In this document: positions 1 through 64,000 of the stretch, piece by piece
Position numbering within the stretch: the stretch's first letter is position 1
How the letters are laid out: every line of letters begins with the position of its first letter
Assembly: GCF_029227855.1 (NCBI RefSeq)
Contig: NZ_CP074356.1
Length of the DNA: 64,000 nt
Reading direction: 5' to 3' (one strand)
Source of the DNA: Escherichia coli
GTDB lineage: Bacteria; Pseudomonadota; Gammaproteobacteria; Enterobacterales; Enterobacteriaceae
Position numbers and translations under genes: made by a program
The notes under the pieces: generated by a model
What the model was told of the DNA's origin: nothing
Databases searched by the model: none
What the model saw: the letters and a program-made list of their open reading frames with translations, nothing else

Positions 1-79
1 AGAGGGCAAGTCCAGGTCAGTAAGTTTTTTCCATCCCGAAAGGTGTCCGTTAGTTCAACCACTAAGAAGGGGACGCGTT

Positions 80-454
80 ATGGATGAATACTCACCCAAA
101 AGACATGATATCGCACAGCTTAAGTTTCTCTGTGAAACCCTGTATCATGACTGTCTTGCAAACCTTGAAGAAAGCAATCATGGCTGGGTTAACGACCCAA
201 CCTCGGCGATCAACCTCCAGTTGAATGAACTGATTGAGCATATTGCGACCTTCGCACTTAATTACAAAATTAAGTATAATGAAGACAATAAGCTCATTGA
301 GCAGATCGACGAATATCTGGATGACACCTTTATGTTGTTCAGCAGTTATGGTATTAATATGCAGGATCTTCAGAAATGGCGGAAGTCAGGTAATCGACTA
401 TTCCGTTGTTTTGTCAATGCGACGAAAGAGAATCCTGCGAGTTTATCTTGTTAG
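80..454 (+). CDS. tomB: Hha toxicity modulator TomB (YbaJ)
   Basis: 124-aa ORF, translation recognised as TomB; immediately upstream of hha as in the tomB-hha operon. Confidence 0.9.
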
Positions 455-479
455 AATTATTACAACCATGGGTAGAAGT

Positions 480-698
480 ATGTCCGAAAAACCTTTAACA
501 AAAACCGATTATTTAATGCGTTTACGTCGTTGCCAGACAATTGACACGCTGGAGCGTGTTATCGAGAAAAATAAATACGAATTATCAGATAATGAACTGG
601 CGGTATTTTACTCAGCCGCAGATCACCGCCTCGCCGAATTGACCATGAATAAACTGTACGACAAGATCCCTTCCTCAGTATGGAAATTTATTCGCTAA
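480..698 (+). CDS. hha: Hemolysin expression-modulating protein Hha
   Basis: 72-aa product [20 protein letters not shown]... recognised as Hha; ATG at 480 inside the longer track ORF 234..698. Confidence 0.93.
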
Positions 699-869
699 TA
701 AATAATTCGCTTTCGGAGCTATAACCGGCTGTTTATTAAGAATTTTATACTTTTTCGCCATGAAGACGTACCCTATGTGATCTTTATCACACAGATGTAA
801 TGGGAACGTTCTCTTCACTGACTTTTCGTCTTACTGTGTTGCCGCATTTTCAGCAACCGGAGGTCAGTA

Positions 870-1541
870 ATGAGCACAGAAAAAGAAAAGATGATTGCTG
901 GTGAGTTGTATCGCTCGGCAGATGAGACGTTATCTCGCGATCGCCTGCGCGCTCGTCAGCTTATTCACCGATACAATCATTCCCTGGCGGAAGAGCACAC
1001 ATTACGCCAGCAAATTCTCGCTGATTTATTCGGTCAGGTGACAGAGGCTTATATTGAGTCAACGTTTCGCTGTGATTATGGCTATAACATTTTTCTCGGC
1101 AATAATTTTTTCGCCAACTTCGATTGCGTGATGCTTGATGTCTGCCCTATTCGCATCGGTGATAACTGTATGTTGGCACCAGGCGTTCATATCTACACGG
1201 CAACACATCCCATCGACCCTGTAGCACGTAATAGCGGTGCTGAACTGGGGAAACCCGTCACCATCGGTAATAACGTCTGGATTGGCGGACGCGCGGTCAT
1301 TAACCCTGGTGTGACCATTGGTGATAACGTCGTGGTAGCCTCAGGTGCAGTTGTCACAAAAGATGTCCCGGACAACGTTGTCGTGGGCGGTAATCCAGCC
1401 AGAATCATTAAAAAAATTGTAACCAGCTTTTCGCAACTGTTATGCAAAATTGTGGTAAATCTGTTACTTTCCCTCTACTATTCCCACGTTAAAATAGGGT
1501 GTTCCCTGGAAAGTTGCAGATACCACGAAGGCAAACGATGA
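870..1541 (+). CDS. maa: Maltose O-acetyltransferase (hexapeptide-repeat family); C-terminus altered and extended by an apparent +1 frameshift
   Basis: First 182 residues match Maa as I recall it (183 aa, ending ...ARIIKKL); here an A7 run at 1410..1416 gives ...IIKKIVTSF... and the ORF runs to 1541. Confidence 0.85.
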
Positions 1542-2008
1542 CCGAAATACAACGCCTGCTGACCGAAACAATTGAGTCTCTAAATACCCGCGAAAAACGC
1601 GACAACAAACCCCGCTTTAGTATCAGTTTTATCCGTAAACATCCGGGGCTGTTTATCGGTATGTATGTTGCTTTTTTTGCCACCCTGGCGGTGATGTTGC
1701 AGTCCGAAACGCTTTCAGGCTCTGTCTGGCTACTGGTTGTATTATTTATCCTGCTTAATGGTTTCTTCTTTTTCGATGTCTACCCACGCTACCGCTATGA
1801 AGATATCGACGTGCTCGATTTCCGCGTTTGCTATAACGGCGAATGGTACAACACGCGCTTTGTACCTGCCGCGCTGGTTGAAGCCATCTTGAACTCTCCA
1901 CGTGTCGCGGATGTTCATAAAGAACAACTGCAAAAAATGATCGTCCGTAAAGGTGAACTGTCTTTTTACGATATTTTTACCCTCGCTCGCGCCGAATCAA
2001 CATCTTAA
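1538..2008 (+). CDS. ylaC: Inner membrane protein YlaC
   Basis: 156-aa product [22 protein letters not shown]... with hydrophobic segments; start chosen at internal ATG 1538 of track ORF 1499..2008. Confidence 0.85.
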
Positions 2009-2165
2009 GTTAGGGTTACATACCAGGCGTAAAGCTCTGCGCCTGGTCAAATAACAACGTTCGTTTCCACCCATCCCTTCATGAAATCCCGGCTCTACCT
2101 CCTTATCTCCTGCCAGCCTTTTTCCACAATCAGATATACTTTCCCTACACTGTGTTAATAAGGAT

Positions 2166-3722
2166 ATGCTGGTGAGAACACGACATCTGGTCGGCCTTAT
2201 TTCGGGAGTACTGATTCTTTCAGTATTGCTGCCTGTCGGCTTAAGCATCTGGCTGGCCCATCAGCAGGTAGAAACATCATTTATTGAAGAGCTGAATACG
2301 TATTCCTCCCGCGTCGCTATTCGGGCCAATAAGGTGGCGATACAAGGGAAAGATGCGCTGCAAGAGCTGGAAAGATGGCAAGGCGCTGCCTGTAGCGAAG
2401 CCCATCTCATGGAAATGCGTCGGGTATCTTACAGTTATCGCTATATTCAGGAAGTGGTTTATATCGATAACAACGTTCCCCAGTGTTCGTCTCTGGAGCA
2501 TGAAAGCCCGCCCGATACCTTCCCCGAGCCAGGTAAAATTTCGAAAGATGGTTATCGTGTCTGGTTAACATCGCATAACGATTTAGGCATTATCCGTTAC
2601 ATGGTCGCCATGGGAACGGCACATTATGTCGTCATGATCGACCCTGCTTCCTTTATTGATGTCATTCCCTATAGTTCATGGCAAATTGATGCCGCCATTA
2701 TTGGCAATGCCCATAACGTTGTCATAACCAGCAGCGATGAAATTGCTCAGGGAATTATTACCAGACTACAAAAAACACCCGGTGAGCATATCGAAAATAA
2801 TGGAATCATTTACGATATCCTGCCCTTCCCGGAAATGAATATTTCGATCATCACCTGGGCTTCAACGAAAATGTTGCAGAAAGGCTGGCATCGGCAAGTC
2901 TTTATTTGGTTACCGCTCGGGTTGGTGATTGGCCTGCTGGCAGCGATGTTTGTGCTGCGTATTTTGCGCCGTATCCAGTCACCGCATCATCGGCTGCAGG
3001 ATGCTATCGAAAATCGTGATATTTGCGTGCACTATCAGCCGATTGTCTCCTTAGCCAATGGCAAAATTGTCGGTGCTGAGGCACTGGCGCGCTGGCCGCA
3101 GACAGACGGTAGTTGGTTATCACCAGATAGTTTTATTCCGCTGGCACAGCAAACGGGCCTTTCTGAGCCATTGACGCTACTGATTATAAGAAGCGTCTTT
3201 GAAGATATGGGCGACTGGCTGCGTCAGCATCCACGGCAGCATATTTCGATCAATCTTGAATCCACCGTGCTCACCTCGGAAAAAATCCCGCAATTGCTGC
3301 GTGAAATGATCAATCACTATCAGGTTAATCCCAGACAGATCGCGCTTGAACTCACTGAACGCGAGTTTGCTGATCCGAAAACCAGCGCCCCGATAATTTC
3401 TCGCTACCGGGAGGCGGGCCATGAAATTTATCTTGATGATTTTGGTACGGGGTATTCAAGTTTAAGTTATTTACAGGATCTGGATGTCGACATTCTGAAG
3501 ATAGATAAATCTTTCGTTGATGCGCTGGAATATAAAAATGTCACGCCGCATATCATCGAAATGGCAAAAACACTGAAACTGAAAATGGTAGCGGAGGGAA
3601 TCGAAACCAGTAAACAAGAAGAGTGGTTACGCCAGCATGGCGTGCACTACGGTCAGGGCTGGCTCTACAGCAAGGCATTACCGAAAGAAGATTTCTTACG
3701 CTGGGCCGAGCAACATTTGTGA
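2166..3722 (+). CDS. pdeB: Cyclic-di-GMP phosphodiesterase PdeB (YlaB), periplasmic sensor plus EAL domain
   Basis: 518-aa ORF with N-terminal TM segment, second TM, C-terminal EAL-type domain; possible GTG start 6 nt downstream. Confidence 0.9.
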   Translation: MLVRTRHLVGLISGVLILSVLLPVGLSIWLAHQQVETSFIEELNTYSSRVAIRANKVAIQGKDALQELERWQGAACSEAHLMEMRRVSYSYRYIQEVVYIDNNVPQCSSLEHESPPDTFPEPGKISKDGYRVWLTSHNDLGIIRYMVAMGTAHYVVMIDPASFIDVIPYSSWQIDAAIIGNAHNVVITSSDEIAQGIITRLQKTPGEHIENNGIIYDILPFPEMNISIITWASTKMLQKGWHRQVFIWLPLGLVIGLLAAMFVLRILRRIQSPHHRLQDAIENRDICVHYQPIVSLANGKIVGAEALARWPQTDGSWLSPDSFIPLAQQTGLSEPLTLLIIRSVFEDMGDWLRQHPRQHISINLESTVLTSEKIPQLLREMINHYQVNPRQIALELTEREFADPKTSAPIISRYREAGHEIYLDDFGTGYSSLSYLQDLDVDILKIDKSFVDALEYKNVTPHIIEMAKTLKLKMVAEGIETSKQEEWLRQHGVHYGQGWLYSKALPKEDFLRWAEQHL

Positions 3723-3763
3723 ATTGTAGGGCTGACGGCACGCCGCACAGCCCGTCACGCTAC

Positions 3764-4117
3764 CTATTCGTCGATGATTGACTCGAATCCGCCATAAATC
3801 ATTCGCTTACCATCAAACGGCATGGACTCGCCGAACTCTTTCATCCGTGGGTCCGACATCATCTTTTGATTAGCAGCGTCGCGGACCTCTTTTGAGGGGT
3901 ATTCAATCCAGCTAAAGACAACCTCTTCATTCTCTTCAGCTTTTACCGCCATACGAAAATCGGTCACTTTGCCATCCGGTACATCGCTGGCCCAGCATTC
4001 GACAATACGAAGCGCGCCAAACTCTTTAAACAATGGCGCAGCCTTAGCAGCCATTTCCCGATAGGCATCCTTTTTATCGGCAGGAACGGCAACCACAAAA
4101 CCATCAACATACTTCAT
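3764..4117 (-). CDS. ybaA: DUF1428-family protein YbaA
   Basis: 117-aa ORF, translation recognised as YbaA; position between pdeB and ffs matches K-12 order. Confidence 0.85.
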   Translation of the reverse strand: MKYVDGFVVAVPADKKDAYREMAAKAAPLFKEFGALRIVECWASDVPDGKVTDFRMAVKAEENEEVVFSWIEYPSKEVRDAANQKMMSDPRMKEFGESMPFDGKRMIYGGFESIIDE

Positions 4118-4227
4118 CAGACATACCTCCGAAGCGTACTGCGCAGCCAGACAATTCTTGCGACGTCAGTTGTGGTTAAAGTTTAGCCATGTTGGGATTT
4201 TTTGACGAAACGGGGGGAGGCAGAAAT

Positions 4228-4341
4228 GGGTGGGGGCCCTGCCAGCTACATCCCGGCACACGCGTCATCTGCCTTGGCTGCTTCCTTCCGGACCTGACCT
4301 GGTAAACAGAGTAGCGTTGCGGGAGAACCAACAGAGCCCCC
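4228..4341 (-). ncRNA. ffs: 4.5S RNA, signal recognition particle RNA
   Basis: Reverse complement reads GGGGGCTCTGTTGGTTCTCCCGCAACGCTACTCTGTTTACCAGGTCAGGTCCGGAAGGAAGCAGCCAAGGCAGATGACGCGTGTGCCGGGATGTAGCTGGCAGGGCCCCCACCC, the 114-nt 4.5S RNA as I recall it. Confidence 0.95.
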
Positions 4342-4417
4342 ATTGAGAGCGTTGAGAACCAACGCGCAGGCGCATTATCACTGCTGCCCCGGCTAATTGC
4401 AACCCATTGCGTGCCGG

Positions 4418-4807
4418 ATGCTGGTTTCTTGCGCAATGCGGCTTCACTCGGGCGTTTTTCCAGATTATGCTGAAAAATTACCTCAGGAAGAAAAGATGGA
4501 AAAAGAAGATTCATTTCCCCAACGCGTCTGGCAAATCGTCGCCGCTATTCCCGAAGGCTATGTCACCACTTACGGTGATGTGGCGAAACTGGCAGGATCG
4601 CCCCGCGCCGCGCGCCAGGTGGGCGGTGTGTTAAAGCGTCTCCCCGAAGGCAGCACCTTACCCTGGCACCGGGTGGTTAATCGCCACGGCACAATTTCGC
4701 TAACCGGACCGGATTTACAGCGTCAACGACAGGCATTACTGGCAGAAGGTGTGATGGTATCGGGAAGCGGGCAAATCGACTTGCAGCGTTATCGCTGGAA
4801 CTACTAA
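4418..4807 (+). CDS. atl: Alkyltransferase-like DNA-damage recognition protein Atl (YbaZ)
   Basis: 129-aa product MLVSCAMRLHSG...; start at internal ATG 4418 because the upstream part of the track ORF overlaps ffs. Confidence 0.85.
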   Translation: MLVSCAMRLHSGVFPDYAEKLPQEEKMEKEDSFPQRVWQIVAAIPEGYVTTYGDVAKLAGSPRAARQVGGVLKRLPEGSTLPWHRVVNRHGTISLTGPDLQRQRQALLAEGVMVSGSGQIDLQRYRWNY

Positions 4808-4837
4808 CCCTCTCCGGGCGGAGAGGGTTAACTGCGC

Positions 4838-5410
4838 TTAATATTGCGTAGGAGCTGGAACTGCCGAAGACGGATTCACCTGAGTTGGTGAAGTCGAAGG
4901 TACGGTAGTCGTTGCGCCACCGCTGGCCTGAACCGGCACGGCGGTTTGCTGCACCGGCACCAATGTCAGGTCGGCTTTAGTTCCGCCCTGGTTGATCACC
5001 GGCTGAACGGTATCGGTAATAAATACCAGTTTGTCATTCACGGTAATCGCCGCACTCAACAGAATACGCGCATTCGGCTGAACATCTGCCGGGTTAAATG
5101 GCAGAACAAAGCTGAATGGTGACTGTTTGCCTTCGGTACGCACCGCTTTCTGCGCCAGTACTTTTGACGGTGCATCGGCTAACGACGCGTCAGAAAGTGT
5201 CACGGTCAGCACAGCATCAGGCGGCAGTGCGACTTTCTGACGGATCCAGACGGTACCGGAGACATTCGGTTGCTGGATAGCAGGTTGTTGTGTTGCTGAA
5301 ATAGACGTATTTGCAGCCGGTGCTGGCGTCTGAATATCCGCGCTTTTATCTGCGCAAGCCGCCAACGCAATCGCAACCGCTAAACCACTGGCCATGTGCA
5401 CGAGTTTCAT
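4838..5410 (-). CDS. ybaY: Outer-membrane lipoprotein YbaY
   Basis: 190-aa ORF with signal peptide and lipobox (LAACAD); recognised as YbaY. Confidence 0.85.
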   Translation of the reverse strand: MKLVHMASGLAVAIALAACADKSADIQTPAPAANTSISATQQPAIQQPNVSGTVWIRQKVALPPDAVLTVTLSDASLADAPSKVLAQKAVRTEGKQSPFSFVLPFNPADVQPNARILLSAAITVNDKLVFITDTVQPVINQGGTKADLTLVPVQQTAVPVQASGGATTTVPSTSPTQVNPSSAVPAPTQY

Positions 5411-5626
5411 TCACTTCTCCTTATTATCAATGCACCAGCGGGCTAACTTTCCTCGCCGGAGAGTGGTTAACAAAATAGTAACGTCAACAAGTGTGGCACA
5501 CATCACGCATTTCTGCCTGTAATTAGCCCGTAATTCAGACCATTGCACCCATCGGACCAGTGGCAAATTTGCGTTATACTCAACTCACTTTGGCTTGCTG
5601 CGGCAGCTTTGTTACTGGAGAGTTAT

Positions 5627-6487
5627 ATGAGTCAGGCGCTAAAAAATTTACTGACATTGTTAAATCTGGAAAAAATTGAGGAAGGACTCTTTCGCGGCCA
5701 GAGTGAAGATTTAGGTTTACGCCAGGTGTTTGGCGGCCAGGTCGTGGGTCAGGCCTTGTATGCTGCAAAAGAGACCGTCCCTGAAGAGCGGCTGGTACAT
5801 TCGTTTCATAGCTACTTTCTTCGCCCTGGCGATAGTAAGAAGCCGATTATTTATGATGTCGAAACGCTGCGTGACGGTAACAGCTTCAGCGCCCGCCGGG
5901 TTGCTGCTATTCAAAACGGCAAACCGATTTTTTATATGACTGCCTCTTTCCAGGCACCAGAAGCGGGTTTCGAACATCAAAAAACGATGCCGTCCGCGCC
6001 AGCGCCTGATGGCCTGCCTTCGGAAACGCAAATCGCCCAATCGCTGGCGCACCTGCTGCCGCCAGTGCTGAAAGATAAATTCATCTGCGATCGTCCGCTT
6101 GAAGTCCGTCCGGTGGAGTTTCATAACCCACTGAAAGGGCACGTCGCAGAACCGCATCGTCAGGTGTGGATCCGCGCAAATGGTAGCGTGCCGGATGATC
6201 TGCGCGTTCATCAGTATCTGCTCGGTTACGCTTCTGATCTTAACTTCCTGCCGGTAGCTCTACAGCCGCACGGCATCGGTTTTCTCGAACCAGGAATTCA
6301 GATAGCGACCATCGACCATTCCATGTGGTTCCATCGCCCGTTTAATTTGAATGAATGGCTGCTGTATAGCGTGGAGAGCACCTCGGCGTCCAGCGCTCGC
6401 GGCTTTGTGCGCGGTGAGTTTTATACCCAGAATGGCGTGCTGGTTGCCTCGACCGTTCAGGAAGGGGTAATGCGTAATCATAATTAA
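5627..6487 (+). CDS. tesB: Acyl-CoA thioesterase II
   Basis: 286-aa product [31 protein letters not shown]...; start at internal ATG 5627. Confidence 0.93.
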
Positions 6488-6526
6488 AAAAATAGCCGGA
6501 GGTGAAAACCGTCCGGCTGTTTTTTG
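6485..6526. terminator. Bidirectional rho-independent terminator between convergent tesB and amtB
   Basis: Inverted repeat AGCCGGA (6494..6500) / TCCGGCT (6512..6518), flanked by an A-run upstream and GTTTTTTG downstream. Confidence 0.7.
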
Positions 6527-6535
6527 CAGTGCTTG

Positions 6536-7822
6536 TTACGCGTTATAGGCATTCTCGCCGTGGCTGTTGACGTCCAGCCCTTCTCGCTCCTGTTCTTCAG
6601 GCACACGCAGACCAACCGTCAGATCCGCCAGTTTGTAGCCAATAAACGCCACCACACCGGACCAGACAATCGTAATGGCAATGCTTTCCAGCTGTACCAG
6701 CAACTGATGGCCCATCGTCACACCTTCAGCGAAGCCCACGCCGCCCAGCGAGCTGGCGGCAAAAATCCCGGTCATGATACAGCCGACAATGCCACAAACG
6801 CCGTGCACACCAAAGACATCGCAGGGATCATCCACCCGCAGCAAGCGTTTGAGCATGGTAACGCCCCACAAGCCCGCTAGACCCGCTACCACGCCGATAA
6901 TCAACGCGCCGCCAACACCAATGTAGCCACAGGCTGGCGTCACGCCGACCAGACCGGCAATCGCGCCAGAACACGCTCCCAGCAGTGAAGGCTTTCCGCG
7001 CAGCGCCCATTCACCGAAGATCCAGCCAAGAATTGCTGCCGCCGTTGCGACCACAGTATTCACAAATGCCAGTGCCGCGATTTCATTCGCCGTGCCCGCT
7101 GACCCGGCGTTAAAGCCAAACCAACCGATATAGAGAATGGCAGTCCCGGTGAAGACCATCGGCAGGTTGTGCGGTTTAAACGCCTCTTTACCGAAGCCCA
7201 CGCGTTTGCCTATCAGATATGCGCCCACCAGACCGGCGATTGCGGCGTTAATGTGCACCACCGTGCCACCCGCGAAATCCAGCGCACCGTGAGAAGCCAG
7301 CAAACCACCGCCCCACACCATATGCGCAATCGGAATGTAGGAGAGCGTCAGCCATACCACCACGAAAATCAACACAGCTGAGAAGCGGATTCGTTCCGCC
7401 AGCGCCCCAACTATCAAGCCTACGGTAATGCAGGCAAACGATCCCTGAAACGCTACGTGGATATACTGATAAATGCTGCCCATCACCGCCGTCAGTTCGA
7501 TGTTTTTCAGCATCAGCCAGTTAATGTTGCCGAAGAAGTTGTTGCCCTCACCAAACGCCAGCGAGTAACCGTAAACCACCCAGAGAATACAGACCAGTGC
7601 AAACGTCACCGTCACCTGCGTCAGCATCGACAGCACGTTTTTGCCGCGAATCAACCCACCGTAAAACAGGGCAATCCCCGGAATAGTCATAAACAGCACC
7701 AGCGCAGTACAGATCATCATAAACGCATTGTCGGCTTTATCGGCCACCGCAGGTGCAGCCATTACCAGTCCCGGCAGCATCGCCAGTGAAGCAAGCCCAG
7801 TTTTTATCGTCGCTATCTTCAT
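6536..7822 (-). CDS. amtB: Ammonium transporter AmtB
   Basis: 428-aa polytopic membrane protein with signal peptide; recognised as AmtB; directly downstream of glnK. Confidence 0.95.
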   Translation of the reverse strand: MKIATIKTGLASLAMLPGLVMAAPAVADKADNAFMMICTALVLFMTIPGIALFYGGLIRGKNVLSMLTQVTVTFALVCILWVVYGYSLAFGEGNNFFGNINWLMLKNIELTAVMGSIYQYIHVAFQGSFACITVGLIVGALAERIRFSAVLIFVVVWLTLSYIPIAHMVWGGGLLASHGALDFAGGTVVHINAAIAGLVGAYLIGKRVGFGKEAFKPHNLPMVFTGTAILYIGWFGFNAGSAGTANEIAALAFVNTVVATAAAILGWIFGEWALRGKPSLLGACSGAIAGLVGVTPACGYIGVGGALIIGVVAGLAGLWGVTMLKRLLRVDDPCDVFGVHGVCGIVGCIMTGIFAASSLGGVGFAEGVTMGHQLLVQLESIAITIVWSGVVAFIGYKLADLTVGLRVPEEQEREGLDVNSHGENAYNA

Positions 7823-7851
7823 TTTTCGTTCCTGTTGCTGTGTGCCAGAGA

Positions 7852-8190
7852 TTACAGCGCCGCTTCGTCGGCTTCGCCGGTACGAATACGAATGACGCGT
7901 TGCAATTCAGCGACGAAGATTTTGCCGTCGCCAATTTTTCCGGTGTAAGCCGCCTTACTGACGATATCGATCACTTCATCGAGTTGGTCATCAGCAATCG
8001 CCACATCAATTTTTACTTTTGGCAGGAAGTTGACGCTGTATTCCGCTCCCCGGTACAGCTCGGCATGCCCTTTCTGACGCCCGAAACCTTTCACTTCGGT
8101 GACGGTCAGGCCCTGAATACCAATGGAAGATAACGCTTCACGAACGTCTTCCAGCTTGAATGGTTTGATTATCACGGTCACCAGCTTCAT
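7852..8190 (-). CDS. glnK: Nitrogen regulatory protein PII-2 GlnK
   Basis: 112-aa product MKLVTVIIKPFKLEDVREAL...; start at internal ATG (reverse complement of cat at 8188..8190). Confidence 0.93.
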   Translation of the reverse strand: MKLVTVIIKPFKLEDVREALSSIGIQGLTVTEVKGFGRQKGHAELYRGAEYSVNFLPKVKIDVAIADDQLDEVIDIVSKAAYTGKIGDGKIFVAELQRVIRIRTGEADEAAL

Positions 8191-8242
8191 AGATCCCCTC
8201 CGGTCAGAATTCGGTAATGGTTCTGCTACACGAAGAAGGTAT

Positions 8243-8258
8243 TGCAAGCGGTGTGCCA
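8243..8258 (-). promoter_or_regulatory. Sigma-54 (RpoN) -24/-12 promoter of glnK-amtB
   Basis: Minus strand reads TGGCAC-ACCGC-TTGCA, a match to the TGGCAC-N5-TTGCA consensus, about 50 nt upstream of the glnK start. Confidence 0.65.
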
Positions 8259-8370
8259 GAAATGAAAAACGAGAAAGAGAGCAGGAAGTTAAGAAGATTG
8301 AAAATGAAAACGCACTATGACAGTGCACAGTGCGTTACATTTTTGCACCAACGATGAAATATTGCGCTAT

Positions 8371-11917
<3,547 letters not shown>

Positions 11918-11946
11918 GCGTTGTGTCCTGACCTGATTCTGGATAT

Positions 11947-12405
11947 TTATTCGATGGGTAAAGAAGTGGTGTATTTAATCTGTTCCATCGCGAAGCTGGA
12001 AGTGACGTCCGACAGCCCCGGCACGCTGTTTACCAGACGCTTATAAAACTCGTCGTAGCGTTTCATGTCGGCAACCTGGACGCGCATCAGATAATCGTAT
12101 TCACCGGCCATGCGCCAGAACCCCAGCACTTCTGGCATTTCGGTAACCACCGTGACAAAGCGGCAATACCATTCGCTGCTGTGATGTTGCGTTTTTATCA
12201 GCACAAAGGCGGTCAGGCCGAGGCCTATTTTTTCCGGATCCAGCAGGGCGACTTTGCCGATAAGGATACCGTCGTCCTCCAGCCGTTTCAGACGCTTCCA
12301 GCACGGGGTGGTTGTCAGATTAACGGCTTCAGCCAGTGCCTGCAAAGAGAGGGTGCAATCCTGCTGTAGTAAGGCCAGCAGCTTACGGTCAATTTTATCT
12401 AACAT
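11947..12405 (-). CDS. decR: Lrp/AsnC-family transcriptional regulator DecR (YbaO)
   Basis: 152-aa product [31 protein letters not shown]... (HTH plus RAM domain); start at internal ATG 12405. Confidence 0.88.
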
Positions 12406-12557
12406 AGCCCTTCCACGGAGAATTTTTTTCTCTTTTAATTCTATTTTAAAGGTGAAATCGCGACAATTTATTCTGTGCGGTTTAAACACCACGGCACAAA
12501 ATGACAAATTCAACGCAAAAAAAACCGGGCAATTGCCCGGTGCTGGAAGGGATCTCG

Positions 12558-13376
12558 TTATTCGGGGGAATAAGGTAGATGTGGATAGTCCAGCCAGTGC
12601 GTCAAATAGTGAGAGACAGCCTGATTTCGGCAATGTCCAATCACCGGTAAATGCGGGAGCTCCGCGCGCAATTGCGGCATCGCATTGCCCATAATAAATC
12701 CGCTACCGACGCTGCCTAACATTTCGCGATCGTTCATCGCATCACCAAAGGCCATGCAATCGCGCAACGATAAACCTAAATGTTGGGTCAGCACCGTCAA
12801 TGCAGCGCCTTTATTGCAGCCCACCGGCAGCACTTCGAGGCAATCCGTGGCGGAAAAACACAAATGTGCACGCTCGCCTAATGCTTCGTATAGCTGGATC
12901 TGCAAGTGTGTAAGATCGTCGTGATCGCCACAGAAGCAGATCTTGGTGACGCTGCCGAGTGGCATTTTTTTGACATCGATTATCTGATAACGAAAACCGC
13001 TATAGACAAATGCCTGCAACAACGCAGGGATCTCTTTCCCGGTAAACCAACCATCGTCATTGAAGATATGCATGCTGGCTCGGGTATCCCATTGCTGATA
13101 CAGCACCAGCTCCGCGACATCCGCAGGTAAATCATCACGATGTAAAAGTTCACCTTCCAGAGAATGTACGCGCGTTCCGTTGCCAGTAATCAAATATGCA
13201 TCCAGCGATAGCGCCCCGAGAATATGCTGCATCTCCAGCGCATGACGCCCCGAGGCAAAAGTGAGGGTAATGTCGCGTTCACGCAGCCGCGCCAAAGTAG
13301 AGAGGGTTTTCTCACCTAAATGATGGTCAGGCATCAATAAAGTGCCATCCATATCAAATGCTGCCAGACGAGCCAT
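12558..13376 (-). CDS. cof: HMP-PP phosphatase Cof (HAD superfamily)
   Basis: 272-aa product [16 protein letters not shown]... with HAD motif I DMDGT; start at internal ATG 13376. Confidence 0.9.
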
Positions 13377-13475
13377 TTCTTTCTCCACTCTGTGACACGG
13401 TTAATGGTGATTGAGTATCACCTGATATATACGGAAGTAATAGTGAATAGTTAAATAATATTGTTCCGGGTTTAT

Positions 13476-15176
13476 ATGCGACTGCTCAACCGTCTTAACC
13501 AGTATCAACGTCTGTGGCAACCTTCCGCCGGAAAGCCGCAAACCGTCACCGTCAGCGAACTGGCCGAACGCTGTTTTTGCAGCGAACGCCATGTTCGTAC
13601 GCTGTTGCGTCAGGCACAGGAGGCGGGATGGCTGGAGTGGCAGGCGCAGTCAGGACGCGGAAAGCGCGGACAATTACGCTTTCTGGTCACGCCAGAATCG
13701 CTACGCAATGCGATGATGGAAAAGGCACTGGAAACCGGAAAGCAGCAAGATGTGCTGGAGCTGGCGCAACTGGCCCCAGGTGAGCTGCGCACTCTGTTAC
13801 AGCCGTTTATGGGTGGACAATGGCAAAACGATACACCCACGTTGCGTATTCCCTACTATCGCCCGCTCGAACCGCTACAACCGGGCTTTTTGCCCGGCCG
13901 TGCCGAGCAGCATCTCGCCGGGCAGATATTTTCCGGCCTGACCCGCTTCGATAATAATACCCAGCGCCCGATTGGCGATTTAGCGCATCACTGGGAAACC
14001 TCTACTGACGGGTTACGCTGGGACTTTTATCTTCGTTCAACCCTACACTGGCATAACGGCGATGCAGTAAAAGCCTCCCACTTACACCAGCGATTATTGA
14101 TGCTGTTACAACTGCCAGCACTGGATCAATTATTTATTAGCGTGAAGCGTATTGAAGTCACCCATCCGCAGTGTCTGACCTTCTTTTTACATCGCCCTGA
14201 TTACTGGCTTGCGCACCGGCTGGCGAGCTATTGCAGCCATCTGGCGCATCCGCAATTCCCACTGATCGGCACGGGTCCTTTTCGCTTAACACAATTCACA
14301 GCGGAGCTGGTGCGCCTGGAAAGCCATGATTATTACCATTTACGTCATCCGCTGCTTAAAGCGGTTGAGTACTGGATAACTCCGCCGCTTTTCGAAAAAG
14401 ATTTGGGAACCAGTTGTCGGCATCCCGTGCAAATCACCATCGGCAAACCGGAGGAGCTGCAACGGGTCAGCCAGGTCAGTAGTGGCATCAGTTTAGGTTT
14501 TTGCTATTTAACGTTGCGCAAAAGTCCCCGACTGTCCCTCTGGCAGGCGCGAAAAGTGATCTCCATTATTCATCAATCCGGTTTATTACAAACGTTAGAA
14601 GTTGGAGAAAACCTGATCACCGCCAGTCATGCATTACTGCCAGGCTGGACTATTCCGCAATGGCAAGTACCGGATGAGGTCAAACTACCGAAAACCTTGA
14701 CACTGGTTTATCACCTACCGATAGAACTTCATACCATGGCAGAACGTCTACAGGCGACACTGGCAGCGGAAGGCTGTGAACTCACAATTATTTTTCATAA
14801 CGCAAAAAACTGGGACGACACGACCCTACTGGCACACGCAGACCTCATGATGGGCGACAGATTAATTGGCGAAGCACCGGAATATACCCTGGAGCAATGG
14901 CTGCGTTGCGATCCACTATGGCCACATGTTTTCGACGCTCCAGCATATGCACATTTGCAATCGACACTGGACGCGGTGCAAGTAATGCCTGATGAGGAAA
15001 ACCGATTTAATGCCCTAAAAGCGGTTTTTAGCCAGTTAATGGCAGACGCGACGCTGACGCCGCTATTCAACTATCACTATCGCATTAGTGCCCCTCCCGG
15101 CGTGAACGGTGTGCGACTGACACCGCGCGGCTGGTTTGAATTTACCGAAGCCTGGCTTCCCGCGCCGTCGCAATGA
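13476..15176 (+). CDS. ybaE: SgrR-like putative transport regulator/solute-binding protein YbaE
   Basis: 566-aa product MRLLNRLNQYQRLWQ...; start at internal ATG 13476. Confidence 0.85.
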   Translation: MRLLNRLNQYQRLWQPSAGKPQTVTVSELAERCFCSERHVRTLLRQAQEAGWLEWQAQSGRGKRGQLRFLVTPESLRNAMMEKALETGKQQDVLELAQLAPGELRTLLQPFMGGQWQNDTPTLRIPYYRPLEPLQPGFLPGRAEQHLAGQIFSGLTRFDNNTQRPIGDLAHHWETSTDGLRWDFYLRSTLHWHNGDAVKASHLHQRLLMLLQLPALDQLFISVKRIEVTHPQCLTFFLHRPDYWLAHRLASYCSHLAHPQFPLIGTGPFRLTQFTAELVRLESHDYYHLRHPLLKAVEYWITPPLFEKDLGTSCRHPVQITIGKPEELQRVSQVSSGISLGFCYLTLRKSPRLSLWQARKVISIIHQSGLLQTLEVGENLITASHALLPGWTIPQWQVPDEVKLPKTLTLVYHLPIELHTMAERLQATLAAEGCELTIIFHNAKNWDDTTLLAHADLMMGDRLIGEAPEYTLEQWLRCDPLWPHVFDAPAYAHLQSTLDAVQVMPDEENRFNALKAVFSQLMADATLTPLFNYHYRISAPPGVNGVRLTPRGWFEFTEAWLPAPSQ

Positions 15177-15240
15177 ATAGCTGGTCCGGGTTAATCGCAG
15201 GCGTTACCATAACGTTTTTATTGTTCAAGCAGGATTATCT

Positions 15241-15936
15241 ATGAAACGTGCTGTCGTTGTGTTCAGTGGAGGCCAGGATTCCACCACCTGTCTGGTGCAG
15301 GCATTACAACAATATGATGAAGTCCATTGCGTGACGTTCGATTACGGTCAGCGGCATCGCGCAGAAATCGACGTGGCACGCGAACTGGCGCTGAAACTGG
15401 GGGCACGCGCGCATAAGGTGCTGGATGTCACCCTGCTCAACGAGCTGGCGGTCAGTAGCCTGACGCGTGACAGCATTCCGGTGCCTGATTATGAACCTGA
15501 AGCCGATGGTATCCCGAATACGTTTGTCCCAGGGCGTAATATTTTGTTCCTGACGCTGGCGGCAATATATGCGTATCAGGTAAAAGCAGAAGCCGTAATT
15601 ACCGGCGTCTGTGAAACGGATTTCTCCGGCTACCCGGATTGCCGCGATGAGTTTGTGAAAGCACTAAACCATGCCGTCAGTTTGGGCATGGCGAAAGATA
15701 TTCGTTTTGAAACGCCGCTGATGTGGATTGATAAAGCGGAAACCTGGGCGCTGGCAGATTATTACGGCAAACTGGATTTAGTCCGTAACGAAACGTTGAC
15801 CTGCTATAACGGCATTAAAGGCGACGGTTGCGGTCATTGTGCGGCATGTAATTTACGCGCCAACGGTTTGCATCATTATCTGGCCGATAAACCGACGGTG
15901 ATGGCAGCGATGAAGCAGAAAACCGGGTTGAAGTAA
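15241..15936 (+). CDS. queC: 7-cyano-7-deazaguanine synthase QueC
   Basis: 231-aa ORF with PP-loop motif SGGQDS near the N-terminus and C-terminal Cys cluster. Confidence 0.93.
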
Positions 15937-15987
15937 TTATTCCGGGTGTCGCCGGATGCGGCTTGAGCATCCGGCACCACAAAACGT

Positions 15988-16386
15988 TTACTTAACCATC
16001 TGCTCCAGCTTTTCGCGCAATTCCCCTTCCAGAGCTAATGCTTTCTGCGTTTTAAGATCAATACAAACAAACGTAATAAGCGCATCCGCTACCACCTGCC
16101 CTTCCGGCTCCAGTGTAATGACCTGGCTTAAGATGCCGCTTTTACCGTTTAATTGCTGCAACTGACTGGTAATGGTTAACAGGTCGCTTAATACCGCCGG
16201 GCGACGATAGTTAATATTGATATTGACCACGACGAAGGCGATGTTATGGGCCGTCATCCACTGAAAACTGTCGCTATTTTCCAACCCATCCCAGCGGGCT
16301 TCTTCGAGAAACTCCAGATAGCGGGCGTTATTAACGTGCTGGTAAACATCGAGATGATATCCACGAACTTTGATTTGTGTTTGCAT
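15988..16386 (-). CDS. fadM: Long-chain acyl-CoA thioesterase III FadM (YbaW), hotdog fold
   Basis: 132-aa ORF, translation recognised as FadM. Confidence 0.88.
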   Translation of the reverse strand: MQTQIKVRGYHLDVYQHVNNARYLEFLEEARWDGLENSDSFQWMTAHNIAFVVVNININYRRPAVLSDLLTITSQLQQLNGKSGILSQVITLEPEGQVVADALITFVCIDLKTQKALALEGELREKLEQMVK

Positions 16387-16427
16387 AGCGCGAGAACCTT
16401 ACGTTGTTGTTATAAGTACAGAGGTCA

Positions 16428-18873
<2,446 letters not shown>

Positions 18874-19000
18874 GGTGTAACAACACTCCGCTGTAGATGA
18901 CTGTGTACCTCACGCAACGTATCGATGCGCGCAAAGGCCTATTGTGACAAGAAACGGGGGCAATTGTCAGCCCACAAGACGCAGAAAGTCACCGAATACA

Positions 19001-19030
19001 AATAAAAAAGGCACATCAGTAGATGCGCCC
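19001..19030 (-). terminator. hupB rho-independent terminator
   Basis: On the minus strand, imperfect hairpin GGCGCATC / GATGTGCC followed by TTTTTTATTT, about 35 nt after the hupB stop. Confidence 0.55.
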
Positions 19031-19064
19031 TTGAACTTCGTCACATCCCCACTGGGGACAACGC

Positions 19065-19337
19065 TTAGTTTACCGCGTCTTTCAGTGCTTTACCTGCACG
19101 GAAGCTCGGTACTTTAGCGGCAGCGATGGTGATCTCTTTACCGGTCTGCGGGTTGCGGCCAGTACGGGCAGCACGCTCTTTAACGGCAAAAGTACCAAAA
19201 CCTACCAGTGCTACATCATCCCCTTCTTTCAGAGATTCAGTTACGGAAGCAATAATAGCATCTAACGCACGGCCAGCCGCAGCTTTAGAGATATCAGCCC
19301 CTGCAGCAATCTTGTCGATCAATTGAGATTTATTCAC
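19065..19337 (-). CDS. hupB: DNA-binding protein HU-beta
   Basis: 90-aa product [50 protein letters not shown]... Confidence 0.95.
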
Positions 19338-19475
19338 TCTTCTCTTCCTCTTTATAATTTATATCGCACTTGAATCCTTCAAGGTACGAACGCGCAGCAG
19401 TTATATCAGGCCAGCCATCCCCTTACAACACCCCTTAATAAGGGCAAGCCCGATCCGCCATCTAACTTAGCGAGA

Positions 19476-19514
19476 CAAAAAAAGGCTGGCAAGCCCGAAT
19501 TAGCCTGCCAGCCC
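19476..19514 (-). terminator. lon rho-independent terminator
   Basis: Inverted repeat GGCTGGCA / TGCCAGCC flanked by an A7 run (a T-run on the minus strand), about 30 nt after the lon stop. Confidence 0.6.
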
Positions 19515-19545
19515 TGTTTTTATTAGTGCATTTTGCGCGAGGTCA

Positions 19546-21900
19546 CTATTTTGCAGTCACAACCTGCATGCCAGACGGTTCATTTTGCAGCGCCAGAGTC
19601 AGAACTTCCTCAATGCGCTTCACAGGATGAATGTCCAGATCGGCAATTACGTTGTCAGGAATCTCTTCCAGATCGCGTTTATTTTCGAACGGAATTAGCA
19701 CTGTTTTAATCCCGCCCCGATGCGCTGCCAGTAGTTTTTCTTTCAAACCACCGATCGGCAGTACCTGACCACGCAGAGTGATCTCACCGGTCATTGCCAC
19801 ATCGGCACGAACCGGGTTACCGGTCAGGCAAGAAACCAGCGCGGTGCACATAGCAATACCGGCACTCGGACCATCTTTCGGCGTCGCACCTTCCGGTACG
19901 TGGACGTGGATGTCGCGTTTTTCGTAAAAATCAGGGTTGATCCCCAGTTTTTCCGCACGCGCACGAACCACCGTTAACGCTGCCTGAATGGACTCCTGCA
20001 TCACTTCGCCAAGCGATCCGGTATAGGTCAGTTTGCCTTTACCCGGAACGCACGCGGTTTCAATGGTCAGCAAGTCACCGCCCACTTCCGTCCACGCCAG
20101 ACCAGTTACCTGACCGACACGGTTTTCGTTATCAGCGCGTCCATAGTCGAAACGCTGAACACCGAGGTAGTCATGCAGGTTATCACCGTTAACTTCGATA
20201 TGTTTTAATGACTTATCGAGCAGTAACTGCTTAACCGCTTTGCGACACAGTTTGGAGATTTCACGCTCCAGACCACGCACGCCCGCCTCACGGGTGTAAT
20301 AACGAATAATGCCGATAATGGCGCTATCGTCGACGGTCAGCTCACCTTTTTTCAGTGCATTACGTTCAATCTGCTTCGGCAACAGGTGACGTTTGGCGAT
20401 GTTCAGTTTTTCATCTTCGGTATAACCGGAGAGGCGAATCACTTCCATACGATCCAGCAGCGGTGCCGGAATGTTCATGGAGTTCGACGTCGCGACAAAC
20501 ATCACGTCGCTGAGATCGTAATCCACTTCCAGGTAGTGGTCGCTGAACGCTACGTTCTGCTCTGGATCCAGCACTTCAAGCAGTGCGGAGGCCGGATCGC
20601 CACGCATGTCAGAAGACATTTTGTCGATCTCATCGAGCAGGAACAGCGGGTTTTTCACGCCCACTTTCGCCATTTTCTGGATCAGTTTACCCGGCATAGA
20701 ACCGATGTAAGTACGGCGGTGACCACGGATTTCCGCTTCATCACGCACGCCGCCCAGCGCCATACGGACATATTTACGCCCGGTGGCTTTGGCAATGGAC
20801 TGACCAAGAGAGGTTTTACCTACCCCTGGCGGCCCTACCAGGCAGAGGATCGGTCCCTTGATTTTGTTGACACGGCTTTGAACCGCAAGATACTCAAGGA
20901 TGCGATCTTTCACGCGCTCCAGACCATAATGGTCGGTATCAAGGATTTCCTGCGCCTGACGCAGGTCTTTTTTGACCTTGCTGCGCGCATTCCACGGCAC
21001 CTGTACCATCCAGTCGATATAACCACGCACTACGGTCGCTTCTGCCGACATCGGAGACATCATTTTCAGCTTCTGCAACTCTGCTTCCGCTTTCTCTTTT
21101 GCCTCTTTCGGCATTTTCGCCGCGTCAATTTTGCGCTTCAGGGCTTCGTTTTCGTCCGGCGCGTCGTCCATTTCACCGAGTTCTTTCTGAATAGCTTTCA
21201 TTTGCTCGTTCAGATAGTACTCACGCTGGGATTTCTCCATCTGCTTTTTAACGCGGTTGCGAATGCGTTTCTCAACCTGCAGCAGATCGATTTCCGATTC
21301 CATCATTGCCATCAGATATTCCAGACGTTCGTTAACGTCGGACATCTCCAGAACGGACTGTTTGTCAGCCAGTTTCAGCGGCATATGTGCAGCAATGGTA
21401 TCCGCCAGACGCGCCGGGTCGTCGATGCTATTCAGCGACGTCAGCACTTCTGGTGGGATTTTTTTGTTCAGCTTGATGTAGCCTTCGAACTGGCTGATTG
21501 CAGTACGCACCAGCACTTCCTGTTCCCGCTCATCAATGGTCGGCGACTCCAGATACTCCGCCTTCGCAGAAAAGTGTTCGCCATTGTCAGAGAGCGCAGA
21601 AATACGCGCGCGCTGTAACCCCTCGACCAGCACTTTGACGGTGCCGTCTGGCAGTTTCAGCATCTGCAATATAGAGGCCACGGTCCCGACGGTGAAAAGA
21701 TCGTTTACACCCGGCTCATCCGTTGAAGCTTCTTTCTGCGCGACCAGCATAATTTTTTTATCATGGTCCATCGCCGCTTCCAGACAACGGATAGATTTTT
21801 CCCGCCCGACAAATAAGGGGATGACCATGTGCGGATAAACCACCACATCGCGCAGCGGCAATACGGGGATTTCAATGCGTTCAGAACGCTCAGGATTCAT
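19546..21900 (-). CDS. lon: ATP-dependent Lon protease
   Basis: 784-aa product from internal ATG ([25 protein letters not shown]...); Walker [10 protein letters not shown] and catalytic serine region PKDGPSAG. Confidence 0.95.
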
Positions 21901-21983
21901 AGAGCTCTCTCTTAGTTTAATTTCCGCCAGGTAATCAGATGACACGACTGTGCTTCACGCCATCTATTAACATGTACGTCAGT

Positions 21984-22012
21984 ATATGGGGATGTTTCCC
22001 CCACATTCAACG
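21984..22012 (-). promoter_or_regulatory. Sigma-32 heat-shock promoter of lon (candidate)
   Basis: Minus strand reads TTGAAT-N13-CCCCATAT, resembling the sigma-32 -35 CTTGAA / -10 CCCCATNT consensus, about 85 nt upstream of the lon start. Confidence 0.55.
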
Positions 22013-22087
22013 CCGAGAATAGAGGAAAAATTAAAGGGGAGATAAAATCCCCCCTTTTTGGTTAACTAATTGTATGGGAATGGTTAA

Positions 22088-23362
22088 TTATTCACCAGAT
22101 GCCTGTTGCGCTTCCGGCTTGCCATAAATCAGCAACGGCTTGCTTTGACCATCAATTACCGATTCGTCGATAACCACTTTTTCGACGTCTTCCATGGACG
22201 GCAGATCGTACATGGTATCGAGCAGTGCGGCTTCTACGATGGAACGCAGGCCACGGGCACCGGTTTTACGCGCCATCGCTTTCTTAGCGATAGCATCCAG
22301 CGCCTCGTCACGGAATTCCAGATCCACGCCTTCCAAATTAAACAGCGCCTGATACTGCTTGGTCAGGGCGTTTTTCGGCTCTTTGAGGATCTGAATCAGA
22401 GCTTCTTCGCTCAGTTCATTCAACGTTGCGACAACCGGCAGACGACCAATGAACTCAGGGATCAGACCAAACTTGATCAGATCTTCCGGTTCAACCTGCG
22501 CCAGCAGCTCGCCTTCGCTTGCTTTGTCGGACTTCGCTTTTACCGTCGCGCCAAAACCAATGCCGGAGCCGGTTTCTACACGATGGGAAATGACTTTATC
22601 CAGACCAGCGAACGCACCACCACAAATAAACAGGATCTTAGAGGTATCTACCTGCAAGAATTCCTGCTGCGGATGTTTACGCCCACCTTGCGGTGGAACA
22701 GCAGCTACCGTACCTTCGATCAGTTTCAACAGAGCCTGCTGTACGCCTTCACCGGAAACGTCTCGGGTAATGGACGGGTTGTCTGACTTACGAGAAATCT
22801 TGTCGATTTCATCGATGTAGACAATCCCGCGCTGCGCTTTCTGTACGTCGTAATCGCACTTCTGCAACAGCTTCTGAATGATGTTTTCAACGTCTTCGCC
22901 CACATAACCGGCTTCGGTCAGCGTGGTTGCGTCGGCCATGGTGAACGGGACGTCCAGCAGGCGCGCCAGCGTTTCGGCCAGCAGCGTTTTACCGGAACCG
23001 GTCGGACCGATCAGCAGAATGTTACTTTTGCCCAACTCGACGCCATTGCTGGTATCGCCGTTACGCAGACGTTTGTAGTGGTTGTATACCGCGACCGCCA
23101 GCACTTTTTTCGCCTGTTCCTGACCGATAACGTAATCGTCCAGGTGGATACGAATTTCATGCGGCGTCGGTAGCGCACTGCGTTCACGATGCGGTGCAAC
23201 TTCTTTAATCTCTTCGCGAATGATGTCGTTACATAAATCAACACATTCGTCGCAGATATACACGGATGGACCGGCAATCAGCTTGCGCACTTCATGCTGG
23301 CTTTTGCCGCAAAAAGAGCAATACAGCAATTTGCCTGAGCCATCTTTGCGTTTATCTGTCAT
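22088..23362 (-). CDS. clpX: ATP-dependent Clp protease ATP-binding subunit ClpX
   Basis: 424-aa ORF with N-terminal zinc-binding CSFCG...CDEC motif and Walker A GPTGSGKT. Confidence 0.95.
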
Positions 23363-23487
23363 GGGTCAAAACCTCTTCTTTGTTCTTTGTGCCGCACACG
23401 ACGACGCAAATGCCATTCTCAGGCGCAAGCCGCTTACAGCGTTGTGCCGCCCTGGATAAGTATAGCGGCACAGTTGCGCCTCTGGCA

Positions 23488-24111
23488 TCAATTACGATGG
23501 GTCAGAATCGAATCGACCAGACCGTATTCCACCGCTTCAGGGGCGGAAAGGAAGCGATCGCGCTCGGTATCACGTTCAATCTGTTCTAATGATTGACCCG
23601 TATGAAGCGCCATAAGTTCATTCATGCGTCCTTTAACTTTCAGAATTTCACGGGCATGAATTTCGATATCGGTCGCCTGGCCCTGGTAGCCGCCCAACGG
23701 CTGGTGAATCATCACGCGCGAATTCGGCAGGCAGAAACGTTTACCTTTTGCCCCTGCAGTCAGCAAGAAAGCGCCCATCGAAGCCGCCTGGCCCATACAG
23801 ATGGTGCTGACATCAGGCTTGATAAACTGCATGGTGTCATAGATAGACATCCCGGCAGTAATCACCCCGCCTGGGGAGTTGATGTACAGATAGATATCTT
23901 TTTCTGGGTTTTCTGCTTCCAGGAACAGCATCTGCGCCACAATCAGGTTAGCCATGTGGTCTTCAACCTGGCCAGTCAGAAAAATGACGCGTTCCTTAAG
24001 TAGACGAGAATAGATATCAAAAGAGCGCTCACCACGTGAGGTCTGTTCAATGACCATCGGCACCAGCGCCATATGGGGTGCAAAGTTATCTCGTTCGCCG
24101 CTGTATGACAT
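23488..24111 (-). CDS. clpP: ATP-dependent Clp protease proteolytic subunit ClpP
   Basis: 207-aa ORF, translation recognised as ClpP. Confidence 0.95.
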
Positions 24112-24189
24112 TTCCGTCTCCTGGATAAAATTGAAAAAACCTGCTGTACCGATTGTAACCTTATGGACGGATTATCAGCTAGTCCCTGT

Positions 24190-24220
24190 GTTATGGGTAC
24201 GGCATCACCATATTTCAAGC
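24190..24220 (-). promoter_or_regulatory. Sigma-32 heat-shock promoter of clpPX (candidate)
   Basis: Minus strand reads CTTGAAA-N15-CCCATAAC upstream of clpP; fits the sigma-32 consensus loosely. Confidence 0.4.
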
Positions 24221-24356
24221 ATAACAATCTTTTGTTGTTACGCTAACACCGAAAGAGGCTTTTCGCACGGTTCCATGCAAAATTCATGACAAAAAAAAGC
24301 CCACCACCTGGCGGTGACGGGCCTTTGTGCGAATTTAGCGCGTTATGCTGCGTAAA

Positions 24357-25664
<1,308 letters not shown>

Positions 25665-25998
25665 TCAAAAAATCACAGTGCTCGGTCAACTCTTACCCCG
25701 CAAGCACAGGTTGTTGGCTTCGCGGAACCGGGATGTTCTTATAATCAATCACATTCCCTGTTACCAGAATCATCCCGAAAGCATTCAAATAGGACGCGGC
25801 ATTATAGCGGCATCACTTTTATGAGTCGAGAACGGTTATTGCGCGCTGTCGCGTATTTTTTCACAATTCCCGGGCAATTTTCGTCTGAATGCTGGGCAAA
25901 AAGCGCAAAATCCAGACAAAACAAAACGGCCCGCAGGCCGTTTTTCATAAAATCTTTAGCAACATACTGGAAAAGCGCCGACAGTTGCAAATGCGTTT

Positions 25999-26316
25999 TT
26001 ACGCGATGCTTCCTGCTCCACGACAGGGAGGAGAGGCAAAGACGGTGTCCTGCAACCCTTCCCACTCCTTAATAGTGTAAGTATGCAGAGCCAGCGCATG
26101 AACGGTAGTAGAGAGTTCCTCCGCTAAAGTACTGTAAATCATTCGATGACGATTCAGAAAACGTTCACCCGTAAAACGATCGCTGACCAGCACAACTTTA
26201 AAATGGCTTTCAGAGCCGGCTGGGACATTGTGACGATAGCTTTCATCCACTACTTCGAGGAATACGGGTTGGAACGCCGCCCTTAATTTTTCTTCTATCC
26301 GCTCACGTATCATCAT
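25999..26316 (-). CDS. bolA: Stress/morphology transcriptional regulator BolA
   Basis: 105-aa product [32 protein letters not shown]...; start at internal ATG. Confidence 0.9.
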
Positions 26317-26620
26317 GAAATATCTCCTCCGACAACGCTGAGATGTCATCCATCCCTTTAAATACTAGCCGCTTTTACCGTTTCCATTGCAGCTTAACAA
26401 CAAATATTTAGGTTTCGTCCTGGTTTTTCTGTCAAGCGTATGAAGTTTACTGATTTAAAGATTGAAACACAGGCCTCGCATCAGCGTTTCTTTTACCAGG
26501 GGCGATTATTTCGTCAACATGATGAATTTACATGCCTTACCCACTTCCCCTCGCCGTTGGCAATGTTATGATGGCGGGAATTTTTACCAAACACGCTTAA
26601 GAGTCTCTGAGAGCCCGAAC

Positions 26621-27199
26621 ATGTTCAAAAAAATCCTCTTCCCGTTAGTTGCTCTGTTTATGCTTGCAGGATGCGCAAAACCGCCAACAACTATTGAAGT
26701 TTCACCGGCGATGACACTGCCACAGCAGGATCCAAGCCTGATGGGCGTCACCGTAAGCATTAATGGTGCCGATCAGCGTACCGATCAGGCGCTGGCAAAA
26801 GTCACCCGCGATAATCAAATCGTTACCCTGACCGCCTCCCGCGATCTGCGTTTCCTGCTGCAAGAAGTGCTGGAAAAACAGATGACCGCGCGTGGTTACA
26901 TGGTCGGTCCGAATGGCCCGGTTAATCTGCAAATCATCGTTAGCCAACTGTATGCTGATGTGTCCCAGGGCAACGTGCGCTATAACATCGCGACCAAAGC
27001 GGATATCGCCATCATCGCTACCGCGCAGAATGGCAACAAAATGACCAAGAACTATCGTGCCAGCTACAACGTTGAAGGTGCGTTCCAGGCCTCCAACAAA
27101 AATATCGCCGATGCGGTTAACAGTGTGCTGACCGATACCATCGCTGATATGTCTCAGGACACCAGCATCCACGAATTCATCAAGCAGAACGCGCGTTAA
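26621..27199 (+). CDS. yajG: Lipoprotein YajG
   Basis: 192-aa product MFKKILFPLVALFMLAGCAKPP... (signal peptide plus lipobox LAGC); start at internal ATG 26621. Confidence 0.88.
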   Translation: MFKKILFPLVALFMLAGCAKPPTTIEVSPAMTLPQQDPSLMGVTVSINGADQRTDQALAKVTRDNQIVTLTASRDLRFLLQEVLEKQMTARGYMVGPNGPVNLQIIVSQLYADVSQGNVRYNIATKADIAIIATAQNGNKMTKNYRASYNVEGAFQASNKNIADAVNSVLTDTIADMSQDTSIHEFIKQNAR

Positions 27200-27242
27200 T
27201 TTCTGCCCTCTGGCCCGGTGCAAGCCGGGCCTGTAGACGCCC

Positions 27243-28718
27243 ATGTCCAGTCAATATTTACGTATTTTTCAACAGCCACGTTCAGCCATATTGCTGATCC
27301 TGGGTTTTGCTTCCGGGCTACCGCTCGCCCTGACGTCCGGCACCTTACAGGCCTGGATGACGGTCGAGAATATCGATCTCAAAACCATTGGTTTCTTCTC
27401 TCTGGTAGGCCAGGCTTACGTTTTTAAATTCCTCTGGTCACCGCTGATGGACCGCTACACGCCCCCATTTTTTGGGCGGCGGCGCGGTTGGCTGCTCGCC
27501 ACGCAAATCATGTTATTAGTCGCCATTGCGGCGATGGGTTTTCTCGAACCCGGCACCCAACTCCGCTGGATGGCGGCACTGGCAGTGGTGATCGCTTTTT
27601 GCTCTGCCTCCCAGGATATTGTCTTCGATGCGTGGAAAACCGATGTGCTCCCGGCAGAAGAACGTGGTGCGGGCGCGGCAATCAGCGTGCTGGGTTACCG
27701 TTTAGGGATGCTGGTTTCCGGCGGCTTAGCCCTATGGCTGGCAGATAAATGGCTGGGCTGGCAGGGCATGTACTGGTTGATGGCGGCGCTGTTGATCCCT
27801 TGTATTATCGCGACGTTACTTGCACCAGAACCCACCGACACCATTCCTGTGCCCAAAACGCTGGAACAAGCGGTTGTTGCACCTCTGCGAGATTTCTTTG
27901 GTCGCAATAATGCCTGGCTTATTTTGCTTCTTATCGTGCTGTATAAGCTGGGTGACGCATTCGCCATGAGCCTGACGACCACGTTTTTGATTCGCGGCGT
28001 CGGGTTTGATGCGGGTGAAGTAGGCGTGGTTAACAAAACGCTGGGCTTACTGGCGACCATTGTGGGCGCATTGTACGGTGGGATTTTGATGCAGCGCCTG
28101 TCGCTGTTCCGGGCGCTGCTGATTTTCGGCATTTTACAAGGTGCGTCTAACGCTGGTTACTGGCTGCTGTCGATCACTGATAAGCATCTCTACAGCATGG
28201 GCGCAGCCGTCTTTTTCGAAAACCTCTGTGGCGGGATGGGTACATCAGCCTTTGTCGCGCTGTTAATGACGCTGTGTAATAAGTCATTTTCCGCTACTCA
28301 ATTTGCCCTGCTCTCAGCGCTTTCTGCTGTAGGGCGAGTTTATGTCGGCCCCGTGGCGGGTTGGTTTGTTGAAGCACACGGCTGGTCGACATTCTATCTG
28401 TTCTCCGTCGCCGCTGCCGTACCAGGGCTTATTTTGCTGCTGATTTGTCGCCAGACGCTTGAATATACACGAGTAAATGATAACTTTATCTCCCGTACCG
28501 AATATCCGGCAGGTTATGCCTTTGCCATGTGGACACTGGCGGCGGGCGTCAGCCTGTTGGCCGTGTGGTTACTGCTGTTGACGATGGACGCGCTGGATTT
28601 GACGCACTTCTCTTTCCTGCCTGCTCTGCTGGAAGTCGGGGTTTTAGTCGCCCTTTCTGGCGTCGTGCTTGGTGGTTTACTGGATTATCTGGCGCTACGA
28701 AAAACGCATCTGACGTAA
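27243..28718 (+). CDS. ampG: Muropeptide permease AmpG (MFS)
   Basis: 491-aa polytopic membrane ORF directly downstream of yajG. Confidence 0.92.
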   Translation: MSSQYLRIFQQPRSAILLILGFASGLPLALTSGTLQAWMTVENIDLKTIGFFSLVGQAYVFKFLWSPLMDRYTPPFFGRRRGWLLATQIMLLVAIAAMGFLEPGTQLRWMAALAVVIAFCSASQDIVFDAWKTDVLPAEERGAGAAISVLGYRLGMLVSGGLALWLADKWLGWQGMYWLMAALLIPCIIATLLAPEPTDTIPVPKTLEQAVVAPLRDFFGRNNAWLILLLIVLYKLGDAFAMSLTTTFLIRGVGFDAGEVGVVNKTLGLLATIVGALYGGILMQRLSLFRALLIFGILQGASNAGYWLLSITDKHLYSMGAAVFFENLCGGMGTSAFVALLMTLCNKSFSATQFALLSALSAVGRVYVGPVAGWFVEAHGWSTFYLFSVAAAVPGLILLLICRQTLEYTRVNDNFISRTEYPAGYAFAMWTLAAGVSLLAVWLLLLTMDALDLTHFSFLPALLEVGVLVALSGVVLGGLLDYLALRKTHLT

Positions 28719-29174
28719 TCTGTAAATATTATTTAGCCGTAGTAATCACTCGCCGTAATTATTACGGCTAAATAAACATCAGCATCGCTTATTAATATTT
28801 GTTCTTTTGTGCGGCTTAGCGTCTGGAAATTATTGACGCCATTTATGAATTCTATTTTTCTTACACGATTCAGCTAATGAGTCTTTATTTTCTCACTACC
28901 CAGTTGTCACCTTAATGATAATTATTTGTTAAATAATTGTTTTATTTCGCATTGGTTATACCAATTGCCCGCCCAGACTCCTTCTGCACTCCCCTTTTGT
29001 TATAACGCCCTTTTGCAACAGCTTCTTAAAATCAACCTGATATGTTTTGCAACATATGTGACCTGGAAGCCAAATCCAAGTAACAGGAATTTAATCATGT
29101 TTACAGTAATGTAACCTTCCCGTAAAATGCCCACACACTTTAAACGCCACCAGATCCCGTGGAATTGAGGTCGT

Positions 29175-30125
<951 letters not shown>

Positions 30126-30134
30126 AGGGGTTGA

Positions 30135-33071
<2,937 letters not shown>

Positions 33072-33082
33072 GAGCGGCGGTT

Positions 33083-45995: not shown

Positions 45996-46950
45996 ATCCT
46001 TTCCAGTCTAACGTGACAGGTTCGCCGTCACGAATAAAACAAAGCCCTTCGATATCGGCGGTCATTTGCCCGATACAGGTAAACGGTACGCCCAGATGTC
46101 CGAGAGCCACATCCAGCGCGCCACGGTTCAGTTCCGGCACCGTGAAACACAACTCGTAATCTTCACCGCCAGAGAGCGCCCAGCGCAGCGCCTGTTCCGG
46201 TTCAACATGGCGAGAAAGCGCATCAGAAAACGGCAGCAATGCCAGGTCAATACGTGCGCCGCAGTCGCTGGCTTTCACGATATGCCCGAGATCGGAAATC
46301 AGACCGTCAGAGAGATCGATAGCTGAATTTGCCAGATCGCGCAGTGCCTGTCCCTGTAAAATACGCGGAGATGGACGGAGATGACGTTTGATCAAGTAGT
46401 CCGCATCTTTAACATCGGCAACCTGCAAACGGTTTTGCAAAATCGCCAGCCCGGCGGCGCTATCGCCCGGTGTACCGGTCACATAGATCCAGTCACCCGG
46501 TTTCGCCCCAGCGCGCGTTAAGGCTCGTCCCATCGGAACAAAGCCGTGGATACCCAGCGTCATTGATAATGGCCCACGCGTGGTATCGCCGCCAATGAGT
46601 TGCATATCGTAATAATTGAGAAGATCAAACAAACTGTCGCTGAAGGACTCAAGCCACGCTTCGTCGACGTCCGGTAAGGTTAATGCCAGCGTCAGCCAGG
46701 CTGGATCGGCCCCCATCGCTGCCAGATCGCTTAGGTTCACCGCCAGTGCTTTATACGCCAGATCAGCAGGATCGATATCAGGGAGGAAGTGGTTGCCCGC
46801 CACCAGCGTATCAGTGCTGATCGCCAGGGTCTGTTTCTCGGGGATATTGAGAAGTGCGCAATCGTCGCCAATGCCCAGTTCGACATCAAGACGAGAACTT
46901 CTTACACGGTCAAAATAACGGGCAATCAGGGAGAACTCGCCACATGCCAT
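45973..46950 (-). CDS. thiL: Thiamine-monophosphate kinase
   Basis: 325-aa ORF, translation recognised as ThiL. Confidence 0.93.
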
Positions 46951-47027
46951 ACGTTATGCCTCAGCAGGTAAAAAAGAAAAGGCCGGCGATCGCGGAACGG
47001 TCTTCCGTGAATCTACCGGCCTGGATA

Positions 47028-47447
47028 TCACTTTTTGTTAGGGCGAATCACAGGTGCTGCTTTATCGAGTACGCCGTTGACGAACTTATGGCTGTCTTCT
47101 GCGCCGAACGATTTCGCCAGTTCGATCGCTTCGTTAATGGCCACTTTGTATGGCACATCGCTACGTTTAGACAGCTCATACAGCGCAATGCGCAGTACTG
47201 CTTTTTCTACCTGGCCCAGTTCTTCCAGCAGGCGGGACAGGTATGGCTTCATCAGTCCGTCGAGGTATGCGGTGTTAGTCGCCACCCCGGCCAGCAGCTC
47301 ACGGAAGTACAGGACGTCAACGTCTTTTACATCCTGTTCAGCCAGGAACTGGTATTCAACATCAGCGATGTCGTTCTGGGACAACTGCCAGGAGTAGAGC
47401 GCCTGGACGGCACACTCACGAGCGCGGCGACGAGCAGCAGGTTTCAC
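47028..47447 (-). CDS. nusB: Transcription antitermination factor NusB
   Basis: 139-aa product [35 protein letters not shown]... Confidence 0.95.
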
Positions 47448-47466
47448 GGATTTCCCCTTACTAATT

Positions 47467-47937
47467 TCAGGCCTTGATGGCTTTCAATACATTAATCATT
47501 TCAAGCGCGGTCAGTGCAGCTTCTGCACCTTTGTTGCCAGCTTTGGTGCCAGCACGTTCGATCGCTTGTTCAATGCTTTCAGTGGTCAGAACCCCAAAAG
47601 CAACCGGAATTTCGCTGTCCTGGGCAACATGCGCCAGGCCGTTGCTTGCACCACCAGCGACATATTCAAAGTGGGCAGTGCCACCACGAATAACCGTACC
47701 CAGCGCAATCACCGCGTCGTATTTACCGGTTTTAGCCAGTGCACCCGCCGCCAGCGGCAGCTCATAGGCACCAGGCACCCAAACAACGGTAATGTTTTCA
47801 TCTTTTACCTGACCGATACGTTTCAGTGCGTCAATTGCACCTTCCAGCAGGCTGTCATTGATAAAGTTGTTGAAACGCGCGATGGTGATGGCGACGCGAG
47901 CGTCCGGGGTAGCAACGTTAGCTTCAATAATGTTCAT
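47467..47937 (-). CDS. ribE: 6,7-dimethyl-8-ribityllumazine synthase
   Basis: 156-aa product [38 protein letters not shown]...; start at internal ATG. Confidence 0.95.
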
Positions 47938-48025
47938 TTTCTTCCTTCGGGTTCGAGTATGGCCCCGCAGGGGGGCGGATTTTAGCATAATATTTCGTGC
48001 GCTGCTTCCCTTTCGAGCCGGGAGA

Positions 48026-49129
48026 TCATGCACCCACTAAATGCAGGCAAACATCCGGGCCTACATGACGTATCTCTTTGAATTTAAATTGGGGGGCGTC
48101 AGCTAATTTCTCAAGCCCTGGCAGCGTGCATAATCCACGGGCGTCGCTGCCTAATAGTTTAGGTGCGATATAGACAATCAGCTCATCGACTAAACCCGCC
48201 TGCAGCAATGCGCCAGCGAGCGTTGGCCCCGCTTCCACCCAGATGCTGTTAATCTGCTGTTTACCCAGTTGCATCATTAGTACAACCAGATCCAGATGAC
48301 CTTTATGCTCTGGAATCAGCAAGGTACGTACCGTTTCCGGCCACTCACGAGAATCTTCCTGCGTACGCGCGAACCAGGTTTCGCCGGGCTGCTGCACAAT
48401 GCGATGTTCCGGCGTCACGCGATTTTGGCTATCAATCACAATACGTATCGGCTGACGGAGATTTTGTTGCGGATAGAGCGCCTGAGTTTGTTCATCCAGT
48501 TCAGACCAACGCACTGTTAAGGCTGGATCATCCGCCAGCACCGTGGCGCTGCTGGTTAAAATGGCATGACTTTGTGCGCGCAGTCGTTGTACGTCGCGCC
48601 GCGCCTGAGGCGAAGTGATCCACTGGCTTTCGCCGCTCGCCATCGCCGTGCGACCATCAAGCGATGCGCCAAGTTTTAATTGAATATAAGGAAAGCCGGT
48701 GCGCATCCGCTTGAGAAAGCCTTTATTCAATTGCTCGGCTTCACTCATCATCAGCCCGTGGCTGACGTCAATGCCAGCCTGTTGCAGACGATATAGCCCT
48801 CGCCCAGCTACCTGCGGGTTAGGATCTTGCATCGAGGCAACCACGCGCGCCACACCTGCGGCAATTAATGCATCACAGCAAGGCGGCGTACGGCCGTGAT
48901 GGCTGCAAGGTTCGAGTGTCACATACGCAGTCGCACCTTTGGCTTTATCTCCAGCCATACGCAACGCATGTACTTCGGCGTGTGGTTCACCAGCACGGTG
49001 ATGGTAACCTTCACCGACAATTTCGCCATCTTTGACAATGACGCACCCGACATTCGGGTTAGGATGCGTGGTAAAACGTCCTCGTTGCGCCAGCTTTAGC
49101 GCCCGCGCCATGTAATACTCGTCCTGCAC
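48026..49129 (-). CDS. ribD: Bifunctional riboflavin biosynthesis deaminase/reductase RibD
   Basis: 367-aa ORF with CMP/dCMP deaminase zinc motif (HAEVHAL ... [15 protein letters not shown]). Confidence 0.95.
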
Positions 49130-49132
49130 GGC

Positions 49133-49618
<486 letters not shown>

Positions 49619-49905
49619 TTACCCTGAACTGACGATACAACAAAGGCGCAACGCTTTTGAGATAAAGGATCGATGCTTTCGCTGCTTTTACCCTCTACCA
49701 TTAGGCTAATTGCGACGAGAAAGGGACGACCTATGAATACTAACGTTTTTCGACTGCTCCTGCTGGGAAGCCTGTTCAGCCTTAGCGCCTGTGTGCAGCA
49801 AAGCGAAGTGCGACAGATGAAACACAGCGTCAGCACGCTGAACCAGGAGATGACGCAACTCATTGACATCCTCCACGCCCTGAAGGACGTGGATCCCTGC
49901 TACGT

Positions 49906-51114
49906 TCAGGCTGTCGCCTGAATCATTTCGGTGGGTTCCTGCTTCAACGGGCGGCCTGACTGCACCATCTCTCCACAGGCAAGAACGGCGTGCCCCGCCG
50001 CTAAAATGTTACGAGCGCCATTTACATCGGCGTTCGCTGTATATCCACATACCTGGCATCTGAATTGACTTTGTGACAGGCGATTTTCTTTCGCTGTATG
50101 ACCACAGCACGCGCAACGCTGACTTGTGTACGCTGGCGGAACAGCAAGCACCTGACCGCCACTCCAGAGCTGCTTGTACTCAAGCTGGCGGCGCATTTCA
50201 TACCAGCCCTGATCCAGTATCGAACGGTTTAAACCTGATTTTGCCCGGACATTGCGCCCCGGCTGGCTGACCGTACCCGCTGCTGACTTTGACATGTTAC
50301 TGACCTTCAAATCCTCAATGACTATCATTGCGTGGTTTTTGCTGACGGTCGTTGTGACTTTATGAAGGTAGTCCCTGCGGATATTTGCGATACAGGAATG
50401 CAGTCGCTGTATTTTGCGTTTCTGCTTCTGCCAGTTGTTGCTGAATTTGACCTTGCGGCTTAACTGTCGCTGAAGTCTCGCCAGCTTCTTCTGGTTTTTC
50501 TGAAAACTGTTTACAGGCTCAAAGACTGTGCCATCTGACAGCGTGGCGAGTTTAGCCACGCCAGCATCCAGCCCGACCATTGATGCTGAAGGGTGAACCG
50601 GAGTTGATACTTCACTTTCTGTCTGAATACTGATGTACCACTTACCGCAGGACTGGCAGACCGTGACATTTTTCACAACACCCGTGACCTGACGGCTATT
50701 CCGGTAGCGCATCCAGCCAAGTTTCGGCAGAAAAATACGGCTGTTTTCCTGATCGAGCTTAACGCCCTGCGGGTAGCGGAATGCATCATTCTGTCCCCGC
50801 TTTTTGAATCGGGGAAAAGCAGCCCGCTTCCGGAAGAAGTTTTTGTAAACCCGCTCAAGGTCTTTCAGTGACTGTTGCAATGGCTGTGAGGGCGAATCTT
50901 TAAGCCATTGCGTTTCAGTGGCGTTTTTCCACTCAACCAGCCAGGAAGCCATTTTCCCGTAAGGGATGTATTTATTACCGGCCTCATGATTCTCATTCTG
51001 AAGCGCCAGAGCACGATTGAAAACGAAACGACATGCGCCTGCGAAGCGCCTCATTTCACGCTCCTGTTGACCACCGGGTCTTAACTGGAATTTAAATGCC
51101 TGTAGTCGTTTCAC
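49906..51114 (-). CDS. tnpB: TnpB (OrfB) of IS605-family element; RuvC-like RNA-guided nuclease family
   Basis: 402-aa intact ORF, N-terminus [17 protein letters not shown]...; C-terminal zinc-finger CxxC...CxxC (CACCGH...CQVCGY); resembles K-12 IS609 InsQ as I recall it. Confidence 0.88.
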
Positions 51115-51121
51115 AGGCCAA

Positions 51122-51600
51122 ATGATACTTTGGTCTGTGAAAAAAGAAACCGATATCCGGCGTGGAAGGCATTGTGTTTTCCTGATGCATGTTCACCTGG
51201 TCTTTGTCCCAAATACCGACGCCAGATTTTTGACCATGACGCGACAGAAAAACCACGCACTTACTTTTCAGATGTATGTGCTGATTTTGAAGCTGAACTG
51301 GTTGAAATGGATGGCGAACCAGATCACGTCCATTTGTTAATTAACTATCCTCCCAAACTGGCGATATCCAGTCTGGTAAACAGCCTCAAAGGCGTATCGG
51401 GTAGGTGACTGCGACGAGATCGACCAGATATTGCAGTCAGGTATTACTACAAAGGCGTTTTGTGGAGTCCTGGCTATTTTGCCAGTAGCTGCGGAGGTGC
51501 GCCAATATCCGTCATCCGCCAATACATTGAACAACAGCAAACACCTGGTCAGGTGGAAAACCGCGCCTTATATCCCCGCCCTGAAGGACGGGGTTTTACG
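51122..51600 (+). pseudogene. tnpA: IS200/IS605-family Y1 transposase TnpA, frameshifted
   Basis: HVHLVFVP in one frame continues as KYRRQIF...DHVHLLINYPPK...LKG in the -1 frame (A-run at about 51211); C-terminal ...WSPGYFASSCGGAPISVIRQYIEQQ lies in a third frame. Confidence 0.75.
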
Positions 51601-52316
51601 GCGCACCGGATAAAGAAACAGTCAAAATCACTCAGCAAAACAGGCTGAATGCAAAATCCAGCAGTGGGGTTTACCTTCTGCCTGGAGCGAAAACACCAGC
51701 AAGACTGGAAAGCCAGATCGGTACTTTACGTATGTCGCTGGTGAATATTACGCCTGATACAGATGGCACCACCCTGACGCTACGTATTCAGGGCGAGTCG
51801 AATGATCCCTTGCCCGCATTCAGCGGAACTGTTGAATATGGGCAAATTCAGGGAACAATAGACAACTTTCAGGAAATCAATGTGCAGAATCAATTGATTA
51901 ACGCCCCTGCCAGCGTCCTCGCCCCCAGCGATGTTGATATTCCGTTACAGTTAAAGGGTATTTCTGTGGATCAGTTAGGCTTTGTACGTATCCACGACAT
52001 TCAACCTGTTATGCAGTAAACGTTTCGCGGGGCGTTTTGTGCGTCCCGCAACATCTTTCCCCGTCATTTTGTTACTCTGCTTACATCACCCAGATTGATA
52101 GTAAAAGTTTGCAACAAGGGTGAAAGTCAGTACAATCCCCGCCCGAATGTGTGTAAACGTGAACGCAATCGATTACGTAAATGATAGAACTGTGAAACGA
52201 AACATATTTTTGTGAGCAATGATTTTTATAATAGGCTCCTCTGTATACGAAATATTTAGAAACGCAATTTGCGCCTTTTTCACTCCCGCAAGGGATTTTC
52301 AAACAGTGGCATACAT

Positions 52317-53201
52317 ATGAAAAAAACATTACTGGCAGCCGGTGCGGTACTGGCGCTCTCTTCGTCTTTTACTGTCAACGCAGCTGAAAACGACAAACCG
52401 CAGTATCTTTCCGACTGGTGGCACCAGAGCGTTAACGTTGTCGGAAGCTATCACACCCGTTTCGGACCGCAGATCCGCAACGATACCTACCTTGAGTACG
52501 AAGCATTCGCTAAAAAAGACTGGTTCGACTTCTATGGTTATGCGGATGCGCCGGTATTCTTCGGCGGTAACTCCGATGCAAAAGGTATCTGGAACCACGG
52601 TTCTCCGCTGTTTATGGAAATCGAACCACGTTTCTCCATCGACAAGCTGACCAATACTGACCTTAGCTTTGGTCCGTTCAAAGAGTGGTACTTCGCGAAC
52701 AACTACATTTACGACATGGGTCGTAATAAAGATGGTCGCCAGAGCACCTGGTACATGGGTCTGGGTACCGATATCGATACTGGCCTGCCGATGAGCCTGT
52801 CCATGAACGTCTATGCGAAATACCAGTGGCAGAACTATGGCGCAGCGAATGAAAACGAGTGGGACGGTTACCGTTTCAAAATTAAATACTTTGTGCCGAT
52901 TACCGATCTGTGGGGCGGTCAGCTGAGCTACATCGGCTTCACCAACTTCGACTGGGGTTCCGATTTAGGGGATGACAGCGGTAATGCAATAAACGGTATT
53001 AAGACCCGTACCAATAACTCCATCGCTTCCAGCCATATTCTGGCTCTGAACTACGATCACTGGCACTACTCTGTCGTAGCTCGTTACTGGCACGACGGTG
53101 GTCAGTGGAACGACGATGCAGAACTGAACTTCGGCAACGGCAACTTCAACGTTCGCTCTACCGGCTGGGGTGGTTACCTGGTAGTAGGTTACAACTTCTA
53201 A
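52317..53201 (+). CDS. tsx: Nucleoside-specific outer-membrane channel Tsx
   Basis: 294-aa product [38 protein letters not shown]... with signal peptide; start at internal ATG 52317. Confidence 0.95.
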
Positions 53202-53211
53202 TTGTGAGAAT

Positions 53212-53238
53212 GCCGGATTTCATATCCGGCATTTTTTA
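53212..53238 (+). terminator. tsx rho-independent terminator
   Basis: Hairpin GCCGGAT-TTCAT-ATCCGGC followed by ATTTTTTA, 10 nt after the tsx stop. Confidence 0.75.
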
Positions 53239-53586
53239 TCACTTCTTCTTGTTCATCATCGCTTTCAGGTCAGCGAATGGGTTGTACTTCGCTTCACCGA
53301 CATCTTTCTGCGCATCTTCCCCTGCGATAACGGTCGTACCATACTGATCTGCTTCGGTATATTTTGAATGCTCGTGATCGTGGCAATAAAGACACAATAA
53401 CTCCCAGTTACTGCCGTCTTCCGGGTTATTGGTATGGTCGTGATCAATGTGGTGAACGGTAAGTTCACGCAGGTTGGAATAAACAAACTCGCGAGAACAG
53501 CGACCGCAGACCCACGGATAGATTTTTAATGCTTTTTCGCGATAGCCGCTTTCTAAGCGCGCATAGTTTTTGGGGATGATAGCCAT
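53239..53586 (-). CDS. yajD: HNH-nuclease-family protein YajD
   Basis: 115-aa ORF with HNH-like Cys/His motifs (CGRC ... HHIDHDHTNN ... CLYCHDHEH). Confidence 0.9.
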   Translation of the reverse strand: MAIIPKNYARLESGYREKALKIYPWVCGRCSREFVYSNLRELTVHHIDHDHTNNPEDGSNWELLCLYCHDHEHSKYTEADQYGTTVIAGEDAQKDVGEAKYNPFADLKAMMNKKK

Positions 53587-53649
53587 GAAAAGTTACCTGG
53601 ATGAAATGTAGGGTTACGCGCAGTTTCCCAAGATGCGGAGATTTTCGCA

Positions 53650-54370
53650 ATCTCCATACATCAATAAATATCCTCCGGCATAGCCGGAGGTTTTTCAAAT
53701 GCGCCTATAAGGCTCTCTTACCAGCCGCGCCCTAACAGGCGCACACGATCTGACATTTGCATCCAACTTCGTTACTTACGGCCCGTAAACGGGCTGCCCG
53801 GATAGGGAATCGATAACTGCTCTCCCATTTTATCCTCTTCAAGCTGGTGCTTTATGTAATCCTGTATCTTCGCCGTGTTCTTACCCACTGTATCGACGTA
53901 GTACCCTCTGCACCAGAACTCCCTGTTCCTGTATTTGAATTTCAAATCACCAAACTGCTCGTAAAGCATCAGACTGCTTTTCCCTTTCAGATATCCCATA
54001 AACCCGGATACGCTCATTTTAGGCGGGATCTCCACAAGCATATGGATATGATCTGCACAGCATTCAGCTTCCAGAATCCGTACGCTTTTCCACTCACACA
54101 GCTTTCTCAAAATACTGCCTATTGCTCTACGCTTCTCTCTGTAGAACACCTGTCTTCGGTATTTTGGCGCAAAAACTATGTGATATTTACAGTTCCATCG
54201 GGTGTGCGCTAAGCTCTTTTCGTTCCCCATTGGGACCCCCTTTTGATTTCTTGTTTGACACTTGCAGTTGCCAGACCGCAAGGTGTTTTAACAAATCAAA
54301 AGGGGTTTTAATAACTGGCTCAAAGCTGAAAGCTTTCCGGAACCCCCTGCCTAGCTGGGGGTTTTCTGTG
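53650..54370. mobile_element. IS200-type insertion sequence (boundaries approximate)
   Basis: About 0.7 kb between yajD and secF carrying an IS200-type tnpA; upstream of tnpA are the hairpins typical of the IS200 left end (RBS-sequestering palindrome 54235..54300, GC-hairpin 54334..54356). Confidence 0.6.
53772..54230 (-). CDS. tnpA: IS200 transposase TnpA (HUH Y1 family)
   Basis: 152-aa product MGNEKSLAHTRWNCKYHIVFAPKYRRQVFYREKRRAIGSILRKL...DHIHMLVEIPPKMSVSGFMGYLKGKSS..., classic IS200 TnpA; start at internal ATG. Confidence 0.9.
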   Translation of the reverse strand: MGNEKSLAHTRWNCKYHIVFAPKYRRQVFYREKRRAIGSILRKLCEWKSVRILEAECCADHIHMLVEIPPKMSVSGFMGYLKGKSSLMLYEQFGDLKFKYRNREFWCRGYYVDTVGKNTAKIQDYIKHQLEEDKMGEQLSIPYPGSPFTGRK

Positions 54371-54424
54371 CACAAAAAAATCCCGATCTTCTGACCGGGA
54401 TTTTCAACATCAACGGGAACTTGA

Positions 54425-55396
54425 TTACGGCAGAATTGACGGCTGATCCGCCCCTTCTTTTTCCACTTTCTGCTGCAGCATGTGTTCGCGCTTCATACCC
54501 AGTTTCAGAGCCAGCGCCGATGCCACATAGATGGAAGATGCAGTACCGATGGAAACACCGATAAGCATGGTCAGCGAGAAGCCTTCCAGTACCGGACCAC
54601 CGAAGAGGTACAGCATCAGGATAACCATCAAGGTAGTACCGGATGTGATCAAGGTACGGTGCAGCGTCTGGGTCAAGGACACGTTAAAGATTTCGTAAGG
54701 CGTACCGCGACGGATCTTGCGGAAGTTTTCGCGAATACGGTCTGATACCACGATACTGTCGTTAAGCGAGTAACCGATAACCGACATCAACGATGCCACA
54801 ATGGTCAGGTCAATCTCGATATGGAATAACGACAAAATACCCAGCGTAATGATAACGTCGTGCGCCAGCGCAATAACAACCCCTGCCGCCAGTCGCCACT
54901 CAAAGCGGAAACCTACGTACACGAGGATAGATAGCAGCGCCGCCATCAACGCCATCGCACCGGTTTGCGCAAGGTCTGCCCCCACGCTCGGACCGACGAA
55001 CTCAATACGCTTCACTGCCGCATTCTGATTGGTGGATTCGTTAATCACCTTCAGAACCTGGCTGCCCAGCACCTGACCGCCGGTTTCGCCTTCAGCAGGC
55101 GGCATACGGACCATGATGTCGTGGCTGCTACCAAAGTTTTGCAGCATCGGCTCTTCAAAACCGGCTTTTTGCAATGCATCACGCATTACGTCAATTTCAG
55201 CCGGTTTTTCGAGCGTAATTTCGATAACCGTACCACCGGTGAAATCCAGCCCCCAGTTAAAGCCGCGCACGCCCATAATAACGATAGCGGCGATTAACAG
55301 CAGACCAGAGATGCCAAAAGCCCAGTAGTCCCAGCGCATAAAGTCATAGACTTTACGGCCGTGGTTTAGTTGTTCAACAGTATATTCCTGTGCCAC
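54425..55396 (-). CDS. secF: Protein translocase subunit SecF
   Basis: 323-aa product (M)[27 protein letters not shown]... from a GTG start (reverse complement of cac at 55394..55396); the track ORF extends upstream into secD. Confidence 0.92.
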
Positions 55397-55406
55397 ATCG
55401 CACTCC

Positions 55407-57254
55407 TCAGATTGACAGCTTCTTGACGCGCTTGCCGCCATATAGCAGGTTTACGATGGCACGCGTACCGACAATCGCGGTAAACATCGACGTCGCCACA
55501 CCGATACCGGTAGTAATCGCGAACCCTTTAATTGCCCCGGTACCCACTGCGTACAGGATGATAACTTTAATCAGCGTGGTGATGTTCGCATCGAAGATGG
55601 AACTGAATGCGCCACGATAACCTTCATCAATTGCCTGTTGAACAGTACGTCCGTTGCTCAACTCTTCTTTAATACGTTCGTTGATAAGTACGTTCGCATC
55701 GACCGCTACCGCAAGGGTTAAGACGATACCCGCGATACCTGGCATACTCAGCGTTGCGCCTGGCAACAGCGACATAATGCCGACAATCAAGATCAAGTTG
55801 GCAATCAGAGCACTGGTCGCAATCAGACCAAACTTCTTATAGAAGATGATCATGAACAGAATAGAAACCAGCAGACCGGCAAGGCAAGCCTCCAGCCCCT
55901 GCTCAATGTTCTGCATACCCAGGGTCGGGCCAATGGTACGTTCTTCAACAATCTGAATCGGCGCGATCAACGCACCGGCACGCAGCAAAAGTGAAAGCTG
56001 ACGGGCTTCGTTCGGGTTGTTAATACCGGTGATACGGAAGCTGTTACCCAGACGAGACTGGATGTTAGCGATGTTAATCACCTCTTCCTGTTTCACCAGA
56101 ACCGCACGACCGTTAGCATCTTTCTTGCCGCTGTCTTTGTACTCCACAAACAGGGTCGCCATCGGTTTGCCGATGTTGTCCTTGGTGAAGTTAGACATAA
56201 TGTTGCCACCTGCGCTATCGAGCGAGATGTTAACCTGCGGCTGGTTGTATTCGTCCTGGCTGGAAGTGGAGTCGGTGATATGGTCACCGGTCAGAATTAC
56301 GCGTTTGTACAGCACAACTGGCTGACCTTCGCGGGTCTGTTTCACTTCAGAGTCGCCAGGTACGCGACCGGATGCCGCTGCGGCCTGATCAACGTTAGTG
56401 TTTACCAGACGGAATTCCAGCGTTGCCGTCGCACCCAGAATCTCTTTCGCACGCGCGGTGTCCTGAATACCTGGCAGTTCAACAACGATACGGTCAGCAC
56501 CCTGACGCTGAACCACCGGCTCCGCCACACCAAGTTGGTTTACACGGTTACGCAGGATATTAATGTTCTGCTGCACCGCATATTCACGCGCTTCACTAAG
56601 GCGAGCATCGCTCATTACCGCACGCAGCTGGTTGCTGCCCTGGCTACTAATCACCAGGTCCGGATGACGCTTGCTCAAATACGCAATGGCTTCATCACGA
56701 GCTTTAGCATCGCGGAAAGTGATGCTCAGGCCGTAGTTGTTTTCTTTACGAACGGTGGTATACGGGATGCCCTTTTCGCGCAGGTCGCTGCGCAGGCTAT
56801 CGATATTTTGTTCCTGGAGTTTGCCAAGCGCGGTGTCCATATCCACTTCCATCAGGAAGTGAACGCCGCCACGCAGGTCAAGGCCGAGCTTCATCGGCTC
56901 AGCGTGAATAGCTGCCAGCCAGCGCGGCGTTGCCGGGGCAAGGTTAAGCGCCACGACGTATTTGTCACCCATAACGCCCATTAATGCTTCACGAGCGCGC
57001 AGCTGGGTGTCAGTGGAGTCGAAGCGCGCAAGAATAGCGCCCTCTTCCAGTGCCACAGACTTAGCAGTTATTTTTTCTTCTTGTAACGTTTTCTGGACCT
57101 GGATCAGCGTTTGCTCACTGGCGGCGACTCCGCGCGCACCAGTGATCTGAACAGCCGGATCCTCACCAAACAGGTTGGGAAGCGCATACAGCAGACCGAT
57201 GACAATCACCACGATCAGCATGACGTACTTCCACAAAGGATAACGGTTTAACAC
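55407..57254 (-). CDS. secD: Protein translocase subunit SecD
   Basis: 615-aa ORF with N-terminal TM, large periplasmic domain and C-terminal TM bundle. Confidence 0.95.
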
Positions 57255-57281
57255 GGCAATTCCCTTAGGGAAAAATTTTAA

Positions 57282-57614
57282 TTACAGCGCCTTCATGGTG
57301 CCTTTCGGCAGGACGGCAGCTACGAAGTCACGTTTAATAACTACTTCAGTGGTGTCATTCAGCGCGATAGCAATGTAGCCGTTTTCCGCTACTTTGGTTA
57401 CGCGACCAACCAGGCCACCGTTCGTCAGAACTTCATCACCTTTGGCAATGGAGTCCATCAGCTTTTTGTGTTCTTTGGTGCGCTTCTGCTGTGGACGCAG
57501 GATCATGAAATAGAAAATCAGACCGAATACCACCAGCATCAAAATCAAAGACATCGGGCTACCTTGCGCCGGTGCACCCGTTGCCGCTACCGCATCAGAA
57601 ATAAAAAAGCTCAT
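57282..57614 (-). CDS. yajC: Sec translocon accessory subunit YajC
   Basis: 110-aa product MSFFISDAVAATGAPAQGSPMSLILMLVVFGLIFYFMILRPQQKR...; start at internal ATG. Confidence 0.92.
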   Translation of the reverse strand: MSFFISDAVAATGAPAQGSPMSLILMLVVFGLIFYFMILRPQQKRTKEHKKLMDSIAKGDEVLTNGGLVGRVTKVAENGYIAIALNDTTEVVIKRDFVAAVLPKGTMKAL

Positions 57615-57636
57615 TAAATTTCCCTCATTATTAATA

Positions 57637-58779
<1,143 letters not shown>

Positions 58780-58819
58780 TCAGAAAAACAGTCCAACGTT
58801 TTAAACCAGCGCCGCGGAA

Positions 58820-64000: not shown

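What the first reader, a model, noticed from the sequence alone, without database searches (positions are those of the whole stretch)
1401..1541. Apparent +1 frameshift in a poly-A run changes and extends the Maa C-terminus
The sequence reads AGA ATC ATT AAA AAA ATT GTA ACC (A7 run at 1410..1416), giving ...[10 protein letters not shown]... and an ORF that continues for 40 extra codons to 1541, overlapping the ylaC start at 1538. With one A fewer the frame reads ...RIIKKL-stop, which is the Maa C-terminus as I recall it (183 aa). Only the last residue of the canonical protein is replaced, so the hexapeptide-repeat catalytic domain is intact, but the tail is new. This is either a homopolymer sequencing error or a genuine slippage variant.
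Basis: partly seen in the sequence, partly recalled or inferred. Interest (0 to 1): 0.4.

Follow-up and report, generated by a model that had tools for sequence, protein, structure and literature searches.

The report
One-base slip extends E. coli Maa
One extra A in a run of A's at the very end of the E. coli maltose acetyltransferase gene (maa) swaps the last amino acid and adds a 40-residue tail; this is an ordinary, recurrent homopolymer slip, real or a sequencing error, and not a new biological system.

Summary
Window 1410-1416 is A7, where E. coli K-12 and the nearest relative have A6. The maa ORF (870..1541) therefore encodes 223 aa instead of 183: L183I plus 40 residues read from the maa-ylaC spacer. 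Its TGA stop overlaps the ylaC ATG as ATGA.

The nearest complete genome, JNEC-KY178, differs from the whole 64-kb window at only five positions. One of them is this extra A.

No complete RefSeq E. coli genome with identical flanks carries A7. JGI metagenome contigs gave 0 A7 matches against 69 A6 matches.

The event is nonetheless recurrent. The exact 223-aa product occurs on two other public contigs. The equivalent +A products on five other maa haplotypes are all in public databases as 223-aa "maltose O-acetyltransferase". Some sit on clean draft contigs that look like inherited sublineages. Others sit in assemblies riddled with indels. The -A (206-aa) alleles exist too.

The tail frame shows no coding constraint, so programmed frameshifting is rejected. 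The tract is too short, and placed too late in the gene, for phase variation.

Without reads I cannot say whether this copy is a real mutation (about 55%) or a consensus error (about 42%). The expected effect is small: the catalytic domain is intact, the tail is hydrophobic, and translation may become coupled to ylaC. Low interest.

The parts
870..1541 (+). Extended maa ORF, 223 codons plus a TGA stop. Residues 1-182 are canonical Maa (S64 allele), followed by I183 and 40 new residues.
   Evidence: ORF list. (PDB 1OCX/6AG8, E = 1e-122, aligned over residues 1-184). (Pfam Mac 7-57, Hexapep 130-164).
1410..1416 (+). A7 homopolymer covering Lys181, Lys182 and the first base of codon 183. Relatives have A6. 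This is the site of the one-base insertion.
   Evidence: the only indel against JNEC-KY178 in the first 44 kb. (K-12 has A6).
1416..1538 (+). New C-terminal tail [41 protein letters not shown], translated from what is normally the maa-ylaC intergenic spacer. It has a hydrophobic core ([15 protein letters not shown]).
   Evidence: Kyte-Doolittle 19-residue maximum 1.68; GRAVY +0.39 against -0.05 for the core protein. (no Pfam family). (no coding-type constraint in this frame).
1420..1422 (+). The canonical maa stop codon TAA, now out of frame.
1539..1541 (+). New maa stop TGA, overlapping the ylaC start ATG (1538-1540) as ATGA.
   Evidence: ylaC coordinates come from the PGAP annotation of JNEC-KY178.
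1527..1531 (+). GAAGG, the likely ylaC Shine-Dalgarno sequence, 6 nt upstream of the ATG. In this allele it lies inside the extended maa ORF.
   Evidence: Read directly from the sequence. Its function is inferred.
1538..2008 (+). ylaC (156 aa, YlaC family inner-membrane protein), unchanged.
   Evidence: PF10777.

Best explanation
A single A was added by strand slippage to the A6 tract that encodes the last two lysines of maa. I think the most likely origin is DNA replication in the lineage of the sequenced strain, which would make this a real, nearly neutral allele.

Shown: the frame shifts at codon 183. Leu-stop becomes Ile, and translation runs through the 116-nt maa-ylaC spacer for 40 more codons. 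It stops at a TGA that overlaps the ylaC ATG.

Shown: the same slip has happened repeatedly in other E. coli lineages, and in some it appears to be inherited.

Inferred: the acetyltransferase core (Mac cap plus left-handed beta-helix) stays folded and active, because only the last residue changes. A crystal structure also exists for a Maa chain 8 residues longer at the C-terminus. The hydrophobic tail may lower solubility or stability. Ribosomes finishing the extended maa could reinitiate at ylaC, giving translational coupling.
For: The A7 is present and is the only window-private indel in 64 kb against the nearest complete genome. The other 70 homopolymers of 6 nt or more agree, except for one run where the window carries the common, intact state.

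The exact 223-aa product also occurs on an ENA MEGAHIT contig (L005). That contig's only indel against its nearest complete genome across 19 kb is this A.

Hypothetical +A products built on five other maa haplotypes are all on record as 223-aa maltose O-acetyltransferase. P0016 is on 36 contigs, P0017 on 11, P0018 on 9, and P0019 and P0020 on 3 each; member P0021 is on 31.

P0021 was read on 24 contigs and is indexed in 52 blocks, with at least 4 GenBank protein accessions. Its contig L078 matches four complete genomes at 100.0% with a one-base length difference (12672 against 12671 nt).

The sister genome JNEC-KY178 is an Illumina-plus-Nanopore hybrid assembly (bioRxiv 10.64898/2025.12.25.695649). 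It carries its own private +A frameshift in another gene. Real homopolymer indels therefore do accumulate in this lineage on this timescale.

Only residue 183 of the canonical protein changes. PDB 6AG8 is a 191-residue Maa chain, 8 residues longer at the C-terminus.
Against: The insertion is private. A 76-nt probe found no complete RefSeq E. coli genome with identical flanks and A7, on either major flank haplotype. JGI metagenome contigs gave 0 A7 against 69 A6.

The same A7 also appears in assemblies that are plainly full of homopolymer errors. L006 has about 10 further +1 homopolymer insertions in 11.5 kb. NCTC contig L080 has 6 further indels.

The window spans IS200/IS605 copies, which suggests a long-read assembly. 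Homopolymer length is the main residual error of such assemblies (inference).

Two homopolymer indels against three SNPs between the window and its sister is a high ratio for real mutations. No reads are available.
Confidence: 0.55

Rival explanations
1. Consensus or base-calling error. The strain really has A6 and a normal 183-aa Maa, and the assembler or polisher over-called the homopolymer by one base.
For: Homopolymer miscalls produce exactly this A7 in noisy public assemblies (L006; L080). The change is private relative to a relative that is 99.992% identical. It is absent from complete genomes with identical flanks and from JGI metagenome contigs. The window crosses IS elements, so long reads were probably used (inference).
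Against: No other window-private indel occurs in 64 kb, which holds 71 homopolymers of 6 nt or more. At the other variable run the window has the consensus state. Clean contigs elsewhere carry A7 (L005; L078), so the allele class is biologically real.
Confidence: 0.42
2. The tract is a functional switch. Either it is a phase-variable contingency locus, or it is a programmed translational or transcriptional slippage site that deliberately produces a long Maa isoform and couples it to ylaC.
For: The slip recurs in both directions in public data, with +A giving 223 aa and -A giving 206 aa. The +A frame is open to the ylaC start in 67 of 72 haplotypes. The new stop forms an ATGA overlap.
Against: The tract is only 6-7 nt long. 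It sits at the last codon, so it switches nothing off. A7 is very rare. Variable sites in the spacer fall 6/4/7 on codon positions 1/2/3 of the tail frame, so there is no coding-type constraint. The tail has no Pfam family and the region has no Rfam element.
Confidence: 0.03

Closest known systems
E. coli maltose O-acetyltransferase Maa (PDB 1OCX, 6AG8; K-12 b0459, 183 aa)
   Same: Residues 1-182 are identical to the crystallised protein apart from P64S, a common allele (WP_001522034.1). The Mac and hexapeptide domains are the same, and so is the hha-maa-ylaC-pdeB synteny.
   Different: L183I plus a 40-residue tail translated from the intergenic spacer. The stop codon has moved 120 nt downstream onto the ylaC start.
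223-aa 'maltose O-acetyltransferase' entries already in public databases (e.g. ELF41403.1 from E. coli KTE171, STM59529.1, UniProt A0A377E8H0, EEC9586318.1)
   Same: The same A6-to-A7 slip at the same tract, the same 223-aa length and the same tail frame.
   Different: They sit on other maa and spacer haplotypes (P64; tail variants IVIGF......VVDLLLP...). The window's exact sequence is recorded on only two other contigs.
Homopolymer-length errors of long-read or flow-based sequencing
   Same: A +1 change in an A/T run of 6 nt or more that creates an apparent frameshift. L006 and L080 show the same site hit among many others.
   Different: This window shows no other such error in 64 kb.
Phase-variable NeuO polysialate O-acetyltransferase of E. 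coli K1 (same hexapeptide acyltransferase superfamily; PMC3046976, found)
   Same: A hexapeptide-repeat O-acetyltransferase. The abstract of PMC3046976 describes its capsule O-acetylation as phase-variable.
   Different: From my own knowledge, NeuO varies through a 5' heptanucleotide repeat array that switches expression on and off at high frequency. Here a 6/7-nt tract at the last codon changes only the tail, and does so at very low frequency.

Membership tests
Maa / maltose O-acetyltransferase (LbH acetyltransferase) | N-terminal Mac capping motif and hexapeptide-repeat left-handed beta-helix | tested here: met
   Pfam PF12464 at 7-57 (E = 1.6e-17); PF00132 and PF14602 at 129-164.
Maa / maltose O-acetyltransferase (LbH acetyltransferase) | Near-identity to experimentally characterised E. 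coli Maa | tested here: met
   1OCX E = 1.5e-121 and 6AG8 E = 9.6e-123. The only differences within residues 1-183 are P64S and L183I.
Maa / maltose O-acetyltransferase (LbH acetyltransferase) | Conserved genomic position hha-maa-ylaC-pdeB | tested here: met
Maa / maltose O-acetyltransferase (LbH acetyltransferase) | Canonical 183-aa length ending ...IIKKL-stop | tested here: not met
   223 aa ending ...IIKKI plus 40 aa. This is a C-terminal variant, not a different family.
Maa / maltose O-acetyltransferase (LbH acetyltransferase) | Acetyl-CoA-dependent acetylation of maltose or glucose by the 223-aa form | not testable with these tools
   Needs an enzyme assay on the extended protein.
Simple-sequence contingency locus (phase variation) | Long tract (typically 8 nt or more) with both lengths common within populations | tested here: not met
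   The tract is 6/7 nt. No complete genome with identical flanks has A7. Metagenome contigs gave 0 A7 against 69 A6.
Simple-sequence contingency locus (phase variation) | Tract placed so that a length change switches the gene on or off | tested here: not met
   The tract covers codons 181-183 of 183, so the whole catalytic domain lies upstream of it.
Programmed frameshift / transcriptional slippage gene | The alternative-frame extension is under purifying (coding) selection | tested here: not met
   The 17 variable spacer sites fall 6/4/7 on codon positions 1/2/3 of the tail frame. The tail variants are all non-synonymous.
Programmed frameshift / transcriptional slippage gene | Long isoform produced from the normal A6 allele | not testable with these tools
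   Needs proteomics or a reporter assay.
Homopolymer sequencing/assembly artefact | Private to one assembly, with close relatives showing the shorter run | tested here: met
   JNEC-KY178 (99.992% identical over 64 kb) has A6.
Homopolymer sequencing/assembly artefact | Accompanied by other homopolymer errors in the same assembly | tested here: not met
   No other window-private indel in 64 kb. Contrast L006 and L080.
Homopolymer sequencing/assembly artefact | Reads disagree with the consensus | not testable with these tools
   No reads are available, and the source assembly was not identified.

The most novel reading that the evidence does not exclude
The terminal A6 tract of maa could be a mild mutational hot spot whose +A product is tolerated or even favoured in some clones. 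That product is a 223-aa Maa with a hydrophobic tail, translationally coupled to the membrane protein YlaC through an ATGA overlap. This would explain why sublineages with dozens of assemblies keep it. It would be a small, previously undescribed natural isoform polymorphism with a regulatory side-effect on ylaC.
Probability: 0.05. Interest if true: 0.3.

Novelty: already known. Interest (0 to 1): 0.1.

Why it matters
It matters mainly for annotation. Automatic pipelines will call this gene either a frameshifted pseudogene or a 223-aa Maa. The catalytic part is in fact intact, and only the tail differs. The finding also gives a worked example of one homopolymer site that produces the same apparent frameshift both as a real inherited allele and as a sequencing artefact, so a single assembly cannot tell the two apart. 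If real, the biological consequence is probably small. Maa is a non-essential detoxifying acetyltransferase, and YlaC has no known function.

Tried and rejected
1. Short 36-nt A7-specific probes against the complete genomes returned no match. A positive control, 36 nt around another A7 run known to be in 323 genomes, also returned nothing. BLAST's low-complexity filter therefore voids all three calls, and I do not use them.

2. The genome-contig scans returned 0 for both the A7 and the A6 pattern. They are uninformative.

3. I tried to find the window's source, or its clone mates, through lineage markers. The window-private MdlB L81I is not on record. The lineage-specific MscK (WP_275877358.1) is on only 6 contigs, and the one shown stops before maa.

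4. I first read as "0 of 5396 genomes have A7". That is too broad, because an A7 on a K-12-like flank would fall in the same identity band as A6. A second probe on the K-12 flank was needed. Even together, the two probes exclude A7 only where the flanks are identical.

5. A functional element in the spacer: no Rfam family at E = 1 or better, and no intrinsic terminator. There is a moderately stable RNA fold (z = -2.4), which I did not pursue.

6. Programmed frameshift or a conserved hidden ORF: rejected by the codon-position tally.

7. A literature search for maa frameshifts found nothing relevant.

8. I did not run structure prediction. A tail translated from non-coding DNA would give a low-confidence model and would not change the verdict.

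Full report
**What is there**

The window is the E. coli tomB-hha-maa-ylaC-pdeB ... malZ region. At 1401-1424 the sequence reads AGA ATC ATT AAA AAA ATT GTA ACC, with seven A's at 1410-1416. The ORF that starts at the maa ATG (870) runs to 1541 and encodes 223 aa.

The E. coli Maa crystal-structure sequences 1OCX and 6AG8 align with residues 1-182 and show Leu where the window has Ile183; 1OCX ends at that residue. MG1655 reads AGA ATA ATT AAA AAA TTG TAA, which is A6 and ...RIIKKL-stop.

**How it compares with relatives**

The nearest complete RefSeq genome is JNEC-KY178 (NZ_AP045174.1). It is colinear with the entire window and differs at five positions only:
- the extra A at 1410;
- SNPs at 9912 (mdlB L81I in the window), 18583 (ppiD, synonymous) and 62370 (malZ);
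- one A fewer in the window at the run 44976-44982.

At that second run the window has the common state. A 523-aa pentapeptide-repeat gene is intact there, and 323 complete genomes are identical over 81 nt. JNEC-KY178 has A8 at that run, and its copy is annotated as frameshifted.

So the window has exactly one private indel among its 71 homopolymers of 6 nt or more. JNEC-KY genomes are Illumina-plus-Nanopore hybrid assemblies made with Hybracter (bioRxiv 10.64898/2025.12.25.695649). The sister's private +A is therefore probably real.

**How common is A7?**

Two 76-nt probes carrying A7 were run against the complete genomes, one on the window-type flank and one on the K-12-type flank. Neither found a genome at 99% identity or better among 5396 and 4280 matching genomes. 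This excludes A7 only where the flanks are identical.

JGI metagenome contigs gave 0 exact matches for the A7 pattern and 69 for the A6 pattern.

The slip is not unique, however. The exact 223-aa product is on record on two contigs:
- L005 is an ENA MEGAHIT contig. Its only indel against its nearest complete genome over 19 kb is this A.
- L006 is a Logan contig with about ten further +1 homopolymer insertions. It is an obvious error profile.

I then built the hypothetical +A products on five other maa and spacer haplotypes. All five are in the collection as 223-aa "maltose O-acetyltransferase", within a 19-member cluster. P0016 is on 36 contigs and includes ELF41403.1 and STM59529.1. Member P0021 is on 31 contigs. 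Two of the three -A (206-aa) products I built exist too.

P0021 was read on 24 contigs and is indexed in 52 blocks. Its contig L078 matches four complete genomes at 100.0% with a one-base length difference. Many independent draft assemblies carrying the same allele on a clean background is best explained by inheritance in a sublineage.

P0016 includes clean contigs (L079) and also an NCTC contig with six further indels (L080).

Both classes therefore exist at this site: genuine slippage alleles and homopolymer artefacts.

**Is the tail functional?**

- The 41-residue tail matches no Pfam family.
- It has a hydrophobic core, with a Kyte-Doolittle 19-residue maximum of 1.68.
- The +A frame is open to the ylaC start in 67 of 72 surveyed haplotypes.
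- The 17 variable spacer sites fall 6/4/7 on codon positions 1/2/3 of that frame, and every tail variant is non-synonymous. The frame is not under coding constraint, and its openness is inherited chance.
- The spacer holds no Rfam family and no predicted intrinsic terminator.
- A genomic SELEX study lists an RpoD site between maa and ylaC and assigns it to ylaC (PMC3946193).

Programmed frameshifting and phase variation are therefore rejected. The tract is short, it sits at the last codon, and A7 is rare.

**Mechanism and consequences**

Shown:
- a +1 expansion of a terminal A6 tract;
- L183I plus 40 residues;
- a stop that overlaps the ylaC start as ATGA;
- intact Mac and hexapeptide domains.

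Inferred:
- The enzyme probably still folds and works. A crystal structure exists for a Maa chain 8 residues longer at the C-terminus (6AG8, 191 residues).
- The hydrophobic tail may reduce solubility or half-life.
- Ribosomes terminating at ATGA, just downstream of the ylaC GAAGG (1527-1531), could reinitiate and modestly change ylaC translation.

**Real or artefact here?**

The sequence alone cannot settle this.

For a real mutation:
- no other private indel in 64 kb;
- the consensus state at the other variable run;
- clean A7 contigs elsewhere, including one on the same haplotype;
- a hybrid-polished sister genome with its own private homopolymer indel;
- near-neutrality of the change.

For an artefact:
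- the change is private;
- the window spans IS200/IS605 copies, so long reads were probably used;
- the same A7 arises in noisy assemblies;
- two homopolymer indels against three SNPs between the sisters is a high ratio.

I put about 55% on a real allele and 42% on an artefact.

**Verdict**

This is an ordinary, already-catalogued kind of event of low interest. It is useful mainly as an annotation caveat.

Noticed in passing
window 43732..45303 (+); A-run 44976-44982: A 523-aa pentapeptide-repeat protein (Pfam PF00805). It is an accessory gene between yajO and pgpA, matched by an 81-nt probe in about 510 of 5426 complete E. coli genomes. It is intact here, but the nearest relative JNEC-KY178 has A8 instead of A7 and its copy is annotated as frameshifted. 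This mirrors the maa case.
   Followed up: partly
window ~49733..52019 and ~53772..54230: The yajI/DUF3251 lipoprotein gene is split by an IS200/IS605-family insertion, with TnpB at about 49906..51114 on the minus strand and a degraded tnpA. A separate IS200C tnpA lies between yajD and secF. Coordinates are carried over from the JNEC-KY178 annotation.
   Followed up: no
window 60711..62168 (-): A 485-aa hypothetical protein (WP_000155927.1 in the relative) lies between acpH and malZ. As I recall the K-12 gene order, no gene sits there. It has no Pfam family above cutoff, only a weak Cas_CT1975 hit (E = 0.003).
   Followed up: no
window 9912 (mdlB, minus strand): A window-private SNP gives MdlB L81I. 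The resulting exact protein is not on record among about 15 billion public proteins, so the source genome is probably not in that collection.
   Followed up: partly
L006 (Logan ERR13763636) and L080 (NCTC UGEX01000003.1): These are public contigs of this region with many homopolymer indels, which split pdeB, tesB, acrA, acrB and amtB. They show how such assemblies seed databases with artefactual 223-aa Maa proteins.
   Followed up: partly
window 1400..1560 (+): The maa-ylaC spacer RNA folds somewhat better than shuffled controls (-35.3 kcal/mol, z = -2.36). Its 3' half is almost invariant among 75 E. coli copies, which would fit a ylaC promoter or leader.
   Followed up: no

Follow-up and report, generated by a model that had tools for sequence, protein, structure and literature searches.

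The sequence at 8259..8243 on the minus strand is almost certainly glnKp, the promoter at which transcription of the glnK-amtB operon depends on sigma-54 and is activated by NtrC. Here and below, the window means the whole stretch of Escherichia coli DNA that was analysed, 64,000 nucleotides in length, and coordinates refer to it unless a genome accession is given. This result is correct, already known and ordinary: glnKp is a textbook example of a promoter under NtrC and sigma-54, and is routinely used to report NtrC activity. As a finding it holds nothing new, and what it offers here is a positive control for the scan.

Organization of the glnK-amtB Locus

The window derives from the E. coli chromosome, matches many complete genomes with 100% identity and carries annotated mdlB, glnK and amtB genes. 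Their equivalents in MG1655 are b0449 (mdlB), b0450 (glnK, 472598..472936) and b0451 (amtB), with tesB lying convergent to the operon. For a window position w, coordinates were converted as U00096.3 = 472598 + (8190 - w) and U00096.2 = 471822 + (8190 - w). The features discussed below are as follows.

6536..7822, minus strand: amtB coding sequence, encoding a 428-aa ammonium transporter, the second gene of the operon
7852..8190, minus strand: glnK coding sequence (b0450; RefSeq 'P-II family nitrogen regulator'), encoding the 112-aa PII-2 protein
8191..8230, minus strand: 5' UTR of glnK, with the Shine-Dalgarno sequence GGAGGGG at 8201..8195
8231, minus strand: mapped transcription start (G), 41 nt before the glnK ATG (Cho 2014)
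8243..8259, minus strand: sigma-54 -24/-12 promoter element CTGGCACACCGCTTGCA, identified from sequence, position-weight matrix, ChIP-seq and genomic SELEX motif, and conservation
8299..8336, minus strand: terminator-like hairpin from a terminator scan, with stem arms AACGCACTGTG and CATAGTGCGTT around the loop CACTGT and the tail TTCATTTTCA; it overlaps both putative NtrC dyads
8311..8327, minus strand: putative proximal NtrC dyad (site A), TGCACTGTCATAGTGCG, matching the consensus TGCACCAnnnTGGTGCA at 10/14 positions; centre 8319, about -88
8331..8347, minus strand: putative distal, weaker NtrC dyad (site B), TGCAAAAATGTAACGCA, matching TGCACCAnnnTGGTGCA at 9/14 positions; centre 8339, about -108
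8371..8373, minus strand: stop codon of mdlB, the upstream limit of the 180-bp regulatory spacer

The original prediction had placed the glnK start at 8190, in agreement with both the RefSeq annotation and the Shine-Dalgarno sequence. A 158-aa extension of glnK from a GTG codon, which appears in the list of open reading frames, is a mechanical product of that list; translation starts at the annotated ATG at 8190, which has the Shine-Dalgarno sequence in front of it.

The spacer between mdlB and glnK is identical to that of MG1655 at 179 of its 180 positions, and an alignment of 272 columns likewise contained one difference. Compared with glnKp of E. coli K-12, the promoter motif, both putative NtrC dyads, the 5' UTR and the start codon are identical base for base; the two differ only in strain background, and the window is numbered in the reverse direction to MG1655. 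Of 5426 complete E. coli genomes, 5423 have the spacer, 4416 of them with at least 99% identity. The sole difference from MG1655 within it, at 8297 (T on the gene strand, A in MG1655), sits in T-rich DNA between enhancer and promoter, clear of all assigned sites.

The Sigma-54 Element and Its Position

The sequence TGGCACACCGCTTGCA occupies 8258..8243 of the minus strand (within tcTGGCACACCGCTTGCAat at 8260..8241), with the GG of the -24 region at 8257/8256 and the GC of the -12 region at 8245/8244. These two dinucleotides are spaced 10 bp within TGGCAC-N5-TTGCW, as in sigma-54 promoters. The element has the same orientation as glnK and lies inside the 180-bp mdlB-glnK spacer, 52 nt upstream of the ATG at 8190. 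Thus, the earlier reading of TGGCAC ACCGC TTGCA on this strand was right in sequence, strand and coordinates. Its description as an exact consensus holds for the 11 core bases; by position-weight score, the site as a whole is average.

An exact match to TGGCAC-N5-TTGCA occurred once in the 64-kb window when both strands were searched. Dinucleotide shuffles of the window gave a mean of 0.10 exact matches, and 9 of 100 shuffles had at least one, so that finding such a match somewhere in the window is only mildly unlikely by chance. With up to two mismatches allowed, the 30 sites found were at chance level (27.8 expected). Given these rates, the match is meaningful mainly by its position, i.e., on the sense strand, within a spacer of only 180 bp and 52 nt ahead of the start codon; by our own scaling (0.10 x 180/128000), about 1e-4 sense matches would be expected within that spacer.

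The original prediction had also suggested a position-weight scan for RpoN sites. We built a matrix of 17 positions from the 42 intergenic-sense motifs in Table 1 of Bonocora 2015, leaving out those of glnK and clpP (40 motifs). The glnK site scored 16.65 bits, tied for best in the window with a site at 16649..16665 on the plus strand, and third place went to a site upstream of clpP at 24276..24292 on the minus strand. All three have been found experimentally to be bound by sigma-54, which validates the matrix and bears out the use of the glnK promoter as an internal control. The score of 16.65 bits is mid-range, being exceeded by 18 of the 40 known motifs (range in the training set 8.7-21.8, median 16.1); this is because the bases between the two conserved blocks are G+C-rich (CCGC), where A/T-rich sequence is preferred.

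A partial copy of the motif, CTGGCACAC, lies in the glnK-amtB spacer at 7850..7842 on the minus strand, and was rejected as an internal sigma-54 promoter since there is no -12 TTGC. The copy, in a spacer of 29 nt, shares the first nine bases of the promoter motif, with AACAG in place of the -12 TTGCA. Only close Enterobacteriaceae retain it, with degenerate versions elsewhere, and it is unlikely to act as a promoter.

Binding of Sigma-54 and NtrC, and the Transcription Start

Occupancy of the element by sigma-54 is established by published binding data. In ChIP-seq it is site OS03, with a peak at 471768 and a fold-above-threshold value of 18 (Bonocora 2015, PMC4591121, Table 1). The motif assigned to that peak is CTGGCACACCGCTTGCA, whose centre at U00096.2 471761 corresponds to position 8251 (PMC4591121). 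Genomic SELEX of the mdlB>glnK spacer yielded peaks with RpoN holoenzyme alone, with NtrC alone and with both (Shimada 2021, PMC8743547); the figures given for the peaks were 61% with RpoN holoenzyme and 56% with NtrC, and the same 17-mer, CTGGCACACCGCTTGCA, was listed (PMC8743547). Counting against the assignment is the status of the glnK promoter in EcoCyc in 2015, which was only 'predicted' (PMC4591121).

NtrC is present at this locus in nitrogen-starved cells, where glnK-amtB was peak 1 of an NtrC ChIP-seq study (471741-471821, 39.7-fold; Brown 2014, PMC4066584). In the same work, glnK mRNA was induced by nitrogen run-out and was not readily detected in a deletion of glnG, the gene for NtrC, establishing dependence on glnG (Brown 2014, PMC4066584). 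Schumacher 2013 (PMC3870243) described glnKp as a 'simpler' promoter, with an output exclusively dependent on activated NtrC. The expectation that glnK-amtB is expressed under control of NtrC and sigma-54 is therefore backed by ChIP-seq, SELEX, a mapped start and the effect of the glnG deletion.

The start itself was mapped by enrichment of 5'-triphosphate ends at 471781 on the plus strand of the genome, with 1952 reads, in the transcription unit glnK;amtB (Cho 2014, PMC3923258, Table S6). The data sets of that study include growth on glutamine, a nitrogen-limiting source (PMC3923258). Taking the glnK ATG as U00096.2 471822 = window 8190, the start falls at 8231. We looked for any conflict between a mapped start and the element; a start at 8231 is consistent with it, being 13 nt 3' of C8244 in the -12 GC, where about 11-13 nt is expected, and 1 nt from the position, 42 bp before glnK (8232), that Bonocora 2015 (PMC4591121) had predicted by rule. 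The code for sigma binding and motif at 471781 is 'DN', i.e., sigma-70 plus sigma-54 (Cho 2014, PMC3923258). A TCGTGT block around the start (8233..8228) is largely conserved across genera, and in an alignment of nine genera the segment GAATTCTGAC(C/T)GGAGGGGATCTATG of the 5' UTR is strongly conserved.

Table S6 of Cho 2014 (PMC3923258) also contains weak starts inside glnK on the minus strand that are assigned to amtB, at 7939 (472073; 61 reads, code N), 7906 (472106; 87 reads, code D) and 7900 (472112; 37 reads, code D).

Conservation of the Promoter

A scan for GlnK with one genome per species provided 80 loci from diverse Proteobacteria. An amtB homologue was found downstream of glnK at 72 of these, and mdlB lay upstream in the same orientation at 14 of the 15 loci from Enterobacterales. 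A sense sigma-54 site scoring at least 14 bits was present no more than 350 nt upstream of glnK at 59 of the 80 loci; no site reached this score in the 80 antisense scans or in the 158 control scans inside amtB. Median scores were 15.4 for the sense strand, 3.3 for the antisense strand and 3.4 for the amtB controls. Within nine genera of Enterobacteriaceae TGGCA and TTGC were invariant, while the bases between them varied (ACACCGC, ATACTGC, ACGCCGC, ATGCCCC, ACAGGCT and others).

The orthologous promoter of Salmonella Typhimurium glnK-amtB (STM0462) resembles that studied here in position and in its motif, TGGCACATCCTTTGCAAT, and differs in the bases between -24 and -12, which are ATCCT rather than ACCGC as in E. 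coli. The Salmonella motif binds sigma-54, and its activity is sigma-54-dependent (Samuels 2013, PMC3844500). Activity of a lacZ reporter rose from 1.1 Miller units in standard (non-limiting) medium to 1778 under nitrogen limitation (PMC3844500). Dependence on rpoN was thus demonstrated with the Salmonella orthologue.

In the pseudomonads (Pseudomonas and Stutzerimonas, loci L017-L045) the best site lay about 160-240 nt upstream of glnK, compared with 43-88 nt in Enterobacterales, and the motif was almost fixed as (A/C)TGGCAAGCTTTCTGCT.

Putative NtrC Dyads and the Geometry of the Enhancer

Two half-site-like strings had been noticed upstream of the promoter, without being assigned with confidence. 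Both are real (GCACCA at 8345..8350 and TGCACAGTGC at 8324..8333, each on the plus strand), and they turn out to be parts of two putative 17-bp dyads, sites A and B, whose matches to the consensus are weak. Scores at this level are not rare, as 25 positions in the window had exactly 10/14 matches and 152 had exactly 9/14 (one strand); for this reason the dyads are not proven by their sequence alone.

Their assignment draws on conservation and on binding data of low resolution. A dyad corresponding to site A occurs at all 15 Enterobacterales loci with 10-13 of 14 matches and free inner bases, and the alignment of nine genera shows no variation in TGCAC and GTGCG, the cores of its outer half-sites. 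The Enterobacteriaceae conserve TGGTGCA...CGCA within site B. Citrobacter, Enterobacter BIGb0383, Yersinia and Rahnella likewise have a second dyad, placed 20 bp upstream of site A. The centres of sites A and B are 20 bp apart, and at -88 and -108 both lie within the interval, about 80-150 bp upstream of the start, in which two or more NtrC sites, enough for oligomerisation, would be looked for. Because the NtrC peaks in ChIP-seq and SELEX lack base resolution, we infer rather than read directly the contact with site A; NtrC would be expected to bind at both A and B.

The arrangement resembles that of E. coli glnAp2, which has a -24/-12 element (TTGGCACAGATTTCGCT) and upstream NtrC dyads that act as an enhancer, and at which phosphorylated NtrC bound to the enhancer sites activates by oligomerisation. 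The sites of glnAp2 are centred at -108 and -140, whereas the dyads of glnKp are closer to the start (about -88 and about -108), are separated by just 20 bp and are weak matches to the consensus. Atkinson et al. are said to have put forward in 2002 the idea that glnK is activated only at high levels of phosphorylated NtrC; the weak dyad matches would fit such behaviour.

By the general mechanism of sigma-54, the holoenzyme would be held as a closed complex at -24/-12, while phosphorylated NtrC would assemble on the dyads at 8327..8311 and 8347..8331, which, with their centres 20 bp apart, would lie on roughly one face of the helix. NtrC would then contact the polymerase by looping of the T-rich spacer DNA, and its hydrolysis of ATP would open the promoter. 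If opening is driven by phosphorylated NtrC in this way, the operon would be made only under nitrogen limitation.

A search with the IHF consensus WATCAANNNNTTR, allowing up to two mismatches, gave no match between enhancer and promoter. As far as the sequence tells, looping assisted by IHF was rejected on this basis, and a short loop of about 68 bp would have to form in some other way, a point against the model. Across genera, the centre of site A and TGGCA are separated by distances of five classes (61, 71, 92, about 104.5 and about 115 bp) that share a helical phase (R = 0.85; with a turn of 10.5 bp, Monte Carlo p = 0.017, and p ranges from 0.005 to 0.06 as the turn is set from 10.7 to 10.3 bp). 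With five classes and no phylogenetic correction, this result is suggestive only.

A further sequence, AGCGCCTGAATAGCGCA at 8363..8379 on the minus strand, runs across the stop codon of mdlB and agrees with the NtrC consensus at 9/14 positions, with its centre at about -140. Even E. albertii does not conserve it, and the match is probably due to chance.

Alternative Explanations of the Promoter

Might sigma-70 account for most transcription of glnK-amtB, whether initiated in the spacer or reading through out of mdlAB, with the sigma-54 element as an accessory? Both D and N binding and motifs are recorded at 471781 in Table S6 of Cho 2014, and mdlB is directly upstream on the same strand. Set against this, ChIP-chip is too coarse to separate the sigma-70 signal of neighbouring genes, mdlA;mdlB and glnK;amtB are separate units in that data set, and a terminator-like hairpin stands between mdlB and the promoter. 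A promoter scan of 7700..8500 found no sigma-70-like -35/-10 pairs. The loss of glnK mRNA in the glnG deletion also speaks against transcription by sigma-70, as does the Salmonella fragment, with its 1.1 Miller units when nitrogen was not limiting and for which the authors predict no sigma-70 promoter (PMC3844500). We regard a main role for sigma-70 as very improbable.

That the motif is a chance match, or a sigma-54 site that is bound non-productively like many intragenic sites in E. coli, seems to us more remote still. Such a reading can draw on the exact core matches seen somewhere in 9 of 100 shuffled windows, and on the argument that many bound sigma-54 sites may never transcribe productively (Bonocora 2015, PMC4591121). 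However, the element points towards glnK, whose ATG is 52 nt away, its position is kept across genera while the flanking bases diverge, a start has been mapped 13 nt downstream of its GC, and the Salmonella reporter requires both sigma-54 and nitrogen limitation. The mapped start and the reporter data already contradict this reading.

A Terminator-like Hairpin Overlapping the Dyads

The hairpin at 8336..8299 begins 34 nt past the mdlB stop and consists of a stem of 11 pairs, 5 of them G-C, with a 6-nt loop. The fold of an 81-nt segment had a predicted energy of -23 kcal/mol, with z = -3.2 relative to shuffles. A G+C-containing stem-loop past a stop codon, with a U-run immediately after it, is the architecture of an intrinsic terminator. 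The extended stem and a run of T4-8 were found in all nine Enterobacteriaceae compared, in which 91.9% of cells were paired. One of the 11 pairs had changed on both sides, being CG in five and UA in four, which is probably one event, confounded by selection on the NtrC half-sites.

We lean slightly towards the view that the hairpin and T-tract at 8336..8299 are not the mdlB terminator and are instead a by-product of adjacent, complementary NtrC half-sites, the T-run serving in DNA bending or having no role. Half-sites of the TGCAC and GTGCA types are complementary by nature, and the stem arms coincide with sequences that resemble NtrC half-sites. In Yersinia, Rahnella, Acerihabitans and Photorhabdus, site A occurs without the T-tract, and when we searched the mdlB-glnK spacers of Yersinia and Rahnella for terminator-like elements of any kind, none was found, which weakens the idea that a terminator is needed there. 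The compensatory pair separates E. coli, E. albertii and two Citrobacter from the other five, and may represent a single event that moved both sides towards the NtrC consensus. In addition, the supplements of Adams 2021 (PMC7815308) contained no 3'-end entry for mdlB or glnK. A text search of the literature returned no paper with both 'mdlB' and 'Term-seq'. An origin as a by-product fits less well with a stem that reaches past the dyad to 11 pairs, with T4-8 placed directly after the stem in nine of nine Enterobacteriaceae, with a hairpin 43-73 nt after the mdlB stop, and with a fold more stable than its shuffles (z = -3.2).

A genuine role of the predicted hairpin as the mdlB terminator is possible, and we put its chances at somewhat short of even. 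Going further, the glnK enhancer of Enterobacteriaceae might have a dual use, in which the DNA at 8347..8311 binds NtrC and the RNA from 8336..8299 terminates mdlAB, insulating glnK from read-through. Separately, the phase-keeping distances may reflect a face-of-helix constraint on a short, IHF-less NtrC loop; we consider this reading rather unlikely as a whole. If confirmed, dyads that overlap a hairpin, together with spacing that preserves phase, may be of note to those who study enhancer geometry.

An Rfam scan of 6000..10500 returned nothing at the glnK locus and two sub-threshold chance matches elsewhere. At 6440..6526 on the plus strand, a match to Thr_leader scored 24.4 bits against a gathering threshold of 55 (E = 0.2); lying at the convergent ends of amtB and tesB, it most probably reflects a chance resemblance of a terminator-like hairpin to this family.

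Other Sigma-54 Sites in the Window

The site that ties with glnKp at 16.65 bits (16649..16665, plus strand; CTGGCATTATTAATGCT) is antisense inside ybaV, and corresponds to a low-stringency ChIP-seq peak, IA, at 463347 with a fold-above-threshold value of 4 (Bonocora 2015 Table S2, PMC4591121). In the third-best site by matrix score, TTGTCATGAATTTTGCA upstream of clpP (24276..24292, minus strand), GT replaces the -24 GG; this is the bound sigma-54 site OS02, with a peak at 455741 and a fold-above-threshold value of 5 (Bonocora 2015, PMC4591121). Finally, TCGGCACCATTAATGCT at 26756..26772 on the minus strand is an exact match to the intragenic antisense site IA04, inside yajG (Bonocora 2015, PMC4591121).

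Follow-up and report, generated by a model that had tools for sequence, protein, structure and literature searches.

A yajI-interrupting IS609 copy in Escherichia coli with a tnpA pseudogene, an intact tnpB and a predicted omega-RNA scaffold

Insertion site, ends and identity of the element

The window analyzed here is a 64,000-nucleotide stretch of E. coli contig NZ_CP074356.1, in which yajI is split by an insert of 1,747 bp (49863..51609). The 5' fragment of the gene (49733..49862, plus strand) runs from the start codon at 49733 through codons 1-43, ending at 49861, to the first base of codon 44 at 49862; it encodes the lipoprotein signal peptide and matches an uninterrupted yajI (locus L002 of strain G12, from 1467) as far as 49862. 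The 3' fragment (51610..52019, plus strand) begins with the last two bases of codon 44 and continues to the stop codon. In strains with the same insertion, PGAP labels the former an incomplete DUF3251/SadB-YajI lipoprotein and the latter an incomplete DUF3251 protein without N-terminus. The empty-site allele of strain G12 reads ...CAACTCA up to the insertion point and ATAAAGAAAC beyond it, and comparison with this allele fixed the exact junctions at 49863..51609, after codon 43, with no target duplication.

Judged by its sequence, the insert is IS609, which belongs to the IS200/IS605 family of 'peel-and-paste' single-strand transposons. Element sense corresponds to the minus strand, with 51609 as the left and 49863 as the right end. 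Over its full length, the insert is 98.1% identical to the element annotated as 'insertion sequence:IS609' in the K-12 RefSeq record; the termini CCGGTGCGCC...GGAGGATGTCAA are identical in both elements, and their first and last 30 nt are the same except for one base. Both the empty-site allele and six further copies aligned to the insert were used to set the ends. At exactly 49863, homology breaks off with other IS609 copies as well as with relatives from other genera, the terminus GGAGGATGTCAA being invariant among relatives down to ~50% TnpB identity and the sequence past it being unrelated in all of them. A second IS609 or mini-element in the window was considered and rejected, as end motifs were found only at 49863 and 51577-51592.

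Two hallmarks of the IS200/IS605 family are present at these ends. First, imperfect subterminal hairpins are found on one strand at both ends, and terminal inverted repeats are absent. The left-end hairpin, CCCCGTCC-TTCA-GGGCGGGG (51574..51593, minus strand), contains a T-G wobble on the element top strand, and the right-end hairpin, UCCACGUCC-UUCA-GGGCGUGGA (49872..49893, minus strand), is followed by GGATGTCAA up to the cleavage point. The two hairpins share the minus strand, the core CGTCCTTCAGGGCG and the presence of G-T wobbles. The right-end hairpin is putatively recognized by TnpA as single-stranded DNA and, as RNA, putatively forms the last omega-RNA stem. Second, a fixed tetranucleotide precedes the insertion on its 5' side, without duplication (TTAT or TTAC at 13/13 sites). 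In the window, this is 5'-TTAT-3' (51610..51613, minus strand), directly 5' of the left end, which represents the target and the predicted TAM. TTAT occupies this position at all six E. coli insertion sites and, with other genera included, at 10 of 13 sites, TTAC being found at the other three. It is also the TAM used for an IS609-labelled TnpB (PMC12781874 Table S2).

The first-pass annotation had described an IS609-like IS605-family element at 49866..51608 which disrupts yajI after its first 43 codons, the rest of the gene following the element, and which inserted without an obvious target duplication. This description agrees with the identity and ends relative to K-12 IS609 and with the empty-site allele, except that its exact ends were off by 3 and 1 nt. 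One TnpB is reported to be 94.3% identical to the ISfinder IS609 entry (PMC12781874 Table S1) but shares only 85% identity with the window protein, so that the latter may be separated from the ISfinder reference by roughly 9-20% in protein sequence.

State of tnpA and tnpB

The Y1 (HUH) transposase gene tnpA (51122..51552, plus strand) is a pseudogene. Aligned to an intact 143-aa copy from O157 (L004, 3760-4191), it displays a 1-bp deletion near 51202, causing a frameshift after HVHLVFV, a nonsense mutation at 51406-51408 (TTA to TGA) and an alteration of the natural stop codon at 51550-51552 (TAG to CAG). The intact O157 protein, WP_000604943.1, scores 145.7 bits against the NCBIfam model transpos_IS200 (cut-off 55). 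Thus, the Y1 TnpA gene that characterizes the IS200/IS605 family is present, though inactivated here. In sister copies, tnpA bears the PGAP name 'IS609 family transposase', and in ST2747, which has the same yajI insertion, PGAP flags the gene as a pseudogene. Because tnpA is a pseudogene, the window copy cannot move on its own. The pseudogene status of tnpA had not been mentioned in the first pass.

IS608 of Helicobacter pylori resembles the window element in its Y1 HUH TnpA, its imperfect subterminal hairpins on one strand, its fixed tetranucleotide target and its lack of both target duplication and terminal inverted repeats. The two differ in target (TTAT in the window, TTAC in IS608), in gene orientation, which in the window is divergent as in IS605, and in the inactivity of tnpA in the window copy.

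On the minus strand, tnpB (insQ; 49906..51114 in the ORF list) is intact, with a GTG start where relatives from other genera have ATG, and encodes the full-length 402-aa TnpB already recognized in the first pass. The protein has the WED/REC/RuvC/TNB architecture of TnpB nucleases, with the Pfam domains HTH_OrfB_IS605, OrfB_IS605 and Cas12f1-like_TNB (E 1e-14 to 1e-34 for all three), and scores 383.8 bits against the NCBIfam model guided_TnpB (cut-off 100). Residues 3-376 match ISDra2 TnpB of Deinococcus radiodurans (8bf8/8exa/8h1j; E 7e-54). The RuvC triad is not disrupted, D183/E267/D363 aligning to D191/E278/D361 of ISDra2, and C334, C337, C353 and C356 provide the ligands of a CxxC..CxxC zinc finger. 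This likeness to ISDra2 TnpB, comprising full-length homology, the D-E-D residues and the zinc finger, is accompanied in the alignment by a difference, namely an insertion of ~15 aa after the RuvC glutamate.

Compared with other copies and genera, dN/dS of tnpB is 0.05-0.28 (0.16-0.28 among E. coli copies), and by this measure the gene is under purifying selection. All copies examined retain tnpB as an unbroken 402-aa reading frame, including several with a defective tnpA. By analogy with ISDra2, the window TnpB looks like an intact RNA-guided nuclease and would probably act as one; PGAP already names it an RNA-guided endonuclease. An IS609-labelled TnpB, 85% identical to the window protein, has been purified, but a different enzyme was reported as strongly active (PMC12781874).

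Predicted omega-RNA scaffold and guide

A predicted omega-RNA scaffold of 147 nt (49863..50009, minus strand) overlaps both the 3' end of tnpB and the right end of the element. Its consensus structure was derived with RNAalifold from 34 relatives belonging to several genera. These were obtained by a homology scan of genome contigs; a protein-homologue search for diverse sequences returned only near-identical E. coli sequences. A long-range helix (50009-50003 with 49872-49866) closes the structure and encloses helices at 50000-49986, 49979-49938 (containing 49971-49949), 49922-49905 and 49893-49872. Across the 34 relatives, 93.6% of cells are paired, versus 43-49% in slid controls, the paired fraction being somewhat inflated as consensus structure and pair counts share one alignment. 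Compensatory change is seen at 22 of the 40 pairs, and none of 500 shuffles reaches the observed values. The three helices situated within the tnpB ORF are 97.2% paired, with compensatory change at 10/16 pairs, including synonymous codon positions; synonymous divergence in the last 67 tnpB codons is about half that of the remaining gene. Since 220 cells are G-U pairs, folding of the opposite strand lowers the pairing to 78.7%.

The right-end hairpin (helix 8) shows compensatory change at six of its seven pairs. A hairpin across the stop codon, TTCAGGC/GCCTGAA, is less conserved (81.7% paired), the sequence of the Photorhabdus/Klebsiella group being different at this place; it replaces a small pairing proposed by RNAalifold (216-218/229-231), which was discarded. 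Taken as a whole, the conserved, covarying structure at 50009..49863 supports an omega-RNA scaffold that is presumably expressed as RNA. Plasmid-borne mini-IS609 elements of 198 bp retain almost exactly this scaffold.

A search of Rfam yielded no family at its gathering score over the scaffold, which is accordingly not assigned to a curated guide-RNA family. The three best sub-threshold matches, all on the minus strand, were HgcC (21.3 vs 50 bits), sot0042 (17 vs 88 bits) and RAGATH-18 (25.4 vs 44.9 bits); all three are RNA families tied to TnpB and provide leads rather than membership. HgcC and sotRNAs have been linked to TnpB, and those of IS1341-type tnpB genes overlap the tnpB 3' end in sense orientation and end in a UUCA-tetraloop hairpin (PMC4615843), as does the window scaffold, whose terminal hairpin CGUCC-UUCA-GGGCG aligns to those of the HgcC and sot0042 models. 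With scores far below the gathering thresholds, this likeness concerns the terminal module and not membership. RAGATH-18 is an experimentally shown guide-RNA scaffold of IS607 TnpBs, and guide RNAs derived from it have been described (PMC11061315). The internal motif CCUGUGGAG...GUUGAAGCAGGAA of the window (49979..49936) matches both ends of its consensus; the score is sub-threshold, however, the central part is shorter in the window and the transposase is a Y1 TnpA as opposed to the serine recombinase of IS607.

A promoter and terminator scan returned two promoter-like sites versus 2.1 expected in shuffled sequence, so that its result does not bear on omega-RNA transcription. In E. coli K-12, RNA-seq has revealed a transcript that overlaps the 3' end of a tnpB gene in sense orientation (PMC4615843), which we infer to be insQ of IS609.

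The predicted guide template 5'-TGAGTTGCGTCATCTC-3' (49847..49862, minus strand), for which we assume a length of 16 nt, taken over from ISDra2, adjoins the right end on its 3' side in tnpB sense. At this position, every other IS609 copy carries unrelated sequence. The uninterrupted yajI allele contains TTAT followed directly by TGAGTTGCGTCATCTC; therefore, the guide matches the donor-joint target, and it matches only the element's own empty site. In the first pass, an omega-RNA scaffold had been placed at roughly 49866..50060 on the minus strand, with a guide templated by the abutting yajI DNA or representing the donor joint. Both proposals fit the structure and the empty allele described above, and the interpretation as an IS609 element with TnpB and omega-RNA is supported.

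The closest known system is the IS609 copy of K-12 MG1655 (RefSeq mobile element 1503161..1504908), comprising insQ (b1432) and yncK (b4578), a tnpA pseudogene. It shares with the window copy the divergent tnpA/tnpB layout, a 402-aa TnpB (nine residue differences between InsQ and the window protein), the tnpA nonsense codon TGA and a TTAT bordering the left end on its 5' side. In contrast, it is located at ydcL-ydcO, its predicted guide reads TATCGGTTTCTGTCAG... instead of TGAGTTGCGTCATCTC..., and the 1-bp tnpA deletion is an extra lesion of the window copy. In ISDra2, the scaffold overlaps the 3' end of tnpB and the right end, the flank supplies the guide, and TAM and transposon target are the same sequence. 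By analogy, the window copy would share all three properties; it differs in its TAM (TTAT versus TTGAT) and in the divergent arrangement of tnpA and tnpB.

Proposed role and alternative readings

We consider it very probable that the locus is best explained as an IS609 copy with a dead tnpA, an intact tnpB plus omega-RNA scaffold, and a guide taken from yajI. IS609 inserted 3' of TTAT in yajI without target duplication. With tnpA dead, the copy can neither excise nor move unless intact TnpA comes from another IS609 copy. In the proposed mechanism, readthrough in tnpB sense past the right end would produce an omega-RNA consisting of the scaffold and a guide of ~16-20 nt copied from the abutting yajI DNA. 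The TnpB-omega-RNA complex would then recognize TTAT followed by TGAGTTGCGTCATCTC, the arrangement of the intact yajI allele or of an excision-derived donor joint; TTAT followed by TGAGTTGCGTCATCTCCTGG is the predicted target. Cleavage of the empty site by RuvC would lead to recombinational repair restoring the insertion, and the element would be retained. On the present chromosome, TAM (51610-51613) and protospacer (49847-49862) are separated by the element, and self-cleavage would thus be absent. The omega-RNA, guide and retention steps are modelled on ISDra2 and Geobacillus TnpB, for which guide-RNA use and retention are established. As a donor joint arises only with TnpA supplied in trans, the nuclease may be idle here.

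A further reading, tentative and in our view rather unlikely, is that IS609 copies with a dead tnpA keep TnpB and omega-RNA for reasons independent of transposition, cutting incoming or recombinant DNA that carries TTAT and the guide sequence, and that mini-IS609 elements additionally borrow the chromosomal TnpB against competing plasmids without a mini-element. If true, recombination would be biased toward upkeep of the insertion and its spread among E. coli lineages.

It is unlikely that the copy is an inert relic, that is, a decaying IS609 in which tnpB has simply not had the time to lose its open frame and in which TnpB and omega-RNA are neither made nor active. The two or three inactivating lesions already present in tnpA, a promoter signal not above chance and the GTG start of tnpB would all suit such decay, but it sits poorly with a 402-aa tnpB that stays intact in every copy examined despite the loss of tnpA in several, with the dN/dS values among E. 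coli copies, with full preservation of RNA structure and catalytic residues, and with the 3' sense-overlapping tnpB transcript of K-12 (PMC4615843), which presumably stems from the 98%-identical IS609 copy.

Co-option of TnpB and omega-RNA as an RNA-guided DNA-binding repressor like TldR, instead of a nuclease serving the transposon, is very unlikely. IS609 matches occur in ~4,300 of 5,426 E. coli genomes, the ydcL-ydcO site recurring among the sampled matches, and at fixed chromosomal sites tnpB persists in the absence of tnpA; Wiegand and co-workers are said to have described such a fixed-site pattern in 2024 for exapted TnpB homologues. However, TldRs have lost the RuvC triad as well as the zinc-finger/TNB region at the C-terminus, both of which are intact here, tnpB still lies between bona fide IS ends, and the flank-derived guide matches only the element's own empty site. 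Membership of the TldRs was ruled out by the intact triad, the C-terminal TNB domain and the presence of both IS ends. That misassembly or chimerism has joined yajI to an IS609 copy from another place has a negligible probability and is effectively refuted: of 5,426 complete E. coli genomes, from many sources, exactly 340 carry the left junction and exactly 340 the right one, and comparison with the empty allele shows the insertion to be precise to the base; yajI::IS609 is therefore a real, recurrent allele. Over 49700-51800, strain JNEC-KY178 is 100% identical to the window.

The element itself is already known: IS609 is catalogued, and hundreds of public genomes already bear annotations of the very same insertion in yajI. 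A literature search on InsQ with sRNA or TnpB retrieved nothing on native E. coli InsQ function, and the native function of E. coli TnpB appears unstudied in the searchable literature. For the yajI copy, the present analysis adds the target TTAT, a predicted guide and ends defined to the base. For the omega-RNA scaffold of the IS609 clade, which is not covered by any Rfam family, it adds a secondary structure supported by covariation. A third addition is that tnpB and the scaffold widely stay intact in E. coli as tnpA degenerates. Taken together, the exact ends, the structure and the upkeep of tnpB make the native function of E. coli TnpB easy to test.

The yajI insertion and its ends

The window region has the E. 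coli gene order ribD-nrdR-yajI-tsx. On the plus strand, yajI starts at 49733 and its codons 1-43 extend up to 49861; codon 44 retains only its first base (49862) before unrelated sequence follows, as expected from the split after 43 codons described in the first-pass annotation. Compared with the uninterrupted allele of strain G12 (locus L002; ...GAGATGACGCAACTCA|ATAAAGAAAC...), the insert is precise and occupies 49863..51609 (1,747 bp), with 0 bases duplicated or lost. The coordinates initially proposed (49866..51608) are 3 and 1 nt off, and the proposed lack of a target duplication is borne out. Written along the element (minus strand), the two junction sequences are ...GTTTCTTTAT | CCGGTGCGCCGTAAAACCCCGTCCTTCAGGGCGGGG... 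and ...TCCACGTCCTTCAGGGCGTGGAGGATGTCAA | TGAGTTGCGTCATCTCC.... The truncated yajI frame (49733-49921, plus strand) reads on into the element, giving a 62-aa product with a signal peptide (MNTNVF...MTQL followed by 19 element-coded residues); transcription from the yajI promoter would thus cross the right end and the region of the omega-RNA, the guide RNA of TnpB, in antisense.

The insert aligns end to end, at 98.1% identity, with the feature annotated 'insertion sequence:IS609' in K-12 MG1655 RefSeq (1503161..1504908), which carries insQ ('putative RNA-guided DNA endonuclease InsQ') and the tnpA pseudogene yncK. Termini are identical (CCGGTGCGCC... to ...GGAGGATGTCAA) and 9 of 402 TnpB residues differ, upholding the earlier designation as IS609-like. 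Judging from an indirect bound via PMC12781874, the window protein may be roughly 9-20% different from the ISfinder IS609 TnpB; the safe name is therefore 'IS609 as annotated in K-12'. Each end bears a subterminal hairpin with the common core CGTCCTTCAGGGCG, both on one strand and each with a G-T wobble. TTAT lies directly 5' of the left end at all six independent E. coli insertion sites (yajI, ydcL-ydcO, an O157 TetR gene, yfaV-yfaY, ST131 hslO-yhgE and one plasmid), and the tetranucleotide at this position in 13 elements, including those of other genera, is TTAT in 10 and TTAC in 3. Hairpins, target site and ends are defining IS200/IS605 traits, and the end structures of this family are thus present.

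A 200-nt left-junction probe reached at least 80% coverage in exactly 340 of 5,426 complete E. coli genomes, and the right-junction probe did so in exactly 340 as well. An assembly artefact is thereby excluded, and the insertion is not rare. The JNEC-KY178 genome is 100% identical across 49700-51800, while PGAP annotation of ST2747 lists, in order, a yajI fragment, insQ ('RNA-guided endonuclease InsQ/TnpB family protein'), a tnpA pseudogene ('IS609 family transposase') and a second yajI fragment. An IS609 copy somewhere in the genome (match to at least 80% of the region) is found in 4,306 of the same complete genomes, and ydcL-ydcO is the site of many sampled IS609-length matches (about 4,300/5,426 genomes in total). 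Both the element and its insertion site in yajI are already known, and its tnpB gene carries an RNA-guided endonuclease annotation.

An intact tnpB beside a decayed tnpA

The tnpB gene (insQ; 49906..51114, minus strand) is an intact ORF of 402 aa, just as first annotated. Its product contains HTH_OrfB_IS605, OrfB_IS605 and Cas12f1-like TNB Pfam domains and scores 383.8 bits with NCBIfam guided_TnpB (cut-off 100). Residues 3-376 match ISDra2 TnpB structures (E 7e-54), ISDra2 D191/E278/D361 aligning to D183/E267/D363, so that the RuvC triad of this full-length TnpB is undisrupted; the CxxC..CxxC zinc finger corresponds to C334/C337/C353/C356. Open-literature searches found no study on native E. 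coli InsQ function.

The divergent tnpA (51122..51552, plus strand), whose start codon lies 7 bp from that of tnpB, has decayed to a pseudogene. Alignment with the intact O157 gene (143 aa) shows a 1-bp deletion near 51202 directly past the HVHLVFV (HUH) motif, a TTA-to-TGA nonsense change at 51406-51408 that the K-12-type copy shares, and an altered stop codon; this copy is therefore unable to mobilise itself. At least one copy with the non-stop TTA allele is kept in 2,330 of 4,991 E. coli records with the segment (about half), making trans-mobilisation conceivable in some strains. The deletion is confined to the window lineage, the ST2747 yajI copy being without it. The TGA codon shared by the yajI and ydcL-ydcO copies (loci compared: L003, L001 and L052) reflects either trans-mobilisation of the yajI copy from an element with a dead tnpA or gene conversion between copies. 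At hslO-yhgE in ST131 strain 2822, an internal deletion takes most of tnpA (alignment ends at element position 1457); this copy is flanked by TTTAT at its left end and retains an annotated 404-aa insQ.

A covarying structure at the 3' end of tnpB

From 44 related loci (one genome per species), 34 were aligned over the last 220 nt to the right end, representing Escherichia, Citrobacter, Serratia, Pantoea, Xenorhabdus, Photorhabdus, Morganella, Klebsiella, Janthinobacterium, Conchiformibius, Methylococcaceae and a Zetaproteobacterium, with TnpB identities from 94% down to about 50%. In nearly all relatives, homology is limited by GGAGGATGTCAA, with unrelated flank beyond, the pattern expected if the guide were templated by whatever adjoins the element. 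RNAalifold folds the alignment into several helices, enclosed by a long-range pairing between ACAUUUU (50009-50003) and AGGAUGU (49872-49866). Counted on this structure with one hand-adjusted hairpin, and on the same alignment that yielded it, standard pairs make up 93.6% of cells versus 43-49% with partners slid 1-3 columns, compensatory change affects 22 of 40 pairs (6-14 in slid controls) and 84 cells (7-24), and the covariation score is 0.282 versus at most 0.082; 0 of 500 shuffles reach any observed value.

The right-end hairpin alone could reflect TnpA binding to ssDNA. Such binding cannot explain the three helices lying wholly within the tnpB ORF (50000-49938), which on their own show 97.2% pairing and compensatory change in 10 of 16 pairs. 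One pair joins two synonymous third positions (GCG...CAC vs GCA...CAU), being A-U in 21 and G-C in 12 cases with 0 single-sided changes. When the opposite strand is folded, pairing falls to 78.7% because 220 cells are G-U pairs; the structure is thus that of the tnpB-sense strand. The last 67 tnpB codons have diverged at synonymous sites about half as much as the remaining gene, which also points to a second constraint. Altogether, a conserved, strand-specific structure at 50009..49863 (minus strand), followed by variable flank, agrees with the omega-RNA scaffold predicted here by the first-pass annotation.

In Photorhabdus spp. and Klebsiella pneumoniae ATCC 13883 (L020-L026, L034, L035, L046), overall identity of TnpB to the window protein is no more than about 62%, yet nucleotide identity over the final ~176 nt of tnpB is 84-88%; the right-end hairpin that follows is different and longer, with the terminus GGAGGATGTCAA unchanged. 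Either a 3' module comprising the C-terminus and the RNA scaffold seems to have been exchanged, or it is under exceptionally strong constraint.

The covariance-model search envisaged at the outset returned 0 Rfam families at gathering score for the window RNA region, the three best sub-threshold matches all being TnpB-linked families on the minus strand within 49850-50033. HgcC and haloarchaeal sotRNAs both end in a hairpin whose loop is UUCA (PMC4615843), to which the window hairpin CGUCC-UUCA-GGGCG corresponds. Sense-overlapping transcripts at tnpB 3' ends have been seen in E. coli K-12 RNA-seq (PMC4615843); we infer that the tnpB meant is insQ of IS609, the K-12 tnpB examined here. RAGATH-18-derived RNAs were experimentally shown to be guide RNAs of IS607 TnpBs (PMC11061315). 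At 49936-49979 (minus strand), CCUGUGGAG...GUUGAAGCAGGAA matches both RAGATH-18 consensus ends (25.4 bits vs a gathering score of 44.9), which hints at a possible shared core of IS605-type and IS607-type omega-RNAs.

Proposed function and alternative readings

Ends, target site, hairpins, dead tnpA, intact tnpB with catalytic residues and the structured segment with its variable flank are direct observations; the mechanism is modelled on ISDra2 and Geobacillus TnpB, whose behaviour was reportedly established by Karvelis 2021, Altae-Tran 2021, Meers 2023 and Nety 2023. By analogy, a tnpB-sense transcript running past the right end would provide the scaffold plus a guide of ~16-20 nt, TGAGTTGCGTCATCTC..., and TnpB with this omega-RNA would recognise the target-adjacent motif (TAM) TTAT and then guide-matching sequence. 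On its minus strand, the uninterrupted yajI allele reads GTTTCTTTAT|TGAGTTGCGTCATCTC, exactly the predicted TAM and target. The excised or empty site would be cut and, after homologous repair, the element would stay in place. In the window, TAM (51610-51613) and protospacer (49847-49862) are 1.7 kb apart, and the chromosome with the element is therefore not a target. Since tnpA is dead, the nuclease would have work only where another source provides TnpA in trans or where empty-site DNA enters the cell. The TTAT TAM agrees with the guide table for an IS609-labelled TnpB (PMC12781874).

It is possible that the element is an inert relic without function, but tnpB is under purifying selection (dN/dS 0.05-0.28 versus other copies and genera), it consistently survives beside a dead tnpA (intact in every IS609 copy inspected, with tnpA often a pseudogene), and the scaffold is preserved. 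Domestication in the manner of TldR is at odds with an intact RuvC, an intact TNB region and a flank-derived guide. The initial observation is thus confirmed, and its interpretation as a TnpB/omega-RNA module supported.

E. coli plasmid pL9-3 (NZ_CP142047.1, 2501-2698 of locus L006) carries a 198-bp, PATE-like mini-IS609, in which the left-end 55 nt run straight into the terminal 143 nt of the right-end side. The latter part (window 50005..49863) is almost exactly the covariation-defined scaffold; the mini-element has TTAT on its 5' side and unrelated sequence on its 3' side. Sequences covering at least 80% of this mini-element occur in 43 plasmid records, and it could provide guide RNA for chromosomal TnpB. 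The present analysis is of practical use in that it gives exact ends, the predicted TAM and guide, and a scaffold model backed by covariation, with which a native E. coli TnpB can be tested.

Follow-up and report, generated by a model that had tools for sequence, protein, structure and literature searches.

Subterminal hairpins at both ends of an IS609 copy inserted in yajI of Escherichia coli, and a compensated base pair that distinguishes them

Two near-identical 20-nt imperfect palindromes lie in the window, i.e., the whole 64-kb stretch of E. coli DNA that was analysed. They are best explained as the subterminal hairpins of the left end (LE) and of the right end (RE) of one IS609 copy inserted in yajI, a reading to which we assign a probability of about 0.93. 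The boundaries of the element, its family, its working strand, the covariation of its ends and its copy number are directly established. End hairpins are a textbook property of a catalogued insertion sequence and in that sense already known; a literature search on IS609 returned surveys that list the element only, and no description of its ends was found there.

Limits, identity and genes of the insert

The flanks of the insert (49663..49862 and 51610..51809), when joined, match intact yajI of many E. coli genomes in one piece at 400 of 400 positions, and the insert therefore occupies exactly 49863..51609 (1,747 bp). The junction is unambiguous and a target duplication is absent. The limits proposed by the sequence-only reading, 49866..51608, were thus close, but the exact ends have to be moved to 49863 and 51609. 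The ends of the insert, which read TTGACATCC... and ...GCGCACCGG, are not inverted repeats. The locus is composed of the following features:

49733..49862, plus strand: yajI 5' fragment (RefSeq annotation of the identical locus L003)
49863..51609, minus strand: complete IS609 insertion, 1,747 bp (joined flanks equal intact yajI; 98-100% identity to RefSeq IS609-family copies)
49906..51114, minus strand: tnpB (insQ), intact, 402 aa, RNA-guided endonuclease (Pfam, NCBIfam and structure matches)
51122..51552, plus strand: tnpA pseudogene, Y1/HUH transposase (compared with the intact 143-aa tnpA of strain M7638, locus L007)
51610..52019, plus strand: yajI 3' fragment (RefSeq annotation of the identical locus and empty-site match)

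In RefSeq, the transposase of copies that are 98-99% identical to the insert is named "IS200/IS605-like element IS609 family transposase". The copy located between ydcO and ydcL in K-12 shows 98.1% identity over 1,747 bp, and the RefSeq-named copies range from 98.1 to 99.1%. The element is the same as the one known in K-12 as insP/insQ; the window copy differs from it in the insertion site, yajI, which is common to some strains only, and in two private defects of tnpA (a 1-bp deletion and a lost stop codon). A Y1 transposase gene, the lack of terminal inverted repeats and of a target site duplication, subterminal palindromes in the same orientation and a target tetranucleotide at LE were all found, as expected of the IS200/IS605 family, and tnpB runs towards RE, as expected of the IS605 group. 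Judged by its sequence, the insert can therefore be assigned to IS609 of the IS200/IS605 family, IS605 group, with divergent tnpA and tnpB.

The TnpB protein matches the Pfam families HTH_OrfB_IS605, OrfB_IS605 and Cas12f1-like_TNB, reaches 384 bits against the NCBIfam model guided_TnpB and aligns over its full length with the ISDra2 TnpB structures 8exa/8h1j (E 7e-54), which places it in the same family as ISDra2 TnpB. Its stop codon lies 13 nt before the RE hairpin. Three lesions break the tnpA gene: one base pair is deleted after 51208, a T>G change at 51407 turns a Leu codon into a stop, and the stop codon at 51550 is lost (T>C). Pfam Y1_Tnp matches are distributed over two frames (51130..51648). 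The intact allele of locus L007 scores 146 bits against NCBIfam transpos_IS200, for which the cut-off is 55. Since its tnpA is a pseudogene, the window copy, as read from its sequence, cannot make TnpA and is non-autonomous. It is not alone in this, as 10 of 11 further full-length copies retrieved from E. coli have a tnpA annotated as a pseudogene or incomplete. With the transposase gene defective in this copy and in most of those retrieved, it is doubtful that the DNA hairpins are currently selected for transposition.

The two hairpins and their working strand

The 20-mers CCACGCCCTGAAGGACGTGG (49873..49892) and CCCCGCCCTGAAGGACGGGG (51574..51593) are direct repeats on the same strand, spaced by 1,701 nt. 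The second was reported earlier at these very coordinates; the first was reported with the right sequence but one base off, at 49872..49891. When the 20-mer pattern was searched with up to three mismatches on both strands of the 64-kb window, only these two matches were obtained, compared with 0.02 expected by chance, and none of 100 shuffles reached two matches. As single-stranded DNA, each 20-mer folds into a hairpin of lower energy than its shuffles (z = -2.4 to -4.3). The minus-strand versions form eight contiguous pairs, including one T.G, closed by a TTCA loop (-5.8 and -6.5 kcal/mol), and the plus-strand versions form seven pairs and a bulge (-5.3 and -6.0 kcal/mol). The two differences between the sequences are at positions 3 and 18; these bases pair with each other in the predicted stem, as A-T in one hairpin and as C-G in the other. 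The claim that the A-to-C and T-to-G differences fall on opposite arms of the stem and keep its pairing is thus borne out.

It was considered whether the 20-mers might be dispersed palindromic repeats independent of the IS, of the REP/BIME type mobilised by RAYT proteins, that flank the insert by chance. REP elements occur in hundreds of dispersed intergenic copies per genome, and their hairpins are handled by Y1 (HUH) enzymes related to TnpA. This is the likeness to the REP/RAYT (TnpA-REP) system that speaks for the idea, together with a match of the intact IS609 TnpA to the NCBIfam model of REP-associated tyrosine transposases, which at 25 bits stays below the cut-off of 80. The copy number, however, is of another order. 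Besides there being only two copies in the window, a count over 5,426 complete E. coli genomes located the LE 60-mer at 11,267 places (median 2 per genome, maximum 13) and the RE 54-mer at 11,373 places (median 2, maximum 12), and the whole IS at 11,028 places (median 2, maximum 9). IS609 is present in 5,015 of the 5,426 genomes. The motifs thus track the copy number of the IS at about two places per genome, always at IS ends, and the spread of such a motif family outside IS ends, named beforehand as the observation that would speak against the IS-end interpretation, was not seen. Moreover, both motifs are inside the segment absent from empty yajI sites, and in other genera they keep fixed distances to tnpB and tnpA. 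The 20-mers are therefore not members of a REP-like family, which is ruled out by the copy number and the empty yajI site and to which we leave a practically negligible probability. A few solo ends were noticed on plasmids.

For the reading as end hairpins of IS609, the arrangement around the hairpins was compared with twelve other E. coli copies. Two of them share the yajI site, eight are spread over six further chromosomal sites and two are carried by plasmids. This gives nine distinct insertion sites when yajI is counted, seven chromosomal and two on plasmids. In minus-strand sense, all fetched copies read flank-TTAT, then CCGGTGCGCCGTAAAA and a hairpin, and at the other end GGGAT, a hairpin and AGGATGTCAA before the flank. 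In the window, the elements of this layout are located as follows:

49863..49872, minus strand: RE linker, 10 nt, AGGATGTCAA, nearly invariant in 24 relatives
49873..49892, minus strand: subterminal hairpin of RE, CCACGTCCTTCAGGGCGTGG on the top strand, with A-T at pair 3-18 (C-G in LE); supported by folding and covariation
49893..49897, minus strand: GGGAT directly 5' of the foot of the RE hairpin, where IS608 has its right guide GAAT (alignment columns 1-5)
51574..51593, minus strand: subterminal hairpin of LE, CCCCGTCCTTCAGGGCGGGG on the top strand; a TTCA loop on an 8-bp stem that includes one T.G, hardly varying among 18 LE sequences of several genera
51594..51609, minus strand: LE linker, 16 nt, CCGGTGCGCCGTAAAA on the top strand (E. 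coli copies and LE alignment)
51610..51613, minus strand: tetranucleotide TTAT, the target or left cleavage site (TTTAT if extended by a base), in yajI and outside the IS (comparison of sites)

The RE linker ends in the right cleavage tetranucleotide TCAA (49863..49866), and the last four bases of the LE linker are AAAA (51594..51597), which corresponds in position to the left guide sequence of IS608. TTAT stands immediately 5' of LE at all seven independent E. coli chromosomal sites and both plasmid sites.

IS608 of Helicobacter pylori is the mechanistic model for the IS200/IS605 family. Its subterminal imperfect palindromes are likewise in direct orientation on one strand, and its insertion leaves no duplication. 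Both elements carry TCAA 10 nt 3' of the RE foot and a GAAT-like guide 5' of it, and both insert 3' of a TTAY matched by the bases that lie 5' of the LE foot. The guides of IS608 are AAAG for the left cleavage site TTAC and GAAT for the right cleavage site TCAA (PMC3201880; PMC5934647), GAAT being termed GR (PMC5934647), and the RE cleavage site TCAA was placed 10 nt 3' of the hairpin foot (PMC3201880). The window copy differs in combining TTAT with AAAA on the left, where IS608 has TTAC with AAAG, and TCAA with GGAT on the right, where IS608 has TCAA with GAAT. Its LE linker is 16 nt long as compared with 19 nt, and its tnpA and tnpB are divergent, unlike those of IS608. The hairpin sequences differ as well; the likeness is one of layout.

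The TTAT/TCAA layout of IS608, the way in which tnpB runs, the strand of the Rfam matches and the superior pairing of the stem all lead us to read the minus strand of the window as the top (active) strand of the element, with RE at 49873 and LE at 51574. The same four lines of evidence, including stem pairing of 92.7% on the minus strand against 83.3% on the other (see below), rule out the plus strand, on which the sequence-only reading had written the motifs, as the functional one. Consequently, the labels of the ends had been reversed, and the hairpin called "left" is RE. The interpretation of the 20-mers as subterminal hairpins of an IS200/IS605 element is itself upheld by the family assignment, the empty site and the conserved layout of the ends.

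Covariation of the ends among relatives

Relatives were collected by a TnpB-anchored scan with one genome per species, which yielded 44 loci with 39-94% TnpB identity, among them loci of Citrobacter, Erwinia, Pantoea, Serratia, Xenorhabdus, Morganella, Klebsiella, Photorhabdus, Janthinobacterium, Conchiformibius, Methylococcaceae and a zetaproteobacterium. Nearly all loci that include the region downstream of tnpB carry GG(A/G)AT, a hairpin and AGGATGTCAA in this order, most of them with GGAAT at the RE foot in place of GGGAT, and the end hairpins of other genera lie at fixed distances from tnpB and tnpA. In the RE alignment of 24 in-register sequences (A1), 92.7% of the stem cells are standard pairs and double-sided changes occur at six of the eight pairs. 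None of 500 shuffles reached the observed covariation on four of five measures, and one of 500 did so on the fifth. Slid registers pair far worse (39-59%). The reverse-complement alignment is also inferior, with 83.3% of cells paired against 92.7% for the top strand, because the many T.G wobbles, which are at pairs 3-18 and 6-15, turn into mismatches of C.A there; this gives independent support for the minus strand. The RE compensatory and wobble changes are well paired only on the tnpB-sense strand. At the level of the family, these data support, at RE, the proposal that selection acts on structure and not on sequence.

The history of pair 3-18 is more varied. Its states in the 24 RE sequences are T.G (7), A-T (6), C-G (6), T-A (1) and unpaired (4; T.T, A.C and C.T). 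In a neighbour-joining tree built from tnpB and its 3' region with the hairpin masked, the A-T state is found in E. coli copies, a 93%-identical plasmid copy and Citrobacter, i.e., the IS609 clade, and the outgroups have C-G or T.G; the exception within the clade is Escherichia sp. L013, with C-G and a 1-nt deletion. As A-T is common to the clade, the double change is old and shared and not private to the window copy. The C.T state in Escherichia sp. L034 is a possible one-step intermediate. T.T was found in E. coli copies at three sites (yfeD, yedK and next to a DUF1869 gene), two of which have a further A.G mismatch; the tree resolves the 98-99%-identical E. coli copies, including these three, poorly. 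E. whittamii has A.C at this pair, and in the M7638 copy, the only one fetched with an intact tnpA, the adjacent pair 4-17 is mismatched (C.T on the top strand). Compensation at pair 3-18 thus holds for the IS609 clade and is not universal. Since some copies carry T.T or A.C and others single mismatches, either there is no strict need for pairing here or it is being lost in copies that are mostly without TnpA.

The same observations bear on the question of whether the paired differences might have arisen by chance, as two independent neutral substitutions in a decaying element. The element is indeed non-autonomous, and other copies carry uncompensated changes in the same stem. By our own estimate, however, two random differences between the 20-mers fall on one of the eight stem pairs in 8/190 of cases (4%), or about 1.4% if a Watson-Crick pair is also restored, so that a coincidence of roughly 1-4% would be needed. 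It would also have to be reconciled with the A-T state shared throughout the IS609 clade, Citrobacter and the plasmid copy included, and with five other stem pairs that are compensated in relatives. We therefore regard chance as highly unlikely.

In the sequences sampled, the left end behaves differently from the freely covarying right end, which was mildly unexpected. The LE alignment (A3) comprises 18 sequences from several genera, collected with the anchors CGTAAA[AG] and ATATAAGG; the Morganella locus L018 and a Photorhabdus/Klebsiella subgroup with CTCCCGCC-GACATCA-GGCGGGAG were left out, and the sample is thus biased towards left ends like that of the window, which overstates the invariance of LE to some degree. 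In this anchor-biased sample the LE hairpin is almost invariant, being identical in E. coli, Erwinia, Pantoea and Janthinobacterium at TnpB identities down to 50%, and no covariation was seen within the LE hairpin among the 18 anchor-selected sequences. For LE, a conserved structure is therefore suggested by analogy and by the predicted folding energy. At LE, the last base of the target tetranucleotide and the base adjoining the hairpin foot vary together: T occurs with A in 13 elements and C with G in three, with one exception (L013). AAAG accompanies TTAC in two elements (L014 and L020) and AAAC in L032.

This guide/target covariation is also relevant to the notion that the hairpins are intrinsic terminators of the divergent tnpB and tnpA, their likeness to each other being incidental. 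Each hairpin lies just downstream of a gene end, and the LE hairpin is followed by TTTTAC on the plus strand, as a terminator might be. A terminator scan, however, reports neither of them; the LE tail has only four T, and the RE hairpin is followed by AGGATGTCAA, which is without a T run. Furthermore, invariant flanking motifs, a TTAT target and covariation between guide and target would be meaningless for a terminator. On the scan and the 4-T tail of LE we reject intrinsic terminators, for which a very small probability is retained.

The RE hairpin, a predicted TnpB guide RNA and the proposed mechanism

Two further features, both of them predicted, lie at and beside RE:

49847..49862, minus strand: flank as a putative 16-nt guide, TGAGTTGCGTCATCTC (sequence; role taken from the TnpB literature)
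49863..50042, minus strand: putative scaffold of an omega RNA (guide RNA) that overlaps RE and the 3' end of tnpB, with the RE hairpin as its last stem (fold of 18 relatives, sub-threshold Rfam matches)

The 180 nt that end at the RE tip, aligned on the tnpB-sense strand in 18 relatives, give a multi-stem consensus with 41 pairs, 19 of which are compensated; part of this region is coding, which confounds the conservation. No Rfam family reaches its gathering score on the minus strand. Weak matches were obtained to HgcC (E 0.045), RAGATH-18 (E 0.08) and sot0042 (E 0.17), with 21 bits against a gathering score of 50 for HgcC and 17 against 88 for sot0042. HgcC and sot0042 both align to CCACGUCCUUCAGGGCGUGGAGGAUGUCA on the minus strand and cover exactly the hairpin plus AGGAUGUCA. 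An 8-bp "RE-like tetraloop" with UUCA was described by Gomes-Filho et al. (2015) in transcripts that overlap tnpB 3' ends, and an E. coli K-12 example of such a sense-overlapping transcript was reported (PMC4615843). The archaeal sotRNA/HgcC motif and the RE hairpin share the 8-bp stem, the UUCA loop and the location near the 3' end of a tnpB-overlapping transcript; the difference is that the matches are far below the gathering scores, and only the terminal hairpin and tail align convincingly.

TnpB uses RE-derived RNAs as guides and cuts the empty donor site next to a TAM, which is TTTAT for ISGst2 (bioRxiv 10.1101/2023.03.14.532601). The TTTAT that flanks the window copy is identical to this TAM, and TGAGTTGCGTCATCTC directly follows TTTAT in the empty yajI site. 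The predicted structured region across the 3' end of tnpB and RE would be a further likeness to the ISGst2 and ISDra2 systems. The RE hairpin is probably also the last stem of a TnpB guide (omega) RNA, and by the precedent of other TnpB systems TGAGTTGCGTCATCTC is predicted to act as the guide.

This raises the possibility that the RE hairpin owes its maintenance chiefly to a role as RNA, as the terminal stem of the omega RNA, and not to one as a DNA hairpin bound by TnpA, in which case its compensation would reflect selection at the RNA level. Several data are in line with this: tnpB is intact, in contrast to tnpA, which is defective here and in most of the copies retrieved, the multi-stem fold upstream of the RE tip is conserved with 19 of 41 pairs compensated, wobbles of the G.U type are frequent on the tnpB-sense strand only, and the weak HgcC/sot0042 matches and the K-12 sense-overlapping transcript point to the same 8-bp UUCA motif (PMC4615843). 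However, an RNA role cannot explain the LE hairpin, which is outside any omega RNA and yet is the more conserved of the two, and T.G wobbles are tolerated in DNA hairpins too. A predominantly RNA-level origin is a serious but doubtful alternative, and because the two roles are not mutually exclusive, it complements the reading as end hairpins more than it replaces it. It might tentatively be proposed that the two ends are under different regimes, LE being frozen in sequence by an additional sequence-specific constraint and the RE stem being shaped jointly by TnpA, acting on DNA, and by the TnpB guide RNA.

The mechanism proposed for the window copy follows that of IS608, and we infer TnpA binding, the cleavage chemistry and the omega-RNA role from the literature. 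The IS609 copy inserted in yajI 3' of TTAT on the window minus strand. By analogy with IS608, a TnpA dimer would bind both hairpins when the minus strand is single-stranded, and the bases just 5' of the hairpin feet would recognise the cleavage tetranucleotides by pairing, AAAA at LE with TTAT of the flank and GGAT at RE with TCAA of the RE tip. The strand would then be cut, and the element excised as a circle and pasted beside another TTAT without duplication. TnpA is assumed to read the shape of the hairpin more than its sequence, so that stem pairs may drift by compensatory change, and A-T in RE as opposed to C-G in LE would be one such change, common to the IS609 clade. The RE hairpin would probably be transcribed too, as the last stem of the TnpB guide RNA.

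What the analysis fixes are the exact limits and the orientation of an IS609 copy that inactivates yajI, which matters little beyond correct annotation. It adds that IS609 follows the IS608 rules, with TTAT as the target, TCAA at the right tip and guides beside both hairpin feet, and that the window copy keeps an intact gene for an RNA-guided nuclease and no transposase. The family-level covariation table may be of help in the annotation of IS200/IS605 ends and in the design of IS609/TnpB tools.

Constancy and change in the end hairpins

The left-end (LE) hairpin of IS609, CCCCGTCCTTCAGGGCGGGG, has the same sequence in E. coli, Erwinia, Pantoea and Janthinobacterium (alignment A3, 18 LE sequences; L015, L023, L043 and others), in a sample skewed by the anchors used in searching, and it stays unchanged although TnpB identity falls to 50%. 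Unlike it, the right-end (RE) hairpin differs among relatives, with compensatory changes. Several E. coli copies carry mismatches in the RE stem, as listed here.

L002:1501-1535 (yfeD), E. coli copy: RE hairpin with T.T mismatch
L005:401-435 (DUF1869), E. coli copy: RE hairpin with T.T mismatch
L006:401-435 (yedK), E. coli copy: RE hairpin with T.T mismatch

The T.T falls at the pair for which the window shows compensation; an additional A.G mismatch is present in two of the three hairpins. Because these copies occupy three distinct chromosomal sites, it is suggested that ends with mismatches may still have transposed, or that the mutation may have arisen in parallel.

A subgroup with divergent ends and an LE hairpin split by an insertion were also encountered among the relatives.

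L025-L031, L039, L040, L042, L051: subgroup of about 62% TnpB identity in Photorhabdus, Klebsiella pneumoniae and Pantoea
L019:81-1540: IS609-like element in Klebsiella indica whose LE hairpin is divided by an insertion of about 1.4 kb

The subgroup has an unrelated LE hairpin, CTCCCGCC-GACATCA-GGCGGGAG, with TTAT, TTAC or TAAC as the LE flank; its RE hairpin is longer (34 nt, CCCCCTCTTGAGTCACGAAGTGCGAAAGTGGGGG), and GGGAT ... AGGATGTCAA is retained. The Klebsiella indica insertion, which may be IS4-like, contains a transposase-like ORF of 442 aa. Its terminal inverted repeats are TAATGCC.GATCAGTTAAGG, and a 14-bp duplication of CATCCTTCAGGGCG borders it on both sides.

Defective tnpA and intact tnpB

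Window 51122..51552, plus strand: tnpA with three defects, taking as reference the allele of strain M7638, which is intact

Compared with that allele, the transposase gene in the window shows a 1-bp deletion after 51208, a Leu-to-stop change at 51407 and loss of the stop codon at 51550. Eleven further full-length copies were retrieved from E. coli. In these, tnpA is intact in M7638 only; it is annotated as a pseudogene or incomplete in the remaining ten, several of which share the internal stop. All of these full-length copies have an intact endonuclease gene, tnpB. In four derivatives (L010 and L011 from two E. coli plasmids, L014 from Citrobacter and L012 from E. coli hslO-yhgE) tnpA is absent or truncated, LE lies directly upstream of tnpB, and both hairpins are kept.

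Predicted guide-RNA scaffold and the split yajI

A4 columns 33-37 with 209-213, window about 50019..50023 with 49865..49869, minus strand: predicted long-range pairing

The predicted pairing joins GAUGU within tnpB to AUGUC at the RE tip, and is nearly invariant in the 18 relatives of A4 (alignment of the predicted TnpB guide-RNA scaffold), hence without covariation support. Such a contact might close the scaffold in the manner of a pseudoknot.

Window 49733..49862 and 51610..52019: interrupted yajI

In the empty-site search, the joined yajI flanks were at least 80% covered in one place in 5,080 of 5,424 records, and 344 extra places were reported; a split yajI, whether caused by IS609 or otherwise, may therefore be present in about 6% of complete E. 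coli genomes.

Follow-up and report, generated by a model that had tools for sequence, protein, structure and literature searches.

A copy of the insertion sequence IS609, a member of the IS200/IS605 family, interrupts the lipoprotein gene yajI in the 64,000-nucleotide stretch of Escherichia coli DNA analyzed here (hereafter, the window). The transposase gene of this copy, tnpA, is a true pseudogene, inactivated by one lost base and one stop codon. The divergently oriented tnpB (insQ) gene is intact, and its product, judging by its conserved active site residues, looks catalytically competent. The most probable explanation, in our assessment, is that this is a non-autonomous, vertically inherited element in which TnpB and the predicted omega-RNA are kept by selection acting at the level of the element family, with tnpA left to drift.

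The combination of a dead tnpA and an intact tnpB is an already known, annotated state of IS609. In a 100% identical record, PGAP describes tnpA as 'frameshifted; internal stop; incomplete' and the adjoining intact gene as 'RNA-guided endonuclease InsQ/TnpB family protein', and the identical pseudogene call is made in independent assemblies of other strains with the yajI insertion. In the K-12 MG1655 reference, IS609 is annotated at 1503161-1504908, with the pseudogene yncK beside insQ/b1432. The yajI copy by itself therefore matters little, given that the standard pipeline flags the dead tnpA and the K-12 reference mirrors the same state. Apart from surveys and one TnpB screen, we found no literature dealing specifically with the decay of IS609 tnpA or with what InsQ does. 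IS609 TnpB is one of the nine TnpB proteins purified in that screen, in which we found no activity data for it (PMC12781874).

Borders and ends of the element

Alignment with the empty yajI site of K-12 places the element at 49863..51609 (1747 bp) on the minus strand, with the order LE, tnpA (antisense), tnpB and RE along that strand. The interrupted yajI, which codes for a SadB/YajI lipoprotein and sits between nrdR and tsx, is split into a 5' piece at 49733..49862 and a 3' piece at 51610..52019, both on the plus strand, and the same pieces are given by PGAP for the identical record. Thus, of the range 51122-51648 that a sequence-only reading of the window had assigned to the decayed tnpA, the part up to 51609 belongs to the element, and the last ~40 bases (51610-51648) are yajI. 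The insert is IS609, near-identical to the annotated K-12 copy over its whole length, with 33 differences in 1748 aligned columns. The segment 49850-51630 matches E. coli JNEC-KY178 at 100% identity and thousands of further genomes at 95-99%. Lacking an uninterrupted tnpA, the copy is non-autonomous, which leaves its family membership unaffected. Comparison with empty sites revealed no target-site duplication either at yajI (TTTAT/TGAGTT, with the slash at the insertion point) or at ydcO (TTTAT/TATCGG). Within the window, we found neither a second IS609 copy nor inverted repeats of 40 bp or longer. An intact IS200C tnpA located nearby in the window, at 53772-54230, belongs to a different element.

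Both ends carry subterminal hairpins, the structures that are recognized by the transposases of the IS200/IS605 family. The LE hairpin (51563..51604, minus strand) consists of the core CCCCGTCC-TTCA-GGGCGGGG at 51574-51593 and an outer GCGCC/GGCGC stem (DNA fold z=-2.8), and is kept in all sampled copies. The RE hairpin (49872..49893, minus strand) is CCACGTCC-TTCA-GGGCGTGG (DNA fold z=-4.4), and the right end of the element finishes in ...GGATGTCAA at 49863. Their TTCA/UUCA loop corresponds to the RE-like tetraloop motif described for the sotRNA/HgcC RNAs (PMC4615843). The pentanucleotide TTTAT is located immediately 5' of LE (51610..51614, minus strand). It occupies this position at five of the six loci sampled (yajI, ydcO, gltX, tetR and yidH), and the sixth, yedK, has CTTAT. 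In ISDra2, the target pentanucleotide doubles as the TAM; by analogy, TTTAT is the predicted TAM of IS609 TnpB.

Two lesions in tnpA

The tnpA pseudogene, a derelict Y1/HUH transposase gene, extends on the plus strand from 51122 to about 51546-51560, as delimited by Pfam Y1_Tnp matches, alignments with TnpA structures from the PDB and PGAP. The Y1_Tnp profile matches the middle piece of tnpA with E=5e-21 and the C-terminal piece with E=2.6e-6, and the conceptually repaired TnpA aligns end to end with the structures of the IS608, ISDra2 and Sulfolobus TnpA (E from 4e-16 to 3e-21). Alignment of the frame segments with TnpA of intact relatives thus recovered a single Y1 transposase with two lesions, in agreement with the earlier claim that its frame is broken twice. 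The tnpA remnant is 93-98% identical to uninterrupted copies of other E. coli.

The first lesion is a 1-bp deletion at 51208..51209 (plus strand), which changes GTCACC to GTCCC and shifts the frame after codon 29, as seen in alignments with the K-12, ST2747, O157 and tetR-locus copies. Uninterrupted tnpA copies read GTC ACC A(G/A)A TAC (V-T-R/K-Y) at this point, in place of which the window has GTC-CCAAATAC. The lost base is the A of the Thr codon (codon 30), in a non-homopolymeric, non-repetitive context. The -1 shift itself had been correctly located between HVHLVFV and KYRRQIF, as borne out by both the alignments and the translation, but not its cause: the A-run at 51211-51213, from which a base was supposed to be missing near 51211, is not involved, and the loss occurred between 51208 and 51209. 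The HUH motif (HVH) lies 5' of the frameshift, and the deletion cuts it off from the remainder of TnpA.

The second lesion is an in-frame TGA nonsense codon at codon 96 (51406..51408, plus strand), where uninterrupted relatives have Leu (TTA), as is apparent from the single-frame translation and the protein alignment. The starts of the tnpA ORFs 51130..51408 and 51460..51648 share the same remainder modulo 3, and translation straight through yields ...LKGVSGR-stop-LRRDRPDIAVRYYYKGVLWSPGYF..., also given as ...LKGVSGR-stop-LRRDRPDIAVRYYYKGVLWSPGYFASSCGG..., so that the second lesion is a nonsense codon. The C-terminal block, WSPGYFASSCGG..., which was previously thought to be in a third frame, shares its frame with the middle block. 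The helix with the catalytic Tyr (VIRQYIEQQ) is located downstream of the TGA.

Both lesions recur in many genomes

It could be argued that the tnpA breaks are sequencing or assembly errors, such as homopolymer miscalls, in a gene that is truly intact. At the shift, the window reads CCCAAATACC, which resembles short homopolymer runs; judged against intact copies, however, the deleted base lies within GTCACC, where there is no homopolymer. Moreover, the 32-mer with the deletion is present as an exact match in 213 independent complete E. coli genomes (299 places), at two different loci. The 31-mer with the TGA is found, likewise as an exact match, in 2599 of the 5426 genomes (3143 places), including the K-12 reference, and the TTA version of this 31-mer in 2530 genomes (4458 places), the frequency of the TGA allele being ~48% of the genomes. 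These allele counts, which come from thousands of independent genomes, lead us to dismiss a sequencing artefact as virtually impossible, and chance is likewise far from able to produce the features. They also answer the concern that resequencing might restore a continuous tnpA frame, which is very unlikely given the 213 and 2599 independent genomes that carry the lesions.

TnpB and the predicted omega-RNA

The tnpB (insQ) gene is, as described from the sequence alone, a clean 402-codon ORF (49906..51114, minus strand) that is divergent from tnpA; it starts with GTG. Its product contains the Pfam domains HTH_OrfB_IS605, OrfB_IS605 and Cas12f1-like_TNB, in keeping with the domain set of a TnpB (HTH/WED-REC, RuvC and zinc ribbon), and matches ISDra2 TnpB (8bf8/8exa) over the full length, with E=7e-54. 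The RuvC triad D183, E267 and D363 aligns with D191, E278 and D361 of ISDra2 TnpB, and the CxxC pairs of the zinc finger are present (C334/C337 and C353/C356).

The stretch from the 3' end of tnpB through RE (49863..50033, minus strand) is predicted to encode the scaffold of an omega-RNA. By position, and by analogy with ISDra2, the guide would be the yajI flank directly 3' of RE, 5'-TGAGTTGCGTCATCTC (49847..49862, minus strand). The prediction draws on the modest fold of this stretch (z=-2.0) and on two sub-threshold Rfam matches, no match reaching the gathering score: HgcC at 49850-49969 (E=0.06, 21 bits vs a gathering score of 50) and sot0042 at 49872-50033 (E=0.24, 17 bits vs a gathering score of 88). 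Both are RNA families of tnpB 3' ends (PMC4615843). The density of variable sites in this stretch, 0.047, is the lowest of the element, compared with 0.07 elsewhere.

Substitution patterns in tnpB and tnpA

We sampled 17 IS609 copies from about 11,000 places, picked non-randomly via short allele queries, at six loci: ydcL-ydcO, yajI, yfeD-gltX, the TetR gene between ytfB and yjfZ, the yidH region and yedK. An uninterrupted tnpA is seen in only three of the 17 copies and an intact tnpB in 13, including 10 of the 14 copies with a broken tnpA. Among copies with an intact tnpB, the pairwise dN/dS for this gene is 0.14-0.35. Between the window and K-12, it is 0.16 (16 synonymous vs 9 non-synonymous changes; P=9e-6 for departure from neutrality), and between the window and the second copy of the same genome, 0.35 (12 synonymous and 15 non-synonymous; P=0.008). 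In copies with the TGA allele, the ratio of synonymous to non-synonymous variant codons is 19/16 for tnpB vs 6/18 for tnpA (Fisher p=0.033). These patterns are signs of purifying selection on tnpB in the sampled copies, with the tnpA remnant apparently drifting neutrally.

The gene is nevertheless broken in four of the 17 copies, by stops at codons 107, 315 and 386 and by one 100-bp deletion, and three of these four copies also carry the tnpA allele with both the deletion and the TGA. The presence of four independent tnpB lesions implies that selection on this gene is weak or intermittent. The proposal that TnpB may persist for a function of its own fits the asymmetry in dN/dS, but the broken tnpB copies, together with the small, non-random sample, speak against a strong version of it. 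Furthermore, if the TGA spread by gene conversion, the divergence of tnpB between loci may partly predate the death of tnpA, and the low dN/dS would then be in part a legacy of the element's autonomous past.

Distribution and mobility

IS609 DNA is present in 5015 of the 5426 E. coli genomes, and the yajI::IS609 junction in 340 of the 5426 complete genomes. The IS609 in yajI is an old, vertically inherited insertion; the copies from three strains are 15-28 substitutions apart. The number of genomes with a precise empty yajI site with TTTAT is at least 12 and no more than about 90, and most strains, including K-12, have TTGAT at this site. We considered whether these empty TTTAT alleles had arisen by recent precise excision and rejected the idea, two such strains being ~2% diverged from the window in the flanks.

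Five loci (ydcO, yedK, yajI, gltX and tetR) carry the TGA allele, and two, yajI and yfeD-gltX, the allele with both the deletion and the TGA; the gltX and TetR loci each occur with TGA and with TTA, and the gltX copy of O157:H7 has an uninterrupted tnpA. The variants among the IS609 copies form a mosaic pattern, which shows that recombination has happened among these copies. Defective copies could have spread across loci either through movement with TnpA supplied in trans or through gene conversion or strain-to-strain recombination.

In the 100% identical genome (JNEC-KY178), IS609 is present at two places only. The single other copy, located in the TetR gene between ytfB and yjfZ, has the TGA in tnpA and an intact tnpB, and the ydcO (TTTAT/TATCGG), gltX, yedK and yidH sites are empty. 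An uninterrupted IS609 tnpA was thus not found in this genome at any of the five other known loci checked, and a trans-acting IS609 TnpA encoded in the same genome was rejected on these grounds. When plasmids were searched for intact IS609, most matches were LE-like fragments of 55-60 bp, and matches to full-length tnpA were few. Because neither copy in the matching genome has an uninterrupted tnpA, the yajI copy is at present stuck; because both ends keep their hairpins, nothing in cis blocks its mobilization. The earlier description of the element as immobilized therefore stands insofar as the identical genome has no cognate TnpA, but is too strong for an element with intact ends, defective alleles of which occur at several loci.

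Probable maintenance of tnpB after the loss of tnpA

Under the scenario that we consider most probable, IS609 would have inserted 3' of TTTAT in yajI and would then have passed down vertically within a single lineage of E. coli. The older tnpA lesion would be the widespread change of TTA to TGA at codon 96, which is common to copies at four other loci, and the younger one the 1-bp deletion at codon 30 that parts the HUH motif from the rest of TnpA. Given IS609 TnpA in trans, the yajI copy could still be excised or copied. ISDra2-type TnpB is an RNA-guided nuclease that maintains its element by cutting the joint left after excision. The IS609 TnpB with its omega-RNA would, in the same manner, cut the excision joint that combines the TAM and the guide (TTTAT + TGAGTTGCGTC...), after which recombination at the cut joint could restore the element. 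Selection for such selfish maintenance would operate on the element family whenever TnpA exists somewhere in the population. Where a genome encodes no TnpA, the element is not excised and the proposed function is left without a substrate; copies stranded in this way would carry an idle TnpB module and decay slowly, which fits the scattered, lineage-restricted tnpB lesions.

The same lesions are accommodated by the main rival explanation, plain neutral decay, whereby the element is dead cargo and tnpB is intact only for lack of time. Independent disabling lesions of tnpB in four of the 17 copies, three of them alongside a doubly broken tnpA, speak for this explanation, and the per-base deficit of independent disabling events in tnpB (4 in 1209 bp) relative to tnpA (3 in ~430 bp) is not significant. 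It is hard to reconcile, however, with the strong synonymous bias of tnpB (P down to 9e-6), given that the tnpA remnants show about 1:3 synonymous to non-synonymous changes, the neutral expectation; nor does it sit well with a tnpA nonsense allele carried by nearly half of the genomes when each tnpB lesion is lineage-restricted. On balance, we regard neutral decay as unlikely. Domestication of TnpB (InsQ) for a host function, as an RNA-guided regulator or in defence, independent of transposition, appears less likely still, to the point of being improbable. The presence of IS609 DNA in most E. coli genomes, the purifying selection on tnpB in copies with a dead tnpA, and the retention of tnpB, but not tnpA, in both copies of the matching genome would all agree with domestication. 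Yet TldR-type TnpB relatives, which are domesticated and nuclease-dead, have lost the RuvC catalytic residues, whereas the window TnpB retains all three; LE and RE are intact in the window, and the guide position is a mere insertion flank within yajI rather than a host promoter. In addition, tnpB was lost in several lineages without replacement, and the matching genome lacks IS609 at the well-occupied ydcO site.

Another reading concerns tnpA itself: the TGA at codon 96 could be a leaky stop that attenuates TnpA, so that the window copy was killed only by the later deletion. The TGA is followed by C (TGACTG), and UGA with a following C terminates translation weakly in E. coli; furthermore, the TGA allele occurs at five loci and, in 10 of the 14 sampled TGA copies, is all that interrupts the tnpA frame. 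We nonetheless deem this reading highly improbable, because the tnpA variant codons of the TGA copies follow the neutral ratio, and because the allele with both the deletion and the TGA, which is beyond rescue by readthrough, is also found at two loci, so that an allele can be shared across loci without the copy itself making active TnpA. A simpler account is provided by gene conversion and recombination between strains, mosaic variants being visible. A leaky UGA-C attenuator is possible for other copies, but irrelevant to the frameshifted copy in the window.

Apart from element-level maintenance, tnpB/insQ and the omega-RNA might be selected in copies, and in whole genomes, that lack an IS609 transposase, which would amount to a TnpA-independent role; we consider this conceivable but doubtful. 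If this is the case, the role could be homing into empty TTTAT alleles imported by recombination, or a host-level function, and the TGA at five loci would record how elements lacking a transposase were repeatedly copied or converted. For the TnpB field, the useful observations are a single tnpA nonsense allele that occupies five loci and is carried by about half of the complete E. coli genomes, the signs of purifying selection on tnpB after the death of tnpA, and at least one genome with two copies that keep tnpB and none that keeps tnpA. E. coli IS609/InsQ could thus serve as a convenient natural system for finding out what TnpB does once the transposase is gone.

Comparison with related elements

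The window copy and the K-12 IS609 have in common the divergent tnpA and tnpB, the LE and RE hairpins, the TTTAT flank, the GTCAA end, the TGA at tnpA codon 96 and an intact tnpB of 402 codons. They differ in length and location (1748 bp at ydcL-ydcO in K-12 vs 1747 bp in yajI), in the 1-bp deletion at codon 30, which is an extra lesion of the window copy, and at nine residues of TnpB, none of them catalytic. With ISDra2 of Deinococcus radiodurans, the element shares the family architecture (repaired TnpA, E=3e-17 with PDB 2XM3; TnpB, E as given above), the D-E-D triad and zinc finger of TnpB (8BF8/8EXA/8H1J), and a pentanucleotide target 5' of LE. However, ISDra2 is autonomous, with an intact TnpA, and its target is TTGAT rather than TTTAT; IS609 TnpB has, in addition, an insertion of ~15 residues after the RuvC-II glutamate.

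IS608 of Helicobacter pylori resembles IS609 in its Y1 transposase (PDB 2A6M, E=5e-20) and subterminal hairpins, and the right ends of both elements finish in TCAA. In IS608, tnpA and tnpB are codirectional and the target is TTAC, whereas IS609 has the divergent arrangement of IS605 and the target TTTAT. The 3'-end RNAs of the sotRNA/HgcC type share the UUCA-tetraloop hairpin with the RE, the corresponding Rfam matches to HgcC and sot0042 being weak and sub-threshold. Finally, the window copy resembles IS1341-type and solo-tnpB elements in having tnpB and transposon ends without a working tnpA but, in contrast to these, keeps a recognizable tnpA remnant, as befits a recently disabled IS605-type element.

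Distribution of the tnpA TGA allele

The change of tnpA codon 96 from TTA to TGA (51406-51408), one of the two lesions in the window pseudogene, is found in IS609 copies at five chromosomal loci, namely, ydcO, yedK, yajI, gltX, and a TetR gene. By exact 31-mer count, the TGA allele is represented in 2599 of the 5426 complete E. coli genomes searched, and at both gltX and the TetR gene, the TGA and TTA alleles are each found. The presence of this allele at multiple loci could result from gene conversion or, alternatively, from trans-mobilization of dead IS609 copies; the UGA-C stop could also be leaky and tolerated, which would account for its occurrence at all five loci.

Organization of the IS609 genes

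tnpB begins with GTG at 51114 (minus strand) and tnpA with ATG at 51122 (plus strand). These divergent starts are separated by only 7 bp, so that the promoter of each gene must sit within the other gene, and the decay of tnpA is constrained by the tnpB promoter. The copy of IS609 inserted in yajI of strain NMBU-W10C18 is 98.6% identical to the window copy, and its tnpB, in this one strain, carries a premature stop at codon 386. Because this stop lies downstream of the last RuvC residue, the truncated TnpB may still be functional.

Protein alignment with related transposases of 138-146 aa showed that IS609 tnpA lacks a stop codon where these proteins terminate (...QQTPG; window 51547-51648). 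In the uninterrupted E. coli copies, the reading frame continues across the left-end hairpin into the adjoining flank, whatever its sequence, yielding predicted TnpA lengths of 168-254 aa. Even the uninterrupted copies carry the PGAP flag 'missing C-terminus'.

Element ends and insertion site

Many plasmids carry a match of 93-98% identity to the terminal 55-60 bases of the IS609 left end (window 51555-51609) but lack the remainder of the element. They come mainly from Salmonella and from Klebsiella, which accounts for 882 of the 1517 plasmid records giving any match. These matches may represent end-only derivatives or related IS200/IS605 elements with the same end.

The target site in yajI (51610-51614) is polymorphic: IS609-carrying strains have TTTAT (Lys codon), while TTGAT (Gln) is the sequence in K-12 and in the majority of other genomes. 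Where the TTTAT allele is present, it usually holds IS609, being occupied in 340 genomes and empty in approximately 12-90.

Other differences in the window

An intact tnpA of the IS200C type, encoding a Y1 transposase (53772-54230, minus strand), is inserted between yajD and secF; this insertion is absent from K-12, THO-008, and C4. The matching genome, that of strain JNEC-KY178, contains a further IS200C copy adjoining rimL. In the tsx-yajD intergenic region (window position ~53234), a segment of ~138 bp present in K-12, THO-008, and C4, possibly a REP-type repeat, is missing from the window.

Follow-up and report, generated by a model that had tools for sequence, protein, structure and literature searches.

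Between secF and yajD, the window (the whole 64,000-nucleotide stretch of Escherichia coli DNA that was analysed) carries a copy of the insertion sequence IS200C. It is very probably a full-length element that was inserted directly behind the T-run of the secF terminator, its target, with tnpA oriented like the two neighbouring genes, and that is nearly silent. The comparative data suggest further, with about even confidence, that IS200C and the Yersinia element IS1541 home to intrinsic terminators, their transposase TnpA taking the host terminator as a pseudo right end. The type of element is already known, RefSeq annotates it at this locus, and no gene is disrupted. The coordinates of the features are shown in Table 1.

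Table 1. Features of the IS200C copy and its surroundings (window coordinates)
Feature	Coordinates	Strand	Evidence
tnpA, 152-aa Y1 HUH transposase	53772..54230	-	Pfam Y1_Tnp PF01797, E 3.8e-38
IS200C element	53663..54373	-	empty-site alignments (K-12, M00057, 118UI), 9 other E. coli loci, IS1541
Left-end subterminal hairpin AACCCCC-TGCCTAGCT-GGGGGTT	54341..54363 (element nt 11-33)	-	Rfam first helix, RNA/DNA fold
Small hairpin AAAGCUUUCAGCUUU	54322..54336 (element nt 38-52)	-	Rfam second helix, fold
SD-burying 5'UTR stem-loop	54237..54305	-	fold, Rfam model, compensatory changes
Right-end subterminal hairpin CCTCCGGCTATGCCGGAGG	53672..53690 (element nt 684-702)	-	terminator-like scan of both strands, fold
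Putative art200 antisense RNA, about 90 nt	54220..54309	+	transfer of Salmonella start sites nt 153/154 (PMC4513863)
secF	54425..55396	-	Pfam SecD_SecF_C E 1.4e-70, RefSeq WP_000046637.1
yajD (HNH nuclease)	53239..53586	-	Pfam HNH E 1.1e-12, RefSeq
Predicted native secF intrinsic terminator ATCCCGGTCAGAAGATCGGGAT with T-run	54374..54401	-	IS-free strains, fold

The only long ORF with a family match in the 711-bp insert is tnpA; there is no tnpB. The product matches the Y1_Tnp profile over positions 2-121 of 121 and contains H61, H63 and Y125; the motif HIHML occupies residues 61-65 (codons 54036..54050). The first-pass annotation, which had read an IS200-type TnpA of 152 aa with this motif from the letters alone, is thus borne out. 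TnpA aligns with the solved Y1 transposases 2EC2, 2F4F, 2A6M (IS608 TnpA, E 3.9e-19) and 2XM3 (E 1.9e-16), with E values between 4e-23 and 2e-16, and its H61-I-H63 is in register with the HIH of 2EC2 and 2F4F. The entry 2XM3, listed under the name 'transposase' only, is presumably the TnpA of ISDra2. The Y125F mutant of the Salmonella IS200 transposase is catalytically dead, and the over-expressed Salmonella TnpA is active in E. coli (PMC4513863). RefSeq places WP_000526135.1, 'IS200/IS605-like element IS200C family transposase', at the exact position in strain JNEC-KY178, which matches the window at 100% over 1.6 kb. The name IS200C is adopted from this annotation on the strength of the identical protein, and the element is assigned by its gene content to the tnpA-only members of the IS200 group within the IS200/IS605 family.

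The limits of the element rest on the empty site, on nine further E. coli copies and on the end-to-end alignment with IS1541. The absence of the element from K-12, noted in the first-pass annotation, was confirmed for MG1655, in which nothing separates the secF terminator from the yajD side: the terminator ATCCCGGTCAGAAGATCGGGA and its run of eight T lead directly into GATGTATGGAG. In the window the same terminator with seven T is followed by GTGCACAG...GGAGGATATTTATT and only then by GATGTATGGAG. The terminator is joined straight to GATGTATGG in K-12, M00057 and 118UI alike, and no target duplication is present. An identical 711-bp unit with the same TnpA occurs at nine other E. coli loci with unrelated flanks, and the 710-bp IS1541 copies of Y. 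pestis align with the window element from end to end at 87%. The complete element accordingly reads GTGCACAG...ATATTTATT in the tnpA orientation. An IS200 copy between yajD and secF had been recognized earlier, with limits (53650..54370) that are 13 and 3 nt out. Each end is ambiguous by about one T, because empty sites have seven T (M00057) or eight (K-12 and 118UI) and strain 7/2 carries one T more beyond the right end. The element has no terminal inverted repeats (its ends are GTGCAC... and ...TTTATT); subterminal hairpins are found at both ends, on the left at nt 11-33 and on the right at nt 684-702. A blastn search for a second IS200 copy in the window found none. At the sequence level, apart from one private mismatch at the left end, the copy is indistinguishable from sister copies that look mobile.

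The minus strand shows the order secD, secF, insert and yajD, followed by tsx on the plus strand, and the start codon of yajD lies 76 nt from the right end of the element. The hairpin and T-run just outside the element constitute the predicted native intrinsic terminator of secF. Its stem-loop (54380..54401) starts 23 nt past the secF stop codon (54425) and runs, in minus-strand reading, into seven T (54374..54380); it folds as DNA at -10.3 kcal/mol (z = -4.8), and the generic terminator scan did not flag it, although it folds well. Apart from a run of seven or eight T, the terminator is the same in the IS-free K-12, M00057 and 118UI. The first-pass annotation had assigned this hairpin to secF as a terminator, and its boundary logic holds, because the hairpin is native and identical in three IS-free genomes; the structure with its T-run was found one nucleotide away from the place given for it (54381..54402). 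Its description as a shield that ends secF transcription ahead of the element is retained as far as the barrier is concerned, but is incomplete, as the comparative data suggest that the terminator is a target too.

These data come from 51 independent insertions, namely 41 of IS1541 in Y. pestis, nine of IS200C elsewhere in E. coli, and the window copy. A hairpin with a T-rich tail lies immediately to the left of the element at all nine other E. coli sites and at about 41 Y. pestis sites. A terminator-like criterion was passed by 92% of the 51 left flanks, compared with 0.4% of 3,000 random positions and 0% of the right flanks. The last 40 nt of the left flank fold at a mean of -17.0 kcal/mol (-6.8 at random positions), and the last 8 nt contain 6.1 T (2.0 at random positions). 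T stands at -1, -2 and -5 in 50-51 of the 51 sites, and TT closes the left flank in 50. Measured from the last paired G/C of the hairpin, the distance to the junction is 6-9 nt in 46 of the 51 sites; at the element's own right end it is 9 nt. On the far side of the element the T-run continues in 32 of the 51.

The right end of IS200C is laid out as GAAAAA, the hairpin CCTCCGGCTATGCCGGAGG and the 9-nt tail ATATTTATT (53663..53671). Its hairpin folds as DNA at -10.0 kcal/mol (z = -5.1) and is conserved in every full-length copy end. In the tandem copies of Y. pestis the right end of one copy is the left flank of the next; a right end can therefore serve as a target. At the other end, the left-end hairpin is preceded by the A-rich stretch AGAAAA, as would be expected of an IS608-type guide sequence that reads a T-rich cleavage site. 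The terminator is thus probably a recognized target and not only a safe harbour, to judge from these flanks. In the proposed mechanism, the A-tract, hairpin and T-tract of a terminator, exposed in single-stranded DNA at the replication fork, would copy the architecture of the right end, and TnpA would paste the element 6-9 nt after the terminator stem. By extension from the family, TnpA of IS200C would transpose one of the two strands in the form of a single-stranded circle ('peel and paste') and insert it into the lagging-strand template, 3' of a short target. The single-strand mechanism of this name is established for IS608 and ISDra2. The secF terminator would be both the landing site and the first barrier to read-through, because its layout matches the right end of the element.

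The plus strand of the window has a negative GC skew throughout and tnpA is on the minus strand, which indirectly places tnpA on the lagging-strand template. Such a polarity was reportedly found for the IS200/IS605 family by Ton-Hoang et al. in 2010. The flanks of 34 of the 41 IS1541 copies show a positive skew in the tnpA orientation (p = 2.5e-5), for which the co-orientation of genes is a possible confounder. An association with terminators is already published at the level of the family: terminator-like sequences are enriched upstream of IS200/IS605 elements, which was read as limiting expression and promoting persistence (10.1101/2025.07.22.666184). Text searches of the literature for a model with the terminator as target found only this statistical association.

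The 159-nt leader of tnpA folds at -55.4 kcal/mol (z = -3.78), and none of 200 shuffles was as stable. The Rfam model STnc490 (RF01405) matches 54240..54363 over its full length (model positions 1-124 of 124) with 141.3 bits, compared with a gathering score of 56 (E 3.2e-30); a non-canonical pair is flagged in the first helix. In the fold, the long palindrome consists of a 13-bp lower stem, with arms at 54237..54249 and 54293..54305, and an upper stem. The SD sequence AAGGGGGU (54235..54242, minus strand) overlaps the arm at 54237..54249, which is the 3' arm in the mRNA, and the ATG follows at 54228..54230. The long palindrome over the RBS that the first-pass annotation had described is thus a real SD-burying stem, according to the fold and the Rfam score, at coordinates shifted from the 54235..54300 given there; all features quoted in that annotation are present, none of them by chance, and several lie 1-13 nt off. 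Fourteen distinct leaders were aligned, from E. coli, Yersinia, Vibrio, Edwardsiella, Brenneria, Mailhella and others; compensatory changes (U-A to C-G, G-C to A-U) maintain the SD stem in copies from Vibrio, Mailhella and further taxa. Of the 32 pairs predicted across the leader alignment, 9 show double changes, six of these in the lower SD stem. The small hairpin, located approximately at the 5' end of the tnpA mRNA, is retained in the alignment with some one-sided and two-sided changes.

The arrangement is close to that of Salmonella enterica IS200 (707-710 bp; Lam and Roth; Beuzon et al. 1999; Ellis et al. 2015), the element on which the Rfam model STnc490 was built. It likewise has a single tnpA, encoding a 152-aa Y1 HUH transposase with Y125 from an ATG at nt 144, and an art200 region. 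On the published Salmonella map the palindrome that acts as a terminator occupies about nt 12-34, tnpA starts around nt 40 and the 5'UTR stem over the SD AAGGGGGU spans about nt 69-138 (PMC4513863); the start around nt 40 is reported in PMC12594629 as well. The corresponding positions in the window leader are nt 11-33 for the palindrome, nt 69-137 for the SD stem and nt 144 for the ATG. The window copy differs from Salmonella IS200 as the E. coli variant IS200C, with 711 bp and an A·A mismatch in the left palindrome. Sequestration of the SD by the 5'UTR stem was demonstrated experimentally in Salmonella IS200, whose palindrome at nt 12-34 terminates transcription in both directions and precedes the tnpA start (PMC4513863). 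By this analogy the GC hairpin of the window copy is the homologue of a transcription terminator and not a translational silencer, the function that it had been given at first; it is present, but at 54341..54363 and not at 54334..54356. By comparison with IS608, it is likely to be the left-end hairpin bound by TnpA as well.

This hairpin carries a private T-to-A change (sense strand, 54348). The resulting A·A mismatch, in place of an A-T pair, turns a perfect 10-bp stem into one of 7 + 2 bp and the DNA hairpin folds at -8.0 kcal/mol, compared with -11.7 for the consensus; the stem is perfect in 13 of the 14 leader variants, which represent other loci and taxa. The term 'intact', as applied earlier to the left-end hairpins, is appropriate for the SD stem but slightly too strong for the GC hairpin. 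In this model the mismatch could impair termination or recognition by TnpA.

An antisense RNA, art200, may be expressed from the window copy, as judged by analogy with Salmonella. A candidate promoter is formed by TTTACA (-35, 54186..54191) and TAAGCT (-10, 54210..54215), hexamers that are identical in the IS1541, Vibrio, Edwardsiella and Dickeya copies and that overlap codons. A generic promoter scan of 53200..54800 gave no matches, so that the promoters of tnpA and art200 lack confirmation by consensus; the -10 of art200 has been termed 'almost unrecognizable' (PMC4513863). The full-length STnc490 (art200) match starts at the left-end hairpin and is on the tnpA-sense strand, but the published art200 is antisense (PMC4513863); the match therefore marks the left end of IS200 and not the antisense gene, and it was rejected as evidence for an antisense RNA. 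Weak Rfam matches to Ysr202 (28 bits, gathering score 315), SorX and AaHKsRNA41 were rejected as well, being far below threshold and merely reflecting the resemblance of a hairpin plus T-run. Near-silence of the copy would result from the left-end hairpin, which would stop incoming transcription, and from a weak promoter, the 5'UTR stem burying the SD, and art200 together with Hfq, each of which would add to it. These silencing mechanisms are demonstrated for Salmonella IS200 and are conserved in sequence in the window copy.

Among related elements, IS1541 of Yersinia pestis and Y. pseudotuberculosis shares with IS200C the ends GTGC[A/C]CAG...ATATTTATT (87% identity, 710 bp) and a flank composed of a hairpin and a T-rich tail ending in TT; it differs in its host and in its far higher copy number, with at least 47 distinct copies in one genome, tandem dimers included. 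IS608 of H. pylori and ISDra2 of D. radiodurans have homologous TnpA proteins (E 4e-19 and 2e-16), subterminal hairpins at both ends and neither inverted repeats nor target duplication; they insert 3' of a short sequence similar to the cleavage site at the right end and prefer the lagging-strand template. Unlike IS200C, both also carry tnpB and recognize a bare tetra- or pentanucleotide (TTAC, TTGAT); in the flank of IS200C, by contrast, a hairpin stands in register with the junction. The two subterminal hairpins of IS200C differ from each other in sequence.

The insertion is present in 98 of 5,426 complete E. coli genomes, and RefSeq annotates the element there. A genome-wide count of copies, as proposed in the first-pass annotation, found IS200C-like sequence in 3,096 E. 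coli genomes, with a median of one place per genome and a maximum of 35. Listed counts for 30 of the filled-site genomes give three places in GMF054 and 17-30 in each of the other 29. The exact TnpA is encoded at no fewer than nine distinct loci, and the window copy shares 99.9-100% identity with copies at other loci, a sign of recent origin. As far as can be read from sequence identity, the many polymorphic sites with near-identical copies suggest that some lineages underwent transposition fairly recently. The literature puts IS200 at about 2.9 copies per E. coli genome (PMC4513863; PMC12594629) and regards it as essentially immobile in E. coli and Salmonella (PMC12594629). The near-identical multi-copy state of some E. 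coli genomes fits poorly with the label 'immobile'.

Strain 7/2 has at the same site a copy that is 100% identical, private hairpin mutation included. Between the two genomes 297 differences were counted over 47 kb, but only about seven in the 10 kb on the secF side, and divergence begins right at the right junction of the element. One insertion event and later homologous recombination, with a putative breakpoint at or in the element, would account best for this pattern. The junctions T7|IS|GATG in the window and T7|IS|T-GATG in 7/2 could be taken instead for two independent insertions in one terminator, which, as a preferred target, exists empty with both seven and eight T. This was rejected as highly improbable, because the private left-end T-to-A is common to both copies and absent from all others examined; the genomes are also nearly identical over the element and over the 10 kb that flank it towards secF. 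It is about equally improbable, if anything slightly more so, that the element was ancestral at this site and was lost by precise excision from most E. coli, K-12 included. Excision of IS200/IS605 elements is seamless, and an excised site therefore looks the same as one never filled. A loss on this scale is hard to reconcile with filled sites in only 1.8% of the genomes, with empty sites in diverse strains that carry both the 7-T and the 8-T allele, and with the 99.9-100% identity to copies at other loci.

Two further explanations are unlikely to a lesser degree and concern the meaning of the position and the state of the copy. The position behind a terminator might reflect survival, in whole or in part, with insertion at any T-rich site and persistence only of harmless, quiet copies; the preprint on the family ties terminator enrichment to limited transposase expression and persistence in just this way (10.1101/2025.07.22.666184). 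Survival would allow insertions anywhere in the spacer beyond a terminator, but the junction is held to 6-9 nt from the stem in 46 of the 51 sites and often falls within a longer T-run. The left flank, moreover, mimics the right end of the element, right ends are used as targets in tandem copies, and the right flanks are entirely without structure. On the side of survival, the classic insertions of IS200 and IS1541 (hisD984, inv) lie inside genes, so that terminators are not an obligatory target. With a similarly low probability, the window copy is a dead relic and a lineage marker only, its left-end mutation blocking recognition by TnpA. It has the sole broken pair among the 14 leader variants in a stem that is otherwise an invariant 10 bp, its left-end hairpin is 3.7 kcal/mol weaker, and two diverged backgrounds carry the mutated copy at one and the same site. 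Against this, its protein is identical to that encoded at the nine other E. coli loci examined, and the right end, the SD stem and nine of the ten pairs of the left stem are intact.

The locus itself is of little importance, but the presence or absence of the element can serve to mark some E. coli lineages. Comparison of the filled with the empty site defines the ends of IS200C with an uncertainty of one base, and the insertion is one data point in a strong pattern of terminator adjacency (92% of 51). Homing to intrinsic terminators, if true, would explain the position right behind the secF terminator, the harmlessness of these elements and the rise of tandem copies; with it, IS200C would have been mobile recently in some E. 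coli lineages, those with 17-35 near-identical copies. If the pattern is one of target recognition, it would explain how the family spreads with almost no damage.

The window was compared with strain 7/2, an E. coli genome that carries a fully identical IS200C at the same site, over the span 16651..64000. To the left of IS200C, in yajD, tsx and beyond, the two sequences differ at about 6 positions per kb; to the right, over the 10 kb from secF to malZ, there are only about 0.7 differences per kb. The change-over falls exactly at the right end of the element (53662/53663), which suggests from the sequence comparison that a homologous-recombination boundary lies at or inside the IS200C copy.

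Coordinates of the features discussed.
Feature	Position	Strand	Remark
Second IS200/IS605-family element	window about 49733..52019		unrelated to the IS200C copy
tnpB (InsQ, RNA-guided nuclease gene)	window 49906..51114	minus	intact
tnpA pseudogene	window 51122..51546	plus	frameshifted
Pentapeptide-repeat protein gene	window about 43731..45303		between yajO and pgpA; RefSeq annotation
Native hairpin GGAGATTGCGAAAATCTCC	window 53637..53655		between IS right end and yajD
RF01405 (STnc490) match	window 54240..54363	minus	tnpA-sense
IS1541 tandem dimer	L068 1984..3403		Yersinia pestis NCTC5923
IS1541 tandem dimer	L070 11928..13347		Yersinia pestis NCTC5923

The native hairpin between the element and yajD has a perfect 6-bp stem in the window through a SNP at 53639. 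This SNP sets the window apart from all four strains compared, namely strain 7/2 and the IS-free K-12, M00057 and 118UI, in which CCCC at the hairpin leaves a mismatch in the stem. The second IS200/IS605-family element cuts the lipoprotein gene yajI (SadB/YajI, DUF3251) into two fragments, and strain 7/2 has yajI split by a tnpB/tnpA element in the same arrangement. Only about 2 kb separate this element from the IS200C copy. According to the RefSeq annotation, the pentapeptide-repeat gene is intact in strain 7/2 and frameshifted in JNEC-KY178, a strain identical to the window over 1.6 kb.

The Rfam match to STnc490 includes the left-end terminator hairpin of IS200C. STnc490/art200 is defined in the literature as antisense to the tnpA 5'UTR (PMC4513863). 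Because the match lies on the sense strand and takes in the terminator hairpin, RF01405 apparently differs in strand or extent from the RNA described in print.

In Yersinia pestis NCTC5923 the relative IS1541 (87% identical end to end) forms head-to-tail tandem dimers: the left end of the second copy follows on the right end of the first, either directly or after one extra T (L084, L114). Such dimers are consistent with the right end serving as an insertion target.

Among the matches listed, JNEC-KY178 and GMF054 resemble the window most closely at this locus, and they differ greatly in IS200C load, with 24 matching places in the first and only three in the second; the allele at the locus is thus uncoupled from the genome-wide copy number. 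The exact 24-nt sequence of the left-end hairpin is present in very distant taxa (loci L003-L065), often at contig ends. These include Vibrio, Oxalobacter, Mailhella/Desulfovibrio, Saccharibacteria and Elusimicrobiaceae, as well as Bacillota and Peptococcaceae MAGs. Judged from these sequence matches, the distribution points to a wide horizontal spread of the highly conserved IS200 left end.
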